Assembly: GCF_044324875.1 (NCBI RefSeq)
Contig: NZ_CP172185.1
Source: Escherichia coli
GTDB taxonomy: Bacteria > Pseudomonadota > Gammaproteobacteria > Enterobacterales > Enterobacteriaceae
Strand: one strand, 5' to 3'
DNA: 64,000 bases
Shown here: piece by piece, positions 1-64,000 of the stretch
How the letters are laid out: the number at the start of each line of letters is the position of its first letter
How positions within the stretch are numbered: position 1 is the stretch's first letter
Notes under the pieces: generated by a model
Database searches by the model: none
The model's input: the letters and a program-made list of their open reading frames with translations, nothing else
What the model was told of the DNA's origin: nothing
Program-made: the position numbers and the translations under genes

Positions 1-749
1 GACATCGACTTCAACAACCTCGCATCGGGCACCTGACGCGGGTCGCAGGTATAGACCCCGTCAACGTCCGTCCAAATCTCGCAACAATCGGCGCGTAAAC
101 AGGCAGCCAGCACCGCCGCGGAGTAGTCGGAACCGTTGCGTCCAAGTACCACCAGTTCGCCTTTTTCATTACCGGCGGTGAAACCTGCCATCAGCACCAT
201 GTGATCAGCCGGAATACGACTTGCCGCAATACGGCGGGTGGACTCAGCAATATCGACGGTAGATTCGAGGTAATGCCCCACTGCCAGCAGTTTTTCGACC
301 GGATCGATAACGGTAACGTTGTGACCACGCGCTTCTAACACGCCGGCCATAATGGCGATCGACATTTTCTCGCCACGGCAAATCAGCGCAGCGTTAATGC
401 TATCCGGGCACTGCCCTAACAAACTAATGCCATGCAGGACATGTTTTATTTGGGCAAATTCCTGGTCGACGAAAGTTTTCAATTGCGCCAGCGGGAATCC
501 CGGCTGGGCGGCGGCGAGTCCTGTCAGAAGTTCGGCAAAAATACGTTCGGCATCGCTGATATTGGGTAAAGCATCCTGGCCGCTAATGGTTTTTTCAATC
601 ATCGCCACCAGGTGGTTGGTGATTTTGGCGGGGGCAGAGAGGACGGTGGCCACCTGCCCCTGCCTGGCATTGCTTTCCAGAATATCGGCAACACGCAGAA
701 AACGTTCTGCATTTGCCACTGATGTACCGCCGAACTTCAACACTCGCAT
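1..749 (-). CDS. thrA: Aspartokinase I / homoserine dehydrogenase I, N-terminal part (gene continues beyond window start)
   Basis: Reverse-strand translation from the start codon at 749-747 reads MRVLKFGG...; sits directly downstream of the thr leader and attenuator. Confidence 0.9.
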
Positions 750-771
750 GGTTGTTACCTCGTTACCTTTG

Positions 772-812
772 GTCGAAAAAAAAGCCCGCACTGTCAGGTG
801 CGGGCTTTTTTC
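772..812 (-). terminator. thr operon attenuator (hairpin plus U-run between thrL and thrA)
   Basis: Minus strand reads agcccgcac-ctgacag-tgcgggct followed by a run of T; located between thrL and thrA. Confidence 0.8.
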
Positions 813-829
813 TGTGTTTCCTGTACGCG

Positions 830-898
<69 letters not shown>

Positions 899-1108
899 TG
901 TTGTGTACTCTGTAATTTTTATCTGTCTGTGCGCTATGCCTATATTGGTTAAAGTATTTAGTGACCTAAGTCAATAAAATTTTAATTTACTCACGGCAGG
1001 TAACCAGTTCAGAAGCTGCTATCAGACACTCTTTTTTTAATCCACACAGAGACATATTGCCCGTTGCAGTCAGAATGAAAAGCTGAAAAATACTTACTAA
1101 GGCGTTTT

Positions 1109-1795
1109 TTATTTGGTGATATTTTTTTCAATATCATGCAGCAAACGGTGCAACATTGCCGTGTCTCGTTGCTCTAAAAGCCCCAGACGTTGTTGTAACC
1201 AGTCGACCAGTTTTGTGTCATCTGCCACTGCCAGAGTCGTCAGCAATGCCATGGCTCGTTCGCGTAAAGCTTGCAGTTGATGTTGGTCTGCCATTGTGTC
1301 ACTTTTCGCCGGTTGTTGTATTAATGTTGCTAATTGATAGCAATAGACCATCACCGCCTGCCCCAGATTGAGCGAAGGATAATCCGCCACCATCGGCACA
1401 CCAGTAAGAACGTCAGCCAACGCTAACTCTTCGTTAGTCAACCCGGAATCTTCGCGACCAAACACCAGCGCGGCATGGCTCATCCATGAAGATTTTTCCT
1501 CTAACAGCGGCACCAGTTCTACTGGCGTAGCGTAGTAATGATATTTCGCCCGACTGCGCGCAGTGGTGGCAACAGTGAAATCGACATCGTGTAACGATTC
1601 AGCCAGTGTCGGGAAAACTTTAATATTATCAATAATATCACCAGATCCATGTGCGACCCAGCGGGTGGCTGGCTCCAGGTGTGCCTGACTATCGACAATC
1701 CGCAGTTCGCTAAACCCCATCGTTTTCATTGCCCGCGCCGCTGCCCCAATATTTTCTGCTCTGGCGGGTGCGACCAGAATAATCGTTATACGCAT
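1109..1795 (-). CDS. lasT: SpoU/TrmH-type RNA methyltransferase (228 aa from internal Met)
   Basis: ORF 1109..1816; protein MRITIILVAPARAENIGAAARAMKTMGF...; position between thrL and arcA matches K-12 yjtD. Confidence 0.8.
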   Translation of the reverse strand: MRITIILVAPARAENIGAAARAMKTMGFSELRIVDSQAHLEPATRWVAHGSGDIIDNIKVFPTLAESLHDVDFTVATTARSRAKYHYYATPVELVPLLEEKSSWMSHAALVFGREDSGLTNEELALADVLTGVPMVADYPSLNLGQAVMVYCYQLATLIQQPAKSDTMADQHQLQALRERAMALLTTLAVADDTKLVDWLQQRLGLLEQRDTAMLHRLLHDIEKNITK

Positions 1796-2194
1796 ATTGC
1801 CACTCTTCTTGATCAAATAACCGCGAACCGAGTGATCACTGTCAACTTATTACGCGGTGAGAATTTACAAATTCTTAACGTAAGTCGCAGAAAAAGCCCT
1901 TTACTTAGCTTAAAAAAGGCTAAACTATTTCCTGACTGTACTAACGGTTGAATTGTTAAAAAATGCTACATATCCTTCTGTTTACTTAGGATAATTTTAT
2001 AAAAAATAAATCTCGACAATTGGATTCACCACGTTTATTAGTTGTATGATGCAACTAGTTGGATTATTAAAATAATGTGACGAAAGCTAGCATTTAGATA
2101 CGATGATTTCATCAAACTGTTAACGTGCTACAATTGAACTTGATATATGTCAACGAAGCGTAGTTTTATTGGGTGTCCGGCCCCTCTTAGCCTG

Positions 2195-2335
2195 TTATGT
2201 TGCTGTTAAAATGGTTAGGATGACAGCCGTTTTTGACACTGTCGGGTCCTGAGGGAAAGTACCCACGACCAAGCTAATGATGTTGTTGACGTTGATGGAA
2301 AGTGCATCAAGAACGCAATTACGTACTTTAGTCAT
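2195..2335 (-). CDS. yjjY: Small protein YjjY (46 aa)
   Basis: Hand translation of minus strand: MTKVRNCVLDALSINVNNIISLVVGTFPQDPTVSKTAVILTILTAT*; below the ORF-track size cutoff; between lasT and arcA. Confidence 0.65.
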   Translation of the reverse strand: MTKVRNCVLDALSINVNNIISLVVGTFPQDPTVSKTAVILTILTAT

Positions 2336-2430
2336 GTTACGCCGATCATGTTAATTTGCAGCATGCATCAGGCAGGTCAGGGACTTTTGTACTTCCTGTT
2401 TCGATTTAGTTGGCAATTTAGGTAGCAAAC

Positions 2431-3147
2431 ATGCAGACCCCGCACATTCTTATCGTTGAAGACGAGTTGGTAACACGCAACACGTTGAAAAGTATTTTCG
2501 AAGCGGAAGGCTATGATGTTTTCGAAGCGACAGATGGCGCGGAAATGCATCAGATCCTCTCTGAATATGACATCAACCTGGTGATCATGGATATCAATCT
2601 GCCGGGTAAGAACGGTCTTCTGTTAGCGCGTGAACTGCGCGAGCAGGCGAATGTTGCGTTGATGTTCCTGACTGGCCGTGACAACGAAGTCGATAAAATT
2701 CTCGGCCTCGAAATCGGTGCAGATGACTACATCACCAAACCGTTCAACCCGCGTGAACTGACTATTCGTGCACGCAACCTGCTGTCCCGTACCATGAATC
2801 TGGGTACTGTCAGCGAAGAACGTCGTAGCGTTGAAAGCTACAAGTTCAATGGTTGGGAACTGGACATCAACAGCCGTTCGTTGATCGGCCCTGATGGCGA
2901 GCAGTACAAGCTGCCGCGCAGCGAGTTCCGCGCCATGCTTCACTTCTGTGAAAACCCAGGCAAAATTCAGTCCCGTGCTGAACTGCTGAAGAAAATGACC
3001 GGCCGTGAGCTGAAACCGCACGACCGTACTGTAGACGTGACGATCCGCCGTATTCGTAAACATTTCGAATCTACGCCGGATACGCCGGAAATCATCGCCA
3101 CCATTCACGGTGAAGGTTATCGCTTCTGCGGTGATCTGGAAGATTAA
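2431..3147 (+). CDS. arcA: Aerobic respiration control response regulator ArcA
   Basis: 238 aa; [36 protein letters not shown]... receiver domain plus OmpR-type winged helix. Confidence 0.97.
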
Positions 3148-3160
3148 TCGGCTTTACCAC

Positions 3161-3196
3161 CGTCAAAAAAAACGGCGCTTTTTAGCGCCGTTTTTA
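3161..3196. terminator. Bidirectional rho-independent terminator between convergent arcA and creD
   Basis: aaaaaaaacggcgct-tttt-agcgccgtttttatttt: GC stem flanked by A-run and T-run. Confidence 0.6.
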
Positions 3197-3206
3197 TTTT
3201 TCAACC

Positions 3207-4559
3207 TTATTTCCAGATACGTAATTCATCGTCCGTTGTAACTTCTTTACTGGCTTTCATTTTCGGCAGTGAAAACGCATACCAGTCGATATTACGGGTC
3301 ACAAACATCATGCCGGCCAGCGCCACCACCAGCACACTGGTTCCCAACAACAGCGCGCTATCGGCAGAGTTGAGCAGTCCCCACATCACACCATCCAGCA
3401 ACAACAGCGCGAGGGTAAACAACATGCTATTGCGCCAGCCTTTCAATACCGCCTGCAAATAAATACCGTTCATTAACGCCCCAATCAGACTGGCGATTAT
3501 CCATGCCACGGTAAAACCGATATGTTCAGAAAGCGCCAGCAAGAGCAAATAAAACATCACCAATGAAAGCCCCACCAGCAAATATTGCATTGGGTGTAAA
3601 CGTTGCGCGGTGAGCGTTTCAAAAACAAAGAACGCCATAAAAGTCAGTGCAATCAGCAGAATGGCGTACTTAGTCGCCCGGTCAGTTAATTGGTATTGAT
3701 CGGCTGGCGTCGTTACTGCGACGCTAAACGCCGGGAAGTTTTCCCAGCCGGTATCATTGCCTGAAGCAAAACGCTCACCGAGATTATTAGCAAACCAGCT
3801 GCTTTGCCAGTGCGCCTGAAAACCTGACTCGCTAACTTCCCGTTTGGCTGGTAGAAAATCACCTAAAAAACTGGGATGCGGCCAGTTGCTGGTTAAGGTC
3901 ATTTCGCTATTACGCCCGCCAGGCACCACAGAAAGATCGCCGGTACCGCTTAAATTCAGGGCCATATTCAGCTTCAGGTTCTGCTTCCGCCAGTCCCCTT
4001 CAGGTAAAGGGATATGCACGCCCTGCCCGCCTTGCTCTAACCCGGTGCCGGGTTCAATGGTCAGCGCCGTTCCGTTAACTTCAGGCGCTTTCACCACACC
4101 AATACCACGCGCATCCCCGACGCTAATCACAATAAATGGCTTGCCTAAGGTGATATTTGGCGCGTTGAGTTCGCTAAGACGCGAAACATCGAAATCGGCT
4201 TTTAGCGTTAAATCACTGTGCCAGACCTGACCGGTATAAATCCCTATCTTGCGTTCTTCCACGTTCTGATTGCCATCAACCATCAATGACTCAGGTAACC
4301 AAAAATGGATAAAACTTCGTTTCCGCTCCACGGTTTTATCCTCTTCCTGCACCGTATAAAGCTCGGTCACAGGAATAGCGATGAGCGGCCCAACGAGTTT
4401 TTGCGGCCCGCTGGTACTTTGGCGAATCGCATCTTCCACATCGCTACGGTAATCAGCACGTTCGACAATCACCTGCCGAATCAGCATTATCGGAATCAAC
4501 AACAGCAATACTGCACCAAACAGGGTGGTCATTTTCCAGAACAGGGGGGATTTCAACAT
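3207..4559 (-). CDS. creD: Inner membrane protein CreD
   Basis: 450 aa; membrane protein downstream of creC in creABCD order. Confidence 0.9.
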   Translation of the reverse strand: MLKSPLFWKMTTLFGAVLLLLIPIMLIRQVIVERADYRSDVEDAIRQSTSGPQKLVGPLIAIPVTELYTVQEEDKTVERKRSFIHFWLPESLMVDGNQNVEERKIGIYTGQVWHSDLTLKADFDVSRLSELNAPNITLGKPFIVISVGDARGIGVVKAPEVNGTALTIEPGTGLEQGGQGVHIPLPEGDWRKQNLKLNMALNLSGTGDLSVVPGGRNSEMTLTSNWPHPSFLGDFLPAKREVSESGFQAHWQSSWFANNLGERFASGNDTGWENFPAFSVAVTTPADQYQLTDRATKYAILLIALTFMAFFVFETLTAQRLHPMQYLLVGLSLVMFYLLLLALSEHIGFTVAWIIASLIGALMNGIYLQAVLKGWRNSMLFTLALLLLDGVMWGLLNSADSALLLGTSVLVVALAGMMFVTRNIDWYAFSLPKMKASKEVTTDDELRIWK

Positions 4560-4616
4560 AGTCTTCTCCTTTGCAATGGCAGCAGGATACGAAGGCTATG
4601 TGGGAAGAATTTGAAG

Positions 4617-6041
4617 CTATGTGAAGTGACGGTGAAGTCGAAGCGAAGCCAGCACGCCACCTTCCTGCACGTTGCGCAGCGTGACTTCGCCGTTAAACAA
4701 ACGGGCGACCTCACTGACGAACGCCAACCCCAGACCGCTGCTTTTTTGCCCATTTGCACGAGGCAAAGAGTAAAAGCGTTCAAAAATACGTGAAAGCGCG
4801 TAGTCAGGAATACCACTACCGGTATCCAGCACCTTAAGCGTGACGTGTTCCTGCTCCACTTCGGCGCTTAGCGTGATGCAACCGCTCTCGGGGGTAAAAT
4901 CGATGGCGTTATCCAGTAAATTTCCCAGCGCCTGCTCCAGTAACGCCGGTTCAGCAGCAACGTTAACCTCGGTGGGCGTAACATGCAGAGTGATTTTTTT
5001 TTCTGCCAACTGCACGGTGCGCGCTTCGCTGACGCGGCGAAATAATGCCGCCACATCAACAGCAGTCAGAACGACTTCCTGACGATTCTCCAGTCTTGCC
5101 TGGCGTAGAAACGTTTCTACCAATGCCTGCATACGCACATTTTGCGTCAGAATGTTGTCAGTAAAACGAGCCACCACTTCCGGCGGCGGACCTTCGCGTA
5201 AAATTTCCGCCGCTCCACGAATCGCCGCCAGTGGGCTTTTTAGCTCATGAGTTAATGCGTAAACATACTGCTCAATATAGTTTTTCCCTTCCAGCTTCAC
5301 GCGCATACTTTCCAGCGCCTGCGCGAGTTTACGCAGCTCGCTACTACCGAGATCGGGGAGAGGAACGGGCTTATTGTCAGTGACGGAATCAGCATAGCGA
5401 GTGAGCCGGGCAATGGAGCGGTTGATCCACCAAACCATGCCTGCGCCAATCACCAGTGCAATCCCCAACAAAATGGCGCTGGCCCATAAAATTCGCCGCT
5501 CGCTGCGTTTAATGACCGGAGCCATCGCCGCGTTCGGTTTGCCTACGCTCAAAACGCCAATAAGCCGCGAGCCGTCCATAATCGGCGCGGCAACATACAT
5601 CACCGAACTTTCGGGATCGGTAGGATTTTGCAACGTGCTGCGCGCACCATACTGACCACGCAACGTTAGCCAGACGTCATTCCAGCGCGAATAATCCTGT
5701 CCAACGGCTTTATTTGCCGAATCGAACAATACTTTGCCCTGCGCATCGGTCATATAGACATGATATTCATTGCGCACTTTGTTAATGCCACCGATATTGG
5801 CGCGAAACGGGCGATGCTGTAGCTGATTAAACGCCTGCGCCAGTTGCCCATGCGTTGGGTCCCCAGAGAGCAAATCGGGACGCGCCAGCTCCGCCAGCAA
5901 CGTTGCGGTGTCGATCAATGTCCCCTCCGTTGCTCTTCGCACGCCCGGTTTAACTTCTTTGACAAAAATGGCCAGTACGAACCAGGCTGCCACCGCCACC
6001 AGTAAAAAATAGCCCAGCAACAACCGCATGCCGATACGCAT
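4617..6041 (-). CDS. creC: Sensor histidine kinase CreC
   Basis: 474 aa; N-terminal transmembrane segment, HisKA motif ALTHELKSPLAAIRG, ATPase domain; overlaps creB stop. Confidence 0.92.
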   Translation of the reverse strand: MRIGMRLLLGYFLLVAVAAWFVLAIFVKEVKPGVRRATEGTLIDTATLLAELARPDLLSGDPTHGQLAQAFNQLQHRPFRANIGGINKVRNEYHVYMTDAQGKVLFDSANKAVGQDYSRWNDVWLTLRGQYGARSTLQNPTDPESSVMYVAAPIMDGSRLIGVLSVGKPNAAMAPVIKRSERRILWASAILLGIALVIGAGMVWWINRSIARLTRYADSVTDNKPVPLPDLGSSELRKLAQALESMRVKLEGKNYIEQYVYALTHELKSPLAAIRGAAEILREGPPPEVVARFTDNILTQNVRMQALVETFLRQARLENRQEVVLTAVDVAALFRRVSEARTVQLAEKKITLHVTPTEVNVAAEPALLEQALGNLLDNAIDFTPESGCITLSAEVEQEHVTLKVLDTGSGIPDYALSRIFERFYSLPRANGQKSSGLGLAFVSEVARLFNGEVTLRNVQEGGVLASLRLHRHFT

Positions 6042-6730
6042 TACAGGCCCCTCAGGCTATATCCCATGCCGCGATGAGTATTAATCGGTGAAAGATCGGG
6101 GTTGATGGCGCGCAGCTTGGCACGCAGCGTTTTAATGTGGGTATCGACGGTGCGATCGTAGGTGTCCTGCGCATCTTCCCACACGCTATCCATCAGTTGC
6201 TGGCGGGACCAGACACGGCCCGGTGACTTGAGTAACGTCTTCAGCAATAAAAACTCATACCGCGTCAGCGTTAATGGCGTGTCAAACCAGCTGATCTGCG
6301 CCGCGGGTTCATTCAATTCAAAATGTCCAATACGGATGACGGGAGACGGCGTCGAGAACTTCTTCATCCGACGCAGTAAGGTGCGCACCCTGGCGCACAC
6401 TTCGCGGGGTGAAAACGGTTTAGCCACATAGTCGTCAGCGCCAATTTCCAGCCCAAGCAGGCGATCGACCTCTTCACTTCGGGCCGTCAGGAACAGTACA
6501 GGTAACGCCGGATGGAGCGCCAGTAACTGGCGGCACAATTCAAAGCCACTGATATCAGGCAAACCAACGTCGAGAATCATGACATCGGGAACCTGCTGGC
6601 GAGCTTTATCCAGCACCGGCAAGCCTCGCTCAAAGACCTCGACGGCAAAACCTTCCTGCTGCAACATGTAGACCAGAGTGTCGGCTATCCCTTGCTCATC
6701 TTCCACTAACCAGACCGTTTCCCGTTGCAT
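6041..6730 (-). CDS. creB: Response regulator CreB
   Basis: 229 aa; MQRETVWLVEDEQGIADTLVYMLQQEGF...; OmpR family. Confidence 0.92.
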   Translation of the reverse strand: MQRETVWLVEDEQGIADTLVYMLQQEGFAVEVFERGLPVLDKARQQVPDVMILDVGLPDISGFELCRQLLALHPALPVLFLTARSEEVDRLLGLEIGADDYVAKPFSPREVCARVRTLLRRMKKFSTPSPVIRIGHFELNEPAAQISWFDTPLTLTRYEFLLLKTLLKSPGRVWSRQQLMDSVWEDAQDTYDRTVDTHIKTLRAKLRAINPDLSPINTHRGMGYSLRGL

Positions 6731-6742
6731 AAATCGCCTCTG

Positions 6743-7216
6743 TTATTGCCGCCACGGCATGACAGGAACCGCGCTAATCGCGTTTTTCGGCGAACCTTCT
6801 ACAACTTTGTCGGAGTAAGCCAGATAAGCGAGCGCGTTGCGTTTGGCGTCATAAAAGCGCACGACCTGTAACGACTTAAAGACCAGGGACGTGCGTTTTT
6901 TGAATACTACCTCGCCCTGAGCTTTGCCGTTTTTAATACGATCCGACAGTTCAATCGGCCCGACTTGCTGACAAGAAATGGCCGCATCGGAGGTATCTTC
7001 TGCCAGGCCCAATCCCCCTTTAATACCACCGGTTTTCGCCCGGCTCACATAACAGGTGACATTTTTCACATCGGGATCGTCAAAGGCTTCCACAACAATT
7101 TTGTGATCCGGGCCGATCATTTTAAATACGGTGTCGACCGAACCAATCTCTTCTGCATGAGCCAATGGCCCCAGCATTATCAGGCTTAAAGACAGGATCA
7201 AATGCTTGTATTTCAT
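6743..7216 (-). CDS. creA: Periplasmic protein CreA
   Basis: 157 aa with signal peptide [21 protein letters not shown]; first gene of cre operon. Confidence 0.9.
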
Positions 7217-7426
7217 ATTGTTACCATTTTTATCTATTACACGAGCAATTAGTTCGTCACGGTAAATAACATATTGATTAAGAACAAAATCTCAATACTT
7301 TTATTTCCGTCAAGTCCTAAAACATACTCTACTAAGAAAAAAACACTGAATGCTAAAACAGCAAAAAATGCTATTATCCAATTACCTGATGTCAGGTGCT
7401 CGTTGTTGAAAGGATGAGGATATTTT

Positions 7427-8296
7427 ATGGATCAGGCCGGCATTATTCGCGACCTTTTAATCTGGCTGGAAGGTCATCTGGATCAGCCCCTGTCGCTCGA
7501 CAATGTAGCGGCGAAAGCAGGTTATTCCAAGTGGCACTTACAGAGAATGTTTAAAGATGTCACTGGCCATGCTATTGGCGCGTATATTCGTGCTCGTCGT
7601 TTGTCGAAATCGGCGGTCGCACTACGCCTGACTGCGCGTCCGATTCTGGACATCGCGCTGCAATACCGCTTCGACTCTCAACAGACATTTACCCGCGCAT
7701 TCAAGAAGCAGTTTGCCCAGACTCCTGCACTTTACCGCCGTTCTCCTGAATGGAGCGCCTTTGGTATTCGCCCGCCGCTACGCCTGGGTGAATTCACTAT
7801 GCCAGAGCACAAATTTGTCACCCTGGAAGATACGCCGCTGATTGGTGTTACCCAGAGCTACTCCTGTTCGCTGGAGCAAATCTCTGATTTCCGCCATGAA
7901 ATGCGTTATCAGTTCTGGCACGATTTTCTCGGCAACGCGCCGACCATTCCGCCGGTGCTCTACGGCCTGAATGAAACGCGTCCGAGTCAGGATAAAGACG
8001 ACGAACAAGAGGTATTCTATACCACCGCGTTAGCCCAGGATCAGGCAGATGGCTATGTACTGACGGGGCATCCGGTGATGCTGCAGGGCGGCGAATATGT
8101 GATGTTTACCTATGAAGGTCTGGGAACCGGCGTGCAGGAGTTTATCCTGACGGTATACGGGACGTGCATGCCAATGCTCAACCTGACGCGCCGTAAAGGT
8201 CAGGATATTGAGCGATACTACCCGGCAGAAGATGCCAAAGCGGGAGATCGCCCAATTAATCTGCGCTGTGAACTACTGATTCCGATCCGTCGTTAA
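7427..8296 (+). CDS. rob: AraC/XylS-family regulator Rob (right origin-binding protein)
   Basis: 289 aa; MDQAGIIRDLLIWLEGHLDQPLSLDNVAAKAGYSKWHLQRMFKDVTGH... Confidence 0.95.
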   Translation: MDQAGIIRDLLIWLEGHLDQPLSLDNVAAKAGYSKWHLQRMFKDVTGHAIGAYIRARRLSKSAVALRLTARPILDIALQYRFDSQQTFTRAFKKQFAQTPALYRRSPEWSAFGIRPPLRLGEFTMPEHKFVTLEDTPLIGVTQSYSCSLEQISDFRHEMRYQFWHDFLGNAPTIPPVLYGLNETRPSQDKDDEQEVFYTTALAQDQADGYVLTGHPVMLQGGEYVMFTYEGLGTGVQEFILTVYGTCMPMLNLTRRKGQDIERYYPAEDAKAGDRPINLRCELLIPIRR

Positions 8297-8940
8297 CGCT
8301 GCAGCTCATCTAATGCAGGGGCGTCCAGATGCGAGATGTCCCCTGCGGTTTCAACGACCCAGCCAGACGCCAGCCACAGGCTTTCCTGATAATCCACGCG
8401 CGAAATAGAACAGTTACGCAGACGTAAGCGACGCTCTGCCCATGCTGGTAATCCGAGAATCGTACTCACCAGGCATCCCAGTGCAATACCGTGGCTCACC
8501 AGCAGCGGTCGGCTTCCCTGCGGTAAGTCCCGGCAAGATTCCAGTGCCGCATTGACGCGATCGCTGAGCTCCTGCATTGACTCGCCTTCAGGAATACGCC
8601 CGTCAACGGTGCCATTGACCAGCTGCCGTCGCCAGTTCTCTTCTTCTTCGGTCAGAGAATCGATATGTCTTTTTTCCAGCACACCCATGTTTAATTCACG
8701 CAGGCGAGAATCAAAGATGATGTCACAGCCGCAGGCCTGGGCGATGATTTCCGCCGTACGCCGGGTGCGCCCTAAATCGCTACTGATGATATGCGTAATG
8801 CCAAGCTCTTTGGCACGGGTTGCCACCTGCATCGCCTGTTGCTCACCTTTGGCGGTCAGCGGGCTGTCAGACTGGCCCTGAATACGTCGCTCGGCGTTCC
8901 ACTGCGTTTCACCGTGGCGGACTAGGTATACCTGTAACAT
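8293..8940 (-). CDS. gpmB: Histidine-phosphatase family protein (phosphoglycerate mutase-like GpmB)
   Basis: 215 aa; MLQVYLVRHGETQWNAERRIQGQSDSPLTAKG (RHG motif); convergent 4-nt overlap with rob. Confidence 0.9.
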   Translation of the reverse strand: MLQVYLVRHGETQWNAERRIQGQSDSPLTAKGEQQAMQVATRAKELGITHIISSDLGRTRRTAEIIAQACGCDIIFDSRLRELNMGVLEKRHIDSLTEEEENWRRQLVNGTVDGRIPEGESMQELSDRVNAALESCRDLPQGSRPLLVSHGIALGCLVSTILGLPAWAERRLRLRNCSISRVDYQESLWLASGWVVETAGDISHLDAPALDELQR

Positions 8941-8978
8941 GCTTTTTTTCCGTATACTGCTGTAACGTTAATTTTTGA

Positions 8979-9841
<863 letters not shown>

Positions 9842-9873
9842 TTAGCGGGGGAAGCAAAATGCCTCCCCCGGTT

Positions 9874-9891
9874 GTACTCGCTAAAGAGTAC
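9874..9891 (-). promoter_or_regulatory. TrpR operator (autoregulatory) in trpR promoter
   Basis: 18-bp palindrome gtactcgctaaagagtac; minus strand reads ATCGTACTCTTTAGCGAGTACAAC, matching the Trp operator half-site GTACT...AGTAC, about 50 bp upstream of the trpR start. Confidence 0.75.
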
Positions 9892-9915
9892 GATAGCATA
9901 TCATAAACGTGCGGA

Positions 9916-11853
9916 TCAGTAACGACGTCCCCATTCCGTGGCGCTCATCAATGTCGGTTTATCCCCCATGAAATAGCGGTAGTAAGCGTCATAAGCCAGC
10001 ACGTTCTTCACATAACCGCGCGTCTCGGAGAACGGAATACTCTCGACAAATGCCACTGCGTCGATACGCCCGGCGCTGTTGCCAAGCCAGGTTCGCACCC
10101 GCCCTGGTCCGGCGTTATAAGCTGCTGAGGAGAAAATACGGTTATTACCAAACTGCTGATAAACATATTGCAGGTAACTGGTGCCAATGTTGATGTTCGT
10201 TTCCGGATCCAGCAATTGCCCAGGGCTGCTATAACCAGGAATAGAGAACATCTTCACCGTATGGGTCGCCGTGCCCGGCATAATCTGCATCAGGCCGCTG
10301 GCCCCTACCGGTGATTTCACTTTCGGATTCCAGGCGCTCTCCTGACGGGCAATCGCCATCGCATAGCTTTGCGGGATCTCCTTCCCACTGGTGTAACGTT
10401 TGAAAAGATCGTTGTAAGCCAGCGGGAATCGCTCTTCCAGATGATCCCATAGCTTCCCGGCGATCGTTGCCTGAACGCTAAGATCCCACCATTGGTTATT
10501 GAAAGCATACCGAGCCAGTTGCGCCTGCTCTGTTTTTGACTTGCTCTTCACCAGATTGGCCCACTCGCTACGCGCGGTATTATCGAGATTCCAGTACATC
10601 AACTCGCGCACGCGCGCCATCTCCGGCCCCTGAGTCAAGGTGCTGTCAACATTCTGCGGCGCTTTATCAATCTTCAGCTCATACTCTTCACCGATGCGTT
10701 GTGCTGCAACCATCGGGTAGAAACCACGCTGTTGCATGAGTTGATGCAAAATCTCTTTTGCTTCAGCTTCACGTCCGCGTTCCAGCAGTAAATCCGCCTG
10801 CCAGTAACGCCATTCATCTTTCTCTTTCGCCTCCATCGGCAGACGCGCCAGCCAGGTATTCAGGCCGCGACGATCGCCGGTGCCAAGCGCCATTCGCACA
10901 CGGCGTTCAATAAGCGAAGTAGATTGCGAACGCATAATGGCGTCATCACGCCATTTCGCCTGTTCGTCGGTGACATCGTTGCCCATCAAACGCCAGGCGA
11001 CGATATCGCGCAGCTCCTGAATCTGATCTTCATTAAGCTGCTGCGCCTGGGCAAGCGACGGGATCATCAGCCGTGCATTTTCAGCATCCTGCCGCGCTAC
11101 ACTGGCAAACGCCACCGCCGCCATTTGACGGGTAAAATCGGTCGCTCCGGTTGTACGCGCGAAGGTCAGTACCGTATTAGGATTGTTCGCTAGTGAAATG
11201 ATTGCCGAAGCGATAGTCTGGTAATCGGCAGGCATCTGCCCTGCCAGCACTGTTACCAGGCCAGTGTTACCCGCTTTCATCGCCAGACGGATACGCTCTA
11301 AATACGCCAGCGGATCTTGTTTACCTGACGCACGCCAGACGCTGAATAACTTGTCACAGGCGTTAGGCTGGCTCTTGCCGGTTAGCCACAGCTCTTTCGC
11401 CCCTTGCCAGGCTTCTTCACTCTGCCCGGTGTTCCATTTCGCATAGTAGTAATTACATTGCGCTTCGGTAGTTCCGGGCTTTTCTGGGCTAAAGGCTAAC
11501 AAGCCACGCCAGTCTTCACGCCGCGCCAGTTCATTGACGAAACGAGATTGCAGCGTGCGAGCGGGAGGAAGCGTGGGGTTAGCGCGAACAAAGTTAGTGA
11601 CCGTCACCGCCGGTTGATTCATCAGGTCATCGGTGATCTGACGGTATTCCAGGTAGGGATAAAGCGGATAATCCTTCAGTCCAGGCATCATTTGTTCGAC
11701 CACATCCATTTGTCGATTATCCCAGGCCTGCTTGATTTGGGCGTAGCGGCTACGCTGCTCATCCAGTGAGTCGGCTCGCGCCACGCTGCTGACCGTCAGC
11801 AGACAGACACCGGCAGCCAACAGCCGCCAGGTAACGTGTTTGGCTTTTTCCAC
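9916..11853 (-). CDS. slt: Soluble lytic murein transglycosylase Slt70
   Basis: ORF 9916..11883; probable GTG start at 11853 (agagga about 8 nt upstream) gives 645 aa beginning (V/M)EKAKHVTWRLLAAGVCLLTVSSVARA; C-terminal lysozyme-like domain. Confidence 0.92.
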   Translation of the reverse strand: MEKAKHVTWRLLAAGVCLLTVSSVARADSLDEQRSRYAQIKQAWDNRQMDVVEQMMPGLKDYPLYPYLEYRQITDDLMNQPAVTVTNFVRANPTLPPARTLQSRFVNELARREDWRGLLAFSPEKPGTTEAQCNYYYAKWNTGQSEEAWQGAKELWLTGKSQPNACDKLFSVWRASGKQDPLAYLERIRLAMKAGNTGLVTVLAGQMPADYQTIASAIISLANNPNTVLTFARTTGATDFTRQMAAVAFASVARQDAENARLMIPSLAQAQQLNEDQIQELRDIVAWRLMGNDVTDEQAKWRDDAIMRSQSTSLIERRVRMALGTGDRRGLNTWLARLPMEAKEKDEWRYWQADLLLERGREAEAKEILHQLMQQRGFYPMVAAQRIGEEYELKIDKAPQNVDSTLTQGPEMARVRELMYWNLDNTARSEWANLVKSKSKTEQAQLARYAFNNQWWDLSVQATIAGKLWDHLEERFPLAYNDLFKRYTSGKEIPQSYAMAIARQESAWNPKVKSPVGASGLMQIMPGTATHTVKMFSIPGYSSPGQLLDPETNINIGTSYLQYVYQQFGNNRIFSSAAYNAGPGRVRTWLGNSAGRIDAVAFVESIPFSETRGYVKNVLAYDAYYRYFMGDKPTLMSATEWGRRY

Positions 11854-12188
11854 AAGCGCATCCTCTAAGTGTAAATACATCAATGCAGCGTCATGCCGCG
11901 TAATAGATTTATGCTAACCAGTCATTGCCGTTTACGCCACGTTACGGACACTTTTTTACTTTTATACTCTAAATAATTCGAGTTGCAGGAAGGCGATAAG
12001 TGAGTGAGTCCCCAGGAGCTTACAGAAGTAAGTGACTGGGGTGAGCGAGCGTAAGCGCAGCACATGCAACTTGAAGTATGACGAGTATACTGCGAGGGTG
12101 ATCGACCGGCTGGGATTAGATAAGGAAACAGGCTACACTTCGCCTTTGAAAACTCATCATCACGATAAACATAGAGGCGAAGTCCAAC

Positions 12189-13856
12189 GTGGCTCAATTC
12201 GTTTATACCATGCATCGTGTCGGCAAAGTTGTTCCGCCGAAACGTCATATTTTGAAAAACATCTCTCTGAGTTTCTTCCCTGGGGCAAAAATTGGTGTCC
12301 TGGGTCTGAACGGCGCGGGTAAGTCCACCCTGCTGCGCATTATGGCGGGCATTGATAAAGACATCGAAGGCGAAGCGCGTCCGCAACCGGATATCAAGAT
12401 TGGTTATCTGCCGCAGGAACCGCAGCTGAACCCGGAACACACCGTGCGTGAGTCCATTGAAGAAGCGGTTTCAGAAGTGGTTAACGCCCTGAAACGCCTG
12501 GATGAAGTGTATGCGCTGTACGCCGATCCGGATGCCGATTTTGACAAGCTGGCCGCTGAACAAGGCCGTCTGGAAGAGATCATTCAGGCTCACGACGGTC
12601 ACAACCTGAACGTTCAGCTGGAGCGTGCGGCGGATGCGCTGCGTCTGCCGGACTGGGACGCGAAAATCGCTAACCTCTCCGGTGGTGAGCGTCGTCGCGT
12701 GGCGTTGTGCCGCCTGCTGCTGGAAAAACCAGACATGCTGCTGCTCGACGAACCGACCAACCACCTGGATGCCGAATCCGTGGCCTGGCTGGAACGCTTC
12801 CTGCACGACTTCGAAGGCACCGTTGTGGCGATTACCCACGACCGTTACTTCCTCGATAACGTTGCGGGCTGGATCCTCGAACTGGACCGCGGTGAAGGTA
12901 TTCCGTGGGAAGGTAACTACTCCTCCTGGCTGGAGCAGAAAGATCAGCGCCTGGCGCAGGAAGCTTCACAAGAAGCGGCGCGTCGTAAGTCGATCGAGAA
13001 AGAGCTGGAGTGGGTACGTCAGGGAACTAAAGGCCGCCAGTCGAAAGGTAAAGCACGTCTGGCACGCTTTGAAGAGCTGAACAGCACCGAATACCAGAAA
13101 CGTAACGAAACCAACGAACTGTTTATTCCACCTGGACCGCGTCTGGGCGATAAAGTGCTGGAAGTCAGCAACCTGCGTAAATCCTACGGCGATCGCCTGC
13201 TGATTGATGACCTGAGCTTCTCGATCCCGAAAGGGGCGATCGTCGGGATCATCGGTCCGAACGGCGCGGGTAAATCGACCCTGTTCCGTATGATCTCCGG
13301 TCAGGAACAGCCGGACAGCGGCACCATCACTTTGGGTGAAACGGTGAAACTGGCATCGGTTGATCAGTTCCGTGACTCAATGGATAACAGCAAAACCGTT
13401 TGGGAAGAAGTTTCCGGCGGGCTGGATATTATGAAGATCGGCAACACCGAGATGCCAAGCCGCGCCTACGTTGGCCGCTTTAACTTTAAAGGGGTTGATC
13501 AGGGTAAACGCGTTGGTGAACTTTCCGGTGGTGAGCGCGGTCGTCTGCATCTGGCGAAGCTGCTGCAAGTTGGCGGCAACATGCTGCTGCTCGACGAACC
13601 AACCAACGACCTGGATATCGAAACCCTGCGCGCGCTGGAAAACGCTCTGCTGGAGTTCCCGGGCTGCGCGATGGTTATCTCGCACGACCGTTGGTTCCTC
13701 GACCGTATCGCCACGCACATCCTGGACTACCAGGATGAAGGTAAAGTCGAGTTCTTCGAAGGTAACTTTACCGAGTACGAAGAATACAAGAAACGCACGC
13801 TGGGCGCAGACGCGCTGGAGCCGAAGCGTATCAAGTACAAGCGTATTGCGAAGTAA
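12189..13856 (+). CDS. ettA: ABC-F translation throttle protein EttA
   Basis: 555 aa; two ABC ATPase cassettes (GLNGAGKST; GPNGAGKST; LSGGE signatures); GTG start. Confidence 0.95.
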   Translation: MAQFVYTMHRVGKVVPPKRHILKNISLSFFPGAKIGVLGLNGAGKSTLLRIMAGIDKDIEGEARPQPDIKIGYLPQEPQLNPEHTVRESIEEAVSEVVNALKRLDEVYALYADPDADFDKLAAEQGRLEEIIQAHDGHNLNVQLERAADALRLPDWDAKIANLSGGERRRVALCRLLLEKPDMLLLDEPTNHLDAESVAWLERFLHDFEGTVVAITHDRYFLDNVAGWILELDRGEGIPWEGNYSSWLEQKDQRLAQEASQEAARRKSIEKELEWVRQGTKGRQSKGKARLARFEELNSTEYQKRNETNELFIPPGPRLGDKVLEVSNLRKSYGDRLLIDDLSFSIPKGAIVGIIGPNGAGKSTLFRMISGQEQPDSGTITLGETVKLASVDQFRDSMDNSKTVWEEVSGGLDIMKIGNTEMPSRAYVGRFNFKGVDQGKRVGELSGGERGRLHLAKLLQVGGNMLLLDEPTNDLDIETLRALENALLEFPGCAMVISHDRWFLDRIATHILDYQDEGKVEFFEGNFTEYEEYKKRTLGADALEPKRIKYKRIAK

Positions 13857-13865
13857 TGCGTAAAA

Positions 13866-13899
13866 TGCCGGATGCGGCGCGCCAGCATCGCATCCGGTA
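13866..13899. terminator. REP-like palindromic hairpin downstream of ettA
   Basis: gccggatgcggcgcgccagcatcgcatccggt: imperfect inverted repeat typical of REP units. Confidence 0.5.
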
Positions 13900-14011
13900 T
13901 TAGTTAAATGATTAGTCCCCGGAAAAAAGCAAAATTTTCTTTAAGCGTATTAGCTCAGATGCGGACTGACATCTCAAATCAAGCGGGAACTCATGGTTCC
14001 CGCTTAACGTT

Positions 14012-14899
14012 TTATTCACCGCGCAGGATCTGGCGGAAATGGGAAACCAGCGGACGTTGGTTGGCTTTATGCCAGGCTGCCCATAATTGCGTTGAATAAT
14101 TCATCCACGGCAATTCACGTAATACCACCCCTTCCGGCGCATTATGACGCAGACTATTTTGAATTAAGGCCAGACCTAATCCCGCAGCGACCAAACCTAA
14201 TGCCGTGAGGGGTTCACCCGCTTCCAGGCGAATATCAGGATTAAACCCGGCGTTAACACAGGCGGCGACAAAATGATCGCGAGAATGCGCATCGTCGTTA
14301 TGAATCACCGCAATCCACTGCTCATCGCCAAGTTGTGACGCGACAAGGTTTTCCTCCTGCGCCAGAGGATGATTTTGCGGTAAGGCCAACAACATTCGAT
14401 CATCCAGAACCTGAATATATTCCAGATCCTGCTCGCTGTCGGTGGGCGGCGTATCGACCAGAGAAAAATCGAGACTGCGCTGACGCAGGCCTTCAATCTG
14501 GGTAGCCGGTGGTTGGCTGTAAAGAGCGATATGCACATTCGGACGCGATACACGTAACGTACGTAGCGCCGTAGAAAGCACACCGGAATGCATGGCGTTT
14601 TCGATATAGCCAATACACAAGCCACCATCTTCCCCCCGTCCCAGGCGTTTGCCTAACGACTCCAGGCGGTTGGCGTGTGTCAGCAACGAACGTGTTTCGG
14701 CAAGGAATGTCTGTCCATCAGCGGTCAGGCGAATGCGCTGCTGATTACGCTCAAACAGCGTCAGTCCCAGCCGTTCTTCCAGTTGTGCAATCTGGCGGCT
14801 CAGCGGCGATTGCGAGATATGTAATCGCTCGGCTGCGCGTCCCACGTGCTCTTCTTCTGCGACCACCACGAAGTACTTCAGTTGGCGTAAATCAATCAT
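14012..14899 (-). CDS. LysR-family transcriptional regulator (accessory)
   Basis: ORF 14012..15028; likely start at Met 14899 giving MIDLRQLKYFVVVAEEEHVGRAAERLHISQSPLSRQIAQLEERLG... (LysR HTH); divergent from the aldo-keto reductase gene. Confidence 0.85.
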   Translation of the reverse strand: MIDLRQLKYFVVVAEEEHVGRAAERLHISQSPLSRQIAQLEERLGLTLFERNQQRIRLTADGQTFLAETRSLLTHANRLESLGKRLGRGEDGGLCIGYIENAMHSGVLSTALRTLRVSRPNVHIALYSQPPATQIEGLRQRSLDFSLVDTPPTDSEQDLEYIQVLDDRMLLALPQNHPLAQEENLVASQLGDEQWIAVIHNDDAHSRDHFVAACVNAGFNPDIRLEAGEPLTALGLVAAGLGLALIQNSLRHNAPEGVVLRELPWMNYSTQLWAAWHKANQRPLVSHFRQILRGE

Positions 14900-15031
14900 G
14901 TTAGACCTCAAAGGACTTAAGTCAGACGAATTATGTCCTATCAAGTCACAACCTCGCAAGGTATTGTGATCCACGTCACAGGGCAATAGCAAAAAACGCC
15001 CGAACCCAAACCGAATAATTGAGGACATCTT

Positions 15032-16042
15032 ATGAGCATCAAAAATTTACTTCCCGGCAAAATTGGCTTAGGCGGCGCACCACTCGGCAACATGTTCCGT
15101 GCCATTCCGGAAGAAGAGGCCCACGCCACCGTGAGCGAAGCCTGGAACCTGGGTGTGCGTTACTTTGATACCGCGCCGCTGTACGGCTCTGGCCTTTCTG
15201 AAATCCGCATGGGTGAAGCGCTGTCTCAGTATCCACGCGATGAATACGTTCTGAGTAGCAAAGTCGGTCGCATCGTGCTGGACGAAATGGAAGATCCGGC
15301 AAAACGGGATTTCGGTGAAAAAGGTGGCCTGTTCGAACACGGCCTGAAAAACAAAATTCTGAATGACTACTCTGCTGACGCCACGCTGCGCTCGATTGAA
15401 GACAGCCTGAAACGCCTGAAAACAGATCGTCTGGATATTGTCTGGATCCACGACCCGGCGCAGGACTTCTACGGTGACAGCTGGCTGGAGCAGTTCAACA
15501 TAGCCCGTACCGGTGCGTTTCGTGCGCTGACGCGTTTGCGTGACGAAGGTGTGATTAAAGCCTGGGGACTGGGTGTCAACCGCGTCGAACCTTGCGAACT
15601 GACGCTGGCGCTGGACGAACCGAAGCCGGATGCGTTCCTGCTGGCGGGGCGTTATTCCCTGCTGGATCACGAACGTGCGCTGCAACGCCTGATGCCAGAA
15701 GCACTGGAACAGAACGTGGATATTGTTGTGGGCGGTCCGTACAGCTCTGGCGTACTGGCAGGCGGCGAGCACTTTGAATATCAGAAAGCTTCTGCGGCCA
15801 TCCAGCAGAAAGTGGCGCAAATTAACGCCATTGCCACACGTTTCAATGTGAACGTTAAAGCGGCTGCGCTGCAGTTCGCGCTGGCAAACCCGGCCGTTGC
15901 AGCGGTTATTCCTGGCTCCAGCCGTCCTGGCCGTATGGCAGAAGATCTGGCTGCACTGAATGCGCCTGTTCCGGCTGAATTCTGGGCAGAAATGCGCCGT
16001 CAAAATCTGGTTGCGGAAAACGCTCCGCTGCCGACCCGTTAA
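15032..16042 (+). CDS. Aldo-keto reductase family oxidoreductase (accessory)
   Basis: 336 aa; AKR-like pattern (FDTAPLYG, IVWIHDP, LAGRYSLL); divergently paired with LysR regulator. Confidence 0.85.
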   Translation: MSIKNLLPGKIGLGGAPLGNMFRAIPEEEAHATVSEAWNLGVRYFDTAPLYGSGLSEIRMGEALSQYPRDEYVLSSKVGRIVLDEMEDPAKRDFGEKGGLFEHGLKNKILNDYSADATLRSIEDSLKRLKTDRLDIVWIHDPAQDFYGDSWLEQFNIARTGAFRALTRLRDEGVIKAWGLGVNRVEPCELTLALDEPKPDAFLLAGRYSLLDHERALQRLMPEALEQNVDIVVGGPYSSGVLAGGEHFEYQKASAAIQQKVAQINAIATRFNVNVKAAALQFALANPAVAAVIPGSSRPGRMAEDLAALNAPVPAEFWAEMRRQNLVAENAPLPTR

Positions 16043-16061
16043 TCAACCTGGTGAGAAAACG

Positions 16062-16858
16062 ATGAAACTGGATCTGACAGGTAAAGTCGCGGTGGTCAGC
16101 GGCTCAACCTCCGGCATTGGGCAGGGTATCGCCGCCGGACTGGCAAAAGCAGGCGCAACGGTGGTTGTCGTCGGCCGTAAACAGCGCGGCGTTGATGATG
16201 CCATGGCTGCGATTGCGGCACAAACTCCCACGGCGTCACTGCGCGGCGTGGTGGCCGATCTCAGCACCGAAGACGGCGTGGCTGCGCTGATCGCTGCAGT
16301 CCCAACGGCTGATGTGCTGGTCAATAATCTGGGCATTTTTAACGATAAAGATTTCTTTAGCGTTCCGGATGATGAGTGGATGCACTTCTATAACGTCAAC
16401 GTCCTCTCCGGCGTTCGTCTGGCGCGTCACTATGCGCCAGGCATGACGGAACAGGGCTGGGGCGGATTATCTTTGTCTCGTCTGAATCCGGCGTGGCAAT
16501 TCCTGGCGACATGATCAACTACGGCGTCACCAAAGCCGCGAATCTGGCGGTTTCTCATGGTCTGGCGAAACGACTGGCAGGGACCGGTGTGACCGTCAAC
16601 GCCATTCTGCCAGGGCCAACCTTTACCGATGGCCTGAAAGAGATGCTGGCGGATGCCGCTGCACAATCGGGACGCAGTGCGCGTGAACAGGCCGATGAGT
16701 TTGTTAAAACCTCGCGTCCGAGCTCCATCATCCAGCGTGCGGCGGATGTGGAAGAAGTGGCGAATCTGGCGGTTTATCTCGCGTCACCGCTTTCCTCGGC
16801 AACCACAGGGGCAGCCCTGCGCGTCGATGGCGGCGTCGTCGACACCCTGACAATGTAA
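16062..16858 (+). pseudogene. Short-chain dehydrogenase/reductase disrupted by a -1 frameshift
   Basis: N-terminal part MKLDLTGKVAVVSGSTSGIGQGIAAGLAKAGATVVVVGR (Rossmann TGxxxGIG) ends at 16514; C-terminal part (AIPGDMINYGVTKAA..., YxxxK active site) runs in a different frame to 16858; frames join at the G-run ctggggcgg near 16457-16463. Confidence 0.75.
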
Positions 16859-16883
16859 CCCTATAAATTAAGAGAAAATTATC

Positions 16884-17300
16884 ATGGCTAAAACAACTGT
16901 ATCGATCGAAATTCCGGCTTCTGCCGACGCCGTATGGCAATTGATGGGCGGCTTTGATGCGCTGCCAGACTGGCTGCCGTTCATCCCGAAAAGCGTAGTG
17001 ACAGAAGGCGGTCGCGTTCGTTCGCTGACAACCTCTGACGGCGGCACTGTGGTTGAACGTCTGGAAGCGTTTGATAACCGTCAACGCAGTTATACCTATT
17101 CCATTATTCAGGCACCGTTCCCGGTGGTGGATTACCTCTCCACCATTACCGTTCATGAAACCGCCGACAGCCAGGTTTCCCGTGTGGAATGGTTCGGTGA
17201 ATTCACCCCGGTGAATGTGACGAACGAAGAGGCCGAAGCGCTGTTTACCGGCATCTATCGGGATGGTCTCAAGGCGCTGAAGGACAACTTTGTTGCCTGA
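16884..17300 (+). CDS. SRPBCC (Bet v1-like / polyketide cyclase-like) family protein
   Basis: 138 aa; MAKTTVSIEIPASADAVWQLMGGFDALPDWLPFI... Confidence 0.7.
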   Translation: MAKTTVSIEIPASADAVWQLMGGFDALPDWLPFIPKSVVTEGGRVRSLTTSDGGTVVERLEAFDNRQRSYTYSIIQAPFPVVDYLSTITVHETADSQVSRVEWFGEFTPVNVTNEEAEALFTGIYRDGLKALKDNFVA

Positions 17301-17457
17301 TGCGATCGACAGGCGTCGGAACGTCCGGCGTCTGATTATTAACAAAAACAGAATAGTCTATTGCCATTTGTATCATTTATGTTATCAGGCAGTAGGCGTA
17401 TTCTCTCCCCATCGCGTTAATAAACGCCAAACAATTAAGACACTCTGGAATATAAAC

Positions 17458-17670
17458 ATGAAAACGATCATCGCAATTTTTACGGCTTCTCTTTTCTCTG
17501 TCGCGGCGTTTAACGCATCGGCGCAAAGCGTGACAGCAACCGGTACAACACTGGATTCCGCTGAAGCGGTTATTGCGCAGAAAGCGAAAGAGATGAACGC
17601 CTCTGAATACAAAATTACCAGCGCTCGCATGGGCAATACCGTCACCATGAGTGCCGAACTGTACAAATAA
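17458..17670 (+). CDS. DUF1471 (YdgH/BhsA/McbA-like) small secreted protein
   Basis: 70 aa with signal peptide MKTIIAIFTASLFSVAAFNASA and ...ASEYKITSARMGNTVTMSAELYK. Confidence 0.7.
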   Translation: MKTIIAIFTASLFSVAAFNASAQSVTATGTTLDSAEAVIAQKAKEMNASEYKITSARMGNTVTMSAELYK

Positions 17671-17694
17671 CCGCACGAGAGACCCATTACGTAA

Positions 17695-18001
17695 TTTGCT
17701 AAATATGCGCTGAATGCGTTGCCATTAATAAACCGTATTGTAATGCCACCGATGACGCGTTCCCGTGCGGGTGACGTTGCGACTGACATAATGGCGGCCT
17801 ATTACGCGCAGCGCGCCAGTGCTGGACTTTTCATTAGCGAAGGTACGCAAATCAGCAGAAGCGCTGCGCATAATTTTCCACGGCACGCTGATTTACTCCG
17901 GTAAAGACACCAAAGCGCGCGCCGAACAGGCGCTGGCTAACGGCTAGTCGGATCTGATTGGATTTGGTCGTCCGTATAGTGCCAAAAGCGGAAGTTGGTA
18001 G
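17695..18001 (+). pseudogene. Remnant of Old-Yellow-Enzyme family NADH:flavin oxidoreductase (NemA-like), internally deleted with stop codons
   Basis: Frame reads ...ALPLINRIVMPPMTRSRAGDVATDIMAAYYAQRASAGLFISEGTQIS (OYE N-terminus) then ...YSGKDTKARAEQALANG*SDLIGFGRPY... (OYE C-terminal motifs); about 250 central codons missing. Confidence 0.65.
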
Positions 18002-18097
18002 TTTCAGCCTATGTTGATAAACGGGGAGCCGGTCAGCACGTAAAGAGATTTTTTTGTACTGCTATGGCCCGATCAAAAATCGATTGAGCCGAATGTG

Positions 18098-18469
18098 CTA
18101 GCTATCTCCGAAGATAATTTTTTCGAGCTCCTGCAAGTCCTGCTGTGATTGCTCGTTAAGGTTAGCCTCTAACTTGTCGTACCATGTAAGCAGTTTCTTG
18201 CCAAGTGGTGTCAAAACCGAGCCTCCACCTTTACTGCCGCCTGTTGATGTAATTACCACCGGCTTACCTATGCCTTTATTGAGTGTATCAATCAGGAGCC
18301 ACGCCCTTTTATAGGGGATTCCCAGATCTTTTGCGGCAGCTGAAAGGGAATGAAACCCATCTATAGCTCGTAAAAGATCGATTTTCCCCGGTCCCAGCGA
18401 GATATTGTCATTAATGTAGATTCGGGGTCTGACCAAAATAAAATCAAACATAAGCGTTTTTTTATTCAT
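18098..18469 (-). CDS. ModE N-terminal-domain-like winged-helix regulator (no Mop domains)
   Basis: ORF 18098..18487; GGAG about 9 nt before Met at 18469; LGPGKIDLLRAIDGFHSLSAAAKDLGIPYKRAWLLIDTLNKGIGKPVVITSTGGSKGGGSVLTPLGKKLL resembles ModE N-domain (GGKGGGGAVLT). Confidence 0.7.
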   Translation of the reverse strand: MNKKTLMFDFILVRPRIYINDNISLGPGKIDLLRAIDGFHSLSAAAKDLGIPYKRAWLLIDTLNKGIGKPVVITSTGGSKGGGSVLTPLGKKLLTWYDKLEANLNEQSQQDLQELEKIIFGDS

Positions 18470-18494
18470 TCTGAGAACTCCGTGCAAAGTATTT

Positions 18495-19301
18495 TTATCG
18501 GGTGTGTTTGAAAGTTTTGATGGCAGAAATAAGAAGGATCACACCAAGTAAAGTCATAAGGGCTTTAAGTGGGAACAAGCCGACCATAAGTCCACCAATT
18601 GCTGCACCAATTACTGAACCAATAACCATCCATACAAACAGTGTCCTTTCTTGCTTCAGAATCAGGAAAGCATCTGCATTTATATAACGGGAAAAGCCAA
18701 CAATCATTGTTGGCAGGCTAATCATCAGTGAAAGACTTCCGGCCAGTTTAATATCTTCCCCGAAAAGGATAACGATTGTGGGGATAAGAAGCTCTCCGCC
18801 AGCCACTCCGAGCAATGCTGCGACTATCCCGATAAAGCCCCCTGATACCACCCCCACAATAATCATGGCAAGGCCAGGTTGAAATAACCCGCCTGAAATA
18901 CTGTGCAACGGCATCTAGGCTTCAGAGAGCATGACAAAAGACAGTAAAACAAGCAGGATCAGAATGATTCTGTCCAGCCAGATTCTGGACATCTTTATGG
19001 CACGACCTGCGGCCCACCATGCTCCAATAAGACTTCCTGCCAGCAAATTTATGACAATATCAAGATGCGCCACCAACTGATCAAAAGATATAGATTTTGT
19101 TCGGAAAATTAAAGCAATAGCCACCACGGCGAGACTCATTGCTTTGTTAAAAATGACGGCTTCCAGAGAAGGGATTTTGAAACTACCGATCAGTACGGGA
19201 AGGCGAAATTCAGCCCCTCCGAGGCCAATCAACCCACCTAAAGCCCCTATTACCGCGCCTGAGAAAAAACCTTTACCATTCCTGTTTGAAACTGACGACA
19301 T
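18495..19301 (-). pseudogene. TauE/SafE-family (DUF81) membrane permease interrupted by in-frame amber codon
   Basis: Two adjacent same-frame ORFs (19301..18915 and 18914..18495) separated only by TAG at 18917-18915; each half has Gly-rich transmembrane helices; combined about 268 aa. Confidence 0.7.
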
Positions 19302-19714
19302 GCGTTCCTCTCTAATTCGTTATGTCTTTTTTGACATAACGACAAGCATAGCATTGCAGAACAGGCGTCTGGTAGTTGCTTGTAAAGACGAGGATTGATC
19401 CAGGTTAAAATTTATTCTATTAACCTGCTCTCCGTTGTTTAACACACCACGATTTATGTGATGCTTTCATGAGAAATTAAAACAACTAAGAACTTCCGCT
19501 TCTCGCTCGAAGCGGACTGTCAGATTTGATTGCATTCTGGCTACGCAACTGGTCGGTTGGAGTATGAAGTTGCTCACGAATAGCCTTAGCATCCGCAATT
19601 TCGTAGCGGGTCACCCGTGCAGGTTCTTTCTAATCTCAACAGCCTCTTCCAGAGAGTTTTTCAACTCATCAAAAAACTCAATTTATACCTCGCCTTTGAG
19701 CCGTTTCATCACGG

Positions 19715-20947
19715 TTATCTCTGCTCCCCCATCATCTCCCGCACAAGTTCCACGCAGCGCAGGAAACGGCTGTCATAATCGTCCTCTTCAACACGCACGA
19801 ATTCGATATTGTTCTCTTCCAGCATCTCCACCAGCAAGTTCTGGAACTCTTTGCGATCCACCGAACTACCGAGGCTGCGTAAACCATCCGCCACCCACGG
19901 GGTGTTGTTCTCCAGCAAGATAACCAGATCAAAACGGTATTCATCAATCAGCGCCTGCACGAACGGATGCTCACGCCCTTCGTACTTTTTGCAGAACGCC
20001 TGGGTAGTGACAAAATCAGTGTCGATAAACGCCACTTTATTGGCGTATTTCACTGCAAAATCAATATATTGCGCGTGTCCCAGCGCGATTTTATCGTAGT
20101 CAGAATACTGCAATGCGATCTCATCACCGCCGAGGTGTGAAAAGACATAATCGCGACCATATTCCCACGCACTGGTGGTATTGAAGATATTGGCAAGTTT
20201 GTTTACCAGGGTGGATTTACCGCTCGACTCGCCGCCAAGGATCGCCACGGTACGCACAAAAAACGGCTTCACTTCAGTGGGGATATATTCCCAGTAGCGG
20301 AACGGGTTTTCGCGGATCTGCGCACCGCTGATACTCATAAAGGTGCGTTTCGGATCGACCAGCACCGTTTCGATCCCCAGATGTTCCATATACTGTGGCG
20401 CATCGGCTTCTTCCGAGGTGTAGATCAGGTCCGGCTGGATCCCCTTTTCAGCCATAAACTTTTTGATGCCATTGCTCCACACATCCCAGCCGTGCGGATA
20501 TGGCTCCATGCCCTCTTCGTTGAAAGCATGAATACGGATATTTTTCTGATATTTAAAGGTTTGCAATAACCAGCGCAGACGATCCGGCACGGTGGGCTGC
20601 TGCGACATGGCGCTGTCTTCAAACAACGCACGGTCACGGGTATCGTCAAAGCCCATAATGATATGCAGCTCGTCAACCTGGCTACAGGCGCGCTGGATAA
20701 GGTAGATATGTCCGGTATGTAGCGGGTAGAACTTACCGAATACGACACCAATGGTTTTCTTCTGCCGGGGAAATTCAAGCCCCAAAAAACGGTGCAACGC
20801 CTCCAGCTTTTGCGCGCTGGGGCTTTTAATTTTGGCATTCAGTAACTGGCTTAAATACCCTTTGGTCATACCGCTGGCATCAGCTACCTGCTGTAGCGTG
20901 CAGCCCTGTTGCTTGATGGCAGTTTTCAGGTAATCAAATGACGACAT
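19715..20947 (-). CDS. nadR: Bifunctional NMN adenylyltransferase / ribosylnicotinamide kinase and transcriptional regulator NadR
   Basis: ORF 19715..20968; 410 aa from MSSFDYLKTAIKQQGCTLQQVADASGMTKGYLSQLLNAK... (HTH), HTGH nucleotidyltransferase motif, P-loop GGESSGKST. Confidence 0.95.
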   Translation of the reverse strand: MSSFDYLKTAIKQQGCTLQQVADASGMTKGYLSQLLNAKIKSPSAQKLEALHRFLGLEFPRQKKTIGVVFGKFYPLHTGHIYLIQRACSQVDELHIIMGFDDTRDRALFEDSAMSQQPTVPDRLRWLLQTFKYQKNIRIHAFNEEGMEPYPHGWDVWSNGIKKFMAEKGIQPDLIYTSEEADAPQYMEHLGIETVLVDPKRTFMSISGAQIRENPFRYWEYIPTEVKPFFVRTVAILGGESSGKSTLVNKLANIFNTTSAWEYGRDYVFSHLGGDEIALQYSDYDKIALGHAQYIDFAVKYANKVAFIDTDFVTTQAFCKKYEGREHPFVQALIDEYRFDLVILLENNTPWVADGLRSLGSSVDRKEFQNLLVEMLEENNIEFVRVEEDDYDSRFLRCVELVREMMGEQR

Positions 20948-20967
20948 ATCTCCCTCCGTATCTCTCA

Positions 20968-22350
20968 TTATAAGTCGTCGAACACGCTAAGCGCGTCGGA
21001 GAGTTTTTTAACGCCAAAAATCTGCATCCCTTCCGGCGCTTTTTTCGGCACGTTAGCCGCCGGAACAATCGCCCGCCGAAAACCGTGTTTCGCCGCTTCA
21101 GAGATTCGTTCCTGGCCGCTGGGCACCGGGCGGATCTCCCCTGCCAGCCCGACTTCACCAAACACCACCAGATCCTGCGGTAGCGGTCTATCACGCAGGC
21201 TGGAAACCATCGCCAGCAGTAACGCTAAGTCGGCACTGGTTTCCGTCACCTTCACGCCGCCGACCACGTTAACAAATACATCCTGATCGGCCATTTGCAA
21301 CCCACCGTGACGGTGCAGCACCGCCAGCAGGATTGCCAGACGGTTTTGCTCCAGCCCTACTGCGACGCGGCGTGGATTCGCCATCATCGAGTGATCGACC
21401 AATGCCTGGATCTCCACCAGCAGTGGACGCGTTCCTTCCCATACCACCATCACTGAGCTACCGGAGGTCACTTCATCACCGCGGCTTAAAAAGATGGCGG
21501 AAGGGTTGCTAACTTCACGCAGCCCCTGTTCGGTCATCGCGAAGACGCCCAGCTCATTCACCGCGCCGAAGCGGTTTTTATGGCTGCGTAAGGTGCGAAA
21601 ACGGGAGTCGGCATCGCCATCCAGAAGCACCGAACAGTCGATACAGTGTTCCAGCACTTTAGGGCCAGCCAGCGAGCCATCTTTGGTTACGTGCCCAACC
21701 ATGACAATCGCCACACCGCGCGTTTTGGCGAAGCGCGTCAGATAAGCCGCCGTTTCACGCACCTGCGCCACGCTGCCAGGCGATGACTGAACATCCGCCA
21801 TATGCATCACCTGGATCGAGTCAATTACCATCAGCTTCGGTTGCTCTTCTTCGGCAATCAGGCAGATTTGTTCGATGCTGGTTTCAGACAGCATATTGAG
21901 ATTGTCAGTCGGCAGGCCAAGGCGATGAGCGCGCATTGCCACCTGTTGCAGCGACTCTTCGCCGGTGACATACAGCGTTTTCATCTGCTGGGCCAGTTTG
22001 CACAGCGTTTGCAACAGCAGCGTGGATTTCCCCGCGCCTGGGTTACCGCCAATCAGAATGGCGCTTCCCGGCACCACCCCGCCGCCTAATACGCGGTCGA
22101 ACTCTTTAAATCCGGTGGAAAAACGCGGCAGCTCTTCAAGGCTGATGTCGGAAAGTTTCTGGACTTTTGCCACCCCGGCGCTACCGGCATAGCCACTGAG
22201 ACGCTCGTTACGCGCCACCGTTGGCGACGCTGCAAGACGCACCTCGGTGATGGTGTTCCAGGCATGACAGGCGCTGCACTGCCCCTGCCAGCGCGGATAA
22301 TCGGCCCCGCATTCATTACAAACAAAGGCGCGTTTTGGAGCTTTTGCCAC
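20968..22350 (-). CDS. radA: DNA repair protein RadA/Sms
   Basis: ORF 20968..22398; GTG start at 22350 gives 460 aa (V/M)AKAPKRAFVCNECGADYPRWQGQCSAC... (zinc finger), Walker A GGNPGAGKST, Lon-like C-terminus. Confidence 0.95.
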   Translation of the reverse strand: MAKAPKRAFVCNECGADYPRWQGQCSACHAWNTITEVRLAASPTVARNERLSGYAGSAGVAKVQKLSDISLEELPRFSTGFKEFDRVLGGGVVPGSAILIGGNPGAGKSTLLLQTLCKLAQQMKTLYVTGEESLQQVAMRAHRLGLPTDNLNMLSETSIEQICLIAEEEQPKLMVIDSIQVMHMADVQSSPGSVAQVRETAAYLTRFAKTRGVAIVMVGHVTKDGSLAGPKVLEHCIDCSVLLDGDADSRFRTLRSHKNRFGAVNELGVFAMTEQGLREVSNPSAIFLSRGDEVTSGSSVMVVWEGTRPLLVEIQALVDHSMMANPRRVAVGLEQNRLAILLAVLHRHGGLQMADQDVFVNVVGGVKVTETSADLALLLAMVSSLRDRPLPQDLVVFGEVGLAGEIRPVPSGQERISEAAKHGFRRAIVPAANVPKKAPEGMQIFGVKKLSDALSVFDDL

Positions 22351-22398
22351 GGTGTACCTCGTTAATGCTGTGCCGCCCGCAGGATGACGGGCGAGCAA

Positions 22399-23367
22399 TT
22401 ACTTCTGATTCAGGCTGCCAGAGAGGATGCAGAATACCCCCATCAGGTCAGCGTGACGGATGGTGACTTCCGTCTTTTCATTCACTTTTGGCTTGGCATG
22501 GTAGGCAATCCCCAGCCCTGCCGCTTTGATCATCGGCAGGTCATTGGCTCCATCACCAATCGCCACGGTCTGCGCCAGCGGGATTTCATACTCCTGCGCG
22601 AGGCGAGTCAGAGTTTTCGCTTTGTACTGCGCGTCTACGATGTCGCCGATCACATTGCCGGTAAATTTACCGTCCATGATCTCCAGTTCATTGGCTACCA
22701 CGGCTGTCAGGCGCAGCTTGTCGCGCAGGTATTCAGCAAAGAAAGTAAAGCCACCGGAGGCAATCGCCACTTTCCAGCCCAGCGTTTCCAGCTTGAGTAC
22801 CAGTTGCGTTAAGCCTGGCATCAGCGGCAGATTTTCACGCACCTGTTGCAGAATATTGGCGTCAGCGCCTTTCAGCGTCGCCACGCGGCTGCGCAGGCTG
22901 GCGGTAAAATCGAGTTCGCCGCGCATCGCCCGTTCGGTTACCTCCGCCACCATCTCGCCCGTTCCGGCCAGTTTGGCAATTTCATCAATACATTCAATCT
23001 GGATGGCGGTGGAATCCATGTCCATCACCAGCAAACCCGGCGTGCGCAGGTGCGGGATTTTCCCCAGCGGCGCGACATCCAGCTGCGCTTCGTGAGCCAG
23101 GCGCGTAGCCCGCGCGGTGAGTGAACCTGCCAGACGAATCACCTGATAATCTTCCACGCACCAGGCGGCAACAATCACCATCGCCGCGCCCAGTTTGCTC
23201 TGGTATTGGGTCAGACGTTGTTTATCCAGCCCACGACCATACAGCAGCCAGCCGCTACGACCTGCGTGGTAATCCAGTGGCATCACTTCATCACCACTTA
23301 ATGAAAGAGGCAGCCCCGGCCATAAAGAGACATCTTCAGGCAGGTCGCACCAGGTAATGTTAGGCAT
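22399..23367 (-). CDS. serB: Phosphoserine phosphatase
   Basis: ORF 22399..23505; 322 aa from MPNITWCDLPEDVSLWPGLPL...; HAD motif LVMDMDSTAI. Confidence 0.95.
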   Translation of the reverse strand: MPNITWCDLPEDVSLWPGLPLSLSGDEVMPLDYHAGRSGWLLYGRGLDKQRLTQYQSKLGAAMVIVAAWCVEDYQVIRLAGSLTARATRLAHEAQLDVAPLGKIPHLRTPGLLVMDMDSTAIQIECIDEIAKLAGTGEMVAEVTERAMRGELDFTASLRSRVATLKGADANILQQVRENLPLMPGLTQLVLKLETLGWKVAIASGGFTFFAEYLRDKLRLTAVVANELEIMDGKFTGNVIGDIVDAQYKAKTLTRLAQEYEIPLAQTVAIGDGANDLPMIKAAGLGIAYHAKPKVNEKTEVTIRHADLMGVFCILSGSLNQK

Positions 23368-23472
23368 TAAGGCTCCTGTAAAATCGTTCGAAGCAGGGAA
23401 AATAACGCATGAGGCTACCTTGTATCCATTGCTTCTGGCAACATTAAGTCTCAAATTTTCAAAGGGTGGAAG

Positions 23473-24117
23473 ATGGCTCGCACAAAACTGAAATTCCGGC
23501 TGCATCGGGCAGTGATTGTCCTGTTCTGTCTTGCCTTGTTAGTGGCGCTGATGCAGGGAGCGTCATGGTTTAGTCAAAACCACCAGCGACAGCGTAATCC
23601 TCAGCTGGAAGAACTGGCCCGCACCCTGGCGCGTCAGGTGACGCTGAACGTTGCACCGCTGATGCGTACCGACTCACCGGATGAAAAACGCATTCAGGCG
23701 ATCCTCGATCAGTTAACGGATGAAAGCCGCATCCTCGACGCGGGCGTGTATGACGAACAAGGCGATCTTATCGCCCGTTCTGGCGAAAGCGTCGAAGTGC
23801 GCGACCGGTTGGCGCTCGACGGCAAAAAAGCGGGCGGCTATTTTAACCAGCAGATTGTCGAACCCATTGCCGGGAAAAACGGACCGCTCGGCTATCTGCG
23901 CCTGACGCTCGACACCCATACGCTCGCCACCGAAGCCCAACAGGTGGATAACACCACTAACATTTTACGCCTGATGTTGCTGCTCTCACTGGCAATCGGC
24001 GTAGTGCTGACCCGCACGCTGCTACAGGGTAAACGCACCCGCTGGCAGCAATCGCCCTTCCTGTTAACCGCCAGCAAACCGGTGCCGGAAGAGGAAGAAA
24101 GCGAGAAAAAAGAGTGA
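23473..24117 (+). CDS. ytjB: Membrane protein YtjB (Smp)
   Basis: 214 aa; MARTKLKFRLHRAVIVLFCLALLVALMQGASWF... Confidence 0.85.
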   Translation: MARTKLKFRLHRAVIVLFCLALLVALMQGASWFSQNHQRQRNPQLEELARTLARQVTLNVAPLMRTDSPDEKRIQAILDQLTDESRILDAGVYDEQGDLIARSGESVEVRDRLALDGKKAGGYFNQQIVEPIAGKNGPLGYLRLTLDTHTLATEAQQVDNTTNILRLMLLLSLAIGVVLTRTLLQGKRTRWQQSPFLLTASKPVPEEEESEKKE

Positions 24118-24144
24118 CCCATTACTACAAGAAAGGAAATCGTT

Positions 24145-25161
24145 ATGTCCACATTACGCCTGCTCATCTCTGACTCTTACGATCCGTGGTTTAACCTGGC
24201 GGTGGAGGAGTGTATTTTTCGCCAGATGCCCGCCACGCAGCGCGTTCTGTTTCTCTGGCGCAATGCCGACACGGTAGTGATTGGTCGCGCACAGAACCCG
24301 TGGAAAGAGTGTAATACCCGGCGGATGGAAGAAGATAACGTCCGCCTGGCGCGGCGCAGTAGCGGTGGCGGCGCGGTGTTCCACGATCTCGGTAATACCT
24401 GCTTTACCTTTATGGCTGGCAAGCCGGAGTACGATAAAACTATCTCCACGTCGATTGTGCTTAATGCGCTGAACGCGCTCGGCGTCACCGCCGAAGCGTC
24501 CGGACGTAACGATCTGGTGGTGAAAACCGCCGAAGGCGACCGCAAAGTCTCAGGCTCGGCCTATCGCGAAACCAAAGATCGCGGCTTCCACCACGGCACC
24601 TTGCTGCTCAATGCCGACCTTAGCCGCCTGGCAAACTATCTCAATCCGGATAAAAAGAAACTGGCGGCGAAAGGCATTACGTCGGTACGTTCCCGCGTGA
24701 CCAACCTCACCGAGCTGTTGCCGGGGATCACCCATGAGCAGGTTTGCGAGGCCATAACCAAGGCCTTTTTCGCCCATTATGGCGAGCGCGTGGAAGCGGA
24801 AATCATCTCCCCAGACAAAACGCCAGACTTGCCAAACTTCGCCGAAACCTTTGCCCGTCAGAGTAGCTGGGAGTGGAACTTCGGTCAGGCTCCGGCGTTC
24901 TCACATCTGCTGGATGAACGCTTCACCTGGGGCGGCGTAGAACTGCATTTCGACGTTGAAAAAGGCCATATCACCCGCGCCCAGGTGTTTACCGACAGCC
25001 TCAACCCCGCGCCGCTGGAAGCCCTCGCCGGGCGACTGCAAGGCTGCCTGTACCGCGCGGATATGCTGCAACAGGAGTGCGAAGCGCTGTTGGTTGACTT
25101 CCCGGAACAGGAAAAAGAGCTACGGGAGTTGTCTGCGTGGATAGCGGGGGCGGTAAGGTAA
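24145..25161 (+). CDS. lplA: Lipoate-protein ligase A
   Basis: 338 aa; [57 protein letters not shown]... Confidence 0.95.
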
Positions 25162-25192
25162 CTCGCTGATTAAAATATCCAGGGAAGGAAAT

Positions 25193-25456
25193 ATGATCGA
25201 TCTGGAAAACCAGGAACGGGAGATTATCAATTTAATGTTCAGCCAGGGTATATCATGGCTAACCGCCGTGCGTATCAGGCATAAACTATCACTTGCTGAA
25301 GTAAGTAAAATGTTAGGTATCTCCATTAATTCTCTAATACAGATCGAAAAGACGGAACGGCTTAGTTCAAACATCAAAAGCAAAATGGCAGGAATTTATG
25401 GTTGTCCACCAGAGTTGCTGATATGCCCTTCCTGGATGACGGCTGAACATAAATGA
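25193..25456 (+). CDS. XRE-type helix-turn-helix small protein (87 aa), at the K-12 yjjJ position
   Basis: agggaagg 5 nt before ATG; LSLAEVSKMLGISINSLIQIEKTE resembles HTH_XRE; followed by AT-rich non-coding DNA. Confidence 0.55.
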   Translation: MIDLENQEREIINLMFSQGISWLTAVRIRHKLSLAEVSKMLGISINSLIQIEKTERLSSNIKSKMAGIYGCPPELLICPSWMTAEHK

Positions 25457-25551
25457 ATAGATTCGTGAATAGATACTTGAATGTATTTTATTTTCTATCC
25501 ATATGAAAAATAATAGTGAATCTATAAATCAGTTGCTATTGATGAATAGAT

Positions 25552-25582
25552 ACTAAAAAGCCGGAGCAGTCCCCCACTCCGG
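25552..25582 (-). terminator. Rho-independent terminator downstream of deoD
   Basis: Minus strand gccggagtgggggactgctccggc followed by ttttt. Confidence 0.65.
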
Positions 25583-25616
25583 CTTAACACGACGTTCGCC
25601 TTTCAGCAAAACACAA

Positions 25617-26336
25617 TTACTCTTTATCGCCCAGCAGAACGGATTCCAGTGCGATTTTGATCATGTCGTTGAAGGTGGTCTGACGCTCAGCGGCAGTGGT
25701 CTGCTCGTGAGTGCGGATGTGGTCAGATACGGTACAGATGGTCAGGGCTTTCGCGCCAAATTCTGCAGCGACGCCGTAGATACCAGCTGCTTCCATTTCC
25801 ACGCCGAGGATGCCGTATTTTTCCATCACGTCGAACATTTCGCCGTCCGGAGAGTAGAACAGGTCAGCGGAGAACAGGTTACCAACGCGAGCATCAACGC
25901 CCAGTGCTTTAGCCGCGTCTACCGCGTTACGCACCATGTCAAAGTCAGCGATAGCGGCAAAGTCATGGTCTTTAAAACGGATGCGGTTAACTTTGGAATC
26001 GGTGCAGGCACCCATACCGATAACGACGTCGCGCAGTTTTACGTGTGGCAGAACAGCGCCACAGGAGCCTACGCGGATAATTTTCTTCACGCCGAAATCG
26101 GTGATCAGTTCTTTGGTGTAGATGGAGCAGGACGGGATACCCATACCGTGACCCATTACGGAAATTTTGCGGCCTTTGTAAGTACCGGTGAAGCCCAGCA
26201 TACCGCGAACGTTGTTCACTTCACGGGCATCTTCAAGGAAAGTTTCAGCAATATACTTCGCACGCAGCGGGTCGCCTGGCATCAAAACTACGTCAGCGAA
26301 ATCGCCCATTTCTGCATTAATGTGTGGGGTAGCCAT
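25617..26336 (-). CDS. deoD: Purine nucleoside phosphorylase DeoD
   Basis: 239 aa; [55 protein letters not shown]... Confidence 0.97.
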
Positions 26337-26339
26337 TGT

Positions 26340-26412
26340 TTTATCCTTATCAACATGTTTTCACCCTCTCCCTGTGGGAGAGGGCCGGGGTGAGGGCATC
26401 AAGCCGCACCCA
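26340..26412. repeat. Intergenic palindromic element between deoB and deoD
   Basis: ccctctccc-tgt-gggagaggg inverted repeat followed by ccggggtgagggc. Confidence 0.5.
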
Positions 26413-26415
26413 TTA

Positions 26416-27660
<1,245 letters not shown>

Positions 27661-27690
27661 TCAAATTTAAATGATCAGATCAGTATACCG

Positions 27691-29013
27691 TTATTCGCTG
27701 ATACGGCGATAGACAGTTGGTGTGCTTTCCGGTGCTTTATCGGCAAGTTTAATTGCCGCTTTCACCGCTTTAGCCGCTTCCTGCCAGCTGTTTTCGTCTT
27801 TCGCGTGGATAACCGCCAGCGGACGCTGACCGTCTACCTGGTCGCCCAGACGCGCCATATCAGTAAAGCCGACGCTGTAATCGATGGTGTCAGATGCCTG
27901 ACGGCGTCCGCCGCCCATTGCAACCACTGCCATCCCCAGCGCACGGGTATCCATTTCACTGACAAAACCTTCGGTATCAGCATAGACTGCTTTCGTCAGC
28001 ATCGCTGTCGGTAGATACTTCGCGTAGTTCTCAACGAAGTCAGTCGGGCCTTTTTGTGCCGCTACCATACGACCAAAGACTTCTGCCGCTTTACCGTTGT
28101 CCAGCACCGCCTGCAATTTCGCGCGCGCTTCGGCGTCATCTTTCGCCAGTTTGCCGGAGATAAGCATCTCTACGCACAGCGCCATCGTGACATCAAACAG
28201 ACGCGGGTTACGATACTCACCCGTCAGGAACTGCACCGCTTCACGAACTTCAACCGCGTTACCTGCACTGGAGGCCAGTACCTGATTCATATCGGTGAGC
28301 AGCGCGGTGGTACGCACGCCAGCGCCGTTAGCCACGCCAACAATCGCTTCGGCAAGGGCTTCAGAGAGTTCGTAGGTCGGCATAAACGCGCCGCTACCCA
28401 CTTTCACGTCCATCACCAGCGCGTCCAGACCTTCCGCCAGTTTCTTCGCCAGAATAGAGGCGGTGATCAGCGGGATGGAGTCCACGGTTGCGGTAATATC
28501 ACGGGTCGCGTAGAAACGTTTATCCGCCGGAGCCAGTGAGCTGGTCTGGCCGATAATCGCCACGCCGACGTCTTTAATAATTTCGCGGAAACGGTTGTCA
28601 TCCGGGAAAATGTCGAAGCCAGGGATGGATTCCAGTTTGTCGAGCGTACCGCCAGTATGACCGAGGCCGCGACCGGAGATCATCGGAATGTAACCACCGC
28701 AGGCAGCAACCATCGGCCCCAACATCAGCGAAGTGACATCGCCGACGCCGCCGGTGGAATGTTTATCAACAATCGGGCCATTCAGATGCAGGCTTTTCCA
28801 GTCGAGAACGGTTCCTGAATCTCGCATCGCCATGGTCAGCGAGACACGCTCAGGCATTGTCATATCGTGGAAGAAAATGGTCATCGCGAGGGCGGCAATC
28901 TGCCCTTCGGAGATAGTGTTGTCGCGAATACCGTTGATAAAGAAACGAATTTCTTCATCGCTCAGCGCATGACCATCACGTTTTTTACGAATAATTTCTT
29001 GTGCGAGAAACAA
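27691..29013 (-). CDS. deoA: Thymidine phosphorylase
   Basis: ORF 27691..29082; TTG start at 29013 gives 440 aa (L/M)[31 protein letters not shown]... Confidence 0.95.
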
Positions 29014-29090
29014 GGTAACCTCCCGTGGAAAAGAGACGAGGTAATCGGGGAACCGGATGAGCATCGCTGCGTCATCCGGCAAATCAAGCC

Positions 29091-29870
29091 TTAGTAGCTG
29101 CTGGCGCTCTTACCGTCGCCGTGGCCCAGCGCTTTCAGCAGGCTTGCCAGCAGGCTGGAAGCACCAAAGCGGTAGTGACGCGCATCAGCCCAGTCAGCAC
29201 CGAACAGTTCATCTGCGATAGCGAGATATTTCTGCGCATCTTCCGCAGTACGCACGCCGCCCGCCGGTTTGAAACCAACGGTTTTTTCTACGCCCATATC
29301 ACGGATCACTTCCATCATGATGCGCGCGCTTTCCGGCGTCGCGTTCACAGCCACTTTACCGGTAGAGGTTTTGATGAAGTCCGCACCCGCTTTGATGGAG
29401 ATTTCAGACGCTTTACGGATCAGCGCTTCGTCTTTTAGTTCGCCGGTTTCGATGATCACTTTCAGCAGTACATTCGCTGCCGCGCAAGCCTCTTTACAGG
29501 CTTTCACCAGGTCAAAACCAACCTGCTCGTTACCCGCCATCAGCGCGCGGTACGGGAACACAACGTCAACTTCATCAGCACCGTAGGCGATTGCCGCACG
29601 GGTTTCTGCCAGCGCGATGTCGATGTCGTCGTTACCGTGTGGGAAGTTGGTTACCGTAGCGATACGGATTTCCGGGGTACCCTGCTCTTTCAGCGTTTTG
29701 CGAGCAATTGGGATAAAGCGAGGATAGATACAGATAGCGGCGGTATTGCCGACCGGAGTTTTGGCCTGATGACACAGAGCAATTACTTTCTCGTCGGTGT
29801 CGTCGTCATTCAGGGTGGTCAGGTCCATCAATTTCAGTGCACGCAGGCTGCTTGCTTTCAGATCAGTCAT
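29091..29870 (-). CDS. deoC: Deoxyribose-phosphate aldolase
   Basis: ORF 29091..29894; 259 aa from [36 protein letters not shown]... Confidence 0.97.
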
Positions 29871-29914
29871 TTCATTCTCCTGGCTTGTCGCCAATAAAAT
29901 TCACCTTGCGAGTT

Positions 29915-29930
29915 TGTTAGTATTCTAACA
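29915..29930 (-). promoter_or_regulatory. DeoR operator O2 at deoP2
   Basis: Minus strand reads TGTTAGAATACTAACA, ending 44 nt upstream of deoC ATG. Confidence 0.85.
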
Positions 29931-29939
29931 TCTACTCCG

Positions 29940-30012
29940 CAACACACTTCGATATACATCACAATTAAGGAAATCTACTTACAAGTTTGCATCACTGTAA
30001 TGCGATCTGGTT
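29940..30012 (-). promoter_or_regulatory. deoP2 CRP/CytR binding region
   Basis: Minus strand reads TTATTTGAACCAGATCGCATTACAGTGATGCAAACTTGTAAGTAGATTTCCTTAATTGTGATGTGTATCGAAGTGTGTT with tandem TGTGA-type half-sites, matching the remembered deoP2 region. Confidence 0.6.
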
Positions 30013-30127
30013 CAAATAATTCACTTTCAAATGAATGCGTCAGTGGTGGCAAACGCATCAGGATCAAAGTGAACATCACGAAACTTCTTACAATGGCGCA
30101 TCACCTTCGGCATAAAAGGAAAAGAAG

Positions 30128-31678
30128 ATGCCCACTTCTCATGAGATTGCACTGCAACAACGTTGCCAGCAAATTGTCACCAGTCCGGTACTTAGCCCGG
30201 AGCAGAAGCGCCATTTTCTGGCGCTGGAAGCAGAAAACAATCTGCCTTATCCGCAGCTTCCTGCCGAAGCCCGCCGCGCGCTGGATGAGGGTGTAATCTG
30301 CGATATGTTTGAAGGTCATGCGCCGTACAAACCGCGCTATGTCTTACCCGATTACGCCCGTTTTCTGGCGAACGGTTCCGAATGGCTGGAGCTGGAAGGC
30401 GCGAAAGATCTTGATGATGCACTCTCTCTGCTGACCATTCTTTACCACCACGTACCGTCGGTCACATCGATGCCGGTCTACCTGGGGCAACTGGATGCGT
30501 TGTTGCAACCGTATGTTAGAATTCTAACACAAGACGAGATCGATATTCGAATAAAACGTTTCTGGCGTTACCTCGACAGAACCCTGCCAGACGCCTTTAT
30601 GCACGCCAATATCGGCCCGTCTGATTCGCCCATCACCCGTGCAATCTTACGTGCAGATGCAGAGCTGAAGCAGGTTTCACCGAACCTGACCTTTATCTAC
30701 GATCCTGAAATCACCCCTGATGACCTGCTGCAGGAAGTGGCGAAGAACATCTGTGAATGTAGCAAACCGCACATCGCCAACGGTCCGGTGCATGATAAAA
30801 TTTTCACAAAAGGGGGCTACGGGATTGTGAGCTGTTACAACTCACTGCCGCTGGCGGGTGGTGGCAGCACGCTGGTACGCCTTAACCTGAAAGCCATTGC
30901 CGAGCGCAGCGAATCGCTGGAAGACTTCTTTACGCGCACTCTACCGCACTACTGCCAGCAGCAGATCGCCATCATCGATGCGCGGTGTGAATTCCTCTAT
31001 CAACAATCACACTTCTTTGAGAATAGCTTCCTGGTGAAAGAAGGGCTGATTAACCCTGAACGTTTTGTGCCAATGTTTGGCATGTATGGGCTGGCGGAAG
31101 CGGTTAACTTGCTGTGTGAAAAAGAAGGGATTGCCGCGCGCTACGGTAAAGAGGCCGCCGCAAATGAAGTGGGTTATCGCATCAGCGCGCAACTGGCGGA
31201 GTTTGTCGCCAATACCCCCGTGAAATATGGCTGGCAAAAACGCGCCATGTTGCACGCACAGTCGGGGATCAGTTCTGATATCGGCACCACGCCGGGCGCA
31301 CGCTTGCCGTATGGCGATGAGCCAGATCCGATCACCCATCTGCAAACTGTCGCCCCGCATCATGCTTATTATTATTCCGGCATCAGCGACATTCTGACGC
31401 TCGACGAAACCATCAAACGTAATCCGCAGGCGCTGGTACAGCTTTGCCTCGGTGCCTTTAAAGCCGGAATGCGTGAATTTACCGCCAATGTCAGCGGTAA
31501 CGATCTGGTTCGCGTTACCGGTTATATGGTGCGTTTGTCGGATTTAGAAAAATATCGCGCCGAAGGTTCACGTACCAACACCACCTGGCTGGGCGAAGAG
31601 GCCGCACGCAATACTCGTATTCTGGAACGCCAGCCGCGCGTGATAAGCCATGAACAGCAGATGCGCTTTAGTCAGTAA
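30128..31678 (+). CDS. yjjI: Glycyl-radical-enzyme-like protein YjjI (DUF3029)
   Basis: 516 aa; C-terminal glycyl-radical-type fingerprint RVTGY; followed by overlapping radical-SAM activase gene. Confidence 0.9.
30514..30529 (-). promoter_or_regulatory. DeoR operator O1 (deoP1), inside yjjI coding sequence
   Basis: Perfect 16-bp palindrome TGTTAGAATTCTAACA; centre 599 bp from O2 centre. Confidence 0.8.
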
Positions 31679-32513
31679 GATTATCCCCTTCTCCTGCGTT
31701 GACGGGCCAGGCAGTCGTCTGGCTCTGTTTTTGCAGGGCTGCAATCTGCGTTGCAAAAATTGTCACAATCCGTGGACGATGGGACGCTGCAATGACTGCG
31801 GGGAGTGCGTGCCGCAGTGTCCGCATCAGGCGTTGCAGATTGTTGACGGCAAAGTGGTGTGGAACGCTGTGGTTTGCGAGCAATGTGATACCTGCCTGAA
31901 GAGGTGTCCGCAACATGCCACGCCAATGGCGCAATCCATGAGCGTGGATGAGGTGCTTAGCCATATCCGCAAAGCGGTGCTGTTTATTGAAGGGATAACG
32001 GTAAGCGGCGGCGAAGCCACGACCCAACTGCCGTTTGTAGTGGCGCTGTTTACTGCTATAAAAAACGATCCGCAACTGCGCCACCTCACCTGCCTGGTGG
32101 ACAGTAACGGTATGTTGAGCGAAACCGGCTGGGAAAAATTGCTCCCGGTGTGCGACGGCGCAATGCTCGATCTCAAAGCGTGGGGGAGCGAATGTCATCA
32201 GCAATTAACCGGACGCGATAATCAGCAGATTAAGCGCAGCATCTGTTTGCTTACCGAACGCGGTAAGCTGGCGGAACTGCGTTTGCTGGTAATCCCTGGC
32301 CAGGTGGATTATTTGCAACACATCGATGAGCTGGCGGCGTTTATCAAGGGACTTGGCGATGTTCCGGTACGCCTGAACGCGTTTCATGCCCACGGCGTGT
32401 ATGGCGAGGCGCAAAGCTGGCCGAGTGCCACGCCGGAAGACGTTGAGCCATTGGCTGATGCGTTAAAGGTGCGCGGGGTGAGCCGGTTAATATTTCCGGC
32501 GCTATATTTGTGA
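31650..32513 (+). CDS. yjjW: Glycyl-radical enzyme activating protein (radical SAM plus ferredoxin-like Cys clusters)
   Basis: 287 aa; CNLRCKNC (CX3CX2C) radical SAM motif, additional CxxCxxC clusters, SGGE; overlaps yjjI by 29 nt. Confidence 0.9.
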
Positions 32514-32515
32514 CA

Positions 32516-33807
<1,292 letters not shown>

Positions 33808-33811
<4 letters not shown>

Positions 33812-34881
33812 GCCAGATCCTCATTGTTAAATGTCGGGTCGTTCGCCTGCGGAGCATCGCTCACTTCGGCAACCAGCGTATCGTTGGCGACTGGCGCAGG
33901 CGGAATGACTATCGATTCCGGCGTCACCACGGGCACCAGATGGCGGGTAAGCGGCGCTTTTTCAGTCAATAATTTACCGACCGTGGCGAGGAAATAACGC
34001 CCGCATAAACGCCCAAGTTTATAGTCTTCACGCAGCGCCGGAATCCGACTGCCAAGCGCGATACTATGTAATGGCTTCGGCGGATAAATTTCGAATATCC
34101 GCAGTTTGCCCGGTGGTTTCTCAATAAATTGCTGAATGTCACGATAGCTGGTTTCATGATGCTGCACCAGATTGACCAGCGGCTGCAGGCTACTGTCACC
34201 CAGCCAGCGTTCCATGCGTTTGAACCACTGCGGCGTGTAGTACATTTGTGACGGCACAGTGCGGATGACGACTAACGTTTTAGCGCCCTGCCTTGCCGCC
34301 TCTTTAACCGGGATCGCATCACTGATCCCACCATCCAGGTAGTTAATACCTTCCAGCGACACTCCGCTACGATAAAAGCCAGGTATCGCACTGGAGGCGC
34401 GAATCACATCCAGCCAGTTTTGTTTGGTTGGTAAAAAGTAATTCGGCGCATAGTCATCCTGACGACAGGCGCACATATAAAACGATTTGCCGCTGTCAAA
34501 CAACCGCGCGGCGGTATCCATTTGCAACGGCATCTGGCTTGCAGTGGCCTCCACCAGCCAGTCGAGATCGATAAGATTTCCTCCACGGACAAAGCGCAAT
34601 GGATCGAAAAATTCGCGTTTTGTGGTATAGCGCATGATGACTTTGCGCGCGTAACCGGGCTGATTGCAGATATACGCCGAGAGGTTCTGCGCCCCGGCAG
34701 ATGTGCCGAGATAAAGATCGAAAGGATTAAACTGCGCGCGCATAAACTCATCCAGCACGCCAGCCGTGAAAATTCCACGCTGTCCGCCGCCTTCGCACAC
34801 CAGAGCTATTCGTCCAGGCTGGAACGGCCTTAGCGACAACGGCGCAATATTACCAAGCGTTACAGGTATTCGCTGCCCCAC
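33808..34881 (-). CDS. yjjU: Patatin-like phospholipase
   Basis: ORF 33808..34917; GTG start at 34881 gives 357 aa; GGGQRG oxyanion motif and GTSAG nucleophile elbow. Confidence 0.88.
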
Positions 34882-35002
34882 CTCTGCCTTCCTGTTTTTG
34901 TTGTGAAAGAATGACAAAGTAACGCAATTTATTATTCGCTAAAACCGCAAAAGCCAGTCCGCTGGACTGGCTTTGGATAAAATTTTCTTAATGGTCTGAA
35001 AT

Positions 35003-35164
35003 CTAGGGTCGTTTTCGGCCCATGAACAAACTCACCAGGAACAGAATAATCCCGACGACAAAGACAATTTTAGCTGCGCCTGCAGCGGTACCGGCCAGAC
35101 CACCAAACCCAAGTGCGGCGGCGATTAACGCGATAACCAGAAATATGATGCCCCAACGAAACAT
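35003..35164 (-). CDS. ytjA: DUF1328 small membrane protein
   Basis: ORF 35003..35194; 53 aa from [53 protein letters not shown]. Confidence 0.8.
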
Positions 35165-35290
35165 AAGCGTCTCCTTTACCATAGTTAATGTCACCGCTTG
35201 ATATGAGCGTGAAAATCACTCAATGCGATATTTTTAGTGTGGTGCACATCGCGCCTCCCGACAAAGTTCGGGAGGACGAATTACGACGAA

Positions 35291-35896
35291 TTACTTAGTT
35301 TTCAGATCATTTTTAACGCTTTTCACACCATCTACCGCTTTGGCGATACTTTCAGCACGGTCGCTCTGTGCCTGGGAATCGACGGTACCGGAGAGCTGAA
35401 CCACGCCGTCGGTGGTTTCAACTTTCACATGACGGGAAGGGACGATATCGTCCGCCAGCAGTTTGGCTTTGATTTCACTGGTGGTGGCGGTGTCACCCGC
35501 GTAGCCCTTCACCGAGCCTTCTTTAGCGTCGCGAACGTGCAGTTTGTCGCTGACAGAGGTCACCCCTTCAACGCCTTTCGCCACTTTCACTGCCTCTTCG
35601 GCCTGAGCCTGGCTTTCAACGAAACCGCTCAGGGTCACGACTTTTTGATCGGTTTTGACAGAGATATCGGTGCTCTTGATGTTGTCATGATCCACCAGCG
35701 CCGCCTTCACTTTCGCGGTGATGGCGCTGTCATCCATGAAATTACCGACTTTATTCATAGAGCTATCGACTTTTTGCCCTGCGCTTTCATTGGTAGTCTG
35801 TGCGTTGTTTTCCGCGTAGGCAGAGCCGGTCGCGACGGCAGAGGTCAACATTACAGCCAGCAGAGTTTTCGAAATCTTCAGTCTTGTCATAGTCAT
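35291..35896 (-). CDS. osmY: Osmotically inducible periplasmic protein OsmY (two BON domains)
   Basis: ORF 35291..35974; 201 aa from [28 protein letters not shown]... Confidence 0.93.
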
Positions 35897-36288
35897 CGAT
35901 TTATTCCTGTATGTTTGCTCGTAATTTGAGCCTGGCAACACGAGGTTGCATTGCTGAATAGGGAGAGACTTCACCCTCTACAGAAGTCAATGGTCGCCAT
36001 CACAAAAGCGATGGGTGATAAATAACGACCATTACAGCCTCTGAATCAGTTATTAATATCGGTAGAATGACAATCGACGGCTTTAGATACTGATATCTAC
36101 GCATTGAACGGTATTTAACGCCGTCAGAAATGTCATTACTTTGTTAAATATAGATCACAATTTTGAAACCGCTCGGGATATCAGCGAAAACATAAGCAAA
36201 AGTGAATGTTTTAAGAACATTCCGTAAGCGGCTAATAAGGAAGGGAAATTGACAGGGCGCAGCGGCTACCGCGCCCTGGAGGCAAGAA

Positions 36289-37878
36289 TTAATGCTCGCG
36301 GGTCTGGTGGAACTGAACGTCCGGATAACGTTCCTGCGCCAGGCGCAGGTTTACCATGCTGGTAGCGATGTAAGCGAGGTTATCGCCGCCATCAAGCGCC
36401 AGTTGGCTTTCGTTCTTACGCTTGAACTCTTCGAATTTCTTCGCGTCCGCACATTCTACCCAGCGGGCAGTGGCAACGTTGACTGACTCATACACTGCTT
36501 CAACGTTGTATTCGCTCTTCAGGCGCGCTACCACCACATCAAACTGCAGCACACCAACCGCACCAACGATCAGATCGTTGTTGGAGATCGGACGGAACAC
36601 CTGCACTGCGCCCTCTTCGGAAAGCTGTACCAGCCCTTTAAGCAGCTGTTTTTGCTTCAGCGGATCTTTCAGGCGGATACGACGGAACAGTTCCGGCGCG
36701 AAGTTCGGAATACCGGTGAACTTCATCATCTCACCCTGGGTAAAGGTGTCGCCGATCTGAATAGTGCCGTGGTTATGCAGGCCGAGGATATCGCCCGGAT
36801 ACGCTTCTTCAACGTGCGAACGGTCACCCGCCATAAAGGTCAGCGCGTCGGAGATCACCACATCTTTCGCAGTACGCACCTGGCGCAGCTTCATGCCTTT
36901 TTCATATTTACCGGACACCACACGCATAAACGCCACGCGGTCGCGGTGTTTCGGGTCCATGTTGGCCTGAATTTTAAATACGAAGCCGGTAAATTTGTCT
37001 TCGCTCGCCTCTACGGTACGGGTATCAGTCTGACGCGGCATCGGCGCAGGGGCCCACTCCACCAGGCCATCCAGCATATGATCAACGCCGAAGTTACCCA
37101 GCGCAGTACCGAAGAATACCGGAGTGATTTCGCCCGCAAGGAACAGCTCTTTGTCGAACTCGTTAGACGCGCCTTTCACCAGTTCCAGTTCGTCACGTAG
37201 CTGCTGTGCCAGATCTTCACCAACCGCAGCGTCGAGATCCGGGTTATTCAGCCCTTTAACAATGCGGACTTCCTGAATCGTGTGGCCTTTACCGCTCTGA
37301 TAGAGATAGGTTTCATCTTTATAAAGGTGGTAAACGCCTTTAAACAGCTTGCCGCAGCCAATCGGCCAGGTGATCGGTGCGCAGCCGATTTTCAGCTCGT
37401 TCTCAACTTCATCGAGCAGCTCCATCGGGTCGCGGATATCACGGTCAAGTTTGTTCATAAAGGTGAGGATCGGCGTGTCGCGCAGACGGGTAACTTCCAT
37501 CAGCTTACGGGTACGATCTTCAACACCTTTTGCAGCGTCGATAACCATCAGGCAGCAGTCCACCGCCGTCAGGGTACGATAGGTATCTTCCGAGAAGTCT
37601 TCGTGCCCCGGGGTGTCGAGCAGGTTAACCAGGCAATCGTGATACGGAAACTGCATCACAGAAGTAGTAATGGAGATCCCACGCTGCTTTTCCATCTCCA
37701 TCCAGTCCGACTTAGCGTGCTGGTTGGAACCACGGCCTTTTACTGTACCGGCGGTCTGAATGGCCTGTCCGAACAGCAGCACCTTCTCGGTGATGGTAGT
37801 CTTACCGGCGTCCGGGTGAGAAATAATGGCAAAAGTGCGGCGCTTCGCCACCTCTTGCAAATAAGGAGACAACGTCAT
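36289..37878 (-). CDS. prfC: Peptide chain release factor 3
   Basis: ORF 36289..37905; 529 aa from [35 protein letters not shown]... (GTPase G1 motif). Confidence 0.96.
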
Positions 37879-37968
37879 AATTCTTTCTTCTTGAGTAAGC
37901 GGCATCGCGCCGCGCTTGTTGAAAACGAAAAATTGCGGCTATTTTACCCATCAACGGGGGGGAGGCAA

Positions 37969-38646
37969 TCAGTGTTTACACAGGAGCTGCTCCAGTTCGT
38001 GCAACGAAGAAACGGTCCAGGTGGGCGCGATGCCTTCTGGTTGCTCGCGATTGTGCGCATTCAGCCAGCAGGTCGCAAGCCCGGCGTTGATGCCACCGAG
38101 AATATCGGACTCGGCAGTGTCGCCAACCATCAGCACGCGTGAACGGTCAGGATTGCCCGCCTGTTCCAGCGCATAATCGAAAATTTTCTTATTCGGTTTG
38201 GCAACGCCAACTTCTTCGGAAATCACCAGCAAATCGAAATAATCACGCAGGCCCGTGCGTTCCAGACGCACTTGCTGCAAGGCGCTAAAGCCGTTGGTGA
38301 TGATGCCGATTTTGGCGTTGCCACGAATGGCGTTAAGCAGAGAAACCGCGCCCGGCAGCGGCGTACAGATTTCCGCCATCGCATTAATAAAGGCTTCGTT
38401 GAGTTTACCCGGCTCGACGTTCAGTCGTTCGGCCCAGCTCTCAAACCGCCCGTGCTGAAGCTGTAATGAAGTGATCGCGCCGTTTTGATAATCCACCCAC
38501 AGTGGCTTATTAACGGCCTGATAGTCCTGAAAATCTTCAGCGGTAAAGGTGACACTGTAATCAAGAAACATCCGCTGCAGGCCGGTGAATGAGTCAAAGG
38601 TAAACAGCGTTTCATCGGCATCAAAGAAAATCCAGTCCCACTTCAT
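37969..38646 (-). CDS. yjjG: HAD-family pyrimidine 5-prime-nucleotidase
   Basis: 225 aa; [15 protein letters not shown] (DxDxT HAD motif). Confidence 0.9.
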
Positions 38647-38660
38647 TATTCCACCTTGTC

Positions 38661-39107
38661 TTACATACTGATTGGCAACGCCATGATGATGGCGTCTTCG
38701 CGACCGTCCGTGGTGGGGTAGTAATTGCGGCGAATCGTCGCCTCGTTAAAGCCTAAACTTTCGTACAGGGCAATGGCGGCAGCGTTTGAAGCACGGACTT
38801 CCAGCCATAGTGTCGCCACGCCGCGTTTTTCCAGTTCGTCGATCAGATGTTCCAGCAGCGCCCTTCCCAATCCCTGACGCTGATAGTCAGGATCGACCGC
38901 AATATTGAACAATGTAGCTTCATCCAGCACCACTTGCGTAATCGCAAACGCCGCCATTTTGCCGTTTTGCGTTAACTGAAAGTTGAGATAACGCTCGCCC
39001 TGGTTGCTGGCAAAGGTTTTTTCACTCCACGGAAAGGCGTGGGCGCGTTGTTCAATGTGGTAAGCCGCTGGTAAATCAGTCGTTTCGAGGGAAGAAATCG
39101 TGTTCAT
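38661..39107 (-). CDS. rimI: Ribosomal protein S18 alanine N-acetyltransferase
   Basis: 148 aa; GNAT motif [13 protein letters not shown]. Confidence 0.9.
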
Positions 39108-39489
39108 ATGTGCAAATTTGTTGCCATAACGCGGCGCGTGCCGTTGGGTTTGCCCGTAATTCGGTGAGCGCCGGTGATGCCACCTGAGCGCCTTCCAGTG
39201 ATAGCGGTTCGTCAGTACCCAACCGCCAGCTGTTGCAGCGACTGCCTTGTGGCAGCATCGAGATTTTTTCTGGCGTCAGTTGCAGCACTTGATCGGGGCT
39301 GACGGTTAATGCGCGCAGAACATCGCTCACCAGAGGATCAGTCAGGGCGGGAAGATCGTTTGCCACCATCACCAGACGGACGTGTGCCGGGATCGCAATG
39401 GCAATCTCCCCCTGCAACGCGCCAGGGCGACGCAGCGACCACTGGGTAATGCCCAGTTGCTGTAACTGCCAGTCTCGTCGGGATGTCAT
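39076..39489 (-). CDS. holD: DNA polymerase III psi subunit
   Basis: 137 aa; MTSRRDWQLQQLGITQWSLRRPGALQGEIAIAIP...; overlaps rimI start. Confidence 0.9.
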   Translation of the reverse strand: MTSRRDWQLQQLGITQWSLRRPGALQGEIAIAIPAHVRLVMVANDLPALTDPLVSDVLRALTVSPDQVLQLTPEKISMLPQGSRCNSWRLGTDEPLSLEGAQVASPALTELRANPTARAALWQQICTYEHDFFPRND

Positions 39490-39591
39490 AGCGAATCGCT
39501 CCTGTTGTCAGGGGCGCAAATATAGCAAATTCGTCGATACCGCGCCAACATATGGCTATAATCGCCGCCAGTATCAATTGAGGAGCATTCC

Positions 39592-40623
39592 ATGTCTGCA
39601 TTTACCCCGGCAAGTGAAGTCTTGCTGCGTCACAGTGATGATTTCGAACAAAGCCGTATTCTGTTTGCCGGAGACTTACAGGATGACCTGCCCGCGCGTT
39701 TAGATACCGCGGCCAGCCGTGCTCATACCCAGCAATTCCACCATTGGCAGGTGTTAAGCCGCCAGATGGGGGATAACGCCCGTTTTAGTCTGGTCGCAAC
39801 GGCAGATGACGTCGCAGATTGCGATACGCTGATCTACTACTGGCCGAAGAATAAACCGGAAGCCCAGTTCCAGTTGATGAATTTACTTTCTCTGCTGCCG
39901 GTGGGCACGGATATTTTTGTCGTTGGCGAGAACCGCAGCGGCGTGCGCAGCGCCGAACAGATGCTGGCAGATTATGCGCCGTTGAATAAAGTCGACAGCG
40001 CCCGTCGCTGCGGCCTCTATTTTGGCCGTCTGGAAAAACAGCCGGAATTTGATGCGGATAAATTCTGGGGCGAATATAACGTGGATGGCCTGACGGTCAA
40101 AACGCTGCCGGGCGTGTTTAGCCGCGACGGTCTGGATGTCGGTAGCCAGTTACTGCTCTCGACGTTAACTCCGCACACGAAAGGTAAAGTACTGGATGTC
40201 GGCTGTGGCGCGGGCGTGCTTTCTGTTGCCTTTGCGCGCCATTCACCGAAAATTCGTCTCACTCTGTGCGATGTCTCTGCGCCAGCGGTAGAAGCCAGCC
40301 GCGCAACACTTGCGGCCAACGGTGTTGAAGGTGAAGTCTTTGCCAGTAACGTCTTTTCCGAGGTGAAAGGTCGTTTTGATATGATCATCTCCAACCCGCC
40401 GTTCCACGATGGGATGCAAACCAGCCTCGATGCGGCGCAAACGCTGATTCGCGGCGCGGTGCGTCATCTTAATAGCGGCGGCGAGCTGCGAATTGTAGCG
40501 AACGCCTTCCTGCCTTACCCGGACGTGCTGGATGAGACATTTGGCTTCCACGAAGTGATCGCGCAAACCGGGCGCTTCAAGGTGTATCGCGCCATTATGA
40601 CCCGCCAGGCGAAGAAAGGTTAA
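39592..40623 (+). CDS. rsmC: 16S rRNA (guanine1207-N2)-methyltransferase
   Basis: 343 aa; SAM-binding [10 protein letters not shown] and NPPFH catalytic motif. Confidence 0.93.
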
Positions 40624-40880
<257 letters not shown>

Positions 40881-41001
40881 GTTTCCTGATGGCCATTTTT
40901 CCAGCAATTACACCTCCGGCGATAATTAACTATTGACGAAAAGCTGAAAACCACTAGAATGCGCCTCCGTGGTAGCAATTCTTTTTAAGAATTGATGGTA
41001 T

Positions 41002-41088
41002 GCGAAGGTGGCGGAATTGGTAGACGCGCTAGCTTCAGGTGTTAGTGTCCTTACGGACGTGGGGGTTCAAGTCCCCCCCCTCGCACCA
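41002..41088 (+). tRNA. leuQ: tRNA-Leu (anticodon CAG), copy 1
   Basis: GCGAAGGTGGCGGAATTGGTAGACGCGCTAGCTTCAGGTGTTAGTGTCCTTACGGACGTGGGGGTTCAAGTCCCCCCCCTCGCACCA; cloverleaf with long variable arm. Confidence 0.93.
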
Positions 41089-41116
41089 AAAACCACGTTG
41101 ATATTGCTCGCACTGG

Positions 41117-41203
41117 GCGAAGGTGGCGGAATTGGTAGACGCGCTAGCTTCAGGTGTTAGTGTTCTTACGGACGTGGGGGTTCAAGTCCCCCCCCTCGCA
41201 CCA
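41117..41203 (+). tRNA. leuP: tRNA-Leu (CAG), copy 2, with C-to-T change in variable arm
   Basis: Identical to copy 1 except GTGTTCTTACGG for GTGTCCTTACGG. Confidence 0.9.
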
Positions 41204-41237
41204 AACGAGGCGATATCAAAAAAAGTAAGACGACTGT

Positions 41238-41324
41238 GCGAAGGTGGCGGAATTGGTAGACGCGCTAGCTTCAGGTGTTAGTGTCCTTACGGACGTGGGG
41301 GTTCAAGTTCCCCCCCTCGCACCA
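41238..41324 (+). tRNA. leuV: tRNA-Leu (CAG), copy 3, with C-to-T change in T-stem
   Basis: Identical to copy 1 except TTCAAGTTCCCC for TTCAAGTCCCCC (G-U wobble in T-stem). Confidence 0.9.
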
Positions 41325-41362
41325 ATTATCTTTACTTCCTTTCTTGTTTCTTCCCTGATTTT

Positions 41363-41599
41363 TCATCCCTGATTCAAATTCATTATCATCAGCATGATGC
41401 CAGCAATAAGCGCCAGGCACGATGGCAGCAAAACGTAATGCCGCAACTGTTTGTGATACAGCATCACCGGCGTCAATATTAATCCCATCAGAATGACAAT
41501 CCGCCACTGATCCGGCGATAAATCCGCATACATCAGCCCTGCAATCAGCAATCCCGGCAGCAACACTCCCCAGCCACTGCCCAGCGTACGTTGCAACAT
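41363..41599 (-). CDS. yjjZ: Small membrane protein YjjZ (78 aa)
   Basis: ORF 41363..41710; 78 aa from MLQRTLGSGWGVLLPGLLIAGLMYADLSPDQWRIVILMGLILTPVMLYHKQLRHYVLLPSCLALIAGIMLMIMNLNQG. Confidence 0.7.
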   Translation of the reverse strand: MLQRTLGSGWGVLLPGLLIAGLMYADLSPDQWRIVILMGLILTPVMLYHKQLRHYVLLPSCLALIAGIMLMIMNLNQG

Positions 41600-41616
41600 G
41601 GTTTCATCTCTTTCAT

Positions 41617-41722
41617 TGATAATGATAACTAATATCATATGATAATTTTTATCATTTGCAAGCCAGAGAAATCCCTTGCTATCGGGTAAACCTATCGCTA
41701 GGATTAGCAATCATTATCATTT
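41617..41722. promoter_or_regulatory. Fur-box cluster in the yjjZ-fhuF divergent promoter region
   Basis: tgataatgataactaatatcat, atgataatttttatcatt and gcaatcattatcattt match GATAATGATAATCATTATC. Confidence 0.65.
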
Positions 41723-41739
41723 AGATTACTATCCCGATT

Positions 41740-42528
41740 ATGGCCTATCGTTCCGCACCGCTCTATGAAGATGTTATCTGGCGAACGCATCTCCAGCCGC
41801 AGGATGCTGGGCTTGCACAAGCCATACGGGCGACGATCGCCGAACATCGTGAACATTTGCTCGAGTTTATCCGCCTGGATGAACCCGCTCCGCTTAACGC
41901 CATGACGCTGGCGCAATGGTCATCAACGAATGCGCTAAGTTCTCTACTGGCGGTCTATTCCGATCATATCTATCGCAACCAACCAACGATGATCCGCGAG
42001 AACAAACCGCTGATCTCACTATGGGCGCAATGGTATATCGGCCTGATGGTGCCACCATTAATGTTGGCGCTGCTGACGCAGGAAAAAGCATTAGATGTGT
42101 CGCCGGAACATTTCCACGTTGAGTTTCACGAAACCGGACGCGCCGCCTGTTTCTGGGTCGATGTGTGTGAAGATAAAAACGCAACACTACATTCGCCGCA
42201 GCAGCGAATGGAAACGTTAATCAGTCAGGCGCTGGTTCCGGTAGTGCAGGCATTAGAAGCAACGGGAGAGATCAACGGCAAACTTATCTGGAGCAATACC
42301 GGTTATTTGATCAACTGGTATCTGACTGAGATGAAACAGCTGCTTGGCGAGGCGGCGGTTGAATCGCTGCGCCATGCCCTCTTTTTTGAGAAAATGCTCA
42401 CGAACGGTGAAGATAATCCACTCTGGCGTACCGTGGTACTGCGCGACGGCCTGCTGGTGCGCCGCACTTGCTGCCAGCGTTATCGCTTACCGGATGTGCA
42501 GCAATGTGGCGATTGTACGCTGAAATGA
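41740..42528 (+). CDS. fhuF: Ferric-siderophore reductase FhuF (2Fe-2S, C-terminal Cys cluster)
   Basis: 262 aa; C-terminal CCQRYRLPDVQQCGDC. Confidence 0.93.
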   Translation: MAYRSAPLYEDVIWRTHLQPQDAGLAQAIRATIAEHREHLLEFIRLDEPAPLNAMTLAQWSSTNALSSLLAVYSDHIYRNQPTMIRENKPLISLWAQWYIGLMVPPLMLALLTQEKALDVSPEHFHVEFHETGRAACFWVDVCEDKNATLHSPQQRMETLISQALVPVVQALEATGEINGKLIWSNTGYLINWYLTEMKQLLGEAAVESLRHALFFEKMLTNGEDNPLWRTVVLRDGLLVRRTCCQRYRLPDVQQCGDCTLK

Positions 42529-42565
42529 AAGCACTGCCGGGGAAGTAAACCCGGCATCATGCGGA

Positions 42566-43243
42566 TTAATAGGGATGCAACACATTACTTGCTTCGCAAT
42601 GCCGCATACATAACAGAATATCTGCGGCCTCCAACAACCCTGCATCAGAACTGACGCCCAGTTTCGACATCACATTAAATTTATGTGCACGGATCGTTTT
42701 GATATTGCGTTTAAGCTGCTCGGCAATTTGTGTCATTGAGTAGCCACGCGACATAAAGCGCAATATTTCTCTCTCCGTCGGGCTTAGCGTTCGGCTTTGA
42801 TTAATGTACCACTGATTGTTCAGTCGGTCGGTCGCCTGACGTACACCATTTAATGACAAAAAGAGTTCCTGATGAAAAATCTCCAGCGTTGACGCTTTAC
42901 TTAATACACCGTCCAGCGGTGATGGCGACAATGAACCAATCAGCCGAGCTTCAATATCATCATCCGCAATAACTAAACGCCGGGTACGCGGAAACTTAAT
43001 CGCCAGTTCAGTCAGGCAAGATAATCCCTCTCTGCGCTCACTTCTCATGGCAGAAAAAGAAAAAATGACCGCCGCAAACGAGATCCGCGACATGGCATCC
43101 TGAAATGACTCCTGACTGGTATAGGTATGGAGCTTATAAGGGTTACCCGCAAACTTTCTGAATAAACTCTCAATACCGATACTACTCATGACGCATTTTT
43201 CTATGAGTGCGACATTTCTCTTCTTAATTCGGCTGTGTTCCAT
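42566..43243 (-). CDS. bglJ: LuxR-family transcriptional regulator BglJ
   Basis: 225 aa; C-terminal LuxR HTH ([25 protein letters not shown]); start may be at a downstream Met since the ORF overlaps yjjQ by 43 nt. Confidence 0.85.
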
Positions 43244-43926
43244 TCTGCGGCATCTCCATAAACAGAAGGCAAGTTAAGTTCTCTTGCACCCTGCGCGCTA
43301 TTTATCCATGCATACATTTCAGCGTTGCTGTGAATTGCCAGTCGACGCATCGCACTGTTTTTTTGGGCGCTGATAGTTTTATTACTTTTCTTAAGCAATG
43401 AAGCTATCTGGTTGATGCCCCATCCTTTACCTAATAGCCGCAGTACCTTGCGCTCTGAAAGAGTGAGAATGACGGAGCGATAGCTAAAATCATGAGTTTC
43501 AGTCATTGCCGGAGAGGTCAGCATGGCGCTGATACGCTCTGCGTGCGTATTACCGGAACGTACGGTCTTGACCAGATTCTCAATGGGTTCAACATCAGAC
43601 AATAACGTCGCCGTAGGGCACATGAGCAATTCTACTGCCTGGGAATACCAGGATCGTGACACCATGAAAACCCAGTGAATTTCCCGATATTGTGAGATTA
43701 AAGAATAATAATGTTCACAAACAGAACGTGGATCTTCACTTTCACCGGCTAAATCAGCAATGACTAATCCGGAACGACGTAATTGTAATAAGGTAAGGTC
43801 CTCCGCAGAGGCGCTGGATATTATTTCATATTCAGGGAAGTGAGTCCTCATGACCTCTTTTAACCCTGCTTGCATAACAGGTATTTTACTGATAACAATT
43901 CCATTTTTGCAGCATCCTGGCAACAT
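43201..43926 (-). CDS. yjjQ: LuxR-family transcriptional regulator YjjQ
   Basis: 241 aa; C-terminal LuxR HTH ([23 protein letters not shown]). Confidence 0.88.
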
Positions 43927-44544
43927 ATTTCCTCCACATCCACTGTCTAAAAATTATGATGGTTTATTCAGGATATTCATTCCTTAAATGTTTCCAGCAA
44001 ATTAATAGATTAAGCGAATAAATTATCCTTAGCATTCACTTTCATATCAGCATACTCCTGCTGCACAACAACTCCACTGCATGTGTCAGAAGGTTAGCAT
44101 CAAATGATAACCTGGTGAAATAGCCTGGAGACATTTAAAATATCTACATTAAGTTGTTAGAAATACTTAATGAAAAACAGAATTCTCATTCATTTAATTT
44201 ATAATTAACTGATATCCCTTCCAGTAGAATGCAAAATCACACAATCAATATTTATTCAATAAAATCTGATAGTTTTAACTTGTAAAAATTAAAAAACGCG
44301 CCCAGTTATCTTTTATCCTGATTCGTAAAGGCTAAACAATAAATTTATTATAGTGATAATATTCATGTGATAATTTGTTTGCGGCGAGAGATAATTCGCT
44401 TTTTATCACCGAGCTTCTCCCGATAACCAGGATTAATCAGCGCAATTTTGATCTTAACCTACCGCAAAACAACCGTGCTTCATGATACAAATGGATTCTC
44501 ATTATCTGAACAATACGCAGCACGTCTATGACAAAGGGCGAGTT

Positions 44545-45315
44545 ATGCAAACTGAGCAACAGCGAGCCGTAACACGGCTTTGTATCCAGTGTGGATTATT
44601 TCTTTTGCAACATGGTGCGGAAAGCGCGTTGGTTGATGAGCTTTCCTCACGACTGGGTCGGGCGTTGGGGATGGACAGCGTCGAAAGTTCTATCTCTTCG
44701 AACGCCATAGTGCTGACAACCATTAAAGATGGGCAATGCCTGACATCGACACGTAAAAATCAAGATCGCGGCATTAATATGCATGTGGTGACTGAAGTCC
44801 AGCACATTGTGATTCTGGCGGAGCACCATCTGCTGGATTACAAAGGCGTAGAGAAACGATTTAGCCAAATTCAGCCATTACGTTACCCAAGATGGCTGGT
44901 AGCCTTAATGGTTGGCCTTTCTTGTGCCTGTTTCTGTAAACTCAATAAAGGTGGCTGGGATGGTGCCGTCATCACCTTCTTTGCCAGTACGGTCGCGATG
45001 TATATCCGCCAGCTGCTGGCACAACGTCATCTTCATCCACAAATCAACTTTTGCCTCACCGCTTTCGCCGCCACCACCATTTCCGGTTTGCTTTTGCAAC
45101 TCCCCACTTTCAGCAATACCCCCACCATTGCGATGGCCGCCAGCGTTCTGCTGCTGGTGCCGGGCTTTCCGTTGATTAATGCCGTCGCCGATATGTTTAA
45201 AGGCCACATCAATACCGGACTGGCACGCTGGGCGATCGCCAGTCTGCTGACACTGGCTACCTGCGTCGGCGTAGTGATGGCACTGACGATTTGGGGGCTA
45301 CGCGGATGGGTGTGA
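44545..45315 (+). CDS. yjjP: Membrane protein YjjP (succinate exporter subunit)
   Basis: ORF 44482..45315; 256 aa from [30 protein letters not shown]... Confidence 0.85.
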
Positions 45316-45779
45316 TCGAATTTCTGTTAGCGTTGGCGCAGGATATGATCCTCGCCGCCATTCCTGCGGTCGGCTTTGCGATGGTGTTCAACGTTCCCGT
45401 TCGGGCGTTACGCTGGTGTGCGCTGCTTGGCTCGATAGGTCATGGTTCCCGAATGATCTTAATGACCAGCGGGCTGAATATTGAGTGGTCAACTTTTATG
45501 GCTTCTATGCTGGTCGGCACCATTGGTATTCAATGGTCGCGCTGGTATCTGGCGCATCCGAAAGTGTTTACCGTGGCGGCCGTTATCCCTATGTTCCCGG
45601 GCATATCGGCTTATACCGCAATGATTTCGGCGGTAAAAATCAGCCAGTTAGGTTACAGCGAACCGTTGATGATTACCCTGTTAACCAACTTTCTTACAGC
45701 TTCATCGATTGTTGGTGCGTTATCCATCGGTCTTTCCATTCCTGGATTATGGTTGTACCGCAAGCGCCCTCGCGTATAA
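45306..45779 (+). CDS. yjjB: Membrane protein YjjB (succinate exporter subunit)
   Basis: ORF 45291..45779; 157 aa from [31 protein letters not shown]... Confidence 0.85.
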
Positions 45780-45885
45780 AATTGCCTCGCTTAAGCACAC
45801 GGATGAGAGACAGCCTCCTCTCCTCCGTGTGTTACTATAAAAGTTATCTCCCTTCTCGTTCATCGTTCCATATTTGAGAAACAGT

Positions 45886-46425
45886 ATGTCTTCCAGAGTT
45901 TTGACCCCGGACGTCGTTGGTATTGACGCCCTGGTACACGATCACCAAACCGTTCTGGCAAAAGCTGAAGGCGGTGTGGTTGCCGTATTTGCTAACAATG
46001 CCCCGGCGTTTTATGCCGTCACGCCTGCACGCCTGGCTGAACTGCTGGCGCTGGAAGAAAAGCTGGCGCGTCCGGGAAGCGATGTCGCTCTGGACGATCA
46101 ACTCTATCAGGAACCGCAAGCCGCTCCCGTTGCTGTACCCATGGGGAAATTCGCCATGTATCCGGACTGGCAACCCGATGCCGACTTTATCCGCCTGGCG
46201 GCGCTATGGGGCGTGGCACTAAGAGAGCCGGTGACCACCGAAGAACTGGCCTCATTCATTGCCTACTGGCAGGCGGAAGGTAAAGTCTTTCACCATGTGC
46301 AGTGGCAACAAAAACTGGCGCGCAGCCTGCAAATCGGTCGTGCCAGCAACGGCGGACTGCCGAAACGAGATGTGAATACGGTCAGTGAACCTGACAGCCA
46401 AATTCCACCAGGATTCAGAGGGTAA
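45886..46425 (+). CDS. dnaT: Primosomal protein DnaT
   Basis: ORF 45874..46425; 179 aa from [45 protein letters not shown]... Confidence 0.95.
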
Positions 46426-46427
46426 CG

Positions 46428-47165
46428 ATGAAAAACGTTGGCGACCTGATGCAACGCCTGCAAAAAATGATGCCTGCCCATATCAAACCTGCTTTCAAAA
46501 CGGGTGAAGAACTACTGGCCTGGCAGAAAGAACAAGGGGCGATCCGCTCCGCCGCTCTCGAACGTGAAAATCGGGCGATGAAAATGCAGCGCACCTTTAA
46601 CCGCTCCGGTATTCGTCCACTGCATCAGAACTGCTCCTTTGAGAACTATCGCGTTGAGTGTGAAGGGCAGATGAATGCGTTAAGCAAAGCGCGCCAGTAT
46701 GTCGAAGAGTTTGACGGCAACATCGCCAGCTTCATCTTTTCTGGTAAGCCAGGAACCGGCAAAAACCATCTGGCGGCGGCAATCTGCAACGAGCTGCTGC
46801 TACGCGGTAAATCCGTATTGATCATCACCGTGGCCGATATTATGTCGGCGATGAAAGATACCTTCAGGAATAGCGGTACCAGCGAAGAACAACTACTTAA
46901 CGATCTGAGCAACGTTGATCTGCTGGTGATCGATGAGATCGGCGTGCAGACCGAATCGAAATACGAAAAAGTGATCATCAACCAGATCGTCGATCGCCGC
47001 TCTTCTTCCAAACGCCCAACCGGGATGCTGACCAACAGTAATATGGAAGAGATGACCAAGTTGCTGGGCGAACGCGTGATGGACCGTATGCGCCTGGGTA
47101 ACAGTTTGTGGGTGATCTTCAACTGGGATAGCTACCGTAGCCGGGTAACGGGTAAAGAGTATTAA
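46428..47165 (+). CDS. dnaC: Helicase loader DnaC
   Basis: 245 aa; Walker A GKPGTGKNHLAAAI; immediately downstream of dnaT. Confidence 0.96.
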   Translation: MKNVGDLMQRLQKMMPAHIKPAFKTGEELLAWQKEQGAIRSAALERENRAMKMQRTFNRSGIRPLHQNCSFENYRVECEGQMNALSKARQYVEEFDGNIASFIFSGKPGTGKNHLAAAICNELLLRGKSVLIITVADIMSAMKDTFRNSGTSEEQLLNDLSNVDLLVIDEIGVQTESKYEKVIINQIVDRRSSSKRPTGMLTNSNMEEMTKLLGERVMDRMRLGNSLWVIFNWDSYRSRVTGKEY

Positions 47166-47210
47166 TCCCCGTTTCTGGCGGTATACTGCGACACAATTCC
47201 ACCTTGAGTA

Positions 47211-47708
47211 ATGATGATGAAAACTGTTAAACATCTTCTGTGCTGTGCCATTGCCGCCAGCGCATTAATTTCCACCGGGGTGCATGCTGCGTCCTGGAAA
47301 GATGCACTCTCCAGCGCCGCCAGCGAACTTGGCAACCAAAACAGCACGACACAGGAAGGCGGTTGGTCGCTCGCGTCATTAACTAACTTGCTTAGCAGCG
47401 GAAACCAGGCCTTAAGCGCAGATAACATGAACAATGCCGCAGGCATTCTGCAATACTGCGCGAAGCAAAAGCTGGCTTCGGTAACCGATGCCGAAAACAT
47501 CAAGAATCAGGTACTGGAAAAACTGGGCCTGAACAGTGAAGAGCAAAAAGAAGACACCAATTATCTGGATGGCATTCAGGGTTTGCTGAAAACTAAAGAT
47601 GGTCAGCAACTCAATCTGGATAATATCGGAACGACTCCGCTGGCAGAAAAGGTGAAAACCAAAGCCTGCGATCTGGTGTTAAAGCAGGGGCTGAACTTCA
47701 TTTCCTGA
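47211..47708 (+). CDS. yjjA: DUF2501 secreted protein YjjA
   Basis: 165 aa; signal peptide MMMKTVKHLLCCAIAASALISTGVHA. Confidence 0.85.
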   Translation: MMMKTVKHLLCCAIAASALISTGVHAASWKDALSSAASELGNQNSTTQEGGWSLASLTNLLSSGNQALSADNMNNAAGILQYCAKQKLASVTDAENIKNQVLEKLGLNSEEQKEDTNYLDGIQGLLKTKDGQQLNLDNIGTTPLAEKVKTKACDLVLKQGLNFIS

Positions 47709-47961
47709 ACCGCGAAACGCCGCGTTTTAGCTGTTATCCGGCTGACGCGGCTCTCTCCTGCCCTTTTCCCTGCTCCTGGACGGTTTTCCCCCTGTTACAC
47801 GGGAAGCGACCGTAATCAAAAAAGTCTGTTTATAAACTAATTCCTAACAACATCGCATTTTTTTGACACTAGAATTGCAGCAATATGGCGACGCCATTAC
47901 ATTGTGCTTCTCAAAAAGCTTAAACGTTGGCTAAACGGCCCGGTTTAGTGAGGATCGCCCG

Positions 47962-50253
47962 TTGTCAGAACTACTCTCTTTCGCCCTTTTTCTCGCCTCT
48001 GTGCTGATTTACGCATGGAAAGCGGGACGTAACACCTGGTGGTTTGCAGCCACATTAACGGTACTGGGGCTATTTGTCGTTTTAAATATCACCCTGTTTG
48101 CCAGCGACTATTTTACTGGCGATGGTATTAACGACGCGGTTCTCTATACCTTAACCAACAGCCTGACCGGTGCTGGTGTCAGTAAATACATCCTGCCTGG
48201 TATCGGCATTGTGCTGGGGCTGACGGCGGTGTTCGGTGCGCTGGGCTGGATCCTGCGCCGTCGTCGCCATCATCCGCACCATTTTGGTTACAGCCTGCTG
48301 GCACTCTTACTGGCGCTGGGCTCAGTGGATGCCAGCCCGGCATTTCGTCAGATAACGGAACTGGTGAAATCCCAGTCACGCGACGGCGACCCGGACTTTG
48401 CGGCTTATTATAAAGAGCCGTCGAAAACTATCCCTGACCCGAAACTCAACCTGGTTTATATCTACGGCGAAAGTCTCGAGCGGACCTATTTTGATAACGA
48501 GGCTTTCCCGGATCTCACGCCTGAACTGGGCGCGTTGAAAAATGAAGGCCTGGATTTCAGCCACACGCAGCAGCTGCCGGGAACAGATTACACGATTGCT
48601 GGCATGGTGGCTTCTCAGTGCGGCATACCGCTGTTTGCCCCCTTTGAAGGTAACGCCTCCGCCTCTGTCTCCAGCTTCTTCCCGCAGAACATCTGTCTGG
48701 GCGATATCCTGAAAAACTCGGGTTATCAGAACTATTTCGTGCAGGGCGCGAATCTGCGTTTTGCCGGTAAAGATGTGTTCCTGAAGTCGCATGGCTTCGA
48801 CCACTTATACGGCTCAGAAGAGCTGAAAAGCGTGGTGGCCGACCCGCACTATCGCAACGACTGGGGATTCTACGACGATACCGTTCTCGATGAAGCGTGG
48901 AAAAAGTTTGAAGAGCTTTCCCGCTCAGGTCAGCGATTCTCACTGTTTACCCTGACAGTCGATACCCATCACCCGGATGGTTTTATCTCGCGTACCTGTA
49001 ACCGCAAAAAATATGATTTTGACGGTAAGCCGAATCAGTCATTCAGCGCGGTAAGTTGCAGCCAGGAGAATATCTCGACGTTTATCAACAAAATCAAAGC
49101 GTCACCGTGGTTTAAAGATACTGTTATCGTCGTCTCTTCTGACCATTTAGCGATGAACAATACGGCGTGGAAATACCTTAATAAGCAGGATCGCAATAAC
49201 CTGTTTTTTGTCATCCGTGGCGACAAGCCGCAGCAAGAGACGCTGGCAGTGAAGCGTAATACGATGGATAACGGCGCGACGGTGCTGGACATTCTCGGTG
49301 GCGATAACTATCTCGGACTTGGCCGTAGCAGTTTATCCGGGCAGTCGATGTCGGAAATCTTCCTCAATATCAAAGAGAAAACATTGGCGTGGAAGCCGGA
49401 TATCATCCGCCTGTGGAAATTCCCTAAAGAGATGAAAGAGTTCACCATCGACCAGCAGAAAAACATGATTGCCTTCTCAGGTAGCCATTTCCGTTTGCCG
49501 CTGCTGTTGCGGGTTTCAGACAAACGCGTGGAACCGCTGCCGGAAAGCGAATACTCAGCACCGCTGCGTTTCCAGCTGGCCGATTTCGCTCCACGCGACA
49601 ATTTCGTCTGGGTTGACCGTTGCTACAAGATGGCACAACTTTGGGCTCCGGAACTGGCACTCTCCACCGACTGGTGTGTCTCGCAAGGGCAGCTTGGCGG
49701 TCAGCAAATTGTTCAGCATGTTGACAAAACAATGTGGAAGGGCAAAACGGCATTTAAAGATACGGTCATCGACATGGCGCGTTACAAAGGCAATGTCGAT
49801 ACGCTGAAGATTGTTGATAACGATATTCGCTACAAAGCCGACAGTTTCATCTTTAACGTCGCCGGTGCGCCAGAAGAGGTGAAACAGTTTAGCGGGATTT
49901 CCCGTCCGGAGTCGTGGGGCCGCTGGTCCAACGCGCAACTGGGCGACGAAGTAAAAATCGAGTACAAGCATCCGCTGCCGAAGAAATTTGACCTGGTGAT
50001 TACCGCCAAAGCATACGGCAATAACGCCAGCCGTCCTATTCCGGTACGCGTAGGCAATGAAGAACAAACTCTTGTGCTGGGCAATGAAGTGACCACCACC
50101 ACGCTGCATTTCGATAACCCAACCGATGCCGACACGCTGGTAATTGTGCCGCCGGAACCTGTCTCAACCAACGAAGGGAATATCCTCGGACACTCGCCGC
50201 GTAAGCTCGGGATCGGCATGGTGGAAATTAAAGTGGTAGAACGTGAAGGGTAA
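47962..50253 (+). CDS. opgB: Phosphoglycerol transferase I (osmoregulated periplasmic glucan biosynthesis)
   Basis: 763 aa; N-terminal transmembrane helices plus sulfatase-like domain; TTG start. Confidence 0.93.
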
Positions 50254-50261
50254 TTCCTGAC

Positions 50262-50296
50262 TGATGTGTAGGTCGCATAAGGTGCGACCTACACGC
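50262..50296. repeat. Palindromic REP-like element / terminator downstream of opgB
   Basis: tgtaggtcgcataaggtgcgacctaca perfect hairpin. Confidence 0.6.
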
Positions 50297-50389
50297 CTTC
50301 TCCGGCTTACAACACATTATTAAGAAACAAAAAAACAGCGCCCAACACTTCCCCGGACGCTGCATGGCAACTTGAATAATCTCGCCTTA

Positions 50390-51412
50390 TCAGAAAGTAA
50401 TTACCCCCTTAATCAACTCACGATTGTTAATCACATCGCGCTCGTAGGTTTCTGCCAGCGTGGCGAACGGGTATCGATGGGTTAACATCATGTCGGCAGT
50501 GATTTTCCCTTCCGCCATCAGTCGACCGACTTTAGCGAAATCTTCCGGCGTGGCGTTGCGGCTACCCATCATCGTCGTTTCTTTTTTATGGAATTCTGGA
50601 TCGGAGAACTGCAACTCACCTTTAAACAGACCGACAAATACCACCGTGCCGCCGTGACGAATCAGATTCACGGTGTTATTCATCGCATGTTGATTACCTG
50701 TCGCGTCGATCACTTTCTGCGCCAGAGAACCACCAAACTGCGCCCGCAGCTGCGCGTCAAAATCTTCGGCTGACGGGTCCAGTACAGGTAATTCCAGACG
50801 TGTTGCCACATGTTCACGGCGCGCCGGACTGGTATCCGCCACCACCACCTGTGCGCCATCGGCTTTAGCGATTGCCGCCGCGCCCAGACCGATTGGCCCC
50901 GCCCCGACCACCAGCACCTGCTCGCCGGGAGCAATGGCTGCGCGACGCACCGCATGAGCGCTAATAGCGAAAGGTTCAATCAATGCTGCCGCCTGCGGGT
51001 CAATACCATCTGCGGGCAAAATGTTCGCCACCGGCACGCTCAAATACTCACTAAAACCGCCATCCTGATGCACGCCAATGACTGAAATTTTTTCACAGCA
51101 ATTGGTACGCCCGCTTTTACACGCCGGGCATTGCTGACAGGCAACATAAGGGATCACAGCAACTTGCTGACCATTTTTAAGATCAGCAATATTTTTACCC
51201 AGCCCAACAATCTCCCCACATATTTCATGGCCTAAAACCCGTGGATAACTAAAAAATGGTTGATTTCCACCCCAGGCATGAATATCGGTACCGCAAATCC
51301 CGACAGACTTAATTTTTATTAATGCTTCATTGTCACCCGGAATAGGTATCTCACGTTGTTTCCAGACTAATTCTTTCGGCTGCTGGCAAATTAAAACATT
51401 CATCGTAGACAT
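50390..51412 (-). CDS. lgoD: Zn-dependent L-galactonate 5-dehydrogenase
   Basis: ORF 50390..51427; 340 aa from MSTMNVLICQQPKELVWKQREIPIPGDNEALIKIKSVGICGTDIHAW... Confidence 0.9.
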   Translation of the reverse strand: MSTMNVLICQQPKELVWKQREIPIPGDNEALIKIKSVGICGTDIHAWGGNQPFFSYPRVLGHEICGEIVGLGKNIADLKNGQQVAVIPYVACQQCPACKSGRTNCCEKISVIGVHQDGGFSEYLSVPVANILPADGIDPQAAALIEPFAISAHAVRRAAIAPGEQVLVVGAGPIGLGAAAIAKADGAQVVVADTSPARREHVATRLELPVLDPSAEDFDAQLRAQFGGSLAQKVIDATGNQHAMNNTVNLIRHGGTVVFVGLFKGELQFSDPEFHKKETTMMGSRNATPEDFAKVGRLMAEGKITADMMLTHRYPFATLAETYERDVINNRELIKGVITF

Positions 51413-51550
51413 GATTCGGCTCTCCATTTTTTGTTGCCTTAGATATCAATGAAAATGAAAAATGGCAGCGGAACGGAAAATCTGTTTTGTGAAAACACAC
51501 GCATAAAAATGTTTTAAATCGGGTTTTAATGGACTCACAAGGAGGAAAAT

Positions 51551-52465
51551 ATGAGTCGTTCACAAAATTTACGCCACAATGTGATTAACCAGGTCATTGA
51601 TGATATGGCGCGGGGTCATATCCCTTCCCCACTTCCATCGCAAAGTGCGCTGGCGGAAATGTACAACATCAGCCGCACTACAGTGCGTCATATTCTCAGC
51701 CACTTACGCGAATGCGGCGTCTTAACGCAGGTTGGAAACGACTATGTTATTGCGCGTAAACCTGACCATGATGACGGTTTCGCCTGTACTACCGCTTCAA
51801 TGAGTGAACAAAACAAAGTGTTTGAGCAGGCTTTTTTCACGATGATAAACCAGCGTCAGTTACGCCCTGGGGAAACTTTTTCCGAACTGCAACTGGCGCG
51901 GGCCGCGGGTGTCAGCCCGGTGGTTGTAAGAGAATATCTTTTAAAATTCGGCCGTTATAATCTTATTCAAAGCGAAAAGCGCGGCCAGTGGAGCATGAAG
52001 CAATTCGATCAATCCTACGCCGAGCAGCTGTTTGAGCTACGCGAAATGCTCGAAACACATTCACTTCAGCACTTTCTCAACCTGCCTGATCACGATCCCC
52101 GCTGGCTGCAGGCGAAAACCATGCTCGAACGTCATCGGCTACTGCGTGACAACATCGGCAATAGCTTTCGCATGTTCTCGCAACTTGACAGAGATTTTCA
52201 CTCCTTACTGCTTTCAGCTGCCGACAATATCTTTTTTGATCAATCGCTTGAGATCATCTCAGTCATCTTTCATTTTCACTATCAATGGGACGAAAGCGAT
52301 CTTAAACAGCGCAATATCATTGCCGTCGATGAGCATATGACCATTCTCAGTGCTCTGATTTGCCGCAGTGACCTGGATGCCACCCTTGCGCTCCGTAACC
52401 ATTTGAATTCAGCTAAACAATCAATGATTCGATCCATTAATGAGAACACGCGTTATGCTCATTAA
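51551..52465 (+). CDS. lgoR: GntR/FCD-family regulator LgoR
   Basis: 304 aa; N-terminal GntR HTH. Confidence 0.88.
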   Translation: MSRSQNLRHNVINQVIDDMARGHIPSPLPSQSALAEMYNISRTTVRHILSHLRECGVLTQVGNDYVIARKPDHDDGFACTTASMSEQNKVFEQAFFTMINQRQLRPGETFSELQLARAAGVSPVVVREYLLKFGRYNLIQSEKRGQWSMKQFDQSYAEQLFELREMLETHSLQHFLNLPDHDPRWLQAKTMLERHRLLRDNIGNSFRMFSQLDRDFHSLLLSAADNIFFDQSLEIISVIFHFHYQWDESDLKQRNIIAVDEHMTILSALICRSDLDATLALRNHLNSAKQSMIRSINENTRYAH

Positions 52466-52679
52466 GTACGGATTAAAAACAGCAAACTATTAGCGGGTGC
52501 ACGGTTTTATCAAAAGATAAATACCGGGAAATTCCCGCTTACCTATGCTCACAATCAGTCGACTAAAAATGTTTTTGTGAGCGGTAGTAAAGTCCTAAAA
52601 CTTTAACCTGCCGTTAATGTCAACCTTGCGTAATGCACAATTACGTAAACAATTAAAATTATAAATACAGGAGTCCGGC

Positions 52680-54041
52680 GTGGAAAAAGAAAATATCACC
52701 CTCGATCCGCGTTCTTCATTTACTCCATCTTCGTCGGCAGATATTCCCGTGCCACCAGATGGATTAGTTCAACGCAGTACCCGAATTAAACGCATTCAAA
52801 CCACCGCCATGTTGTTATTATTTTTTGCGGCGGTAATCAATTATCTCGACCGCAGTTCGCTGTCGGTAGCAAATTTAACGATTCGTGAAGAATTGGGATT
52901 AAGTGCCACCGAAATCGGCGCTTTGCTCTCCGTGTTTTCACTCGCTTACGGGATTGCGCAACTTCCTTGCGGCCCACTATTGGATCGTAAAGGCCCACGC
53001 CTGATGCTGGGACTGGGGATGTTCTTCTGGTCACTGTTCCAGGCCATGTCTGGCATGGTGCACAGCTTTACGCAGTTCGTGTTGGTGCGTATTGGTATGG
53101 GGATTGGTGAAGCGCCGATGAACCCATGCGGTGTAAAAGTCATTAACGACTGGTTCAACATCAAAGAGCGCGGACGCCCGATGGGCTTCTTCAACGCAGC
53201 TTCTACCATTGGCGTTGCCGTAAGCCCACCGATTCTGGCGGCGATGATGCTGGTGATGGGCTGGCGCGGGATGTTTATTACCATTGGTGTACTGGGGATT
53301 TTTCTCGCCATCGGCTGGTATATGCTCTATCGCAACCGCGAGCACGTAGAACTGACTGCCGTTGAACAAGCTTATCTCAATGCAGGTAGCGTCAATGCCC
53401 GCCGAGATCCGCTCAGTTTTGCCGAATGGCGCAGCCTGTTCCGTAACCGCACAATGTGGGGAATGATGCTCGGATTCAGTGGCATCAACTACACTGCGTG
53501 GCTGTATCTGGCCTGGCTTCCTGGTTACCTGCAAACAGCCTATAACCTGGATTTAAAAAGCACAGGATTGATGGCGGCTATCCCTTTCCTGTTTGGGGCT
53601 GCCGGGATGCTGGTCAACGGTTACGTTACCGACTGGCTGGTCAAAGGGGGAATGGCTCCGATTAAAAGCCGTAAGATCTGCATTATTGCCGGGATGTTCT
53701 GTTCTGCCGCCTTTACGCTGGTCGTACCGCAAGCGACAACATCCATGACGGCGGTTCTGCTGATTGGCATGGCACTGTTCTGTATTCACTTTGCCGGAAC
53801 ATCCTGCTGGGGCTTGATCCACGTCGCAGTTGCTTCTCGCATGACTGCGTCGGTGGGCAGTATCCAGAACTTTGCCAGCTTCATCTGCGCCTCTTTCGCG
53901 CCGATCATTACTGGTTTTATTGTTGATACCACCCACTCATTCCGTCTGGCACTAATCATCTGCGGTTGCGTCACCGCGGCGGGTGCACTGGCGTACATCT
54001 TCCTGGTTCGTCAGCCGATCAACGACCCGCGTAAAGATTAA
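52680..54041 (+). CDS. lgoT: MFS L-galactonate transporter
   Basis: 453 aa; 12 predicted transmembrane helices; GTG start. Confidence 0.88.
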   Translation: MEKENITLDPRSSFTPSSSADIPVPPDGLVQRSTRIKRIQTTAMLLLFFAAVINYLDRSSLSVANLTIREELGLSATEIGALLSVFSLAYGIAQLPCGPLLDRKGPRLMLGLGMFFWSLFQAMSGMVHSFTQFVLVRIGMGIGEAPMNPCGVKVINDWFNIKERGRPMGFFNAASTIGVAVSPPILAAMMLVMGWRGMFITIGVLGIFLAIGWYMLYRNREHVELTAVEQAYLNAGSVNARRDPLSFAEWRSLFRNRTMWGMMLGFSGINYTAWLYLAWLPGYLQTAYNLDLKSTGLMAAIPFLFGAAGMLVNGYVTDWLVKGGMAPIKSRKICIIAGMFCSAAFTLVVPQATTSMTAVLLIGMALFCIHFAGTSCWGLIHVAVASRMTASVGSIQNFASFICASFAPIITGFIVDTTHSFRLALIICGCVTAAGALAYIFLVRQPINDPRKD

Positions 54042-54089
54042 TCTCCCTATGCCCGATAACATTTTGCTTATCGGGCATTTTTATGGCGA

Positions 54090-55754
54090 TTAAAACGTTT
54101 CCCAGTTCTCCCCGCTATCTGCCACGGCTATTTTACGCGGCGCAGCTGGCGTCACGGTTTTTACCACAGCCGATGTTTCACGCTGATGTTGCTGCTGTTG
54201 CTGAATCCGGAACACTGCCACAGCTTCGGTCAGGCGACTGGCCTGCTCTTCCAGCGCGGCGGCGGCAGCGGCAGATTCTTCCACCAGCGCAGCGTTCTGT
54301 TGAGTTACCCGGTCCATCTCAGCGACCGCTAAGCCAACCTGATCGATACCACGGCTCTGCTCATCAGAAGCAGAAGCTATTTCGCCCATAATGTCCGTCA
54401 CACGGGTCACGGCGCTGACAATCTCCGCCATTGTTTCCCCGGCGCTTTCGACCAGCGTAGAGCCAACATCCACTTTCCCCACCGAGTCTTCAATCAGGCT
54501 TTTAATTTCACGAGCCGCCTGGGCGCTACGCTGGGCCAGATTACGCACTTCTCCCGCAACCACCGCAAAACCGCGCCCTTGCTCACCCGCACGCGCAGCC
54601 TCAACCGCGGCGTTCAAAGCCAGAATATTGGTCTGGAAGGCAATGCCGTCAATTACGCTGATAATATCGGCGATTTTCTGCGAACTGGTGGAGATATCGC
54701 GCATGGTCTGCACCACGTTATCCACCACTTTGCCGCCGCGTTGCGCCGTTTCAGAAGCACTTAATGCCAGATGGCTGGCCTGGCGCGCATTCTCGGCGTT
54801 CTGTTTCACCGTTGCGGTCAGTTGCTCCATGCTGGCTGCCGTCTCTTCCAGCGAAGCGGCCTGTTGCTCGGTGCGCGAAGAGAGATCGTTATTGCCGGTG
54901 GCGATTTCGCTGGCACCGCTATAAATGGCATTGGCCCCGTTGCGCACATCACCGACGGTACGCATCAGCTCTCCCTGCATATGGCGCAAACTCTCTGCCA
55001 GTTGCCCCATCTCATTAGAGCCATCCACCTCAATCGGTTTGACCAGATCGCCGCCTGCAATATGACGAATGCTGTCAATCAGGCGATTCATTGGCGCTAC
55101 CAACGAGGCTTTAATACCGAACCAGACGGCGAAGATGACTGCCAGTACGACGATCATCACGCCCACCAGAATCCACATCGCCTGGCTGTAGGAGGCATTA
55201 TTATCGCTGACGGCGATATCATAGAGCCGATCGTTTTGCTCCATGTAAGCCACATACTGCTTCTCGAAACCGTCCTGATATCCCTGGGTTGGCTGATCAA
55301 AGAACTCGTTGATTTTGCCTGCACCTAACAGTTGGATCAGCTCCGCCAGCGCATTGTGATAAATATCGTAATTACGTTTGATCTCTGCCGCTGCGGCGGT
55401 GCTCTGACGCGGGTCACGCGGCAACGCTTCGTAATCCGCCCAGTTTTTTTCCGCCTGTTTCAGCGAAATACTGGCACTCTGCATTAGCTCAGCAACGGTT
55501 GAACCGCTACCAATATTATTCTGATCCATCATGTAGCGGATACCCGCGCGGTTGAGGGTGTTACGCGTCTGCAACAACGCAACCCAGCTGCCATTCAGCG
55601 TGGATTGCTGCTGGCGAATGGTTTGTAAAACAGTGAAATTTTCTTTGTCATTCTTTAAGGCATTAAAGAACAGACCGCCTGATGTCAGTTGTAAAAGGCC
55701 AAAAACGGCCAAAACCAGCAGTAAGCTGGTCACAATTTTGATACGTTTTAACAT
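54090..55754 (-). CDS. tsr: Methyl-accepting chemotaxis protein I (serine receptor)
   Basis: 554 aa; HAMP, methylation helices ([17 protein letters not shown]), C-terminal NWETF pentapeptide. Confidence 0.95.
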
Positions 55755-55902
55755 GGTTTCTCTTTCCTGTGGACCGATGCAAGATTTTCGGCCTGGAAAG
55801 GAAAAACTTTATGAATATCCCGCGGAGATTACGCCGAGTAATTTTATTCACACTCTGAATTTAAAAAACCATTATTTACATAAATTATTCACAATATAAA
55901 TA

Positions 55903-55918
55903 TGTGATATGAATCACA
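55903..55918. promoter_or_regulatory. Consensus CRP site in tsr-btsT divergent intergenic region
   Basis: TGTGA-tatgaa-TCACA inside 26-bp perfect palindrome aaatatgtgatatgaatcacatattt. Confidence 0.7.
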
Positions 55919-56130
55919 TATTTATCGTCACTTAAACGACGCCTTTGCCGCTCAACCGCAAAACTGACCGCTTACATCCCTAAAATAACCACTCAGTTAT
56001 TTACCTTACTTTACGCGCGCGTAACTCTGGCAACATCACTGCAGGATAGCGGTCAATTTACCTCCTCAAACGCAACGCAAACCTAGAACGGCTTCGGCCA
56101 ACTATTAATCAATACATGCCAGGTTTTACT

Positions 56131-64000: not shown

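Follow-up and report, generated by a model that had tools for sequence, protein, structure and literature searches.

The window, meaning the whole 64-kb stretch of Escherichia coli DNA analyzed here, carries slt and trpR on its minus strand, separated by an 89-bp spacer. The genes and the features between them are as follows, in the order in which they are transcribed.

9916 to 11883, minus strand: slt (soluble lytic murein transglycosylase) open reading frame; Pfam SLT (E = 4e-36) and SLT_L (E = 2e-23).
9895 to 9903, minus strand: extended -10 element TGaTATGCT of the trpR promoter (TG at 9902-9903, hexamer at 9895-9900), as read from the sequence.
9890 to 9898, minus strand: second, overlapping extended -10-like element TGcTATCGT (hexamer at 9890-9895), likewise a sequence reading.
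9874 to 9891, no strand assigned: TrpR operator of trpR (trpO-trpR), sense GTACTCTTTAGCGAGTAC, equivalent to NC_000913.3 4632695-4632712.
9887, minus strand: transcription start mapped by dRNA-seq (U00096.2 position 4630722, forward, class II; NC_000913.3 position 4632699; PMC4681348, Table S2).
9846 to 9870, minus strand: leader RNA stem-loop CGGGGGAGGCA-UUU-UGCUUCCCCCG, 11 bp including one G.U pair.
9833 to 9837, minus strand: putative weak Shine-Dalgarno-like GGCGA, read from the sequence, 6 nt ahead of the start codon.
9500 to 9826, minus strand: trpR coding sequence, 108 aa, start ATG at 9824-9826; Pfam Trp_repressor (E = 6e-29).

The slt stop codon (TGA, 9916-9918) lies close to the trpR promoter, the -10 region of which is found 13 to 15 nt downstream. 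As called, the slt open reading frame begins at the first TTG, and the K-12 annotation is shorter (645 aa). Window positions were converted to the K-12 reference as NC_000913.3 position = 4632760 + (9826 - window position). The spacer is 100% identical to that of E. coli K-12 MG1655, so that the K-12 literature is directly applicable to it, and a 181-nt stretch across the spacer holds a single difference from MG1655, located in slt. Of 5426 complete E. coli genomes, 5421 gave a match to the region at their sltY-trpR-yjjX locus; the spacer is present as one copy per genome in the same number (5421/5426), and the RefSeq annotation of these genomes places no feature beneath the spacer. When window positions 9400-10100 were compared with the 5,426 complete genomes, the top match was 99.3% over 701 nt, and most matches were at 95 to 99%; the window thus comes from an Escherichia lineage without an exact counterpart in this collection, even though its spacer equals that of K-12. 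Moreover, slt and trpR are entered in one operon table as a single unit, which implies read-through from one gene into the other.

The 18-bp palindrome that an earlier note had placed at 9874-9891 is present there exactly as described. On the plus strand it reads gtactcgctaaagagtac, of the form GTACTC-N6-GAGTAC, and its outer 6-bp arms (GTACTC at 9874-9879 and GAGTAC at 9886-9891) are perfect according to the repeat finder, while inspection of the full dyad by eye gave 7 matching pairs of 9 symmetric ones, the central TA pair included. The claim that this palindrome matches the Trp operator held for the identity of the site, given its conservation, the published footprint, and its 100% identity with K-12, and has to be qualified for the match itself, which is imperfect. 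Compared with GTACTAGTTAACTAGTAC, the idealized symmetric TrpR operator of the crystallography literature, 14 of 18 positions agree, and the four mismatches fall in the inner CTAG positions. The pattern GTACT-N8-AGTAC occurs once in the 64-kb window when an exact match is required and twice when one mismatch is allowed, against 0.63 matches expected. In a comparison set of 80 trpR loci from other Enterobacteriaceae species, exactly one such pattern was found, always directly upstream of trpR, in 79 loci as well as in the K-12 locus; the exception (L074) carries a one-base operator variant, GAGTAT. A text search of the literature for the literal operator sequence gave no match.

The promoter could be read from the same comparison. 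Among the 80 related loci, nearly all have the extended -10 motif TGnTATGCT, or a one-base variant of it, ahead of the operator at a distance of 0 to 3 nt, and the distance in the window is 3 nt. The second element, TGcTATCGT, which overlaps TGaTATGCT by one T, is found only where a 3-nt ATC parts TATGCT from the operator, as in Escherichia and Citrobacter; in other genera the separation is 0 to 2 nt. A simple consensus promoter/terminator scan of 9400-10300 called nothing, and the missed call of the trpR promoter, which is too weak for the threshold of the scan, is consistent with a weak -35 element. The dRNA-seq start map, obtained with E. coli K-12 BW25113 (Romero 2014, PMC4681348), puts the trpR start at operator position 5, 8 nt past the last base of TATGCT, with a leader of 61 nt. 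The conversion from U00096.2 to U00096.3 used an offset of 1977 nt, which is our own arithmetic and was cross-checked with the neighboring starts of slt, yjjX, and ytjC listed alongside and with the K-12 gene coordinates. No trpR start was found among the entries listed in the supplementary tables from Cappable-seq, SMRT-Cappable-seq, Kim 2012, and ROSE. Gunsalus and Yanofsky reportedly described a 56-nt trpR leader in 1980, and such a leader would set the start at window position 9882 (NC_000913.3 4632704). Both candidate starts, the mapped 9887 and the 9882 of the 56-nt leader, are inside the operator. The element TGcTATCGT would fit a start near 9882, and the paired -10 motifs could explain why two starts have been reported.

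Published biochemistry agrees with this arrangement. Hydroxyl-radical footprinting placed TrpR on the 18-bp trpO of the trpR gene in a tryptophan-dependent manner, with a 1:1 TrpR-trpO(trpR) complex and 3.5- to 4.2-fold repression in vivo (PMC7518442, PMC7896080, both citing Gunsalus and Yanofsky 1980, Kumamoto 1987, Klig 1988, and Kelley and Yanofsky 1982). The mapped trpR start and the TrpR footprint thus both coincide with 9874-9891 and not with a site elsewhere. This stretch is the operator by which TrpR regulates the promoter of its own gene, long known together with its leader and promoter (since 1980). Tryptophan-bound TrpR represses that promoter through the 18-bp dyad. Because the operator contains the start and either follows the -10 element directly or overlaps it, one bound TrpR dimer blocks RNA polymerase, giving the known modest (∼4-fold) negative autoregulation. 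Promoter occlusion by operator-bound TrpR is demonstrated by the literature in conjunction with the promoter geometry and conservation described here. The operator is accordingly a case of classic negative autoregulation to which nothing new is added, and it serves as a positive control, in that a real operator was recognizable from sequence alone.

Beside the operator lies the GC-rich hairpin of which the earlier note had also spoken (gggggaagca-aaa-tgcctccccc on the plus strand, 9847-9869). It was found as located and extends by one C-G pair, giving 11-nt arms at 9846-9856 and 9860-9870 that are 91% complementary and enclose a 3-nt loop. The sole mismatch between the arms is A.C on the plus strand and G.U on the minus strand, which is the trpR sense strand. 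The stem begins 3 nt past the operator and stops 19 nt short of the AUG. The mapped start at 9887 is 17 nt upstream of the hairpin, so the hairpin belongs to the trpR 5' leader, as had been proposed; it occupies about +18 to +42 of the 61-nt leader (start at 9887) or +13 to +37 of the 56-nt leader (start at 9882), with about 11 to 17 unpaired nucleotides ahead of the stem depending on the start. For the 31-nt sense RNA the predicted folding energy is -21.0 kcal/mol (z = -4.8), and none of 200 shuffled sequences was equally stable; the plus strand of the same hairpin gave -17.8 kcal/mol (z = -3.3). The 23-nt hairpin sequence occurs once in the window even with up to 3 mismatches allowed. Downstream of the stem, the counterpart of the Shine-Dalgarno-like GGCGA in related species is GGCGG, GGTGG, or GAGG. 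In addition, a 6-nt inverted repeat, TTAGCG/CGCTAA (9842-9847 and 9879-9884), flanks the hairpin with a 2-nt overlap with the main stem; considered as a stem extension, it was rejected as probably due to chance, given this overlap and its lack of conservation in other genera.

The leaders of the 81 sequences compared form two classes: 40 have 46 to 55 nt between operator and ATG, and 41 have 11 to 34 nt and no hairpin. A stem-loop is present in all 39 distinct long leaders, with 8 to 12 bp in 38 of them and a degenerate form in the remaining one (L013), at fold energies from -12.7 to -23.5 kcal/mol. Long-leader stems start 3 to 5 nt after the operator and end 18 to 21 nt before the ATG. The sequences of the stems diverge by genus, reading GGGGGAGGC in Escherichia, GGGAGGGGC in Salmonella arizonae, GGCGGATGGC in Pluralibacter, GTGGGCAGC in Trabulsiella, and GGCAGGAGATAC in Superficieibacter. 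MAFFT alignments of whole leaders or whole hairpins put lineages out of register, and the RNAalifold stem was off by one position; covariation was therefore assessed on base-anchored 9-bp arms, comprising 20 distinct stems. In this set, standard pairs fill 96.7% of cells, a percentage inflated by taking the stem limits from each sequence's own fold, versus 74.7% after shuffling, and 0 of 500 shuffles reached the observed value. Compensatory changes on both sides were seen at 8 of the 9 stem pairs, and the covariation score was 0.728 versus 0.289 for shuffled stems (again reached by 0 of 500 shuffles). Slid-register controls were only 45 to 62% paired, and chimeric hairpins with arms from different lineages averaged -10.1 kcal/mol, versus -17.8 kcal/mol for cognate arms.

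The mismatches that are tolerated point to the strand on which the structure acts. G.U accounts for 18 cells, which would be A.C if read on the opposite strand, and A.C for 4 cells, all of these at terminal pairs; the G.U pairs are spread over seven different stem positions. The more stable strand is the sense strand in 26 of the 39 leaders and the antisense strand in 12 (Wilcoxon p = 8e-5), and within E. coli itself, strain 23CRST013 has a C-to-U change in the 3' arm that makes another G.U pair. The stem sequences are related by descent, and individual cells cannot be counted as independent events. Several such events are nevertheless needed to account for double changes at eight positions and for G.U pairs at seven. 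Since the wobble pairs suit the slt/trpR sense strand alone, it is as RNA that the structure acts, and the comparative sequence evidence indicates that the hairpin has been selected as a sense-strand RNA structure, with shape kept over sequence.

About half of the Enterobacteriaceae genera sampled have neither the hairpin nor a replacement. Its absence from 41 of the 81 sequences means that it is dispensable for trpR expression as such, and the hairpin is an optional module, which about half of the sampled genera have either lost or never acquired. Records of Citrobacter amalonaticus/C. sedlakii span both classes, with one long leader (L013) and three short, hairpin-less ones (L060, L075, and L077). 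The degenerate hairpin of L013 contains two C.U mismatches and folds at -12.7 kcal/mol, and the split within Citrobacter reflects either recent decay and loss or inconsistent taxonomy. One record, L039 (CACSKA010000010.1), is titled Chryseobacterium sp. 18061 and holds an Enterobacteriaceae slt-trpR locus near-identical to that of L040, Citrobacter sp. 18056, from the same project; the L039 assembly is probably mislabeled or contaminated.

The short-leader loci have pairings of their own. In these genera (L016-L024, L029, L031, L036, L060-L081, and others, at about 2440-2500), the -10 region GTTATGC(T) has its reverse complement, GCATAAC, immediately ahead of the trpR ATG. Kluyvera and Phytobacter instead carry GCATAAC right behind the operator, so that the palindrome arms grow to 12 to 14 bp. 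In L070, GGTAT is paired with ATACC, a possible compensatory change. Klebsiella indica and K. spallanzanii (L034 and L068, about 2395-2435) have a hairpin with a 15-bp stem, TTCAGGCAACATAGCA-TTTT-GCTATGTTGCCTGAA, located between the slt stop and the trpR promoter and without a U tract; both species are without the leader hairpin.

Taking these data together, we consider it likely, with a probability of roughly 85%, that the locus combines the TrpR autoregulatory operator with a leader RNA stem-loop that is under structural selection and would tune the fate of trpR mRNA. The GC inverted repeat at 9846-9870 is transcribed within the 5' untranslated leader of trpR and folds into a very stable stem-loop between the 5' end and the ribosome-binding region. 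Its role, we infer, is to adjust how stable trpR mRNA is or how well it is translated. The most likely route would be that the stem-loop acts as an obstacle, so that RNase E entering from the 5' end is kept away from the AU-rich region where ribosomes bind; steric effects on 30S loading, exerted where the 30S binding site begins upstream, may contribute on an mRNA whose translation is already reported to be inefficient. The hairpin is proposed as a fixed structure and not as a tryptophan-responsive switch, and its effect would add to a low, buffered TrpR level.

Several other roles for the hairpin were weighed. The main rival is that it belongs to slt, either terminating slt transcription or, after processing, capping the 3' end of slt mRNA against 3'-to-5' exonucleases. 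Because slt and trpR share a strand, such a role keeps its place among the candidates, and the hairpin, which lies 46 nt past the slt stop, shows a sense-strand G.U signal that suits slt equally well; no other terminator-like site is present between the two genes, and the operon table, by pairing slt with trpR, implies transcripts that run through. As a terminator, however, the hairpin lacks a U tract in all 39 lineages, where the 8 nt that follow the stem contain 1.2 T on average and never more than 3, and the terminator scan of 9400-10300 was empty. It is also located past the trpR start, so that a real terminator would abort trpR transcripts too. An intrinsic terminator was ruled out, the U tract being absent in every lineage. 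Against slt in general, where the leader hairpin is missing, as in Enterobacter, Lelliottia, Kluyvera, and others, most genera show no other hairpin behind slt in its stead and, as a weak point, a genome-wide 3'-end study has no trpR-leader 3' end among the entries listed. We regard an slt role as unlikely, though it deserves to be kept in mind. That the inverted repeat works as DNA, namely, as a protein-binding palindrome, a cruciform, or a REP/BIME-type repeat, might be thought of since its 11-bp arms adjoin a known protein-binding palindrome. It is largely refuted and very improbable: pairing is kept and stem sequence is not, the tolerated mismatches are G.U on the sense strand where a DNA palindrome predicts no strand asymmetry, and a REP/BIME element is contradicted by a single copy in the window (3 mismatches allowed) and one per genome in 5421 genomes.

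Within the trpR leader, the hairpin might instead repress translation by occluding the ribosome-binding site or by hiding the GGAGG of its 5' arm. The stem ends 18 to 21 nt before the AUG in every hairpin lineage, at the upstream edge of the 30S region; GGAGG is indeed contained in the E. coli 5' arm, and the 1982 paper of Kelley and Yanofsky is said, by its title, to deal with autogenous regulation and inefficient translation of trpR. Deletion of the hairpin in silico, however, leaves the unpaired probability of the -14 to +4 region the same (0.59 with the hairpin versus 0.58 without), so that simple sequestration of the ribosome-binding site is unsupported. In addition, GGAGG varies between genera, with GGCGGATGG, GTGGGCAGC, and others in its place outside E. 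coli, and lies at least 36 nt upstream of the AUG, and the weak Shine-Dalgarno GGCGA alone explains poor translation. Translational repression of this kind is therefore given a low probability, similar to that of an slt role. Far less probable still is a leader-peptide attenuator, in which the AUG at 9837-9839, out of frame and 13 nt ahead of the trpR AUG, would open a 30-codon frame (9747-9839, minus strand) that overlaps the trpR start and controls trpR. This AUG is AGG, ACG, or CGG in many genera; it is without a Shine-Dalgarno sequence, its frame is without Trp codons, there is no terminator, and no Rfam leader family matches, all of which disfavor attenuation.

RNA that reads through from slt was also folded. 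In the predicted fold of 9787-9931 (minus strand), the end of the slt coding sequence, CGUCGUUACUGA, forms a stem with codons 12 to 16 of trpR, UCAGCAGCGAUG; this pairing encloses the entire spacer, with a minimum free energy of -47 kcal/mol and z = -3.1. Predicted accessibility of the ribosome-binding site in this stretch is 0.42 for the read-through RNA versus 0.62 for the promoter-initiated one. Corresponding values are 0.42 versus 0.49 for long leaders and 0.32 versus 0.45 for short leaders, and read-through accessibility is also below that obtained with a shuffled upstream segment. The lower accessibility predicted by these folding models may insulate TrpR synthesis from slt read-through.

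A more specific proposal can be made for the stem-loop favored above, i.e., that Enterobacteriaceae have in it a cis-regulatory RNA module, uncatalogued and selected for its structure, with a specific, undescribed post-transcriptional role. We hold this only tentatively, as a possibility somewhat stronger than the rivals just discussed. Candidate roles for such a module are control of trpR mRNA lifetime through a block to RNase E scanning or insulation of TrpR synthesis from slt read-through. Searches with Rfam 15 covariance models returned three snoRNA matches at chance level (E = 0.29 to 3.4), none over 9846-9891. A literature search, whose reach did not extend to the original 1980/1982 mapping papers, returned no paper on the comparative behavior of the trpR leader hairpin. 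What appears modestly new, from the sequence comparisons, is the compensatory evolution and sense-strand wobble tolerance of this hairpin, yet it is absent from about half of the genera. If the module proposal is true, repeated loss of the hairpin would mark lineages that set TrpR levels differently. Considering that the TrpR copy number fixes the set-point of the entire Trp regulon, a leader hairpin that is selected as RNA yet dispensable in half of the family offers a cheap, well-defined test case for how 5'-untranslated-region stem-loops set the level of a low-abundance repressor.

The two elements can finally be compared with known systems. Among the operators of the E. coli Trp regulon (trpEDCBA, aroH, mtr, aroL, and trpR), the site in the window is the trpR member and does not differ from the K-12 trpR operator (100% identity). 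It shares with the regulon operators the 18-bp dyad, the GTACT...AGTAC outer arms, and the overlap with core promoter and start; unlike the others, the trpR operator takes a single TrpR dimer (PMC7518442). With intrinsic terminators, the hairpin has in common a GC-rich stem of 9 to 12 bp, a loop of 3 to 6 nt, and a position just downstream of a gene (slt), but it is followed by CUAACAAU and no U tract, and it sits inside the leader of the next gene. Closer to the reading preferred here are the ompA-type 5'-untranslated-region stabilizers and RNase E obstacles, which likewise have a stable GC-rich leader stem-loop upstream of an AU-rich ribosome-binding region. Classic 5'-terminal stabilizer hairpins typically tolerate only a few unpaired 5' nucleotides, fewer than the 12 to 17 ahead of the trpR stem, and the trpR hairpin, which half of the genera do without, differs from an ompA-type 5'-terminal stabilizer in lying away from the extreme 5' end.

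Follow-up and report, generated by a model that had tools for sequence, protein, structure and literature searches.

The interval between ettA and nadR in this Escherichia coli chromosome is filled by an accessory islet that is very probably genuine, mosaic, and of horizontal origin, at a site already known to vary. Its modules number at least three and differ in age; its broken genes represent the usual decay of accessory genes at such a variable locus and do not amount to a novel type of system. In the window, i.e., the whole stretch of 64,000 nucleotides that was analyzed (contig NZ_CP172185.1), the islet occupies positions 13857–19714 (5,858 bp, ~5.9 kb), the entire interval between the end of ettA (13856) and the end of the minus-strand nadR (19715). 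These coordinates match exactly the insertion of about 5.8 kb that had been proposed in a preliminary description. In K-12 MG1655, from which the region is absent, ettA and nadR are convergent neighbors only 307 bp apart, with no annotated feature between them. Families were assigned with NCBIfam profiles, precomputed Pfam data on identical loci, and the RefSeq annotation of an intact copy. All genes named earlier were found (LysR, AKR, SDR, SRPBCC, DUF1471, the OYE remnant, the ModE-N-like wHTH, and TauE), but the nadS remnants at both edges and the last nine codons of a toxin gene had been overlooked. The features are as follows.

12189–13856, plus strand: ettA, left flank, conserved, intact (100% amino-acid identity to K-12 EttA; ettA annotation in homologous loci).
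13913–13948, minus strand: nadS C-terminal remnant, NadS residues 80–91, TLKENFAFFRGL (tblastn with the intact NadS of locus L003).
13981–14005, no strand assigned: hairpin with an 11-bp stem directly downstream of the LysR gene; it resembles a terminator and marks the left edge of the cassette (terminator scan).
14012–14899, minus strand: LysR-type regulator, 295 aa, intact, transcribed divergently from the oxidoreductase operon (PF00126 and PF03466; RefSeq WP_000566334-type annotation).
15032–16042, plus strand: aldo-keto reductase (AKR), 336 aa, intact (PF00248).
16062–16858, plus strand: SDR pseudogene, 1-bp deletion (alignment to intact L001 and L008/L009/L011).
16884–17300, plus strand: SRPBCC/Polyketide_cyc2 small ligand-binding protein, 138 aa, intact (PF10604; PDB 3cnw ‘XoxI’ at 4e-52).
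17458–17670, plus strand: DUF1471 (YdgH/BhsA/McbA family) small secreted protein, 70 aa, intact (PF07338).
17719–18040, plus strand: Old Yellow Enzyme (OYE; NemA-like alkene reductase) remnant (NF007899 positions 17–66 of 365, E = 1.8e-13).
18098–18469, minus strand: ModE-N-terminal-like winged-helix regulator (wHTH), 123 aa, intact, no Mop/TOBE domain (TIGR00637 at 81.2 bits, cutoff 98.5).
18495–19301, minus strand: TSUP/TauE permease pseudogene, amber at codon 129 (alignment to the intact 268-aa allele; PF01925 on both halves).
19495–19516, minus strand: hairpin TCCGCTTC-6 nt-GAAGCGGA, right edge of the variable slot (terminator scan).
19546–19682, minus strand: nadS N-terminal remnant, residues 1–49 (tblastn with intact NadS; indels relative to L001; reading frames).
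19683–19712, minus strand: ParE/RelE-type toxin, last nine codons (VMKRLKGEV*), adjoining nadR (weak similarity; position as in L003 and K-12).
19715–20947, minus strand: nadR, right flank, conserved, intact (99.8% amino-acid identity to K-12 NadR).

The gap originally held a ParE/RelE-type toxin gene followed by nadS, an HTH antitoxin-like gene. A toxin gene precedes nadS in intact loci, and nadS encodes 94 aa at the same site in other strains. A parE/yiaG toxin–antitoxin pair has been reported at the nadR–ettA gap, and the K-12 gap of 307 bp was noted in the same study (PMC7232551). The earlier view of an empty K-12 site is correct in that K-12 has no islet, but the site itself is not truly empty, as it carries a toxin remnant and a nadS cut down to 55 codons. 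In the window lineage, the toxin gene is reduced to nine codons, with the islet in place of nadS codons ~50–79. The C-terminal nadS remnant is also present in L001 and L005; the N-terminal remnant has lost its start codon and carries 1-bp and 10-bp deletions. Judged by these two remnants, the islet has interrupted nadS, which is the antitoxin-like member of a degenerate ParE/RelE–NadS module. The ParE/RelE–NadS islet of B2/AIEC strains such as LF82 (parE-3/yiaG-2, ‘TA30’; PMC7232551) lies in the same chromosomal gap, and the window retains pieces of both of its genes in unchanged order and orientation. Yet, the window toxin has only nine codons, and nadS is frameshifted and split by 5.6 kb of foreign DNA; thus, no toxin–antitoxin function can remain. 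A search of the window turned up no integrase, transposase, direct repeats, or att-like site.

The first module (~14012–17670) comprises the LysR gene and, divergent from it, an AKR-SDR-SRPBCC-DUF1471 operon. The LysR protein may sense a small molecule and turn on two NAD(P)(H)-dependent oxidoreductases and a small ligand-binding protein; acting together, these three proteins would transform a carbonyl compound, sugar-like or otherwise. The top NCBIfam matches of the LysR gene are LysR-family models, all under their cutoffs, and the DUF1471 protein gave weak matches to BhsA, RclB, and YhcN. The nearest solved relatives of the AKR are L-galactose dehydrogenases and IolS; the closest solved structures to the left-cassette proteins are structural-genomics entries. 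The cassette, as four or five genes, recurs with conserved order and orientation in Klebsiella pneumoniae, Yersinia alsatica, and Serratia marcescens (77–79% nucleotide and 69–93% amino-acid identity), each time at an unrelated locus, where it neighbors csiR/crl, GNAT/yicC, and srfABC, respectively. The Serratia cassette has a glyoxalase gene where the window has DUF1471, and the OYE remnant and the SDR frameshift are both absent from all three. The left module is an old, portable redox cassette kept as a unit across genera. In E. coli, it has evolved under strong purifying selection, with pN/pS values of 0–0.16 for the cassette, 0.04 for the LysR gene, and 0.03–0.11 for the AKR gene, indicating a working operon that the window lineage has only just begun to lose and not an old wreck.

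Mapping among 5,426 complete E. coli genomes, as had been suggested, revealed a patchy distribution: the left part (SDR site) is present in 476 genomes (8.8%) and the right part (TauE) in 20, and intact copies were found. The intact islets of E. coli WP4-S18-ESBL-07 (NZ_AP022087.1), PCN033, and ST2747 have the same site and gene order, with 98.4–98.7% nucleotide identity over all 5,858 bp, and bear the OYE and nadS remnants as in the window. Their SDR (265 aa) and TauE (268 aa) are complete, whereas the window differs by the −1 frameshift, the amber, and two additional indels in the nadS remnant. The second module is an old OYE/alkene-reductase remnant common to all E. coli carriers examined; the same remnant is present in every other E. 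coli islet inspected, and RefSeq labels it an ‘alkene reductase, incomplete’ pseudogene. Only the ~50 N-terminal codons (17719–17868) are left, followed by a C-terminal-like piece in the +1 frame (17879–18040) that adds only 7.6 bits to the score, with in-frame stops. In other strains, the slot of the right module contains GNAT, DUF2846, or nothing. The right module is lost in L005, and variants L004, L005, and L023 have their breakpoints at 19491–19508, by the right-edge hairpin. The left module has a GC content of 55% and the right one of 44%, against 51.7% for the window. The islet of L010 differs at 2 positions in 5.8 kb and its flanks by 2–4%, indicating that the islet has been transferred between E. 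coli lineages.

Alternatively, the segment might be an ancestral part of the E. coli chromosome that K-12 and most other strains have lost by deletion, with no insertion. The K-12 gap is itself degenerate, and deletion derivatives of the islet clearly exist (L005 and L024). Nevertheless, this history is improbable: an intact nadS occupies the same site elsewhere and the islet parts its two ends, the cassette occurs in less than a tenth of complete genomes and at unrelated loci in other genera, and the composition is heterogeneous. These observations, together with the absence from K-12, sustain the insertion that was originally proposed.

The third module (18098–19345), of low GC, pairs a ModE-N-like repressor with a TSUP permease. 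This module shows 2 differences from L001 in 1.8 kb, compared to 1.5% for the left module; being almost identical between E. coli lineages, it is a recent acquisition. The regulator, which is under the curated ModE-domain cutoff and is without a molybdate-binding domain, is 76% identical to the Dickeya neighbor of the TSUP and 57% identical to the regulator heading the Burkholderia wHTH-modA-modA-TSUP-modB-modC operon, with the fourth gene of which the window TSUP shares 65% identity. However, E. coli has the pair only, with the permease transcribed first and interrupted and without adjacent modA, modB, or modC; the pair also stands alone in Citrobacter and Serratia. modE-modABC loci containing a TSUP gene are found in Burkholderia, Methylomonas, Azospirillum, and on a Citrobacter plasmid, and orthologues of the module sit between the modA and modB genes of operons encoding molybdate ABC transporters. 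In a scan of 31 close orthologue loci, 20 had mod genes on the same strand within 3.5 kb, and 25 had mod genes or the short wHTH; the ModA candidates pass TIGR01256. This gene neighborhood points to a molybdate/tungstate-type oxyanion role. The TauE/SafE sulfite or sulfoacetate exporters of the TSUP family (TC 2.A.102), resemble the window gene in family (PF01925), size (~270 aa), and 4+4 transmembrane repeat, but the genomic context of the latter suggests molybdate-type oxyanions and not sulfonate metabolism.

The interruption of TauE was confirmed. Relative to intact L001, a plus-strand C>T change at 18916 converts TGG (Trp129) into TAG (18915–18917), in the loop that joins the two 4-TMS repeats as located by the internal repeat and hydropathy. 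At least four independent assemblies share the amber, and the halves of the gene are seen on ~88–91 contigs; none of the 20 complete E. coli genomes carrying TauE has it. The allele now resides in two or more genomic backgrounds. The stop could be tolerated or selected, either as a fission into two assembling 4-TMS half-transporters or as a selected knock-out of an oxyanion importer. Its position between homologous repeats, the 4+4 topology of TSUP proteins (PMC7176098), the spread of the allele, and the native ATG of codon 130 directly after the stop (TAG-ATG), which makes termination–reinitiation possible, would suit this explanation. Yet, no recognizable Shine–Dalgarno sequence precedes that ATG, and a survey of 80 species loci showed no conserved split of this kind; the handful of split TSUPs there came from draft genomes or MAGs and were broken at other positions. 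In addition, the C-terminal half carries a unique A182E change (18757) at a position that is A, V, L, or Q in 13 homologues; the intact allele outnumbers the amber one at least tenfold; and the islet copies are nearly identical, so that persistence is uninformative on selection. A functional or selected amber is therefore slightly less credible still than the ancestral history, and simple inactivation is preferred.

In the SDR gene, base-by-base comparison with L001 located a GGGGG>GGGG change at 16457–16460. The frame shifts at codon ~133 and stops at 16512–16514, upstream of the catalytic YxxxK motif (Y154/K158); this removes the catalytic residues and probably lowers expression of the downstream genes. 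Three assemblies that are 99.985% identical to the window (L008, L009, and L011) carry the amber with an intact SDR (G5), indicating that the frameshift is very recent; the G was lost after the amber had arisen, in a sub-lineage. When the 476 SDR-carrying complete genomes were scored for sharing the window’s lesion only, none did. A 1-bp homopolymer change is a classic error type, and the G5 run of the near-identical assemblies is what would be expected if the lesions were sequencing or assembly artefacts and the genes really intact. That is very unlikely, as the amber is a substitution seen in several independent assemblies, a run of G4/G5 is rather short to cause a consensus error, and the exact frameshift recurs in the read-based Logan assembly L012, which is 100% identical to the window over 14.4 kb, has both lesions, and whose contig was seen in 4 samples. 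The support for the frameshift thus amounts to one further assembly, possibly from the same isolate as the window. Each lesion therefore recurs in at least one other assembly.

Damage is concentrated in the islet: two of its seven otherwise complete genes are broken versus none of the 50 K-12 core genes in the window (Fisher p = 0.013), 49 of which are intact, hipH being absent. Broken genes could also reflect genome-wide reductive evolution of a host-restricted, Shigella-like lineage, and the lineage is unusual, as no complete E. coli genome exceeds 98.4–99.2% identity to the window core genes; however, the intact core genes, the lack of repeated IS-sized elements in the 64 kb, and the NCBI labeling of the relatives as E. 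coli make this the least probable explanation. Crippling of both modules amid intact core genes would instead reflect relaxed selection on dispensable genes. With two point lesions, relaxed selection and selected loss look alike. The description of a metabolic islet in decay therefore holds in that the lesions are real, concentrated in the islet, and accompanied by damage in other lineages, and it is refined in that the left cassette was under purifying selection. The knocked-out genes represent ordinary wear of dispensable genes, two of them having been broken recently. When the two remnants are also counted as broken, the Fisher p value is 0.0003. Independent damage is seen in another lineage, L024, where a deletion fuses SDR to SRPBCC.

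The ettA–nadR interval lies in a chromosome of E. coli type, with the gene order arcA–creDCBA–rob–slt–ettA–islet–nadR–radA–serB and on to yjiA, and K-12 is collinear with the window over 4.588–4.642 Mb at 97–99% identity. Because ettA ends at 13856 and nadR, on the minus strand, ends at 19715, the islet reported in the preliminary description (13857–19714) is exactly their 5,858-bp gap. In K-12 MG1655, ettA and nadR are convergent and 307 bp apart, with no annotated gene between them. The islet is absent from K-12, as the preliminary description supposed, and both flanks are conserved and collinear, aligning at 96.8–97.7%. Family names were taken from NCBIfam, Pfam matches stored for identical proteins, and the RefSeq annotation of an intact copy, and all of the families named beforehand were recovered:

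14012–14899, minus strand, LysR regulator, PF00126 (HTH_1) and PF03466 (LysR_substrate)
15032–16042, plus strand, aldo-keto reductase (AKR), Aldo_ket_red, full-length PF00248 (Pfam match on the identical protein)
16062–16858, plus strand, SDR, adh_short
16884–17300, plus strand, SRPBCC protein, Polyketide_cyc2
17458–17670, plus strand, DUF1471 protein, YdgH_BhsA-like
17719–18040, plus strand, Old Yellow Enzyme (OYE) remnant, Oxidored_FMN
18098–18469, minus strand, ModE-N-like wHTH, NCBIfam TIGR00637, below cutoff
18495–19301, minus strand, TauE/TSUP permease, PF01925 on both halves

The LysR gene diverges from the oxidoreductase operon across an intergenic region of 132 bp. As set out below, the islet was assembled in layers, as a mosaic, within what remains of a toxin–antitoxin pair. 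Its absence from K-12, patchy distribution, deviant GC content, and the nadS gene that it interrupts all support its reading as an accessory insertion; the earlier observation is confirmed, and its interpretation is supported with refinements.

In many E. coli strains, a ParE/RelE-type toxin gene followed by the antitoxin-like gene nadS lies between nadR and ettA, and parE-3/yiaG-2 have been described in this gap, which measures 307 bp in K-12 (PMC7232551). Remnants were sought by tblastn with the intact 94-aa NadS of a locus that retains the whole pair (L003), where NadS reaches 182.6 bits and the cutoff is 60. In the window, NadS residues 1–49 adjoin nadR (19546–19682), residues 80–91 adjoin ettA (13913–13948), and immediately after the nadR stop come the final nine codons of the toxin gene (VMKRLKGEV*). 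Since the two ends of NadS flank the islet, the islet replaces nadS codons ~50–79. The type II toxin–antitoxin module is therefore not intact in the window, being reduced to nine toxin codons and the NadS fragments. The K-12 gap (4549–4855 of the extracted K-12 locus, L002) holds a 55-codon truncated nadS, annotated by PGAP, together with the 3′-end codons of the lost toxin gene; nadS expression in K-12 has been reported by PIRT-seq (PMC12350097). Thus, the statement that ettA and nadR are adjacent in K-12 holds for the classical annotation, yet the K-12 gap is itself degenerate. No integrase or transposase ORF was found in the islet, and its borders lack a mobility gene and target repeats. 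The nadR–ettA gap, once occupied by a toxin–antitoxin pair now in ruins, is a slot that takes several kinds of cargo.

The region from ettA to nadR was aligned with the intact islet of strain WP4-S18-ESBL-07 (NZ_AP022087.1, hereafter L001), revealing 134 substitutions and three indels. In the SDR gene, the window has GGGG at 16457–16460 where the intact gene has GGGGG, and the resulting −1 frameshift at codon ~133 leads to a stop at 16512–16514. The catalytic YxxxK motif of the intact allele is YGVTK, residues 154–158 (Y154/K158), downstream of the frameshift, and an active SDR product is therefore precluded; the N-terminal Rossmann cofactor site and the catalytic Ser/YxxxK are no longer on one polypeptide. 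In the TauE gene, TGG is changed to TAG at codon 129 (W129amber; C>T at 18916 on the plus strand), interrupting a frame of ~270 codons. The window also carries the missense change A182E in TauE, at a position where 13 homologues have A, V, L, or Q. The OYE remnant comprises ~50 N-terminal codons matching NemA profile positions 17–66 (E = 1.8e-13), followed in another frame by a weakly supported C-terminal-like stretch with stops. With its clear match limited to these positions, it does not encode the complete FMN-binding TIM barrel of ~365 aa, and the same remnant is annotated in other strains as an incomplete alkene reductase. A search for an intact OYE orthologue with the remnant peptide returned short fragments only and did not recover an ancestral arrangement bearing the OYE gene. 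The base-by-base comparison therefore bears out the frameshifted SDR (one G lost), the amber-interrupted TauE, and the OYE remnant of the preliminary description. Two further indels relative to L001 are located in the nadS remnant.

The damage is concentrated in the islet. Across the window, 49 of the 50 K-12 genes compared are full-length and free of stops or frameshifts, the remaining one, hipH, being absent, and no repeated IS-sized elements occur within the 64 kb. Two of the seven otherwise complete islet genes are broken (Fisher p = 0.013), or four of nine when the OYE and nadS remnants are included (p = 0.0003). Since the lesions are concentrated in the islet while the core genes are intact, there is no general genome decay here. 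Other lineages carry independent damage to the islet: strain E300010 (L024) has a deletion fusing the SDR and SRPBCC genes as well as an IS1 adjoining nadR, IS200C insertions interrupt the same islet in three pig isolates (hits H84–H87), and in the variant locus L005 a 1.58-kb deletion removes the right module (the wHTH and TauE genes).

Among 5,426 complete RefSeq E. coli genomes, none exceeds 98.4–99.2% identity to the core genes of the window, the best values being 98.7% for slt–ettA, 98.9% for nadR–lplA, and 99.2% for fhuF–opgB. With no closer complete genome, the lineage of the window is unrepresented among them. These values prompted the idea of a Shigella-like source genome, which was rejected in view of the intact K-12 genes, the lack of repeated IS-sized elements, and the E. 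coli label at NCBI of the near-identical draft assemblies GCA_022376235.1, GCA_900482385.1, and GCA_002467655.1.

Both recent lesions recur in relatives of the window. Three NCBI assemblies (L008, L009, and L011), traced through their identical AKR protein, are 99.985% identical to window 9032–22041; all three carry the amber codon together with the intact SDR run of five G. An exact match to the truncated SDR product identified L012, a read-based Logan assembly of ERR1512459, which is 100% identical to window 12060–26514, contains both lesions, and has a contig seen in four samples. At the assembly level, the amber is thus present in L008–L012, and the SDR frameshift is found beyond the window in L012 only. 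Accordingly, it is very unlikely that the amber is an artefact, and unlikely that the frameshift is one. Short probes across each lesion detected the SDR site in 476 and the TauE site in 20 of the 5,426 complete genomes; no probe matched at 100%, indicating that neither lesion is shared by any of these genomes.

The amber codon falls in the loop between two homologous four-TMS repeats, and the native ATG of codon 130 comes immediately after it, a position that would suit a split of the permease into two half-transporters. This fission is nevertheless highly improbable: no Shine–Dalgarno sequence precedes the ATG, a conserved split of this kind is absent among 80 TSUP loci from species-representative genomes, the A182E change is unusual, and the intact allele is at least 10 times commoner. 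In a large protein collection, the TauE halves are found on about 88–91 contigs, compared with at least 1,000 for the intact 268-aa protein. The amber is better regarded as gene loss, and the distribution of the lesions among relatives gives their order. The oldest lesions are those of OYE and nadS/toxin, present in every E. coli carrier examined; the lineage-wide TauE amber followed; and the most recent is the SDR frameshift, restricted to a sub-lineage. The four lesions are thereby dated relative to one another, and the inactivation of one gene per module in the window lineage is very recent.

A further assembly, GCA_027274645.1 (L010, compared over window 12088–22031), has the islet of the window, amber included, except for two positions in 5.8 kb, an extra G and one SNP. 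Its flanks differ more, by ~2% in ettA and ~4% in nadR–radA. A near-identical islet within divergent flanks indicates that the already broken allele moved between lineages by recombination, and such a transfer is documented here.

The left module (14033–17670), comprising the LysR, AKR, SDR, SRPBCC, and DUF1471 genes, has a GC content of 55.1%, compared with 51.7% for the window, and is patchily distributed within the species (476 of 5,426 complete E. coli genomes). The same five-gene unit is located between csiR and crl in Klebsiella pneumoniae and between a GNAT gene and yicC in Yersinia alsatica, whereas in Serratia marcescens the LysR–AKR–SDR–SRPBCC genes follow srfABC and a glyoxalase gene takes the place of DUF1471. 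Identities to these three genera are 77–79% for nucleotides and 69–93% for amino acids. Differences between the window lineage and four other E. coli carriers are mostly synonymous, with pN/pS values of 0.04 for LysR, 0.03–0.11 for AKR, 0–0.05 for SDR, 0.05–0.16 for SRPBCC, and 0–0.05 for DUF1471; such low values indicate that the left cassette has been functional. Among individual proteins, the SDR is nearly identical to an unnamed SDR of known structure (PDB 8g9m), the SRPBCC protein resembles B. cereus 'XoxI' (3cnw), and the AKR resembles L-galactose dehydrogenases and IolS.

The description of a metabolic islet in reductive decay stands, with refinements. A mix of intact and broken genes is present and decay is evident; in other E. 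coli the main cassette is a working, conserved operon, and its decay here began very recently. The process is ordinary and the locus was already known as variable; the region is a textbook case of a small layered islet at a recombination-prone gap, with its genes being lost through successive point mutations and the surrounding core left intact.

The right module occupies a variable slot within the islet. Collinearity of other strains with the window breaks off at 17926–17997 and resumes at 19491–19508. Between these points, variant E. coli loci hold a GNAT gene in L004, a DUF2846 gene in L023, and no cargo in L005; the window holds the wHTH–TauE pair. The right module (18097–19345) has a GC content of 44.3% and occurs in 20 of 5,426 complete E. 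coli genomes. Over 1.8 kb it has only 2 differences from L001, compared with 1.5% divergence in the left module, and its nucleotide identity is 81% to a Proteus plasmid and 73% to Citrobacter chromosomal loci. Taken together, these features mark it as a recent arrival. A 34-nt inverted repeat (17970–18003 and 19484–19517, 76% complementary) is located at the slot edges and is the only bracketing repeat. A transposon- or cassette-like nature was considered for the module on this ground and rejected, because the repeat lies outside the unit shared with Proteus and Citrobacter and one arm forms a terminator-like hairpin (19495–19516).

The wHTH protein scores 81.2 bits with TIGR00637 (E = 4.5e-23), below the curated ModE-domain cutoff of 98.5, and is therefore called ModE-N-like rather than a member of the family. 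At 123 aa, it matches only positions 12–94 of the 263-aa ModE model and lacks the C-terminal di-Mop/TOBE domains. For TauE, NCBIfam gave no matches, so the assignment rests on PF01925 (TC 2.A.102) and the RefSeq names. Its hydropathy profile fits a 4+4 repeat, with the first helix of each half aligning (residues 11–38 with 150–177), and this topology is documented for TSUP proteins (PMC7176098). An Rfam scan of the islet gave no match, including no Moco riboswitch upstream of the permease.

The TSUP clade of the permease is highly conserved and extends from Enterobacterales to alpha- and beta-proteobacteria at 58–90% identity, and orthologues 63–66% identical are located inside molybdate ABC operons. 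The arrangement is modA–TSUP–modB–modC in Methylomonas, TOBE–modA–TSUP–modB–modC in Azospirillum, and wHTH–modA–modA–TSUP–modB–modC in Burkholderia, where the wHTH is 57% identical to that of the window and ModA, ModB, and ModC each score above the NCBIfam equivalog cutoffs. In Dickeya, a TSUP–wHTH pair adjoins mobB and a molybdopterin oxidoreductase. The scan of species-representative genomes (80 loci, L031–L110, annotated with phmmer; further loci L022 and L025–L029) yielded 31 close orthologues, defined by at least 270 bits, and mod genes were counted on the same strand within 3.5 kb. Mod genes accompany 20 of the 31 and a short wHTH 14, one or the other being present at 25 (81%); for the more distant TSUPs, mod genes were found at only 7 of 49 loci. 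Five further ModA candidates all pass TIGR01256. One operon of the wHTH–modA–TSUP–modB–modC type was seen on the Citrobacter plasmid pR56A (L045).

Judged from gene neighbourhood only, we infer that the right module handles molybdate/tungstate-type oxyanions under a ModE-N-like repressor without a molybdate-binding domain of its own. This genomic context suggests a molybdate-type role for the TSUP protein instead of sulfite or organosulfonate transport. There is about an even chance that proteins of this clade act with molybdate/tungstate ABC uptake systems, either as a hitherto unrecognised fourth membrane component or as a partner, in the typical arrangement ModE-N-like regulator–modA–TSUP–modB–modC, of which the E. 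coli islet would carry a free-standing regulator–permease version. Among the papers searched, none linked TSUP/TauE proteins to modABC. PerO, an oxyanion permease of Rhodobacter, was considered as a TSUP/DUF81 protein that would tie TauE to molybdate, and this argument was set aside because a published study places PerO in the DASS family. The TSUP–modABC association is a by-product of the islet analysis and its only lead of wider interest: the presence of the clade in molybdate operons across Proteobacteria offers a testable function for a large, poorly characterised transporter family.

Several other features were observed in the window. Past yjiA, other genes take the place of the mrr/hsd 'immigration control' region of K-12: an ORF of 699 aa (60757–62853, minus strand) matches the PADLOC defence model 'Orf5' (E = 8e-213), and its 244-aa neighbour (59979–60710, minus strand) has only a weak PDC-S24 match. 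The gene hipH (yjjJ), encoding a HipA-like kinase toxin between lplA and deoD in K-12, is replaced by ~290 bp (25161–25448) with an 87-codon ORF of no family match. Five tandem copies of a ~100-bp unit are located between yjjW and yjjV (32517–33073), and a repeat of this kind is also present in K-12. At 9500–9510, where trpR and yjjX converge, the gene ends differ from those of K-12, yjjX being one codon longer where the K-12 alignment breaks, and L008 and L010 differ by ~125 bp at this site.

Follow-up and report, generated by a model that had tools for sequence, protein, structure and literature searches.

In the window, by which we mean the whole stretch of 64,000 nucleotides of Escherichia coli DNA analyzed here, the gene of an SDR-family oxidoreductase (16062–16858, + strand) lacks one of the five G residues of a homopolymer run and encodes a truncated protein. 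The same state is found in another assembly. It is very probable that the deletion is real and that it represents a very recent loss-of-function mutation in a dispensable accessory SDR gene, with G5 converted to G4 by probable strand slippage.

The pseudogene, an ortholog of the gene for WP_000762714.1, is 797 nt in length, one base shorter than the intact gene (798 nt, 265 aa), and no compensating indel is present. Alignment with three intact E. coli copies gave a single gap, located in the G run at 16459–16462 (+ strand), which reads GGGG in the window and GGGGG in the others. In the intact homologs the G5 sits within the codons TGG GGG CGG (Trp133-Gly134-Arg135), and it is the sole G/C run of five or more nucleotides in the gene. 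According to both the sequence and the ORF list, the gene starts with ATG at 16062 and frame 0 terminates at TGA (16512–16514). The truncated ORF (16062–16514, + strand) specifies 134 native residues with an out-of-frame tail of 16 (GLSLSRLNPAWQFLAT); its frame-0 translation ends in PGMTEQGWGGLSLSRLNPAWQFLAT directly before the stop codon, exactly as an earlier inspection of the DNA letters (the sequence-only reading) had quoted it. The continuation lies in the −1 frame, where translation from 16463 reads RIIFVSSESGVAIPGDMINYGVTK..., covers native residues 135–265 (RIIFVSSESG...YGVTK...; 16463–16858, + strand), and ends at the stop codon 16856–16858. The earliest in-frame starts in the −1 frame are GTG at 16493 and ATG at 16511. 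The latter overlaps the frame-0 stop as ATGA (16511–16514) and opens the 115-aa C-terminal ORF reported by gene callers.

According to the sequence-only reading, the gene was split at a G run by a switch to the −1 frame; the same reading had proposed a comparison with orthologs. That comparison, with G5 in the intact E. coli copies and G4 in the window, bears out the claim. The switch had been placed at the string ctggggcgg; the string is indeed present, but it spans 16457–16465 rather than 16457–16463, and the G run itself occupies 16459–16462. Insertion of one G yields a 798-nt gene and a protein of 265 aa, which is the length expected in the sequence-only reading, and this protein is identical to WP_000762714.1 of strain MEI003. 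The peptide across the junction of the full-length product spans EQGWGRIIFVSSESG. Only three DNA differences separate the repaired gene from that of MEI003, and all three are synonymous, indicating that no further decay has accumulated.

The repaired protein is predicted from its sequence to be a classical SDR. It matched the Pfam profiles adh_short_C2 (PF13561; 152.3 bits, E = 2e-44, gathering cut-off 27) and adh_short (PF00106; 130.3 bits, E = 8e-38, gathering cut-off 26.6). The N-terminal piece corresponds to positions 1–129 only of the adh_short profile and the C-terminal piece to positions 142–235 of adh_short_C2; since the two halves match consecutive parts of the Pfam profiles, the resemblance is not a matter of chance. 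In an NCBIfam search with the repaired protein, no model attained its curated cut-off. The nearest solved structure was PDB 8g9m (E = 1.5e-137), an uncharacterized protein described as 'oxidoreductase, short chain dehydrogenase/reductase family'. The repaired protein shares with the classical SDRs (PF00106 and PF13561) the glycine-rich motif (GSTSGIG at residues 14–20), NNLG at residue 88, the serine (Ser141), and the YxxxK motif (Tyr154-x-x-x-Lys158). Unlike in these enzymes, the catalytic half is out of frame in the window.

The consequence of the deletion can be outlined as follows. One G would have dropped from the G5 run, most likely by strand slippage at DNA replication; translation from ATG 16062 would then leave the native frame after Gly134 and end at TGA 16512–16514, and the 150-aa product would retain the Rossmann nucleotide-binding part and lose the catalytic residues Ser141, Tyr154, and Lys158. 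The motifs are distributed in this way between the frames: the glycine-rich dinucleotide-binding motif of the TGxxxGxG type, GSTSGIG, is encoded in the frame-0 fragment, and the 150-aa frame-0 product keeps this motif and NNLG without Ser141, Tyr154, or Lys158. Only in the repaired reading does one polypeptide contain both the cofactor-binding fold and the catalytic Ser and Tyr-x-x-x-Lys; the frame-0 product does not. In addition, residues 135–150, including Ser141, are encoded by neither the 150-aa nor the 115-aa ORF. Judging from the standard catalytic architecture of SDRs, the enzyme is probably dead, and coupled re-initiation would not be able to rebuild it, because residues 135–150 would be missing from both pieces even if translation restarted at ATGA. 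Fission into two working genes was considered as well, and was ruled out since neither ORF contains residues 135–150 with the catalytic Ser141.

A megablast search detected the SDR locus in 482 of the 5,426 RefSeq complete E. coli genomes (approximately 9%), where it is always single and always chromosomal. Each of the full-length matches listed spans 902 nt as compared to the 901-nt query. Its annotation in these genomes is 'SDR family NAD(P)-dependent oxidoreductase', with 'aldo/keto reductase' and 'SRPBCC family protein' on either side. The limited number of complete genomes holding the island (482 of 5,426) shows that it is accessory, and the SDR gene is an accessory, dispensable one. The uninterrupted SDR protein was found on at least 1000 contigs. 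The G4 state is rare: a 39-nt G4 probe, which spans the run and is unable to seed on G5 copies, had no match among the 5,426 complete genomes. The GTDB representative genomes likewise gave no match to a G4 probe of 28 nt.

The accessory island lies between ettA and nadR and consists of a LysR gene (− strand), the genes for the aldo/keto reductase (AKR), SDR, SRPBCC, and DUF1471 proteins, an OYE-like remnant, and genes for a winged-helix regulator and TauE, followed by a nadS remnant. The AKR gene directly upstream of the SDR gene (15032–16042, + strand) is intact and separated from the SDR start by a gap of 19 nt; the two genes are probably in the same operon. Directly downstream is an intact gene for an SRPBCC/polyketide-cyclase-like protein (16884–17300, + strand), and the divergent LysR-family regulator gene (14012–14899, − strand) is intact as well. 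The gene for a TauE/SafE exporter in the same island (18495–19301, − strand) is inactivated by a change of Trp129 from TGG to TAG (18915–18917). It differs from the intact PCN033 copy by two nucleotides, the nonsense change included, and is a second very young pseudogene in the island.

Two further elements of the island look like old decay common to other strains. One is the N-terminal remnant of an OYE/NemA-like flavin oxidoreductase (17719–17904, + strand; MPLINRIVMPPMTRSRA...), at which the references annotate a partial 'hypothetical protein'. The other is the nadS remnant (about 19600–19700, − strand), which shows gaps of 10 nt and 1 nt compared to the references. At a distance from the island, just past a BrnT/BrnA toxin-antitoxin pair, the region 59976–62853 (− strand) encodes a 699-aa GmrSD-type (DUF262/DUF1524) type IV restriction enzyme with a C-terminal DUF5655, and the adjoining gene encodes a 244-aa protein with a weak match to Fic below the Pfam cut-off. 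The alignment with strain 315 stops just before these GmrSD-type and Fic-like genes, and strain 315 has an IS1 remnant there, followed by mdtM. Over its entire length, the window is collinear with the segment of the E. coli chromosome that runs from yjtD and arcA to yjiA. Among the 5,426 complete genomes of E. coli in RefSeq, however, even the best match shares only 98.2–98.9% identity, suggesting that the lineage of the window is poorly represented there.

The sequence-only reading had left the choice between a pseudogene and a homopolymer sequencing error, and three lines of evidence favor a real mutation: a matching Logan contig, the clean state of the rest of the window, and the neighboring nonsense substitution. 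The artifact explanation, in which the genome truly has G5 and the consensus lost one G, is unlikely, although several observations speak for it. The site of the lesion is a homopolymer. According to the GeneTack study (PMC3711429), when a gene is well sampled and just a single genome shows a frameshift in it, that frameshift is often an error. Three noisy long-read assemblies (L010, which is ECZU36, L012, and L014) carry spurious-looking indels in the SDR gene. Finally, the repaired gene has no other damage, and an artifact would look equally clean. On the other hand, the indels in the noisy assemblies are scattered through the gene and do not lie at the G run, and a run of five is short for a consensus error with short reads.

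The first line of evidence comes from an assembly that was built separately. The 150-aa truncated protein was found, as an exact match, on the Logan read-level contig ERR1512459_138 (reported in 4 samples), which is 100.000% identical to positions 12060–26514 of the window over 14,455 nt, G4 included. The ERR1512459 contig could stem from the same reads as the assembly of the window, in which case it would represent only the agreement of a second assembler.

The second line of evidence is a census of assembly quality, in which the window was aligned to the annotated genomes of PCN033 and strain 315 at a divergence of 1.3–2%. Only a handful of small indels were found, and that in the G run of the SDR gene is the sole one inside an otherwise intact CDS. 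The remaining indels are intergenic (some of them in A runs) or lie in the nadS remnant, which is already a pseudogene in the references. A tblastn comparison showed that 57 of the 59 reference CDSs are full-length, gap-free, and stop-free in the window. None of the long runs differs from the references in length: the three tRNA-Leu genes have two C8 runs and one C7 run, creC has a T9, creD and btsT have G6, and there is a G7 run. If the assembly miscalled G5, some of these longer runs should have been miscalled too, and none was, which argues against an error; no other coding homopolymer mismatch exists in the 64 kb, even at C8, T9, and G7. A generally error-prone assembly was ruled out by this census together with the comparison of the 59 CDSs. 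The three tRNA-Leu(CAG) genes are arranged in tandem at 41002–41324 (+ strand), and their C8, C8, and C7 runs have the reference length in all. In leu tRNA genes of E. coli, G·C runs of 8 bp have been described as indel hotspots (PMC8510543), and the two C8 copies in the window correspond to them in kind.

The third line of evidence is the second broken CDS, TauE/SafE, located 2.4 kb from the SDR gene. Its inactivating change is a substitution, and a homopolymer miscall cannot make a nonsense substitution; the lineage of the window therefore carries at least one fresh pseudogene in this island.

The loss of one G from this run is seen on several allele backgrounds. The 115-aa C-terminal fragment was found on 62 contigs, and the sequences at ten places were fetched. 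Five of them besides the window's own have G4 and no other gap in the gene (L007, which is CP027763.1, L008, L009, L011, and L013). The three noisy assemblies have G5 and indels scattered elsewhere in the gene, and one sequence (L005) has a large 5′ deletion. The G4 alleles differ mutually by 22–45 SNPs over 2.27 kb, and the SNPs nearest to the run differ too. The closest G5 relative of the window allele is MEI003 (3 SNPs within the gene and 20 over the 2.27-kb region). L007, itself from an O145:H28 genome, is closest to the complete genomes of its O145:H28 clone mates, from which only the one-base gap sets it apart over 2,269 nt. The closest G5 relatives of L009 are FDAARGOS_497 and 118UI (99.8%), and that of L013 is an O158:H23 strain (99.5%). 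L009 is also separated from the G5 copies L012 and L010 by only 4–6 SNPs. The nesting of each G4 allele among G5 relatives points to at least four independent G5-to-G4 events. The L009-type allele, the most common one with G4, was present on 21 Logan contigs whose runs bear three different accession prefixes, indicating that it is inherited in a clone. Altogether, the G4 alleles account for approximately 30 contigs over the six fragment types that were looked up, as compared to at least 1000 contigs for the intact protein. In the L009 lineage, the adjacent AKR gene has in addition lost four nucleotides, GTGT (L009:1526–2532; the deletion is homologous to window positions 15153–15156), and is thereby split into pieces of 72 aa and 277 aa.

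In E. coli, the rate of indels in a homopolymer increases exponentially as the run gets longer (PMC8510543). The SDR gene has no G/C run of five or more besides the G5, which makes this the expected hotspot of slippage. Recurrent neutral slippage, presumably under relaxed selection, thus explains the observed pattern well, and neither selection nor a switch is needed.

The same recurrence can be read differently. The G5 tract may be a site of recurrent inactivation, hit in at least four lineages, two of which have a second fresh lesion in the island, and the cause may be niche selection against the LysR/AKR/SDR/SRPBCC redox island or a low-rate on/off switch, not neutral decay. We give this proposal little credence. 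A related reading, in which the G5 tract acts as a contingency-like mutational switch or the loss is convergently selected as advantageous in some niche, is very unlikely. In its favor, G4 occurs amid G5 relatives on no fewer than four allele backgrounds, and additional lesions accompany it in two lineages (the 4-nt AKR deletion in that of L009 and the loss of TauE in that of the window). Both tract lengths also occur among very close relatives (L007 and the O145:H28 genomes; L009 and the copies L012 and L010). In this respect, and in the on/off change by one G, the locus resembles the phase-variable poly-G/C loci of Neisseria, Haemophilus, and Campylobacter. It differs from them in having a tract of only 5 nt, a cytoplasmic enzyme as its product, a rare off state, and no observed reversal. 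The GeneTack study flagged phase variation from a minimum repeat length of 7 nt (PMC3711429), and the tract of the SDR gene, being G5 or G4, is shorter than this and is not the long hypermutable tract of contingency loci. The product is neither a surface protein nor a restriction-modification protein, the G4 alleles are rare (approximately 30 contigs against at least 1000 with the intact protein), and no change from G4 back to G5 was observed. Moreover, as the gene has no other G/C run of at least five, repeated loss at the G5 is just what neutral slippage predicts for a dispensable gene.

It is scarcely credible that the G run serves for functional recoding, with the full-length enzyme still made by way of a programmed −1 ribosomal frameshift or of transcriptional slippage. 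If tRNA-Gly slipped once in the P site, from GGC to GGG, the native W-G-R-I-I would be regained exactly, and low-level spontaneous slippage of this kind is possible. The arrangement of consecutive ORFs, whose −1 fusion yields one domain, also resembles genes with programmed −1 frameshifts such as dnaX and the transposase genes of IS elements. It differs from these in three respects. No slippery X XXY YYZ heptamer is present in frame 0 at the switch, where the codons are CAG GGC TGG GGC GGA. No stimulatory RNA structure was found in the 97 nt downstream, which fold like shuffled sequence (MFE of −25 kcal/mol compared to a shuffle mean of −25.5; z = 0.16). Finally, conservation of the frameshift among homologs is lacking (0 of the 5,426 complete genomes, as against at least 1000 contigs with the intact protein). 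In addition, transcriptional slippage usually takes place at homopolymeric runs of A or T (PMC3711429). A programmed frameshift or transcriptional slippage was rejected on the lack of a heptamer, of a downstream structure, and of conservation.

With a recent slippage deletion as the preferred reading, the SDR locus is an ordinary frameshift pseudogene of the youngest class, a kind that is already known. Young bacterial pseudogenes have been described as a class (PMC2916853; see also PMC3711429). As in the frameshift pseudogenes of enterobacteria that arise from homopolymer indels (PMC2916853, PMC8510543), one base is lost from a run, a premature stop follows, relatives have intact orthologs, no further decay is seen, and the gene is a dispensable accessory one. 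There is no essential difference from these pseudogenes; the additional feature is the identical lesion on several allele backgrounds.

The finding implies no new biology, and the parallel origin of the deletion in several lineages is its only mildly notable point. For annotation, the 150-aa and 115-aa ORFs should be merged into a single frameshifted pseudogene instead of being listed as two hypothetical proteins, and the enzyme should be counted as absent from the strain. The identical lesion in unrelated lineages offers a small, clean case of a homopolymer hotspot giving parallel changes, and it advises caution both in the use of indels as phylogenetic markers and in dismissing every homopolymer frameshift as a sequencing error.

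Follow-up and report, generated by a model that had tools for sequence, protein, structure and literature searches.

An Old Yellow Enzyme pseudogene remnant at the end of a six-gene cluster between ettA and nadR in Escherichia coli

The segment at positions 17689-17985 (+ strand) of a 64,000-nucleotide stretch of an Escherichia coli chromosome, hereafter the window, is almost certainly a non-functional pseudogene of a class-I Old Yellow Enzyme (OYE). It was the last gene of a six-gene cluster and was inactivated by five lesions. This remnant of an OYE-type alkene reductase consists of two pieces of a PF00724 gene, and alignment to intact orthologues identifies them as codons 1-58 and 288-329 of a 365-codon gene, directly abutting each other. 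It keeps 98 of the 365 codons, in two frames; codons 59-287 and 330-365 are absent, leaving the window copy without 73% of the codons. The window comes from the thrL region of the chromosome and runs in reverse through arcA, ettA, nadR, radA, the deo genes and prfC; its best identity to complete RefSeq E. coli genomes is 98.6-98.8% over 24 kb. The remnant lies in the ettA-nadR interval, which spans 5.7 kb in the window (13882-19578) versus REP elements only in K-12. The feature is an ordinary pseudogene, already annotated and shared across lineages.

An earlier note on this DNA had described a degraded, NemA-like OYE gene at 17695-18001, in which an N-terminal flavin-binding region runs almost directly into a C-terminal fragment. 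Translation reproduces the peptides behind that description, and the joined peptide matches Pfam PF00724 (Oxidored_FMN) with E=4.9e-10 and 39.6 bits versus a 27-bit cutoff, a similarity well outside what chance would give. One plus-strand frame of 17680-18030 reads ...T, a stop and then FAKYALNALPLINRIVMPPMTRSRAGDVATDIMAAYYAQRASAGLFISEGTQIS; the next plus-strand frame reads AEALRIIFHGTLIYSGKDTKARAEQALANG, a stop and then SDLIGFGRPYSAKS. The location given in the note holds, with the ends refined to 17689-17985. The alignment to full-length OYE orthologues that the note had proposed bears out the large internal deletion it had suspected, with 686 nt absent at window position 17856/17857 and endpoints at orthologue nt 175-860. 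The in-frame stops are likewise present as two stop codons, at 17692-17694 and 17945-17947. The damage goes beyond the internal deletion and the stops: the gene is also truncated at its 3' end, has lost its start codon and lacks a further 6 nt. The pieces of the remnant and its lesions are as follows.

17689-17856 (+): 5' fragment, intact codons 1-58 minus 2 codons, from the codon alignment
17857-17985 (+): 3' fragment, running from the final base of codon 287 through codons 288-329 to 2 nt of codon 330, in a frame different from that of the 5' fragment
17689-17694 (+): lost start plus stop, ATG to ACG (17689-17691) and codon 2 TTA to TAA (17692-17694)
17764-17767 (+), near 17765: 6-nt in-frame deletion, where the orthologue reads CGC GCC GGT GCG GGT
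17856-17857 (+): junction of the 686-nt internal deletion (L086 8175-8860, L086 being a locus with the intact gene)
17945-17947 (+): nonsense TAG, which is TGG (Trp317) in the orthologue
17985-17988: 3' breakpoint, where homology to the intact gene stops 109 nt short of its stop codon

The remnant has the complete 5' end of the gene despite the start-codon mutation, and ATG TTA stands at the gene start in the intact copies of L086, Kluyvera (L004) and Pseudocitrobacter (L008). The internal deletion is out of frame and takes out codons 59-286 together with two bases of codon 287. The same gap of 686 nt appears when the remnant is compared with the genes of Kluyvera and Pseudocitrobacter. Comparison of the junction sequences with an intact copy finds no microhomology at the 686-nt junction; the deletion is blunt. 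The catalytic motif HGANGY (His183/Asn186/Tyr188, starting at residue 183 in orthologue numbering) falls inside the deleted codons 59-287. This single blunt deletion shifts the frame and removes most of the TIM barrel, including these catalytic residues. Because of the few codons that survive and the loss of the catalytic motif, no functional enzyme can be made.

The lesions differ in age. The ACG, the TAA and the 686-nt junction occur in six of six aligned E. coli copies, which come from unrelated assemblies. Since these three changes are common to all examined E. coli copies, they are old events that predate the spread of the locus in E. coli. The 6-nt deletion and the TAG are later, lineage-specific decay. 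Both are polymorphic: strain 1504D004 (L084) retains the 6 nt, and isolate 30821_1#274 (L085) retains TGG. An imperfect GCCGGT/GCGGGT tandem surrounds the 6-nt deletion and leaves its exact placing ambiguous. The last 109 nt of the intact gene are missing from the remnant and would have been lost at the cluster edge.

The PF00724 match covers profile positions 13-66 of 342 only, and descent from this family is also backed by the 94.6-97.5% DNA identity of the remnant to an intact PF00724 gene. A complete (beta/alpha)8 barrel of about 340 residues in one frame is lacking, and the substrate-binding His/His(Asn) pair and the Tyr proton donor (HxxN/HGY motif) have been deleted. There is no translatable ORF, given the ATG to ACG change, the TAA at codon 2, the frameshift at 17856/17857 and the TAG at 17945-17947. 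The window sequence retains just the first beta-hairpin/FMN-contact region and one C-terminal stretch, and with only these two regions the remnant would be unable to fold as a barrel.

The ancestral gene was a class-I OYE of the SYE1-like type. SYE1 is an FMN-dependent ene-reductase TIM barrel. Among solved structures, the intact orthologue matches SYE1 from Shewanella oneidensis (PDB 2GOU/4AWS) best, at E=2e-138 and 465 bits over the full length, although SYE1 comes from a different genus and has no synteny with the window gene. The structures of NemA and PETN reductase are more distant from the intact orthologue (E about 1e-100); these enzymes share with the gene PF00724, the N-terminal motifs PPMTR and YYxQRASAGL, and the C-terminal motif FGR. 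E. coli NemA is a paralogue rather than an orthologue, with 49% protein identity to the intact orthologue. The nemA gene lies elsewhere in the genome, between nemR and gloA, and is therefore not syntenic; its nucleotide identity to the remnant is ~70% over 123 nt. In place of the His/His pair of NemA, the intact orthologue carries His/Asn, and its score of 397.5 bits falls just below the 403 cutoff of NCBIfam NF007899 (NemA). Given the identity of 49%, the other locus and the sub-cutoff score, the description "NemA-like" is right at the family level (PF00724) only and fails for nemA orthology.

The intact orthologue, P0134, is a 365-aa alkene reductase with the source names E. marmotae and E. 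ruysiae (e.g., QLN20982.1), and it was found by a protein search with the Kluyvera gene as the query. A protein search with the joined 96-aa remnant returned fragments of at most 165 aa, mostly E. coli 'hypothetical proteins', and no full-length relative. In a one-genome-per-species contig scan with the joined remnant, the matches listed are OYE genes of many phyla, with identities of 68-82% across 50 residues. Among the matches listed, only those of Kluyvera genomosp. 1 (L004) and Pseudocitrobacter (L008, L011) are syntenic, with DUF1471 upstream, and these have an intact DUF1471-OYE pair.

P0134 is a true orthologue, its cluster DNA being 97.1-97.6% identical to the window. The order LysR, aldo/keto reductase, SDR, SRPBCC, DUF1471 and OYE is identical in the window and at the P0134 loci, and intact P0134 stands in this same six-gene order in L086-L089 and L093-L097. 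The upstream cluster and the 5' piece (window 13981-17856) align to L086 4291-8174 as a single alignment at 97.5%, and window 17857-17985 aligns to L086 8861-8989 at 94.6%. Where the cluster is intact, 18 nt separate the DUF1471 stop from the reductase start downstream of it. The P0134 locus differs in occupying another chromosomal site, after yhiN and, at most of the loci, upstream of an ArsP permease and yhiM, and the core flanks of its host genomes are just 93-95% identical to E. coli. Apart from the remnant, the cluster comprises the following features in the window.

13982-17688: rest of the cluster, from alignment to intact clusters
14012-14899 (-): LysR regulator
15032-16042: aldo/keto reductase
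16062-16858: SDR, frameshifted in the window
16884-17300: SRPBCC protein
17458-17670: DUF1471/YdgH-BhsA protein

Several observations concern the cluster as a whole. The 4.0-kb cluster (window 13982-17985, 54% GC) is found at two chromosomal sites across Escherichia and is less diverged than the core genome. No mobility genes are visible with it in the window or in L086-L089 and L093-L097. These observations suggest that Escherichia lineages have exchanged the cluster laterally. A perfect hairpin, AAGCGGGAAC-N5-GTTCCCGCTT, occupies window 13982-14006 just downstream of the LysR gene, and homology to the cryptic-clade cluster starts exactly there; the hairpin is possibly a terminator located right at the boundary of the cluster. 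The SDR gene has lost 1 nt in a G run (G5 to G4) at ~16459, which splits it into ORFs at 15960-16514 and 16493-16858. ST2747, PCN033 and the cryptic-clade loci all have an intact SDR gene, and the loss is a frameshift specific to this lineage or else a homopolymer sequencing error. Since the pN/pS of the SDR gene is still about 0-0.1, the lesion, if real, is recent.

At 90% identity or more, the remnant as query finds matches in 482 complete E. coli genomes, and the junction is spanned by a single alignment piece in every E. coli match listed. With the intact 1,098-nt gene as the query, 482 of the 5,426 complete E. coli genomes match (about 9%); in every carrier the match covers at most 27% of the gene, at one place per genome. 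No intact copy is present among the 5,426 complete genomes. These data bear on whether the damage is an assembly or sequencing artefact, in which case the gene would be intact in the organism, with the deletion and the stops as errors. The earlier note had allowed that a full-length OYE ORF might reappear once assembly errors were corrected. None was recovered, and the identical junction recurs in 482 independently assembled complete E. coli genomes. The same junction in so many genomes, together with the lack of an intact copy, means that the deletion is not an assembly error. In favour of the artefact reading, the 1-nt loss from the G run of the SDR gene, which belongs to this island, might be a homopolymer read error; however, a 686-nt loss is not typical of read errors, the junction, the ACG start and the TAA agree among the six aligned copies, and the 482 genomes match the intact gene solely as the same two short pieces. 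The artefact reading retains next to no probability and can be considered already effectively refuted.

Some public full-length proteins carry the label 'Escherichia coli', and these were considered as intact E. coli copies and rejected. All those examined lie at the yhiN locus, and their pitA-yhiN flanks are merely 93.3-95.0% identical to those of genuine E. coli, which indicates that the host genomes are cryptic-clade Escherichia.

The substitution pattern of the remnant is the signature of neutral decay. Relative to the orthologue, the remnant has 12 nonsynonymous and 5 synonymous changes (pN/pS 0.76), whereas the five neighbouring genes, pooled and compared with their orthologues, have 7 nonsynonymous and 58 synonymous changes (pN/pS 0.04). 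This contrast between remnant and neighbours is significant by Fisher's test (p=2e-6). In the comparison of the window with ST2747, the remnant shows 3.7% divergence, flanking intergenic DNA 3.2-3.6%, and most intact neighbours 0.3-1.6%. The locus thus shows two marks of a unitary, decaying pseudogene, namely disabling lesions relative to a syntenic intact orthologue and relaxed selection relative to its neighbours.

An alternative to simple decay is that the remnant has been exapted, either to encode a small protein or to serve the DUF1471 transcript as functional 3' UTR or sRNA. Two candidate small proteins fall within it.

17719-17904 (+): 61-aa TTG ORF, from the ORF list
17819-17947 (+): 42-aa GTG ORF, RefSeq WP_000883916.1

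The existence of both ORFs, one of them a RefSeq hypothetical protein, and the persistence of the remnant in 482 genomes would fit exaptation, but the ORF ends vary by lineage, the TAG/TGG polymorphism altering the length of the 42-aa ORF, and about 440 genomes are without everything from 17927 on. The pN/pS of the remnant is near neutral, and its divergence from ST2747 resembles that of the flanking intergenic DNA. No Rfam match was obtained in 17300-18200 at E of 1 or less, and a promoter/terminator scan of 17250-18550 gave one promoter-like and one terminator-like site, not above the level of shuffled sequence. The neutral pattern, the lack of an Rfam or motif signal, and ORFs that vary or are lost by lineage make a retained function unlikely, and we consider exaptation extremely improbable. 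Under a further conjecture, which we regard as highly unlikely, the DUF1471 (YdgH/BhsA-family) transcript would retain the remnant as a functional small ORF or 3' UTR and, separately, the 3' breakpoint would mark the place at which a 4-kb redox cluster was pasted from cryptic-clade Escherichia into ettA-nadR by illegitimate recombination, with no mobility gene. If such pasting were true, E. coli would never have had the complete 3' end at that site. Nothing contradicts the reading of 17689-17985 as a pseudogene; a minor caveat is that the small 42-aa ORF is formally present. The pseudogene would do nothing, beyond possible carriage as untranslated 3' sequence of the DUF1471 transcript.

Existing annotation already recognizes part of this. 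In several genomes, RefSeq/PGAP lists the locus as an incomplete pseudo 'alkene reductase' or 'oxidoreductase' (ACU5TU_RS20805, WJ109_RS21185). These annotated pseudogenes have 96-99% identical DNA, lie at the same ettA-nadR site, and are described as 'incomplete; missing C-terminus'. They differ from the present description in that the pseudo label is placed on the 5' fragment only, the 3' fragment is sometimes a separate hypothetical protein or oxidoreductase, and the deletion is undescribed. In some RefSeq records the remnant also contains an annotated 42-aa 'hypothetical protein', WP_000883916.1. No papers came up in a literature search on the ettA(yjjK)-nadR island. The practical use for annotation is to merge the two fragments into one pseudogene and to drop the spurious 42-aa 'hypothetical protein'. 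Carriers can be told apart by the internal deletion, the 6-nt indel, the TAG and a 1.58-kb secondary deletion, which gives the locus a possible use as a lineage marker. The remnant cleanly illustrates how a gene decays in an accessory E. coli cluster and matters little otherwise; it points to no new mechanism and opens no long-standing question.

At the 3' breakpoint of the remnant, the 4.0-kb conserved cluster ends on its right side and a cassette of lower GC begins. This cassette (17989-19490, 43.8% GC) abuts the remnant and encodes a ModE-N-like winged-helix protein and a TauE permease, both beside the remnant on the opposite strand.

18098-18487 (-): ModE-N-like winged-helix protein
18495-19301 (-): TauE/SafE permease

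A TGG to TAG nonsense change at 18915-18917 falls in the middle of the TauE/SafE gene, which is intact in E300010, ST2747 and PCN033; the gene is a second lineage-specific pseudogene in the island. In isolate 30821_1#274 (L085 5300-5946), a GNAT acetyltransferase gene stands in place of the winged-helix and TauE cassette. Its junctions are at 17988 on the left and ~19491 on the right, versus ~19508 in genomes with the secondary deletion, and are essentially the same. Because the GNAT gene and the winged-helix and TauE genes lie between essentially the same junctions, they are alternative cassettes that occupy one site.

The secondary deletion removes 1,581 nt (the equivalent of 17927-19507; L083, L084) in about 440 of the 482 carriers, taking with it the 3' part of the remnant and the winged-helix and TauE genes. 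Its junction has a 4-nt microhomology (GAAG). The arrangement in the window is the rarer one (41 genomes) and is apparently older than the secondary-deletion form.

Beside nadR, window 19579-19714 holds a truncated nadS (NadS family) remnant, which RefSeq lists as incomplete in K-12 and all other strains checked. Elsewhere in the window, REP/BIME-type repeat arrays (Rfam naRNA4) occur at 32552-33032 (five copies) and 40669-40862 (two copies), and three tandem tRNA genes lie at 41002-41321. These arrays and tRNA genes are ordinary E. coli features and explain the many scattered places at which the window gives BLAST matches.

Follow-up and report, generated by a model that had tools for sequence, protein, structure and literature searches.

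The described systems that come closest to the locus reported here are (i) hipBA; (ii) the antitoxins built of a RelB-like segment followed by an HTH_3 domain; (iii) a set of small regulators, i.e. restriction-modification C proteins, CylR2, P22 c2 and SinR; and (iv) the kinase gene yjjJ, also known as hipH. In hipBA, hipB lies upstream within the operon and encodes an 88-aa XRE protein that binds TATCC-N8-GGATA operators, through which hipBA is autoregulated. The RelB-like plus HTH_3 antitoxins (P0116 family, found in Pectobacterium and Pasteurellaceae; phrog_7241) pair with toxins of the ParE/RelE type, and a ParE_toxin gene lies next to them. C proteins, CylR2, P22 c2 and SinR are small dimeric repressors or activators that act on short repeats; SinR also binds tandem direct repeats. 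YjjJ/HipH, in turn, is a Ser/Thr kinase toxin of the HipA family that carries an HTH at its N-terminus (Gerdes et al. 2021, PMC8262856; Gratani et al. 2022, PMC9948734). Of this HTH it has been stated that it 'may bind DNA', and nothing more (PMC8262856). The control of hipH by c-di-GMP is reported to act 'at the promoter region', through an unmapped element (PMC11452175), and overexpression of HipB has been reported to rescue the toxicity of YjjJ (PMC9948734).

The locus lies between lplA and deoD in an Escherichia coli window (by window we mean the whole stretch of DNA analysed, 64,000 nucleotides of contig NZ_CP172185.1). From the lplA stop at 25161 to the deoD stop at 25617, the gap covers 25162-25616, i.e. 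455 bp, and the approximately 450 bp given in an earlier note on this DNA were thus about right. This gap contains an 87-aa XRE-family gene and, next to it, a series of short repeats, hereafter boxes (Table 1). The locus shares with yjjJ/hipH the chromosomal slot as well as the upstream module. The repeats of the window correspond to the K-12 yjjJ 5' region between start codon and deoD terminator. But YjjJ/HipH bears a kinase and is encoded on the minus strand, while the protein of the window is unrelated to it, has no kinase domain and is encoded on the plus strand. With hipBA, the locus has in common a small XRE protein of nearly equal size beside operator repeats of a Hip-kinase promoter. 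Nevertheless, hipBA differs in its arrangement: the window has no adjacent toxin gene; its repeats are direct 9-mers at 12-bp spacing instead of HipB palindromes; and its XRE gene is convergent to the promoter. The reading that we favour, with somewhat better than even confidence, is that lplA and deoD flank an either/or islet, here in its XRE-type haplotype, in which the probable hipH operators have been orphaned and their module perhaps taken over.

Table 1. Features of the region between lplA and deoD, in coordinates of the window.
Feature	Position	Strand	Remarks
lplA (lipoate-protein ligase)	24145..25161	+	Upstream flank; ORF list, annotation of identical genome
GGGAAGGA, purine-rich Shine-Dalgarno-like stretch	25182..25189	+	Ends 3 nt before the ATG (25193); from sequence
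87-aa XRE-family helix-turn-helix gene, WP_001589645.1	25193..25456	+	ATG start; RefSeq 'helix-turn-helix domain-containing protein'
Box 1, TGAATAGAT (in hipH sense, ATCTATTCA)	25454..25462	+	Opens with the XRE stop codon TGA
Box 2, TGAATAGAT plus ACT	25466..25477	+	12 bp after box 1
Box 3, degenerate TGAATGTAT, 2 mismatches	25478..25486	+	Third tandem unit
Conserved spacer element TGAAAAATAATAG	25504..25516	-	Module alignment, 11 loci
Box 4 (distal), TGAATAGATACT	25543..25554	+	89 bp from box 1
deoD intrinsic terminator hairpin	25558..25585	-	Terminator scan and inverted repeat; abuts box 4
deoD (purine nucleoside phosphorylase)	25617..26336	-	Downstream flank; ORF list, annotation

The small XRE-HTH ORF that the earlier note had placed at the position of yjjJ is confirmed as an intact reading frame, and the codon-position pattern in the gap supports solely this plus-strand 87-aa frame. 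Two smaller ORFs were considered and rejected, as they are without cross-genus conservation: (i) one of 17 codons on the plus strand, with its ATG at 25503; and (ii) one of 26 codons on the minus strand, whose ATG at 25450 occupies the former start position of hipH. No RNA family was found over the gap in Rfam at E <= 1. The terminator scan predicted no terminator between lplA and the XRE gene and, in consequence, the two are probably co-transcribed in a single transcript. At the other end of the gap is the deoD terminator, with the T-run after its hairpin present on the minus strand only.

The 87-aa protein matches Pfam HTH_3 (PF01381; i-Evalue 5.2e-5, residues 25-76), a domain that is also precomputed for most of its homologues. 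Its AlphaFold2 model (pLDDT 89.6) adopts the XRE/Cro-C1-type five-helix fold, with helices at residues 22-29, 34-41, 45-54, 59-69 and 73-76, plus extra helices at the N-terminus (4-18) and at the C-terminus. The top Foldseek matches to the model are XRE proteins throughout (probability of about 1.0; TM of 0.55-0.76 over the HTH core). The best of these structural matches are the C proteins, CylR2, P22 c2 and SinR, and the likeness to them is structural: the sequences are no more than 15-30% identical, and the contexts are different. As to the family, neither PADLOC nor NCBIfam assigned a specific one to the protein. Outside the slot, its closest relatives are the antitoxins with a RelB-like segment and then HTH_3, which are 120-130 aa long and adjoin ParE-type toxin genes; identity to P0085/P0116-type antitoxins amounts to 32-43% over the HTH core. 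However, the 87-aa protein is without the RelB-like N-terminal segment of P0116, it has no toxin neighbour, and zero toxin ORFs are present in the 455-bp gap. The HigA model TIGR02607 gives 18 bits with the orthologue P0081, far under the cut-off of 47.7. All in all, we would class the 87-aa protein as an orphan HTH regulator that resembles antitoxins.

In K-12, the earlier note had stated, yjjJ is found between lplA and deoD, and this is indeed what K-12-type genomes show: the gene runs along the minus strand, from a start codon (5' end) beside deoD to a stop that adjoins that of lplA. From the yjjJ start codon (CAT, window 25448-25450) onwards, the two haplotypes are homologous, at 84-86% identity, over the repeats and the terminator and on into deoD; therefore, the repeats are the yjjJ 5' region. 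The order in K-12 is CAT-TAA-TGAATAGATTCG-TGAATAGATACT-TGAATAGATTTA ... TGAATAGATACT-terminator. A genuine truncated yjjJ is carried by another strain, WB61, in which it is annotated as a partial pseudogene.

The earlier note had also suggested that the ORF could be a truncated, HTH-only allele of yjjJ. The explanation that truncation or rearrangement of yjjJ left the 87-aa ORF, with nothing but the HTH kept, has purely positional support, as the ORF sits at the K-12 yjjJ site and has an HTH, and it can be regarded as next to impossible. The two genes are on opposite strands; alignment of the 87-aa protein to YjjJ, one of the checks proposed at the time, yields no BLASTP alignment; and the classes of HTH differ, since that of YjjJ is a winged helix (SQATFSRL helix and FGKARATRYAL wing) and that of the ORF is the XRE five-helix HTH. 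Besides, NCBIfam NF007297 recognises K-12 YjjJ (2.7e-203) and no NCBIfam model matches the 87-aa protein, the homology between haplotypes begins no earlier than the yjjJ start codon and box 1, and real truncations look otherwise (WB61; L039). The proposed comparison with HipB gave no local alignment at E <= 100, and a HipB-like identity was rejected: there is no sequence similarity, and the neighbours are lplA and deoD, not a hipA-type kinase gene.

Two further suggestions of the earlier note fared better, each in part. If the locus is seen as a deletion scar, the hipH promoter/operator probably survives as the repeat region, but the ORF does not fit, being a conserved gene that is syntenic in at least five genera. 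If it is seen as a stand-alone regulator with its own operators, a regulator is plausible, but the repeats accompany hipH genes and are not the ORF's own. An unconserved ORF, or a locus that is the same in K-12, had been named as grounds for dismissal; the ORF turned out to be conserved (dN/dS of 0.14-0.4), and K-12 has yjjJ.

In comparisons between genera, the XRE ORF has a third-position bias, with dN/dS values of 0.16-0.6, mostly 0.2-0.4; among intact E. coli alleles, dN/dS is around 0.14-0.2, from small counts. On this substitution pattern, the XRE gene is a genuine gene under purifying selection, not debris. Outside Escherichia, the length of the protein is 87 aa in five of six lineages and 86 aa in a Superficieibacter-like lineage.

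The slot was surveyed in other genera by means of an LplA scan with one genome per species, from which 80 Enterobacteriaceae loci were obtained and classed by tblastn. In general terms, the following states were found: (i) a short gap (<=130 bp) in 49 species, including E. whittamii, Salmonella enterica subspecies arizonae and diarizonae, and many Citrobacter, Klebsiella and Enterobacter, with a one-mismatch box in just one of the 49; (ii) hipH, placed and oriented as in K-12, in E. albertii (95% identity to K-12 YjjJ), Pseudocitrobacter (69%), Kosakonia (62%), Leclercia (62%), Silvania (60%) and a Citrobacter (59%); and (iii) the 87-aa gene in a divergent Escherichia (85%), Superficieibacter (50%) and Enterobacteriaceae UBA3516 (48%). 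Further XRE lineages emerged from protein searches, namely the 87-aa orthologue P0081/L014, a Salmonella enterica form (its lplA is closest to that of subspecies diarizonae) and a Klebsiella-like lineage (named by its closest lplA). Gene order in the XRE loci is serB-ytjB-lplA-XRE-deoD throughout. The comparison of locus architecture, which the earlier note had proposed for E. coli genomes, thus reveals an either/or slot, lplA-(XRE or hipH)-deoD, that recurs in several genera of Enterobacteriaceae. Among the XRE-type and hipH-type loci examined, none carries both genes, as a putative ancestor would. In every XRE-type locus, the XRE stop TGA is also the first three bases of box 1; due to this one shared junction, a single origin of the XRE-type loci is probable.

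In E. coli itself, the XRE allele is present in 4073 of 5426 complete genomes and yjjJ in 1348, which add up to 5421; hence, at most a handful of genomes can carry both, and the two are effectively mutually exclusive. The XRE-type is the majority haplotype of E. coli (three quarters of the genomes), and K-12 represents the minority state. EHEC O157 seems to belong to the XRE-type as well, to judge from O157/O145-like matches. As a sequence feature, then, the locus is a common, annotated and uncharacterised E. coli haplotype. Many of its copies are damaged: five of ten evenly sampled E. coli XRE alleles are annotated pseudogenes, and a Q50* allele (exact 32-mer) is carried by 1691 of the 4073 XRE genomes. 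Judging from these alleles, erosion of the XRE gene is under way in part of E. coli. The same figures, along with the numerous truncated protein clusters, speak for the possibility that the gene is dispensable in this species and heading for loss, the window being one still-intact copy. Nevertheless, that possibility appears rather unlikely given the low dN/dS of the intact E. coli alleles (small counts, as stated), the retention of exactly 87 aa in most lineages outside Escherichia, and the fact that Q50* looks like one clade-level event and not like repeated independent hits.

Regarding the boxes, the 64-kb window contains exactly three copies of TGAATAGAT, at 25454-25462, 25466-25474 and 25543-25551, against 0.44 expected occurrences, and none of 100 shuffles reaches three. 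The earlier note had both the number of repeats and the first coordinate right, but its second (25469) and third (25545) starts were off by 3 and 2 nt, respectively. The second and third of these copies extend to TGAATAGATACT. The degenerate box 3 of the window reads TGAATGGAT or TGAATAGAT in other E. coli. Boxes with one mismatch are no more frequent in the 64-kb window than expected by chance, and the box array occurs a single time per E. coli genome, for which reason a regulon of arrays elsewhere in E. coli was rejected. The promoter of P0085, a distant XRE relative, lacks the box motif. No E. coli motif is known to match the boxes: they partly resemble the TorR box, CTGTTCATAT, but this likeness, as well as those to ArgR, Fur, OmpR and DnaA sites, is unconvincing.

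Both cassettes, XRE and hipH, abut one and the same module of about 130 bp beside the deoD terminator. In a module alignment of 11 loci, the seven hipH-type loci and the XRE-type locus of E. coli all show boxes at 0, +12, +24 and +88/89, and two XRE-type lineages are short of one 12-bp unit (boxes at 0, +12 and +76). The window accordingly contains two boxes at 12-bp spacing and, about 65 bp past this proximal array, a distal box, and a -10-like element lies in between; it has no hipH start codon at the proximal boxes, as box 1 overlaps the XRE stop and hipH is absent. The spacer between boxes 3 and 4 is AT-rich, and its sole conserved element is TGAAA-N-(G/A)TA-N-AG. The -10-like hexamer is TATTAT on the minus strand (25515 to 25510), directed at the XRE/hipH side; the corresponding hexamer is TATACT upstream of K-12 yjjJ and TATAAT in L016. 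A scan of the module for consensus sigma-70 promoters called nothing in either haplotype, and a good -35 is absent. From the -10-like element and the geometry alone, we infer a minus-strand promoter, with respect to which box 4 would be at about -41 to -49, and boxes 3 to 1 would span about +16 to +48, leaving 3 nt to the hipH ATG. Such an arrangement, with box 4 at around -45 and boxes 3 to 1 between the start site and the ATG, suggests autoregulation by HipH.

The strongest link between boxes and hipH comes from distant hosts. A metagenome scan for two boxes at 12-bp spacing returned 120 matches, most of which were GATA-type microsatellites; 31 were non-repetitive, and seven of these 31 are directly upstream of hipH homologues (L100, L111, L143, L177, L184, L209 and L210). 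Six of these homologues were scored against E. coli YjjJ and share 34-41% identity with it, and the hosts range from 47 to 67% GC. At these loci, the proximal ATCTATTCA boxes abut or overlap the start codon, and the distal box, where single, is approximately 54-66 bp upstream of the proximal set; the number of boxes varies (2+1, 2+2, 5+1, or four in tandem). All 15 HipH proteins compared share an invariant recognition helix (SQ..SR) and wing (G.aR...Ya). Since the boxes track hipH over such large distances, and HipH is the sole factor common to all the hosts, we conclude with good confidence that the boxes are a HipH-family operator, read by HipH's own N-terminal winged HTH, through which HipH would regulate itself.

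It could be argued that a third host-encoded DNA-binding protein, neither HipH nor XRE, reads TGAATAGAT in both haplotypes. One such factor would explain why the boxes are equally conserved beside two unrelated proteins, and it could be the one that gives the hipH promoter its reported c-di-GMP response (PMC11452175). Nonetheless, this explanation seems very improbable: a third factor would have to accompany the boxes wherever they follow hipH homologues of such low identity and across hosts of such different GC content, where HipH, with its invariant helix and wing, is the only guaranteed common factor, and the one array per E. coli genome leaves no regulon for it. A HipH operator is not described in the HipH literature searched (including PMC8262856, PMC9948734 and PMC11452175), and a full-text literature search for the box motif retrieved only unrelated primers and shRNAs.

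If the boxes are HipH operators, those of the XRE-type haplotype would be orphans, since hipH is absent at the locus and the genome counts leave almost no overlap between both genes. That the 87-aa XRE protein has itself taken over the module is possible, though a little short of an even chance. The reason for considering it is that XRE-type lineages of different genera have conserved the boxes along with the -10-like element. In particular, boxes 1, 2 and 4 as well as the -10-like element are kept in the XRE loci of Escherichia, the Superficieibacter-like lineage, UBA3516 and the Klebsiella-like lineage, among which the synonymous sites of the XRE gene are saturated or nearly so (dS of 0.9 to >2). 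The module spacers are likewise near saturation (identity of 0.39-0.49; E. coli and the others share 0.45, the two Escherichia haplotypes 0.41), and the boxes are about 90-100% conserved in both cassette types. All this speaks for a constraint that acts on the boxes even where HipH is absent, and the XRE protein would be the simplest candidate to read them. Under a take-over, the XRE protein would bind the boxes that start at the stop codon of its own gene and, while bound, keep the leftover convergent promoter shut; if not shut, this promoter would fire antisense into the XRE gene and lplA. That an XRE HTH and a winged HTH should both read one 9-mer would be unusual.

Against such a take-over stands the possibility that the boxes are vestigial, i.e. 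left behind when hipH was replaced, that their conservation reflects limited time and/or gene conversion, and that the XRE protein is unconnected with them and regulates something else, or only itself. In L014 and in the Salmonella loci L217/L218, all that is left of the collapsed module is one fused box, and yet the XRE gene is intact and similarly constrained, which implies that XRE can function with no need of the module in cis. Whole 12-bp units are gone in L013, L016 and L029. Box 3 is polymorphic among intact-ORF E. coli XRE alleles, being degenerate in the window and in most of them, and each of four aligned Q50* loci has three perfect proximal boxes. The DNA-binding folds of XRE and HipH are unrelated. 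Moreover, the E. coli XRE-type and hipH-type haplotypes are identical in boxes 1-2 and in the bases between them, and only about 41% identical in the adjoining spacer; this mosaic could be the outcome of gene conversion from the co-circulating hipH haplotype, not of selection.

In spite of all this, we consider a purely vestigial origin of the conservation doubtful. At least three XRE lineages keep boxes 1, 2 and 4 and the -10-like element, despite synonymous sites in their XRE genes that are at or near saturation and spacers that are close to random identity. The spacers cluster by cassette type and not by genus (TGAAAAATA in XRE-type loci, TGAAAnGTA in hipH-type loci), and so the module seems to have been inherited with the XRE gene and not re-imported. 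Those scars that have neither gene visibly decay, their boxes being degraded or fused (L031, L034 and L039). Finally, a two-plus-one layout of boxes also occurs at functional distant hipH loci and, hence, the loss of a unit does not necessarily mean decay.

The either/or islet can be taken one step further, into an old allelic dimorphism of toxin and 'anti-toxin' that is common to Enterobacteriaceae, with the self-regulating kinase toxin HipH as one of the two alleles. In this more speculative scheme, the orphan XRE repressor would have become convergently specific for the HipH operator and would silence both resident and incoming hipH promoters; balancing selection would maintain the two alleles, and recombination through the conserved flanks would exchange them. 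We regard the whole of it as quite unlikely. If it were true, the XRE repressor would be an allelic immunity or anti-addiction factor against the HipH kinase toxin allele.

As far as our searches reach, two aspects are new: (i) the candidate HipH operator; and (ii) the recurrent alternation of hipH and XRE on a shared module across Enterobacteriaceae. The former provides a concrete operator candidate for HipH/YjjJ, i.e. 9-bp ATCTATTCA boxes, spaced by 12 bp and arranged 3+1 around the promoter. Reviews refer to the control of hipH and to the target of its HTH as unknown, and a candidate operator makes both testable. With regard to the alternation, three quarters of E. coli, major pathogen lineages included, have no hipH and carry instead a small regulator on the hipH control region. 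In consequence, results on HipH-dependent persistence obtained with K-12 or with some UPEC strains do not transfer to most strains. The alternation itself offers a tractable natural case in which a toxin gene was swapped for a regulator and the cis-elements were kept.

The slot also holds other cargo in further genera, such as REP/RAYT elements, fimbrial-like genes and unrelated ORFs. Within E. coli, the exact haplotype of the window is rare: only the O158:H23 strain CFIAFB20140388 is >=99% identical to it, and the next genome is 97.4% identical.

The gap between lplA and deoD is a hotspot for variable cargo, as observed in the loci L015-L094 from Enterobacteriaceae species (see the table). 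In two of these loci (L068 and L079), the gap is filled with repeat arrays similar to the palindromic repeat found in the window between deoD and deoB.

Coordinates and locations of the features in the window and in the compared loci
Feature	Location	Context or loci
REP arrays and RAYT-type transposases	lplA-deoD gap	L042, L093, L068, L077
Fimbrial-subunit-like genes	lplA-deoD gap	L047, L070
406-aa secreted protein	lplA-deoD gap	L076
Inserts >5 kb	lplA-deoD gap	L022, L066, L071
GC-rich palindromic repeat CCCTCTCCCTGTGGGAGAGGGCCGGGGTGAGGG	window 26345-26400	between deoD and deoB
Q50* site	window 25338-25342, loci L008-L011	recognition-helix region of XRE gene
Partial inverted box TGAATCTAT (ATAGATTCA on opposite strand)	window 25517-25525	within spacer between proximal boxes and distal box
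Region with 122-aa relatives of XRE protein	2170-2869	Pectobacterium, L226-L228
True truncated yjjJ	1455-1646	E. coli WB61 (L230, NZ_CP020025.1)
IS200C transposase gene	3399-3857	E. coli TB354 (L003), between yjjJ and deoD

The earlier note had considered that the window might carry a truncated, HTH-only allele of yjjJ (hipH). Such a state does exist, but in WB61, a different strain from that of the window: the remnant corresponds to approximately the first 146 nt of yjjJ (the winged-HTH part), is joined close to the lplA end, and bears the annotation "transcriptional regulator" as a partial pseudogene. In TB354, the IS200C insertion probably lies within or beside the module of 9-bp boxes (the inferred HipH operator), since the query match is limited to the deoD-proximal 126 bp.

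No recognisable Shine-Dalgarno sequence was found for hipH in the K-12-type locus (L001, 3001-3045) or in the metagenome loci L111 and L210. In Enterobacteriaceae hipH, 3 nt separate the boxes from the ATG; the boxes lie directly against the start codon in L111 and overlap with it in L210. Together, these two features suggest either that operator occupancy would also occlude the initiation of hipH translation or that initiation is unusual. As for the partial inverted box of the window, no conservation was found in other genera.

The closest non-syntenic relatives of the 87-aa XRE protein encoded in the lplA-deoD gap are 122-aa Pectobacterium proteins that combine a RelB-like segment with HTH_3. 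Their genes lie directly 3' of an 86-aa ParE_toxin gene, a toxin-first order shared with higBA; in L227, no toxin gene was called upstream of the 122-aa relative.

Within E. coli, (i) Q50* (CAG to TAG) has an exact match in 1691 of the 4073 XRE-type genomes, and all four aligned Q50* loci have three perfect proximal boxes; and (ii) residue 49 is an unusual isoleucine in the window versus lysine in all other aligned alleles. The haplotype at 25100-25680 is rare: identity reaches at least 99% in a single complete genome, that of O158:H23 CFIAFB20140388, and is at most 97.4% in the remaining ones. The protein clusters nearest to the window XRE protein (97-98%) include E. marmotae sequences, a hint that this allele is old or introgressed.

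Follow-up and report, generated by a model that had tools for sequence, protein, structure and literature searches.

The palindrome between deoB and deoD in the analysed window (the whole 64-kb stretch of Escherichia coli DNA) is identified by its sequence as one copy of the dispersed BoxC/PIT/TM_ECO type B repeat and not as a locus-specific device. Nothing marks this copy as a dedicated control element of deoD, because BoxC is dispersed many times and, at this site, stands in for an ordinary hairpin in roughly half of all E. coli strains. Taken as a whole, identity as BoxC, passive co-transcription with the deo genes and the DNA-level behaviour known from the literature very probably form the best explanation of the element; that BoxC is near-neutral for deoD expression is a conclusion towards which we lean with less assurance. 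BoxC has been on record since 1992 and was re-described in 2000 and 2015, and both the family and the deoB–deoD site were already known. In an annotation, the interval 26357–26409 is best entered as a repeat_region (BoxC) rather than as a regulator specific to deo.

Anatomy and gene context of the element

On the plus strand, positions 26364–26397 read CCCTCTCCC-TGT-GGGAGAGGG-CCG-GGGTGAGGG-C. The sequence-only reading had placed a palindrome in the deoB–deoD spacer, inside the deo operon, and both points are borne out. The palindrome is exact, with 9 + 9 arms that are 100% complementary around a 3-nt loop (26364–26384), and the gene coordinates put the element within the 79-nt spacer (26337–26415, minus strand) between the upstream cistron deoB (phosphopentomutase; 26416–27639, minus strand) and the downstream cistron deoD (purine nucleoside phosphorylase; 25617–26336, minus strand). 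The deoD Shine–Dalgarno sequence AAGGA (26344–26348, minus strand) lies outside the repeat and is common to both spacer alleles described below.

Three 9-nt blocks, pyrimidine–purine–purine, are separated by short loops, and the first two are Watson–Crick partners, as in the family. Read along the plus strand, the conserved family flank GTTTTCA (26357–26363; GTTTTCT or GTTCT elsewhere) is followed by block 1, the pyrimidine arm CCCTCTCCC (26364–26372; compare Table 1 of PMC4666352), the loop TGT (26373–26375) and block 2, the purine arm GGGAGAGGG that pairs with block 1 (26376–26384). The second loop, CCG (26385–26387), defines TM_ECO type B, to which this copy is assigned because of it (PMC4666352). 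Block 3, GGGTGAGGG (26388–26396), provides the third strand in the purine-motif triplex (PMC4666352), and the unit closes with a second conserved flank, CATCAAGCCGCAC (26397–26409), which aligns with K-12 copies and reads CATCAGCGCGCAC in other copies.

The deo operon lies on the minus strand and the mRNA therefore carries the C-rich complement, reading ...GCCCUCACCCCGG-CCCUCUCCC-ACA-GGGAGAGGG-UGAAAAC... across the spacer, with the C-rich tract before the hairpin. A G-rich tract had been said to follow the palindrome, which holds for the plus strand but not for the mRNA: the tract lies on the strand that serves as template for the deo genes, and it is never present in RNA. Beyond deoD, a terminator-like hairpin of 12 pairs followed by TTTAGTATCT was flagged by the scan at 25558–25585 (minus strand), 32 nt past the deoD stop, and is likely the end of the deo operon. 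The same scan flagged no equivalent terminator-like site downstream of deoD in K-12 (extracted locus L001, 6604–6770), so this stretch, too, may vary from strain to strain.

A tandem group of three 84-nt tRNA genes (41002–41321, plus strand) and the thr operon leader (RF00506; 775–894, minus strand) show that the window covers, in reverse-strand reading, the coordinate origin of the chromosome in a non-K-12 E. coli.

Membership of the BoxC/PIT/TM_ECO family

With two mismatches allowed, the palindrome motif occurs once in the window and in none of 100 dinucleotide shuffles. Perfect 9-bp hairpins in general are not rare in the window, where they form nine distinct loci (19 overlapping hits, against a shuffle mean of 1.7 hits), the majority terminator-like. 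The palindrome by itself is thus only modest evidence; the match to a known repeat family at 34 of 34 positions is decisive.

This 34-nt core is identical throughout to TM_ECO no. 1 (hrpB–mrcB) and no. 4 (xynR–argF) of K-12 MG1655, a comparison made with Table 1 of Holder et al. 2015 (PMC4666352) and confirmed on K-12 DNA. The flanks GTTTTC(T/A) and CATCA(G)CGCGCAC are common to four K-12 copies (hrpB–mrcB, xynR–argF, ilvC–ppiC and alx–sstT). Since the similarity reaches into both flanks, the element is a complete unit of ∼53 bp at 26357–26409 in G-rich orientation on the plus strand, its ends accurate to about ±2 nt. This agrees with the 56 bp given for BoxC in the literature and the HMM length of 50 (Petrillo et al. 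2008, PMC2267715). The TM_ECO motifs are the elements first named BoxC and later PIT, for potential intrastrand triplex (PMC4666352).

Within the window, blastn finds a single full-length BoxC copy. Across E. coli genomes the median number of places where it finds the element is 6 and the maximum 14, and the tables of Holder et al. 2015 give 19–29 BoxC/TM_ECO copies per strain (PMC4666352). The site itself appears in that work as entry 81 of Supplementary Table S8, in E. coli HS (NC_009800, 4623889–4623856), and these coordinates agree with our own BLAST match.

REP and ERIC were also considered as identities for the element and set aside, as it has no sequence similarity to either. Rfam searches at the gathering threshold and at a permissive E-value returned only noise at 26340–26412 (E ≥ 0.13), and RF02564 (naRNA4), the REP/BIME model, matches the window only at 32552–33032 and 40669–40862. 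These two minus-strand arrays of REP325/naRNA4, with five and two units, respectively, at ∼100-nt spacing, are BIME clusters, a repeat family different from BoxC. Before Holder et al. 2015, the BoxC/PIT elements were treated in Bergler 1992, Bachellier 1999, and Hoyne & Maher 2000 and 2002.

Two spacer alleles within E. coli

The BoxC allele is present in 2489 of 5426 complete E. coli genomes (∼46%), as counted with a junction-specific query that excludes BoxC copies at other loci. Another 2934 of the 5426 (54%), K-12, O157 and ST131 among them, have the K-12-type allele; the K-12 MG1655 spacer measures 56 nt and is free of BoxC (extracted locus L001, 5828–5883). Between the common TGAT, which includes the deoB stop, and the common AAGGATAAAAC, which includes the deoD Shine–Dalgarno sequence, the window holds 66 nt with BoxC, whereas K-12, O157:H7 and ST131 hold 43 unrelated nt with GGGCGGAG-n6-CTCCGCC and then TTTGTTATGT or TTTAATATGT. 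In its coding flanks, the O157 allele matches the window at 100%. Because the coding flanks are identical while the 43 and 66 nt are unrelated, the alleles differ by a sharp replacement rather than by a simple insertion.

Two other accounts of the difference were rejected. Simple insertion with target-site duplication would have only a 6-nt TGATAA direct repeat, which overlaps the conserved ribosome-binding context, and the BoxC copies compared in K-12 show no duplication. That the native hairpin is a decayed BoxC is at odds with the recurrence of the GGGCGG..CCGCCC hairpin in many genera.

BoxC is not needed for deo operon function, because it is absent from this site in the 54% of genomes with the other allele. 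The 46:54 split can serve as a natural experiment on the question of whether repeats of this kind change expression within an operon.

The mRNA hairpin and transcription termination

The main hairpin predicted in the deo mRNA, G-CCCUCUCCC-ACA-GGGAGAGGG-U (26363–26385, minus strand), has 9–10 bp and −16.8 to −18.8 kcal/mol, and sits 30 nt past the deoB stop codon. A second, weaker hairpin, GGGUG..CGG...CCC..CACCC (26388–26411, minus strand), is predicted, in which the BoxC flank pairs with the C-rich complement of block 3. Past the main stem, the tail GAAAACAUGU has no U-tract, so that of the two features of an intrinsic terminator (a G+C-rich stem followed by a U-rich tract) the element has the stem only. 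Terminator and promoter scans of the 79-nt spacer found no site, and an internal promoter was accordingly rejected along with an attenuator. By contrast, the K-12 allele was flagged as terminator-like: GGGCGGAG-n6-CTCCGCCT forms 8 pairs (−14 kcal/mol) with the tail TTGTTATGTC. The K-12-type allele may contain a leaky deoB–deoD attenuator that is missing from BoxC strains. Where PMC4666352 cites Hoyne & Maher 2002, PIT elements are reported to have neither promoter nor terminator activity, in contexts other than deo.

Occlusion of the deoD ribosome-binding site by BoxC was considered and rejected, since the deoD start region is predicted to be similarly accessible in three alleles (0.64, 0.45 and 0.70). 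Across five genera the main stem is invariant and shows no covariation, as expected of a repeat family and not of an RNA under structural constraint of its own; with neither an Rfam family nor compensatory change, the element does not behave as a structured cis-regulatory RNA. The text of the Term-seq supplements contains no deoB or deoD entries, and deoD is a target of the sRNA GlnZ in Salmonella, though not in E. coli.

The segments AGCCAU at the end of deoB (26419–26427) and AUGGCU at the start of deoD (26334–26342), both on the minus strand, pair in short-segment folds of both alleles. A translational-coupling helix formed by them was rejected as an explanation, because the pairing is impossible in genera with a DeoB ending in ..NML and is probably a coincidence of codons.

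DNA-level structure of the G-rich strand

Placed antiparallel to block 2, block 3 forms nine triads that are all allowed (G.G, A.A and T.A only, as read from the sequence). A type B oligonucleotide forms an intrastrand triplex in vitro with a Tm of 78 °C, as seen by CD and NMR, while DMS footprinting in vivo gave no evidence of a stable triplex (PMC4666352). Sequence variability is elevated around TM_ECO sites (PMC4666352), and PIT elements had no in vivo effect according to the statement of Hoyne & Maher 2002 that is cited there. A G-quadruplex was also considered, as GGGAGAGGGCCGGGGTGAGGG fits the G4 motif, but the published NMR of TM_ECO disfavours it (PMC4666352).

GC skew of the plus strand is negative throughout the window, and judging by this skew the G-rich strand is the leading-strand template. 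Being the template of both transcription and leading-strand synthesis, it would be in the orientation that least exposes the G-rich strand as single-stranded DNA.

The same spacer in other Enterobacterales

We scanned species-representative genomes with DeoD and extracted the deoB–deoD spacers of 80 Enterobacterales loci. In six loci outside E. coli the spacer holds BoxC, always at an identical point and orientation: Enterobacteriaceae bacterium RIT691, Phytobacter, Pseudocitrobacter faecalis, an Enterobacter MAG, Leclercia (with a REP as well) and Enterobacter cloacae. The E. cloacae spacer (L047, 1372–1500) holds ∼1.5 tandem BoxC units; the first copy is truncated, ending in CCCTCTCCCTCGAGAGATAC, and a complete copy comes next. 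ERIC fills 10 loci (Citrobacter, Kluyvera, Buttiauxella, Rahnella and Dickeya) and REP/BIME ∼14 of the 80, while ∼40, including the E. coli species representative and E. albertii, have a simple G+C-rich hairpin, in many cases with a U-rich tail. The remaining group of 14 loci has short spacers with no hairpin (Pantoea, Erwinia, Pectobacterium and Brenneria). A stable hairpin of some kind is thus present in 66 of 80 spacers, a frequency compatible with some mRNA-level role here. In Kluyvera genomosp. 3 YDC799 (L018), the deoB frame seems broken near its 3′ end, by either a frameshift or a sequencing error, and the ORF-based spacer is 283 nt.

The spacers of the window and of Pseudocitrobacter faecalis (L022, 1423–1500) agree at 91%, non-repeat flanks included, and the adjoining coding sequence is 87–91% identical. 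E. albertii carries the non-BoxC E. coli allele. Each of the two E. coli alleles therefore has its match outside the species, which could reflect an old shared polymorphism, introgression or repeated insertion; the polymorphism may be older than E. coli, or the BoxC allele may have been imported. The constant point and orientation of BoxC in other genera, with the 91% spacer identity, could conceivably mean preferential insertion at terminator-like hairpins, or that both forms are long-lived across species. If true, preferential insertion would be a clue to how BoxC spreads. The strong hairpins present here in nearly all Enterobacteriaceae and the 91% spacer conservation could also reflect selection on structured RNA rather than mere tolerance. 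The deoB–deoD spacer is a small hotspot in which unrelated native, BoxC, REP and ERIC hairpins replace one another. This cross-genus turnover and the 46:54 split within E. coli illustrate known behaviour and not a new kind of thing.

Proposed explanation and its alternatives

BoxC fills the deoB–deoD spacer instead of the native terminator-like hairpin, here and in ∼46% of E. coli, and we propose that it is transcribed passively within the deoCABD mRNA. The C-rich transcript strand would fold into a G+C-rich hairpin of 9–10 bp that, because no U-tract follows the stem, should not terminate transcription, and that should leave the deoD ribosome-binding site with unchanged predicted accessibility. 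This hairpin may at most be a generic barrier to 3′-to-5′ exonucleases. When single-stranded, the G-rich strand may fold as a hairpin plus third strand, an intrastrand purine-motif triplex known in vitro only. The family is linked with fast turnover of intergenic sequence, and turnover of exactly this kind is apparent at the deoB–deoD locus.

If the barrier were more than generic, the hairpin would block exonucleases such as PNPase and RNase II, protect the upstream deoCAB message and set the deoB:deoD ratio. A stable hairpin (−17 to −19 kcal/mol in round figures) 30 nt past the deoB stop and the hairpins in 66 of the 80 spacers point in this direction, and REP hairpins are known stabilizers, those between malE and malF protecting upstream mRNA. 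Nevertheless, more than half of E. coli dispense with BoxC at the site, the alternative allele already has a hairpin of −14 kcal/mol, so that the difference may be small, and Pantoea, Erwinia and Pectobacterium have no hairpin in the spacer. We consider this role possible though unlikely; an exonuclease barrier can hold alongside BoxC identity, with any shift of the deoB:deoD ratio tentatively expected to be modest. Attenuation, whereby the hairpin ends a fraction of transcripts before deoD, had also been suggested, and a perfect G+C-rich stem does lie between the two genes, but the idea does not survive the comparison: the tail GAAAACAUGU has no U-run, the terminator scan is silent, PIT elements lack terminator activity in the report cited by PMC4666352, and the terminator-like structure belongs to the K-12-type allele, so that BoxC would if anything remove attenuation. 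This makes an attenuator here highly improbable. The converse, a functional regulatory polymorphism in which BoxC replaced a leaky terminator and raised deoD read-through relative to K-12-like strains, is in our view very doubtful.

At the DNA level, the element could act as functional non-B DNA, with an intrastrand triplex or G-quadruplex that, in the course of replication or transcription, pauses polymerases and promotes local rearrangement, possibly adaptively. The block sequences conform to the purine-motif triplex rules, triplexes in vitro as well as raised local variability have been reported (PMC4666352), and the locus varies both within E. coli and between genera. However, that variability may be mere repeat insertion and loss, the strand orientation exposes the G-rich strand least, footprinting in vivo and NMR speak against a stable triplex and a G-quadruplex, respectively (PMC4666352), and the PIT report cited in the same paper describes no in vivo effect; we judge such a function quite unlikely. 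The probability that the palindrome arose by chance, outside any family, is negligible: perfect 9-bp hairpins at nine loci of the window show that such stems do occur, but the 34/34 core identity, the common flanks and the multiple copies per genome exclude it.

Comparison with known repeats and structures

Compared with other BoxC/PIT/TM_ECO elements, the deoB–deoD copy has the type B core, the family flanks and an intergenic place, and nothing in its sequence differs; it is missing from the K-12 reference and hence is not among the 23 K-12 copies. Intercistronic intrinsic terminators share with BoxC a G+C-rich stem between cistrons, but BoxC lacks their U-tract, and it is the K-12 allele that fits this class. 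H-DNA and triplex tracts follow the same Hoogsteen logic and, like BoxC, are linked to genome instability; in BoxC one strand folds on itself in three blocks, whereas H-DNA is a rearrangement of a mirror-repeat duplex.

ERIC/IRU is likewise an enterobacterial intergenic repeat and occupies this spacer in the five genera named above for it, but it is ∼127 bp long, of different sequence, and forms a long imperfect palindrome. REP/BIME elements resemble BoxC as short G+C-rich palindromic repeats in transcribed intra-operon spacers, and REP fills the deoB–deoD spacer elsewhere. They differ in having no sequence similarity to BoxC, and the site has no Rfam naRNA4 match. For REPs, the transposase RAYT is known, and IHF and gyrase bind them; we know of no transposase or binding protein for BoxC. 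The mRNA decay barrier formed by REP is the best functional analogy for BoxC.

Follow-up and report, generated by a model that had tools for sequence, protein, structure and literature searches.

Three 16-bp sites in the window, the 64,000-nucleotide stretch of Escherichia coli DNA analysed here, are with a probability of about 95% the DeoR operators O2, O1 and OE of the E. coli deoCABD operon. The system in the window is the classical K-12 deo operator system in another E. coli strain. The deo O1/O2/OE system ranks among the founding examples of repression at long range through DNA looping, and both it and the position of the promoter deoP1 inside yjjI are already known, which makes the finding correct but ordinary. 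What is new is the comparative support from 80 species, and this is an illustration of regulatory DNA within a coding sequence rather than a discovery. This work established the sites and how they are spaced, that they are identical to those of K-12, and that selection acts on them at the DNA level; DeoR binding, looping and the inducer are taken from the literature, and the transcription start sites are those of the literature or were inferred by us. The genes and operators concerned are as follows.

29091 to 29870, minus strand: deoC coding sequence, 259 aa, ATG at 29870, first gene of deoCABD (RefSeq annotation of the matching stretch)
29915 to 29930, minus strand: O2, DeoR operator, reading TGTTAGTATTCTAACA on the plus strand and TGTTAGAATACTAACA on the minus strand, with one mismatch to the palindrome
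30514 to 30529, minus strand: O1, DeoR operator, TGTTAGAATTCTAACA, a perfect 16-bp palindrome
30793 to 30808, no strand assigned: OE, DeoR operator, TGATAAAATTTTCACA (given as tgataaaattttcaca in the original prediction), with 12 of 16 positions matching O1
30128 to 31678, plus strand: yjjI coding sequence, 516 aa, which hosts O1, deoP1 and OE (list of open reading frames and RefSeq annotation)

The part of the window from 29000 to 31700 has a full-length match in 5,423 of the 5,426 complete E. coli genomes, and the features annotated under it are deoA, deoC, yjjI and yjjW. Directly downstream of the operator sites, deoC and then deoA follow on the minus strand. The open reading frame listed for deoC extends from 29091 to 29894, and the ATG at 29870 yields the 259 aa given above. 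For the yjjI product, an uncharacterised glycyl-radical enzyme, the NCBIfam match is TIGR04040 (‘YjjI family glycine radical enzyme’; E = 1e-237). The yjjW gene starts on the plus strand at 31650 and overlaps the end of yjjI by 29 nt. A search of positions 29000-32000 against Rfam gave no match.

O2 and the perfect palindrome O1 were found at exactly the positions that had been claimed for them from the sequence, namely 29915-29930 on the minus strand and 30514-30529, respectively. Their centres (29922.5 and 30521.5) are 599 bp apart, as predicted, and the same value is given in the literature (PMC3334521). The claim that O1 lies 387 bp inside yjjI holds as well, since nucleotide 387 of the coding sequence (open reading frame 30128-31678) is the first one of O1. 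The 16-bp palindrome, TGTTAGAA/TTCTAACA, overlaps the -10 hexamer of both tandem promoters. When up to three mismatches to the palindrome are allowed, O1 and O2 are the only two sites in the 64 kb, against an expectation of 0.20 derived from dinucleotide shuffles. At 12 or more matches out of 16, only four sites are present in the 64 kb, namely O2, O1, the third site and a position in a tRNA-Leu gene at 41155. A full-text literature search with the operator sequences themselves found no paper.

The third site was predicted as a 12/16 match at 30794-30809, about 280 bp upstream of O1, where OE is expected. The sequence is present with that number of matches, its four differences from O1 included, at 30793-30808, one position away from the coordinates first given. 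Its centre (30800.5) is 878 bp from that of O2 and exactly 279 bp from that of O1, within the range of about 280-300 bp upstream of O1 at which the third operator of the system is placed. In the papers of 1987-1989, OE reportedly stands 279 bp upstream of O1. The candidate third site is the known OE; it is under the strong DNA-level selection described below, and the literature gives a position about 300 bp upstream of O1 for OE (PMC8053113). A weight matrix was built solely from the orthologous O1 and O2 variants of other species, leaving OE out; it ranks OE third of 63,985 positions, with 17.3 bits versus 9.4 bits for the next best position. The left half of OE on the minus strand, TGTGAAAA, is an O1 variant that is present in some Citrobacter species.

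The same three 16-mers occur in K-12 MG1655 (NC_000913.3), with O1 at 4616664-79, O2 at 4617263-78 and OE at 4616385-400, and both spacings, 599 and 279 bp, equal those in the window. Compared without gaps over 1.1 kb, the window and K-12 differ by 18 substitutions, all outside the sites, and by no indel. MG1655 is the strain of the DeoR looping experiments. With respect to the deoCABD operators of K-12, the sequences, the 599- and 279-bp spacings and the flanking genes are thus all the same here, and the elements of the system do not differ; the differences are limited to the 18 substitutions outside the operators. The deo operator system was reportedly described by Valentin-Hansen in 1982, Dandanell and Hammer in 1985, Dandanell in 1987, and Amouyal and Mortensen in 1989. 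The 599 bp between the promoters deoP1 and deoP2 are bridged by DeoR looping, which locks the two together (PMC3334521). At the tandem promoters, DeoR occupies O1 and O2, which are separated by about 600 bp, and OE lies about 300 bp beyond them on the upstream side; loops among all deo sites have been seen by electron microscopy, O1-O2 looping in vivo amounts to about 72%, and the binding of K-12 DeoR to the sites and the relief of repression by deoxyribose-5-phosphate are described in the same literature (PMC8053113). DeoR looping has been stated to work ‘up to 900 bp naturally’ (PMC4217526), a range that fits the 878 bp between O2 and OE. The prediction that deoP1 lies within yjjI finds support in print, as a deoCABD promoter ‘in an upstream gene, yjjI’ was reported in 2019 on the basis of sigma-70 ChIP-seq and RNA-seq (PMC6389913).

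The promoter elements that accompany the operators are the following.

29927 to 29922, minus strand: hexamer of the deoP2 extended -10 (TGT-TAGAAT), overlapped by O2, with the P2 start expected at about 29915
30526 to 30521, minus strand: hexamer of the deoP1 extended -10 (TGT-TAGAAT), inside O1, with the P1 start expected at about 30514
29948 to 29963, no strand assigned: CRP site 1 of deoP2, TTCGATATACATCACA, centred at -40.5 if P2 starts at 29915
30001 to 30016, no strand assigned: CRP site 2 of deoP2, TGCGATCTGGTTCAAA, centred at -93.5
30128 to 30514, minus strand: part of the deoP1 leader predicted from the geometry to be antisense to yjjI codons 1-129
30548 to 30567, minus strand: conserved island, CGCCAGAAACGTTTTATTCG on the minus strand, about -34 to -53 of deoP1 and probably its -35/UP zone

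In the classical system, the operator palindromes overlap the -10 regions of deoP1 and deoP2. On the deoC strand of the window, both O1 and O2 read TGT-TAGAAT, an extended -10 inside the operator. The deoP2 start was placed at about 29915 because the centres of the two CRP sites then fall at -40.5 and -93.5, that is, 53 bp apart, which is the classical deoP2 architecture; with this start, the TAGAAT of P2 is located at -12 to -7. CRP site 1, when reverse-complemented, is the 16-mer that a CRP ChIP-seq study of enterotoxigenic E. coli (ETEC) reported as the site between yjjI and deoC. As the P2 arrangement is repeated 599 bp away, the P1 start is expected at about 30514. A start at 30540-30560 on the minus strand, as originally expected, is misplaced: the TAGAAT inside O1 points to a start near 30514, and positions 30540-30560 belong to the -35/UP zone, so that a missing start there would not speak against deoP1. 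The conserved island at 30548-30567 is probably this -35/UP zone, judging from its distance to the expected P1 start, and a small palindrome, AAACGTTT, is found inside it. Neither deoP1 nor deoP2 was called by a simple sigma-70 scan because their -35 hexamers are weak; its sole call is a plus-strand site over OE, with fewer calls than expected from shuffles.

From the P1 start (about 30514) to the deoC ATG (29870), the deoP1 leader measures about 644 nt by geometry. On the same geometry, deoP1 transcripts are predicted to begin in yjjI and must run antisense across its first 387 nt, after which the leader would cross the yjjI promoter region and then deoP2. Two minus-strand open reading frames (30101-30319 and 30192-30422) lie within the leader. 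They were set aside, being of the kind of antisense frame that persists owing to the rarity of TTA, CTA and TCA codons.

Selection on the sites was assessed in a comparative scan with one genome per species, in 80 loci that carry a YjjI orthologue and range from Escherichia to Proteus. In every non-Proteus locus with a long enough flank, deoC is the divergent neighbour of yjjI; this adjacency was seen in Escherichia, Citrobacter, Salmonella, Enterobacter, Kosakonia, Kluyvera, Hafnia and Edwardsiella. Where deoC adjoins yjjI, O1 is kept at 0-2 mismatches and O2 is found with at most three mismatches in 60 of 74 species. Among the 76 non-Proteus species, 64 have the OE sequence without change and the other 12 differ from it at one position; 279 bp separate OE from O1 in all of them.

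The conservation concerns the DNA beyond what the protein needs, as is evident from synonymous codon entropy, from rare codons and from the loss of the sites in Proteus. The O1 codons GTT AGA ATT CTA ACA are almost invariant in more than 70 species and the OE codons GAT AAA ATT TTC ACA in 70 species, whereas every synonym occurs among the neighbouring Pro, Val and Gly codons. Measured in 5-codon windows over 70 species, synonymous entropy averages 1.10 bit in yjjI; OE, with 0.022 bit, holds the minimum of the gene and O1, with 0.10 bit, the second-lowest value. The island at 30548-30567 is also of low synonymous entropy. With one sequence per genus (17 genera), the top three of 1,533 16-nt windows of yjjI are 30552-30567, which ranks first, OE and O1. 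In this set, 6.4% of all third codon positions are invariant, and O1 is the only run of at least four codons in which the third position is invariant throughout. The codons AGA and CTA each account for about 3% of the Arg and Leu codons in the window, respectively. Four of the seven AGA, CTA, CGA or ATA codons of yjjI are located in O1 or in the island just upstream, with AGA and CTA kept in O1 and CGA and ATA in the island.

In the four Proteus species, yjjI follows ytjB-serB and deoC is not adjacent. Both O1 and OE are absent there, their synonymous positions vary, and the peptides are VG[ENS]LT in place of VRILT at O1 and DAVFG in place of DKIFT at OE. As the sites are gone and the peptides changed where deo is not adjacent, DNA elements rather than the protein explain the conservation. 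The locus provides a quantified example of a coding gene that harbours a promoter and two operators of the adjoining operon. What this costs yjjI can be seen in rare codons (AGA, CTA, CGA and ATA) and fixed amino acids, with Proteus serving as the natural control.

The mechanism that very probably joins these elements is repression by looping. O1 and O2 each cover the extended -10 (TGT-TAGAAT) of one of the tandem promoters, deoP1 and deoP2, which stand 599 bp apart. A multivalent DeoR oligomer would bridge two or three of the operators, generating loops of 279, 599 and 878 bp. Looping would raise operator occupancy, occlude the -10 elements and shut both promoters until DeoR is released by deoxyribose-5-phosphate. 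The promoter deoP2 is additionally driven by its two CRP sites and anti-activated by CytR. Because deoP1, O1 and OE are situated inside the divergent yjjI coding sequence, the yjjI codons are constrained to spell them.

Three known systems resemble this arrangement. In lac, as in deo, a multivalent repressor loops a promoter-proximal operator to auxiliary operators, and one of these likewise lies within a coding sequence, namely O2 inside lacZ (O1-O2 loop of 401 bp); O3 is the other auxiliary operator. However, lac O2 is located inside a gene of the regulated operon and comes without a promoter, whereas deo has a whole promoter with its operator (P1/O1) as well as OE inside a divergent neighbour and two repressed promoters. 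In gal (OE/OI, with OI inside galE) and araBAD (O2-I1), repression also relies on looping between separated operators. The gal and araBAD loops are far shorter (about 114 and 210 bp, respectively) and depend on helical phase and HU, and their repressors are dimers that associate, whereas DeoR is a preformed hexamer or octamer.

In addition to deo regulation, and not as an alternative to it, the embedded promoter and operators could also control yjjI, which we consider possible but on balance unlikely. The yjjI gene is listed as directly activated by FNR. The associated ChIP peak lies about 93 bp before the yjjI ATG, and the entry carries the remark ‘TSS not known’ (PMC3688515). The peak corresponds to about position 30035 of the window, between deoC and yjjI. 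Between the two genes, no FNR box with at most two mismatches was found except one that overlaps CRP site 1. The promoters deoP1 and yjjI face each other at a distance of about 400-480 bp, and O1 and OE sit in the path of a polymerase that transcribes yjjI. With DeoR released, deoP1 would fire head-on at the FNR-dependent yjjI promoter and yield a 387-nt antisense RNA. In the other state, with DeoR on O1 and OE in a loop, the repressor may obstruct RNA polymerase on its way through yjjI. Control of this kind is favoured by the geometry of deoP1, O1 and OE relative to yjjI, by the FNR activation of yjjI and by the retention, from Escherichia to Edwardsiella, of the deoC-yjjI adjacency with P1, O1 and OE inside yjjI, but the role in deo regulation fully explains the conservation of the sites. 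For 29 papers mentioning yjjI, the titles and the openings of the abstracts give no report of DeoR-dependent yjjI expression.

A stronger form of the same idea, somewhat less probable again, would make yjjI-yjjW a hidden member of the DeoR regulon whose anaerobic, FNR-driven expression is lowered in both DeoR states. In the absence of deoxynucleosides, a looped DeoR roadblock at O1 and OE would lower yjjI expression; in their presence, head-on transcription and the antisense RNA would do so. If true, this would couple the glycyl-radical enzyme YjjI to deoxyribose catabolism through an arrangement that is kept from Escherichia to Edwardsiella. Of the whole finding, only the possible effect on yjjI goes beyond what is known, and it raises a specific, testable question: whether yjjI responds to antisense transcription from deoP1 or to a DeoR roadblock.

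Far less probable is that the conserved islands in yjjI mainly serve another role at the DNA level, such as CRP binding or an internal sense promoter for yjjI/yjjW, with DeoR binding being secondary. The plus strand of OE contains TG-A-TAAAAT, an extended -10, and the plus-strand site of the sigma-70 scan is promoter-like (TCGCCA-16-TAAAAT at 30774-30801); O1, being palindromic, shows TGTTAGAAT whichever strand is read. Internal transcription starts in the sense direction of yjjI are conceivable, but the -35-like hexamer of the plus-strand OE site is not conserved at synonymous positions. As for CRP, O1 and O2 are within two mismatches of the core TGTGA-N6-TCACA, and in ETEC H10407 a CRP ChIP-seq peak lies inside yjjI near O1, 544 bp from the deoP2 CRP site. 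The ETEC study assigned this intragenic peak to CGTACCGTCGGTCACA, at window positions 30451-30466. This sequence has three mismatches to the CRP core. Because deoP1 is classically CRP-independent, the peak could result from crosslinking through the DeoR loop; it could also stem from the weak site at 30451-30466 that the study named. DeoR looping on O1 and O2, by comparison, has been measured directly in vivo (PMC8053113).

Least probable of all is the explanation that OE is a chance 12/16 resemblance conserved for the needs of the YjjI protein or mRNA instead of DeoR: its four mismatches to O1 and the further 12/16 match that arises by chance in a tRNA-Leu gene of the window speak for it, but the distance of OE from O1 is exactly 279 bp, the synonymous positions of OE are near-invariant in 70 species, with the lowest entropy in yjjI, whereas the flanking codons drift, the Proteus peptide (DAVFG versus DKIFT) indicates that the YjjI protein does not require the OE sequence, the site stands 8 bits above background in a matrix built without it, and the literature puts OE at this place (PMC8053113).

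Returning to DeoR looping between O1, O2 and OE, the distance from O1 to the best O2 was compared across the 76 non-Proteus loci (L001-L076) and is distributed discontinuously. Most values are 596-604 bp, with separate groups at 589-592, 612 and 567-568 bp and none at 593-595, 605-611 or 569-588 bp; Hafnia has 626 bp and Edwardsiella 675 bp, both with poor O2 matches. The changes in spacing, of about 10-11 or about 32 bp, suggest that the helical phase between the operators is preserved, although only a small number of independent indel events underlies this pattern.

Low synonymous entropy in yjjI was also observed at 31010-31030 (peptide HFFENSF) and at 31646-31675, the latter because of the 29-nt overlap with the yjjW start and because of the yjjW ribosome-binding site. 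In the Proteus loci (L077-L080; e.g., L078, positions 953-5374), the gene order is serB on the opposite strand, ytjB, yjjI and yjjW, and these loci lack the segment with deoCABD that stands between yjjI and ytjB-serB in E. coli. The deo-yjjI junction is thus common to the Enterobacteriaceae and Hafniaceae and not to the Morganellaceae.

Three tandem tRNA-Leu(CAG) genes are located at 41002-41324 of the window, and two of them hold weak operator look-alikes, TGTTAGTGTTCTTACG (41155) and TGTTAGTGTCCTTACG (41276). Both were rejected as DeoR sites and are regarded as background matches within tRNA-Leu(CAG) genes.

Identity to the stretch 29000-31700 reaches at least 99% in only eight of the 5,423 matching E. 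coli genomes and is 95-99% in the rest; therefore, the strain of the window carries a minority allele of the deoC-yjjI region. Three of the places that match this stretch sit on plasmid records. A deoP1P2 fragment is in use in expression vectors, which may or may not account for these three matches.
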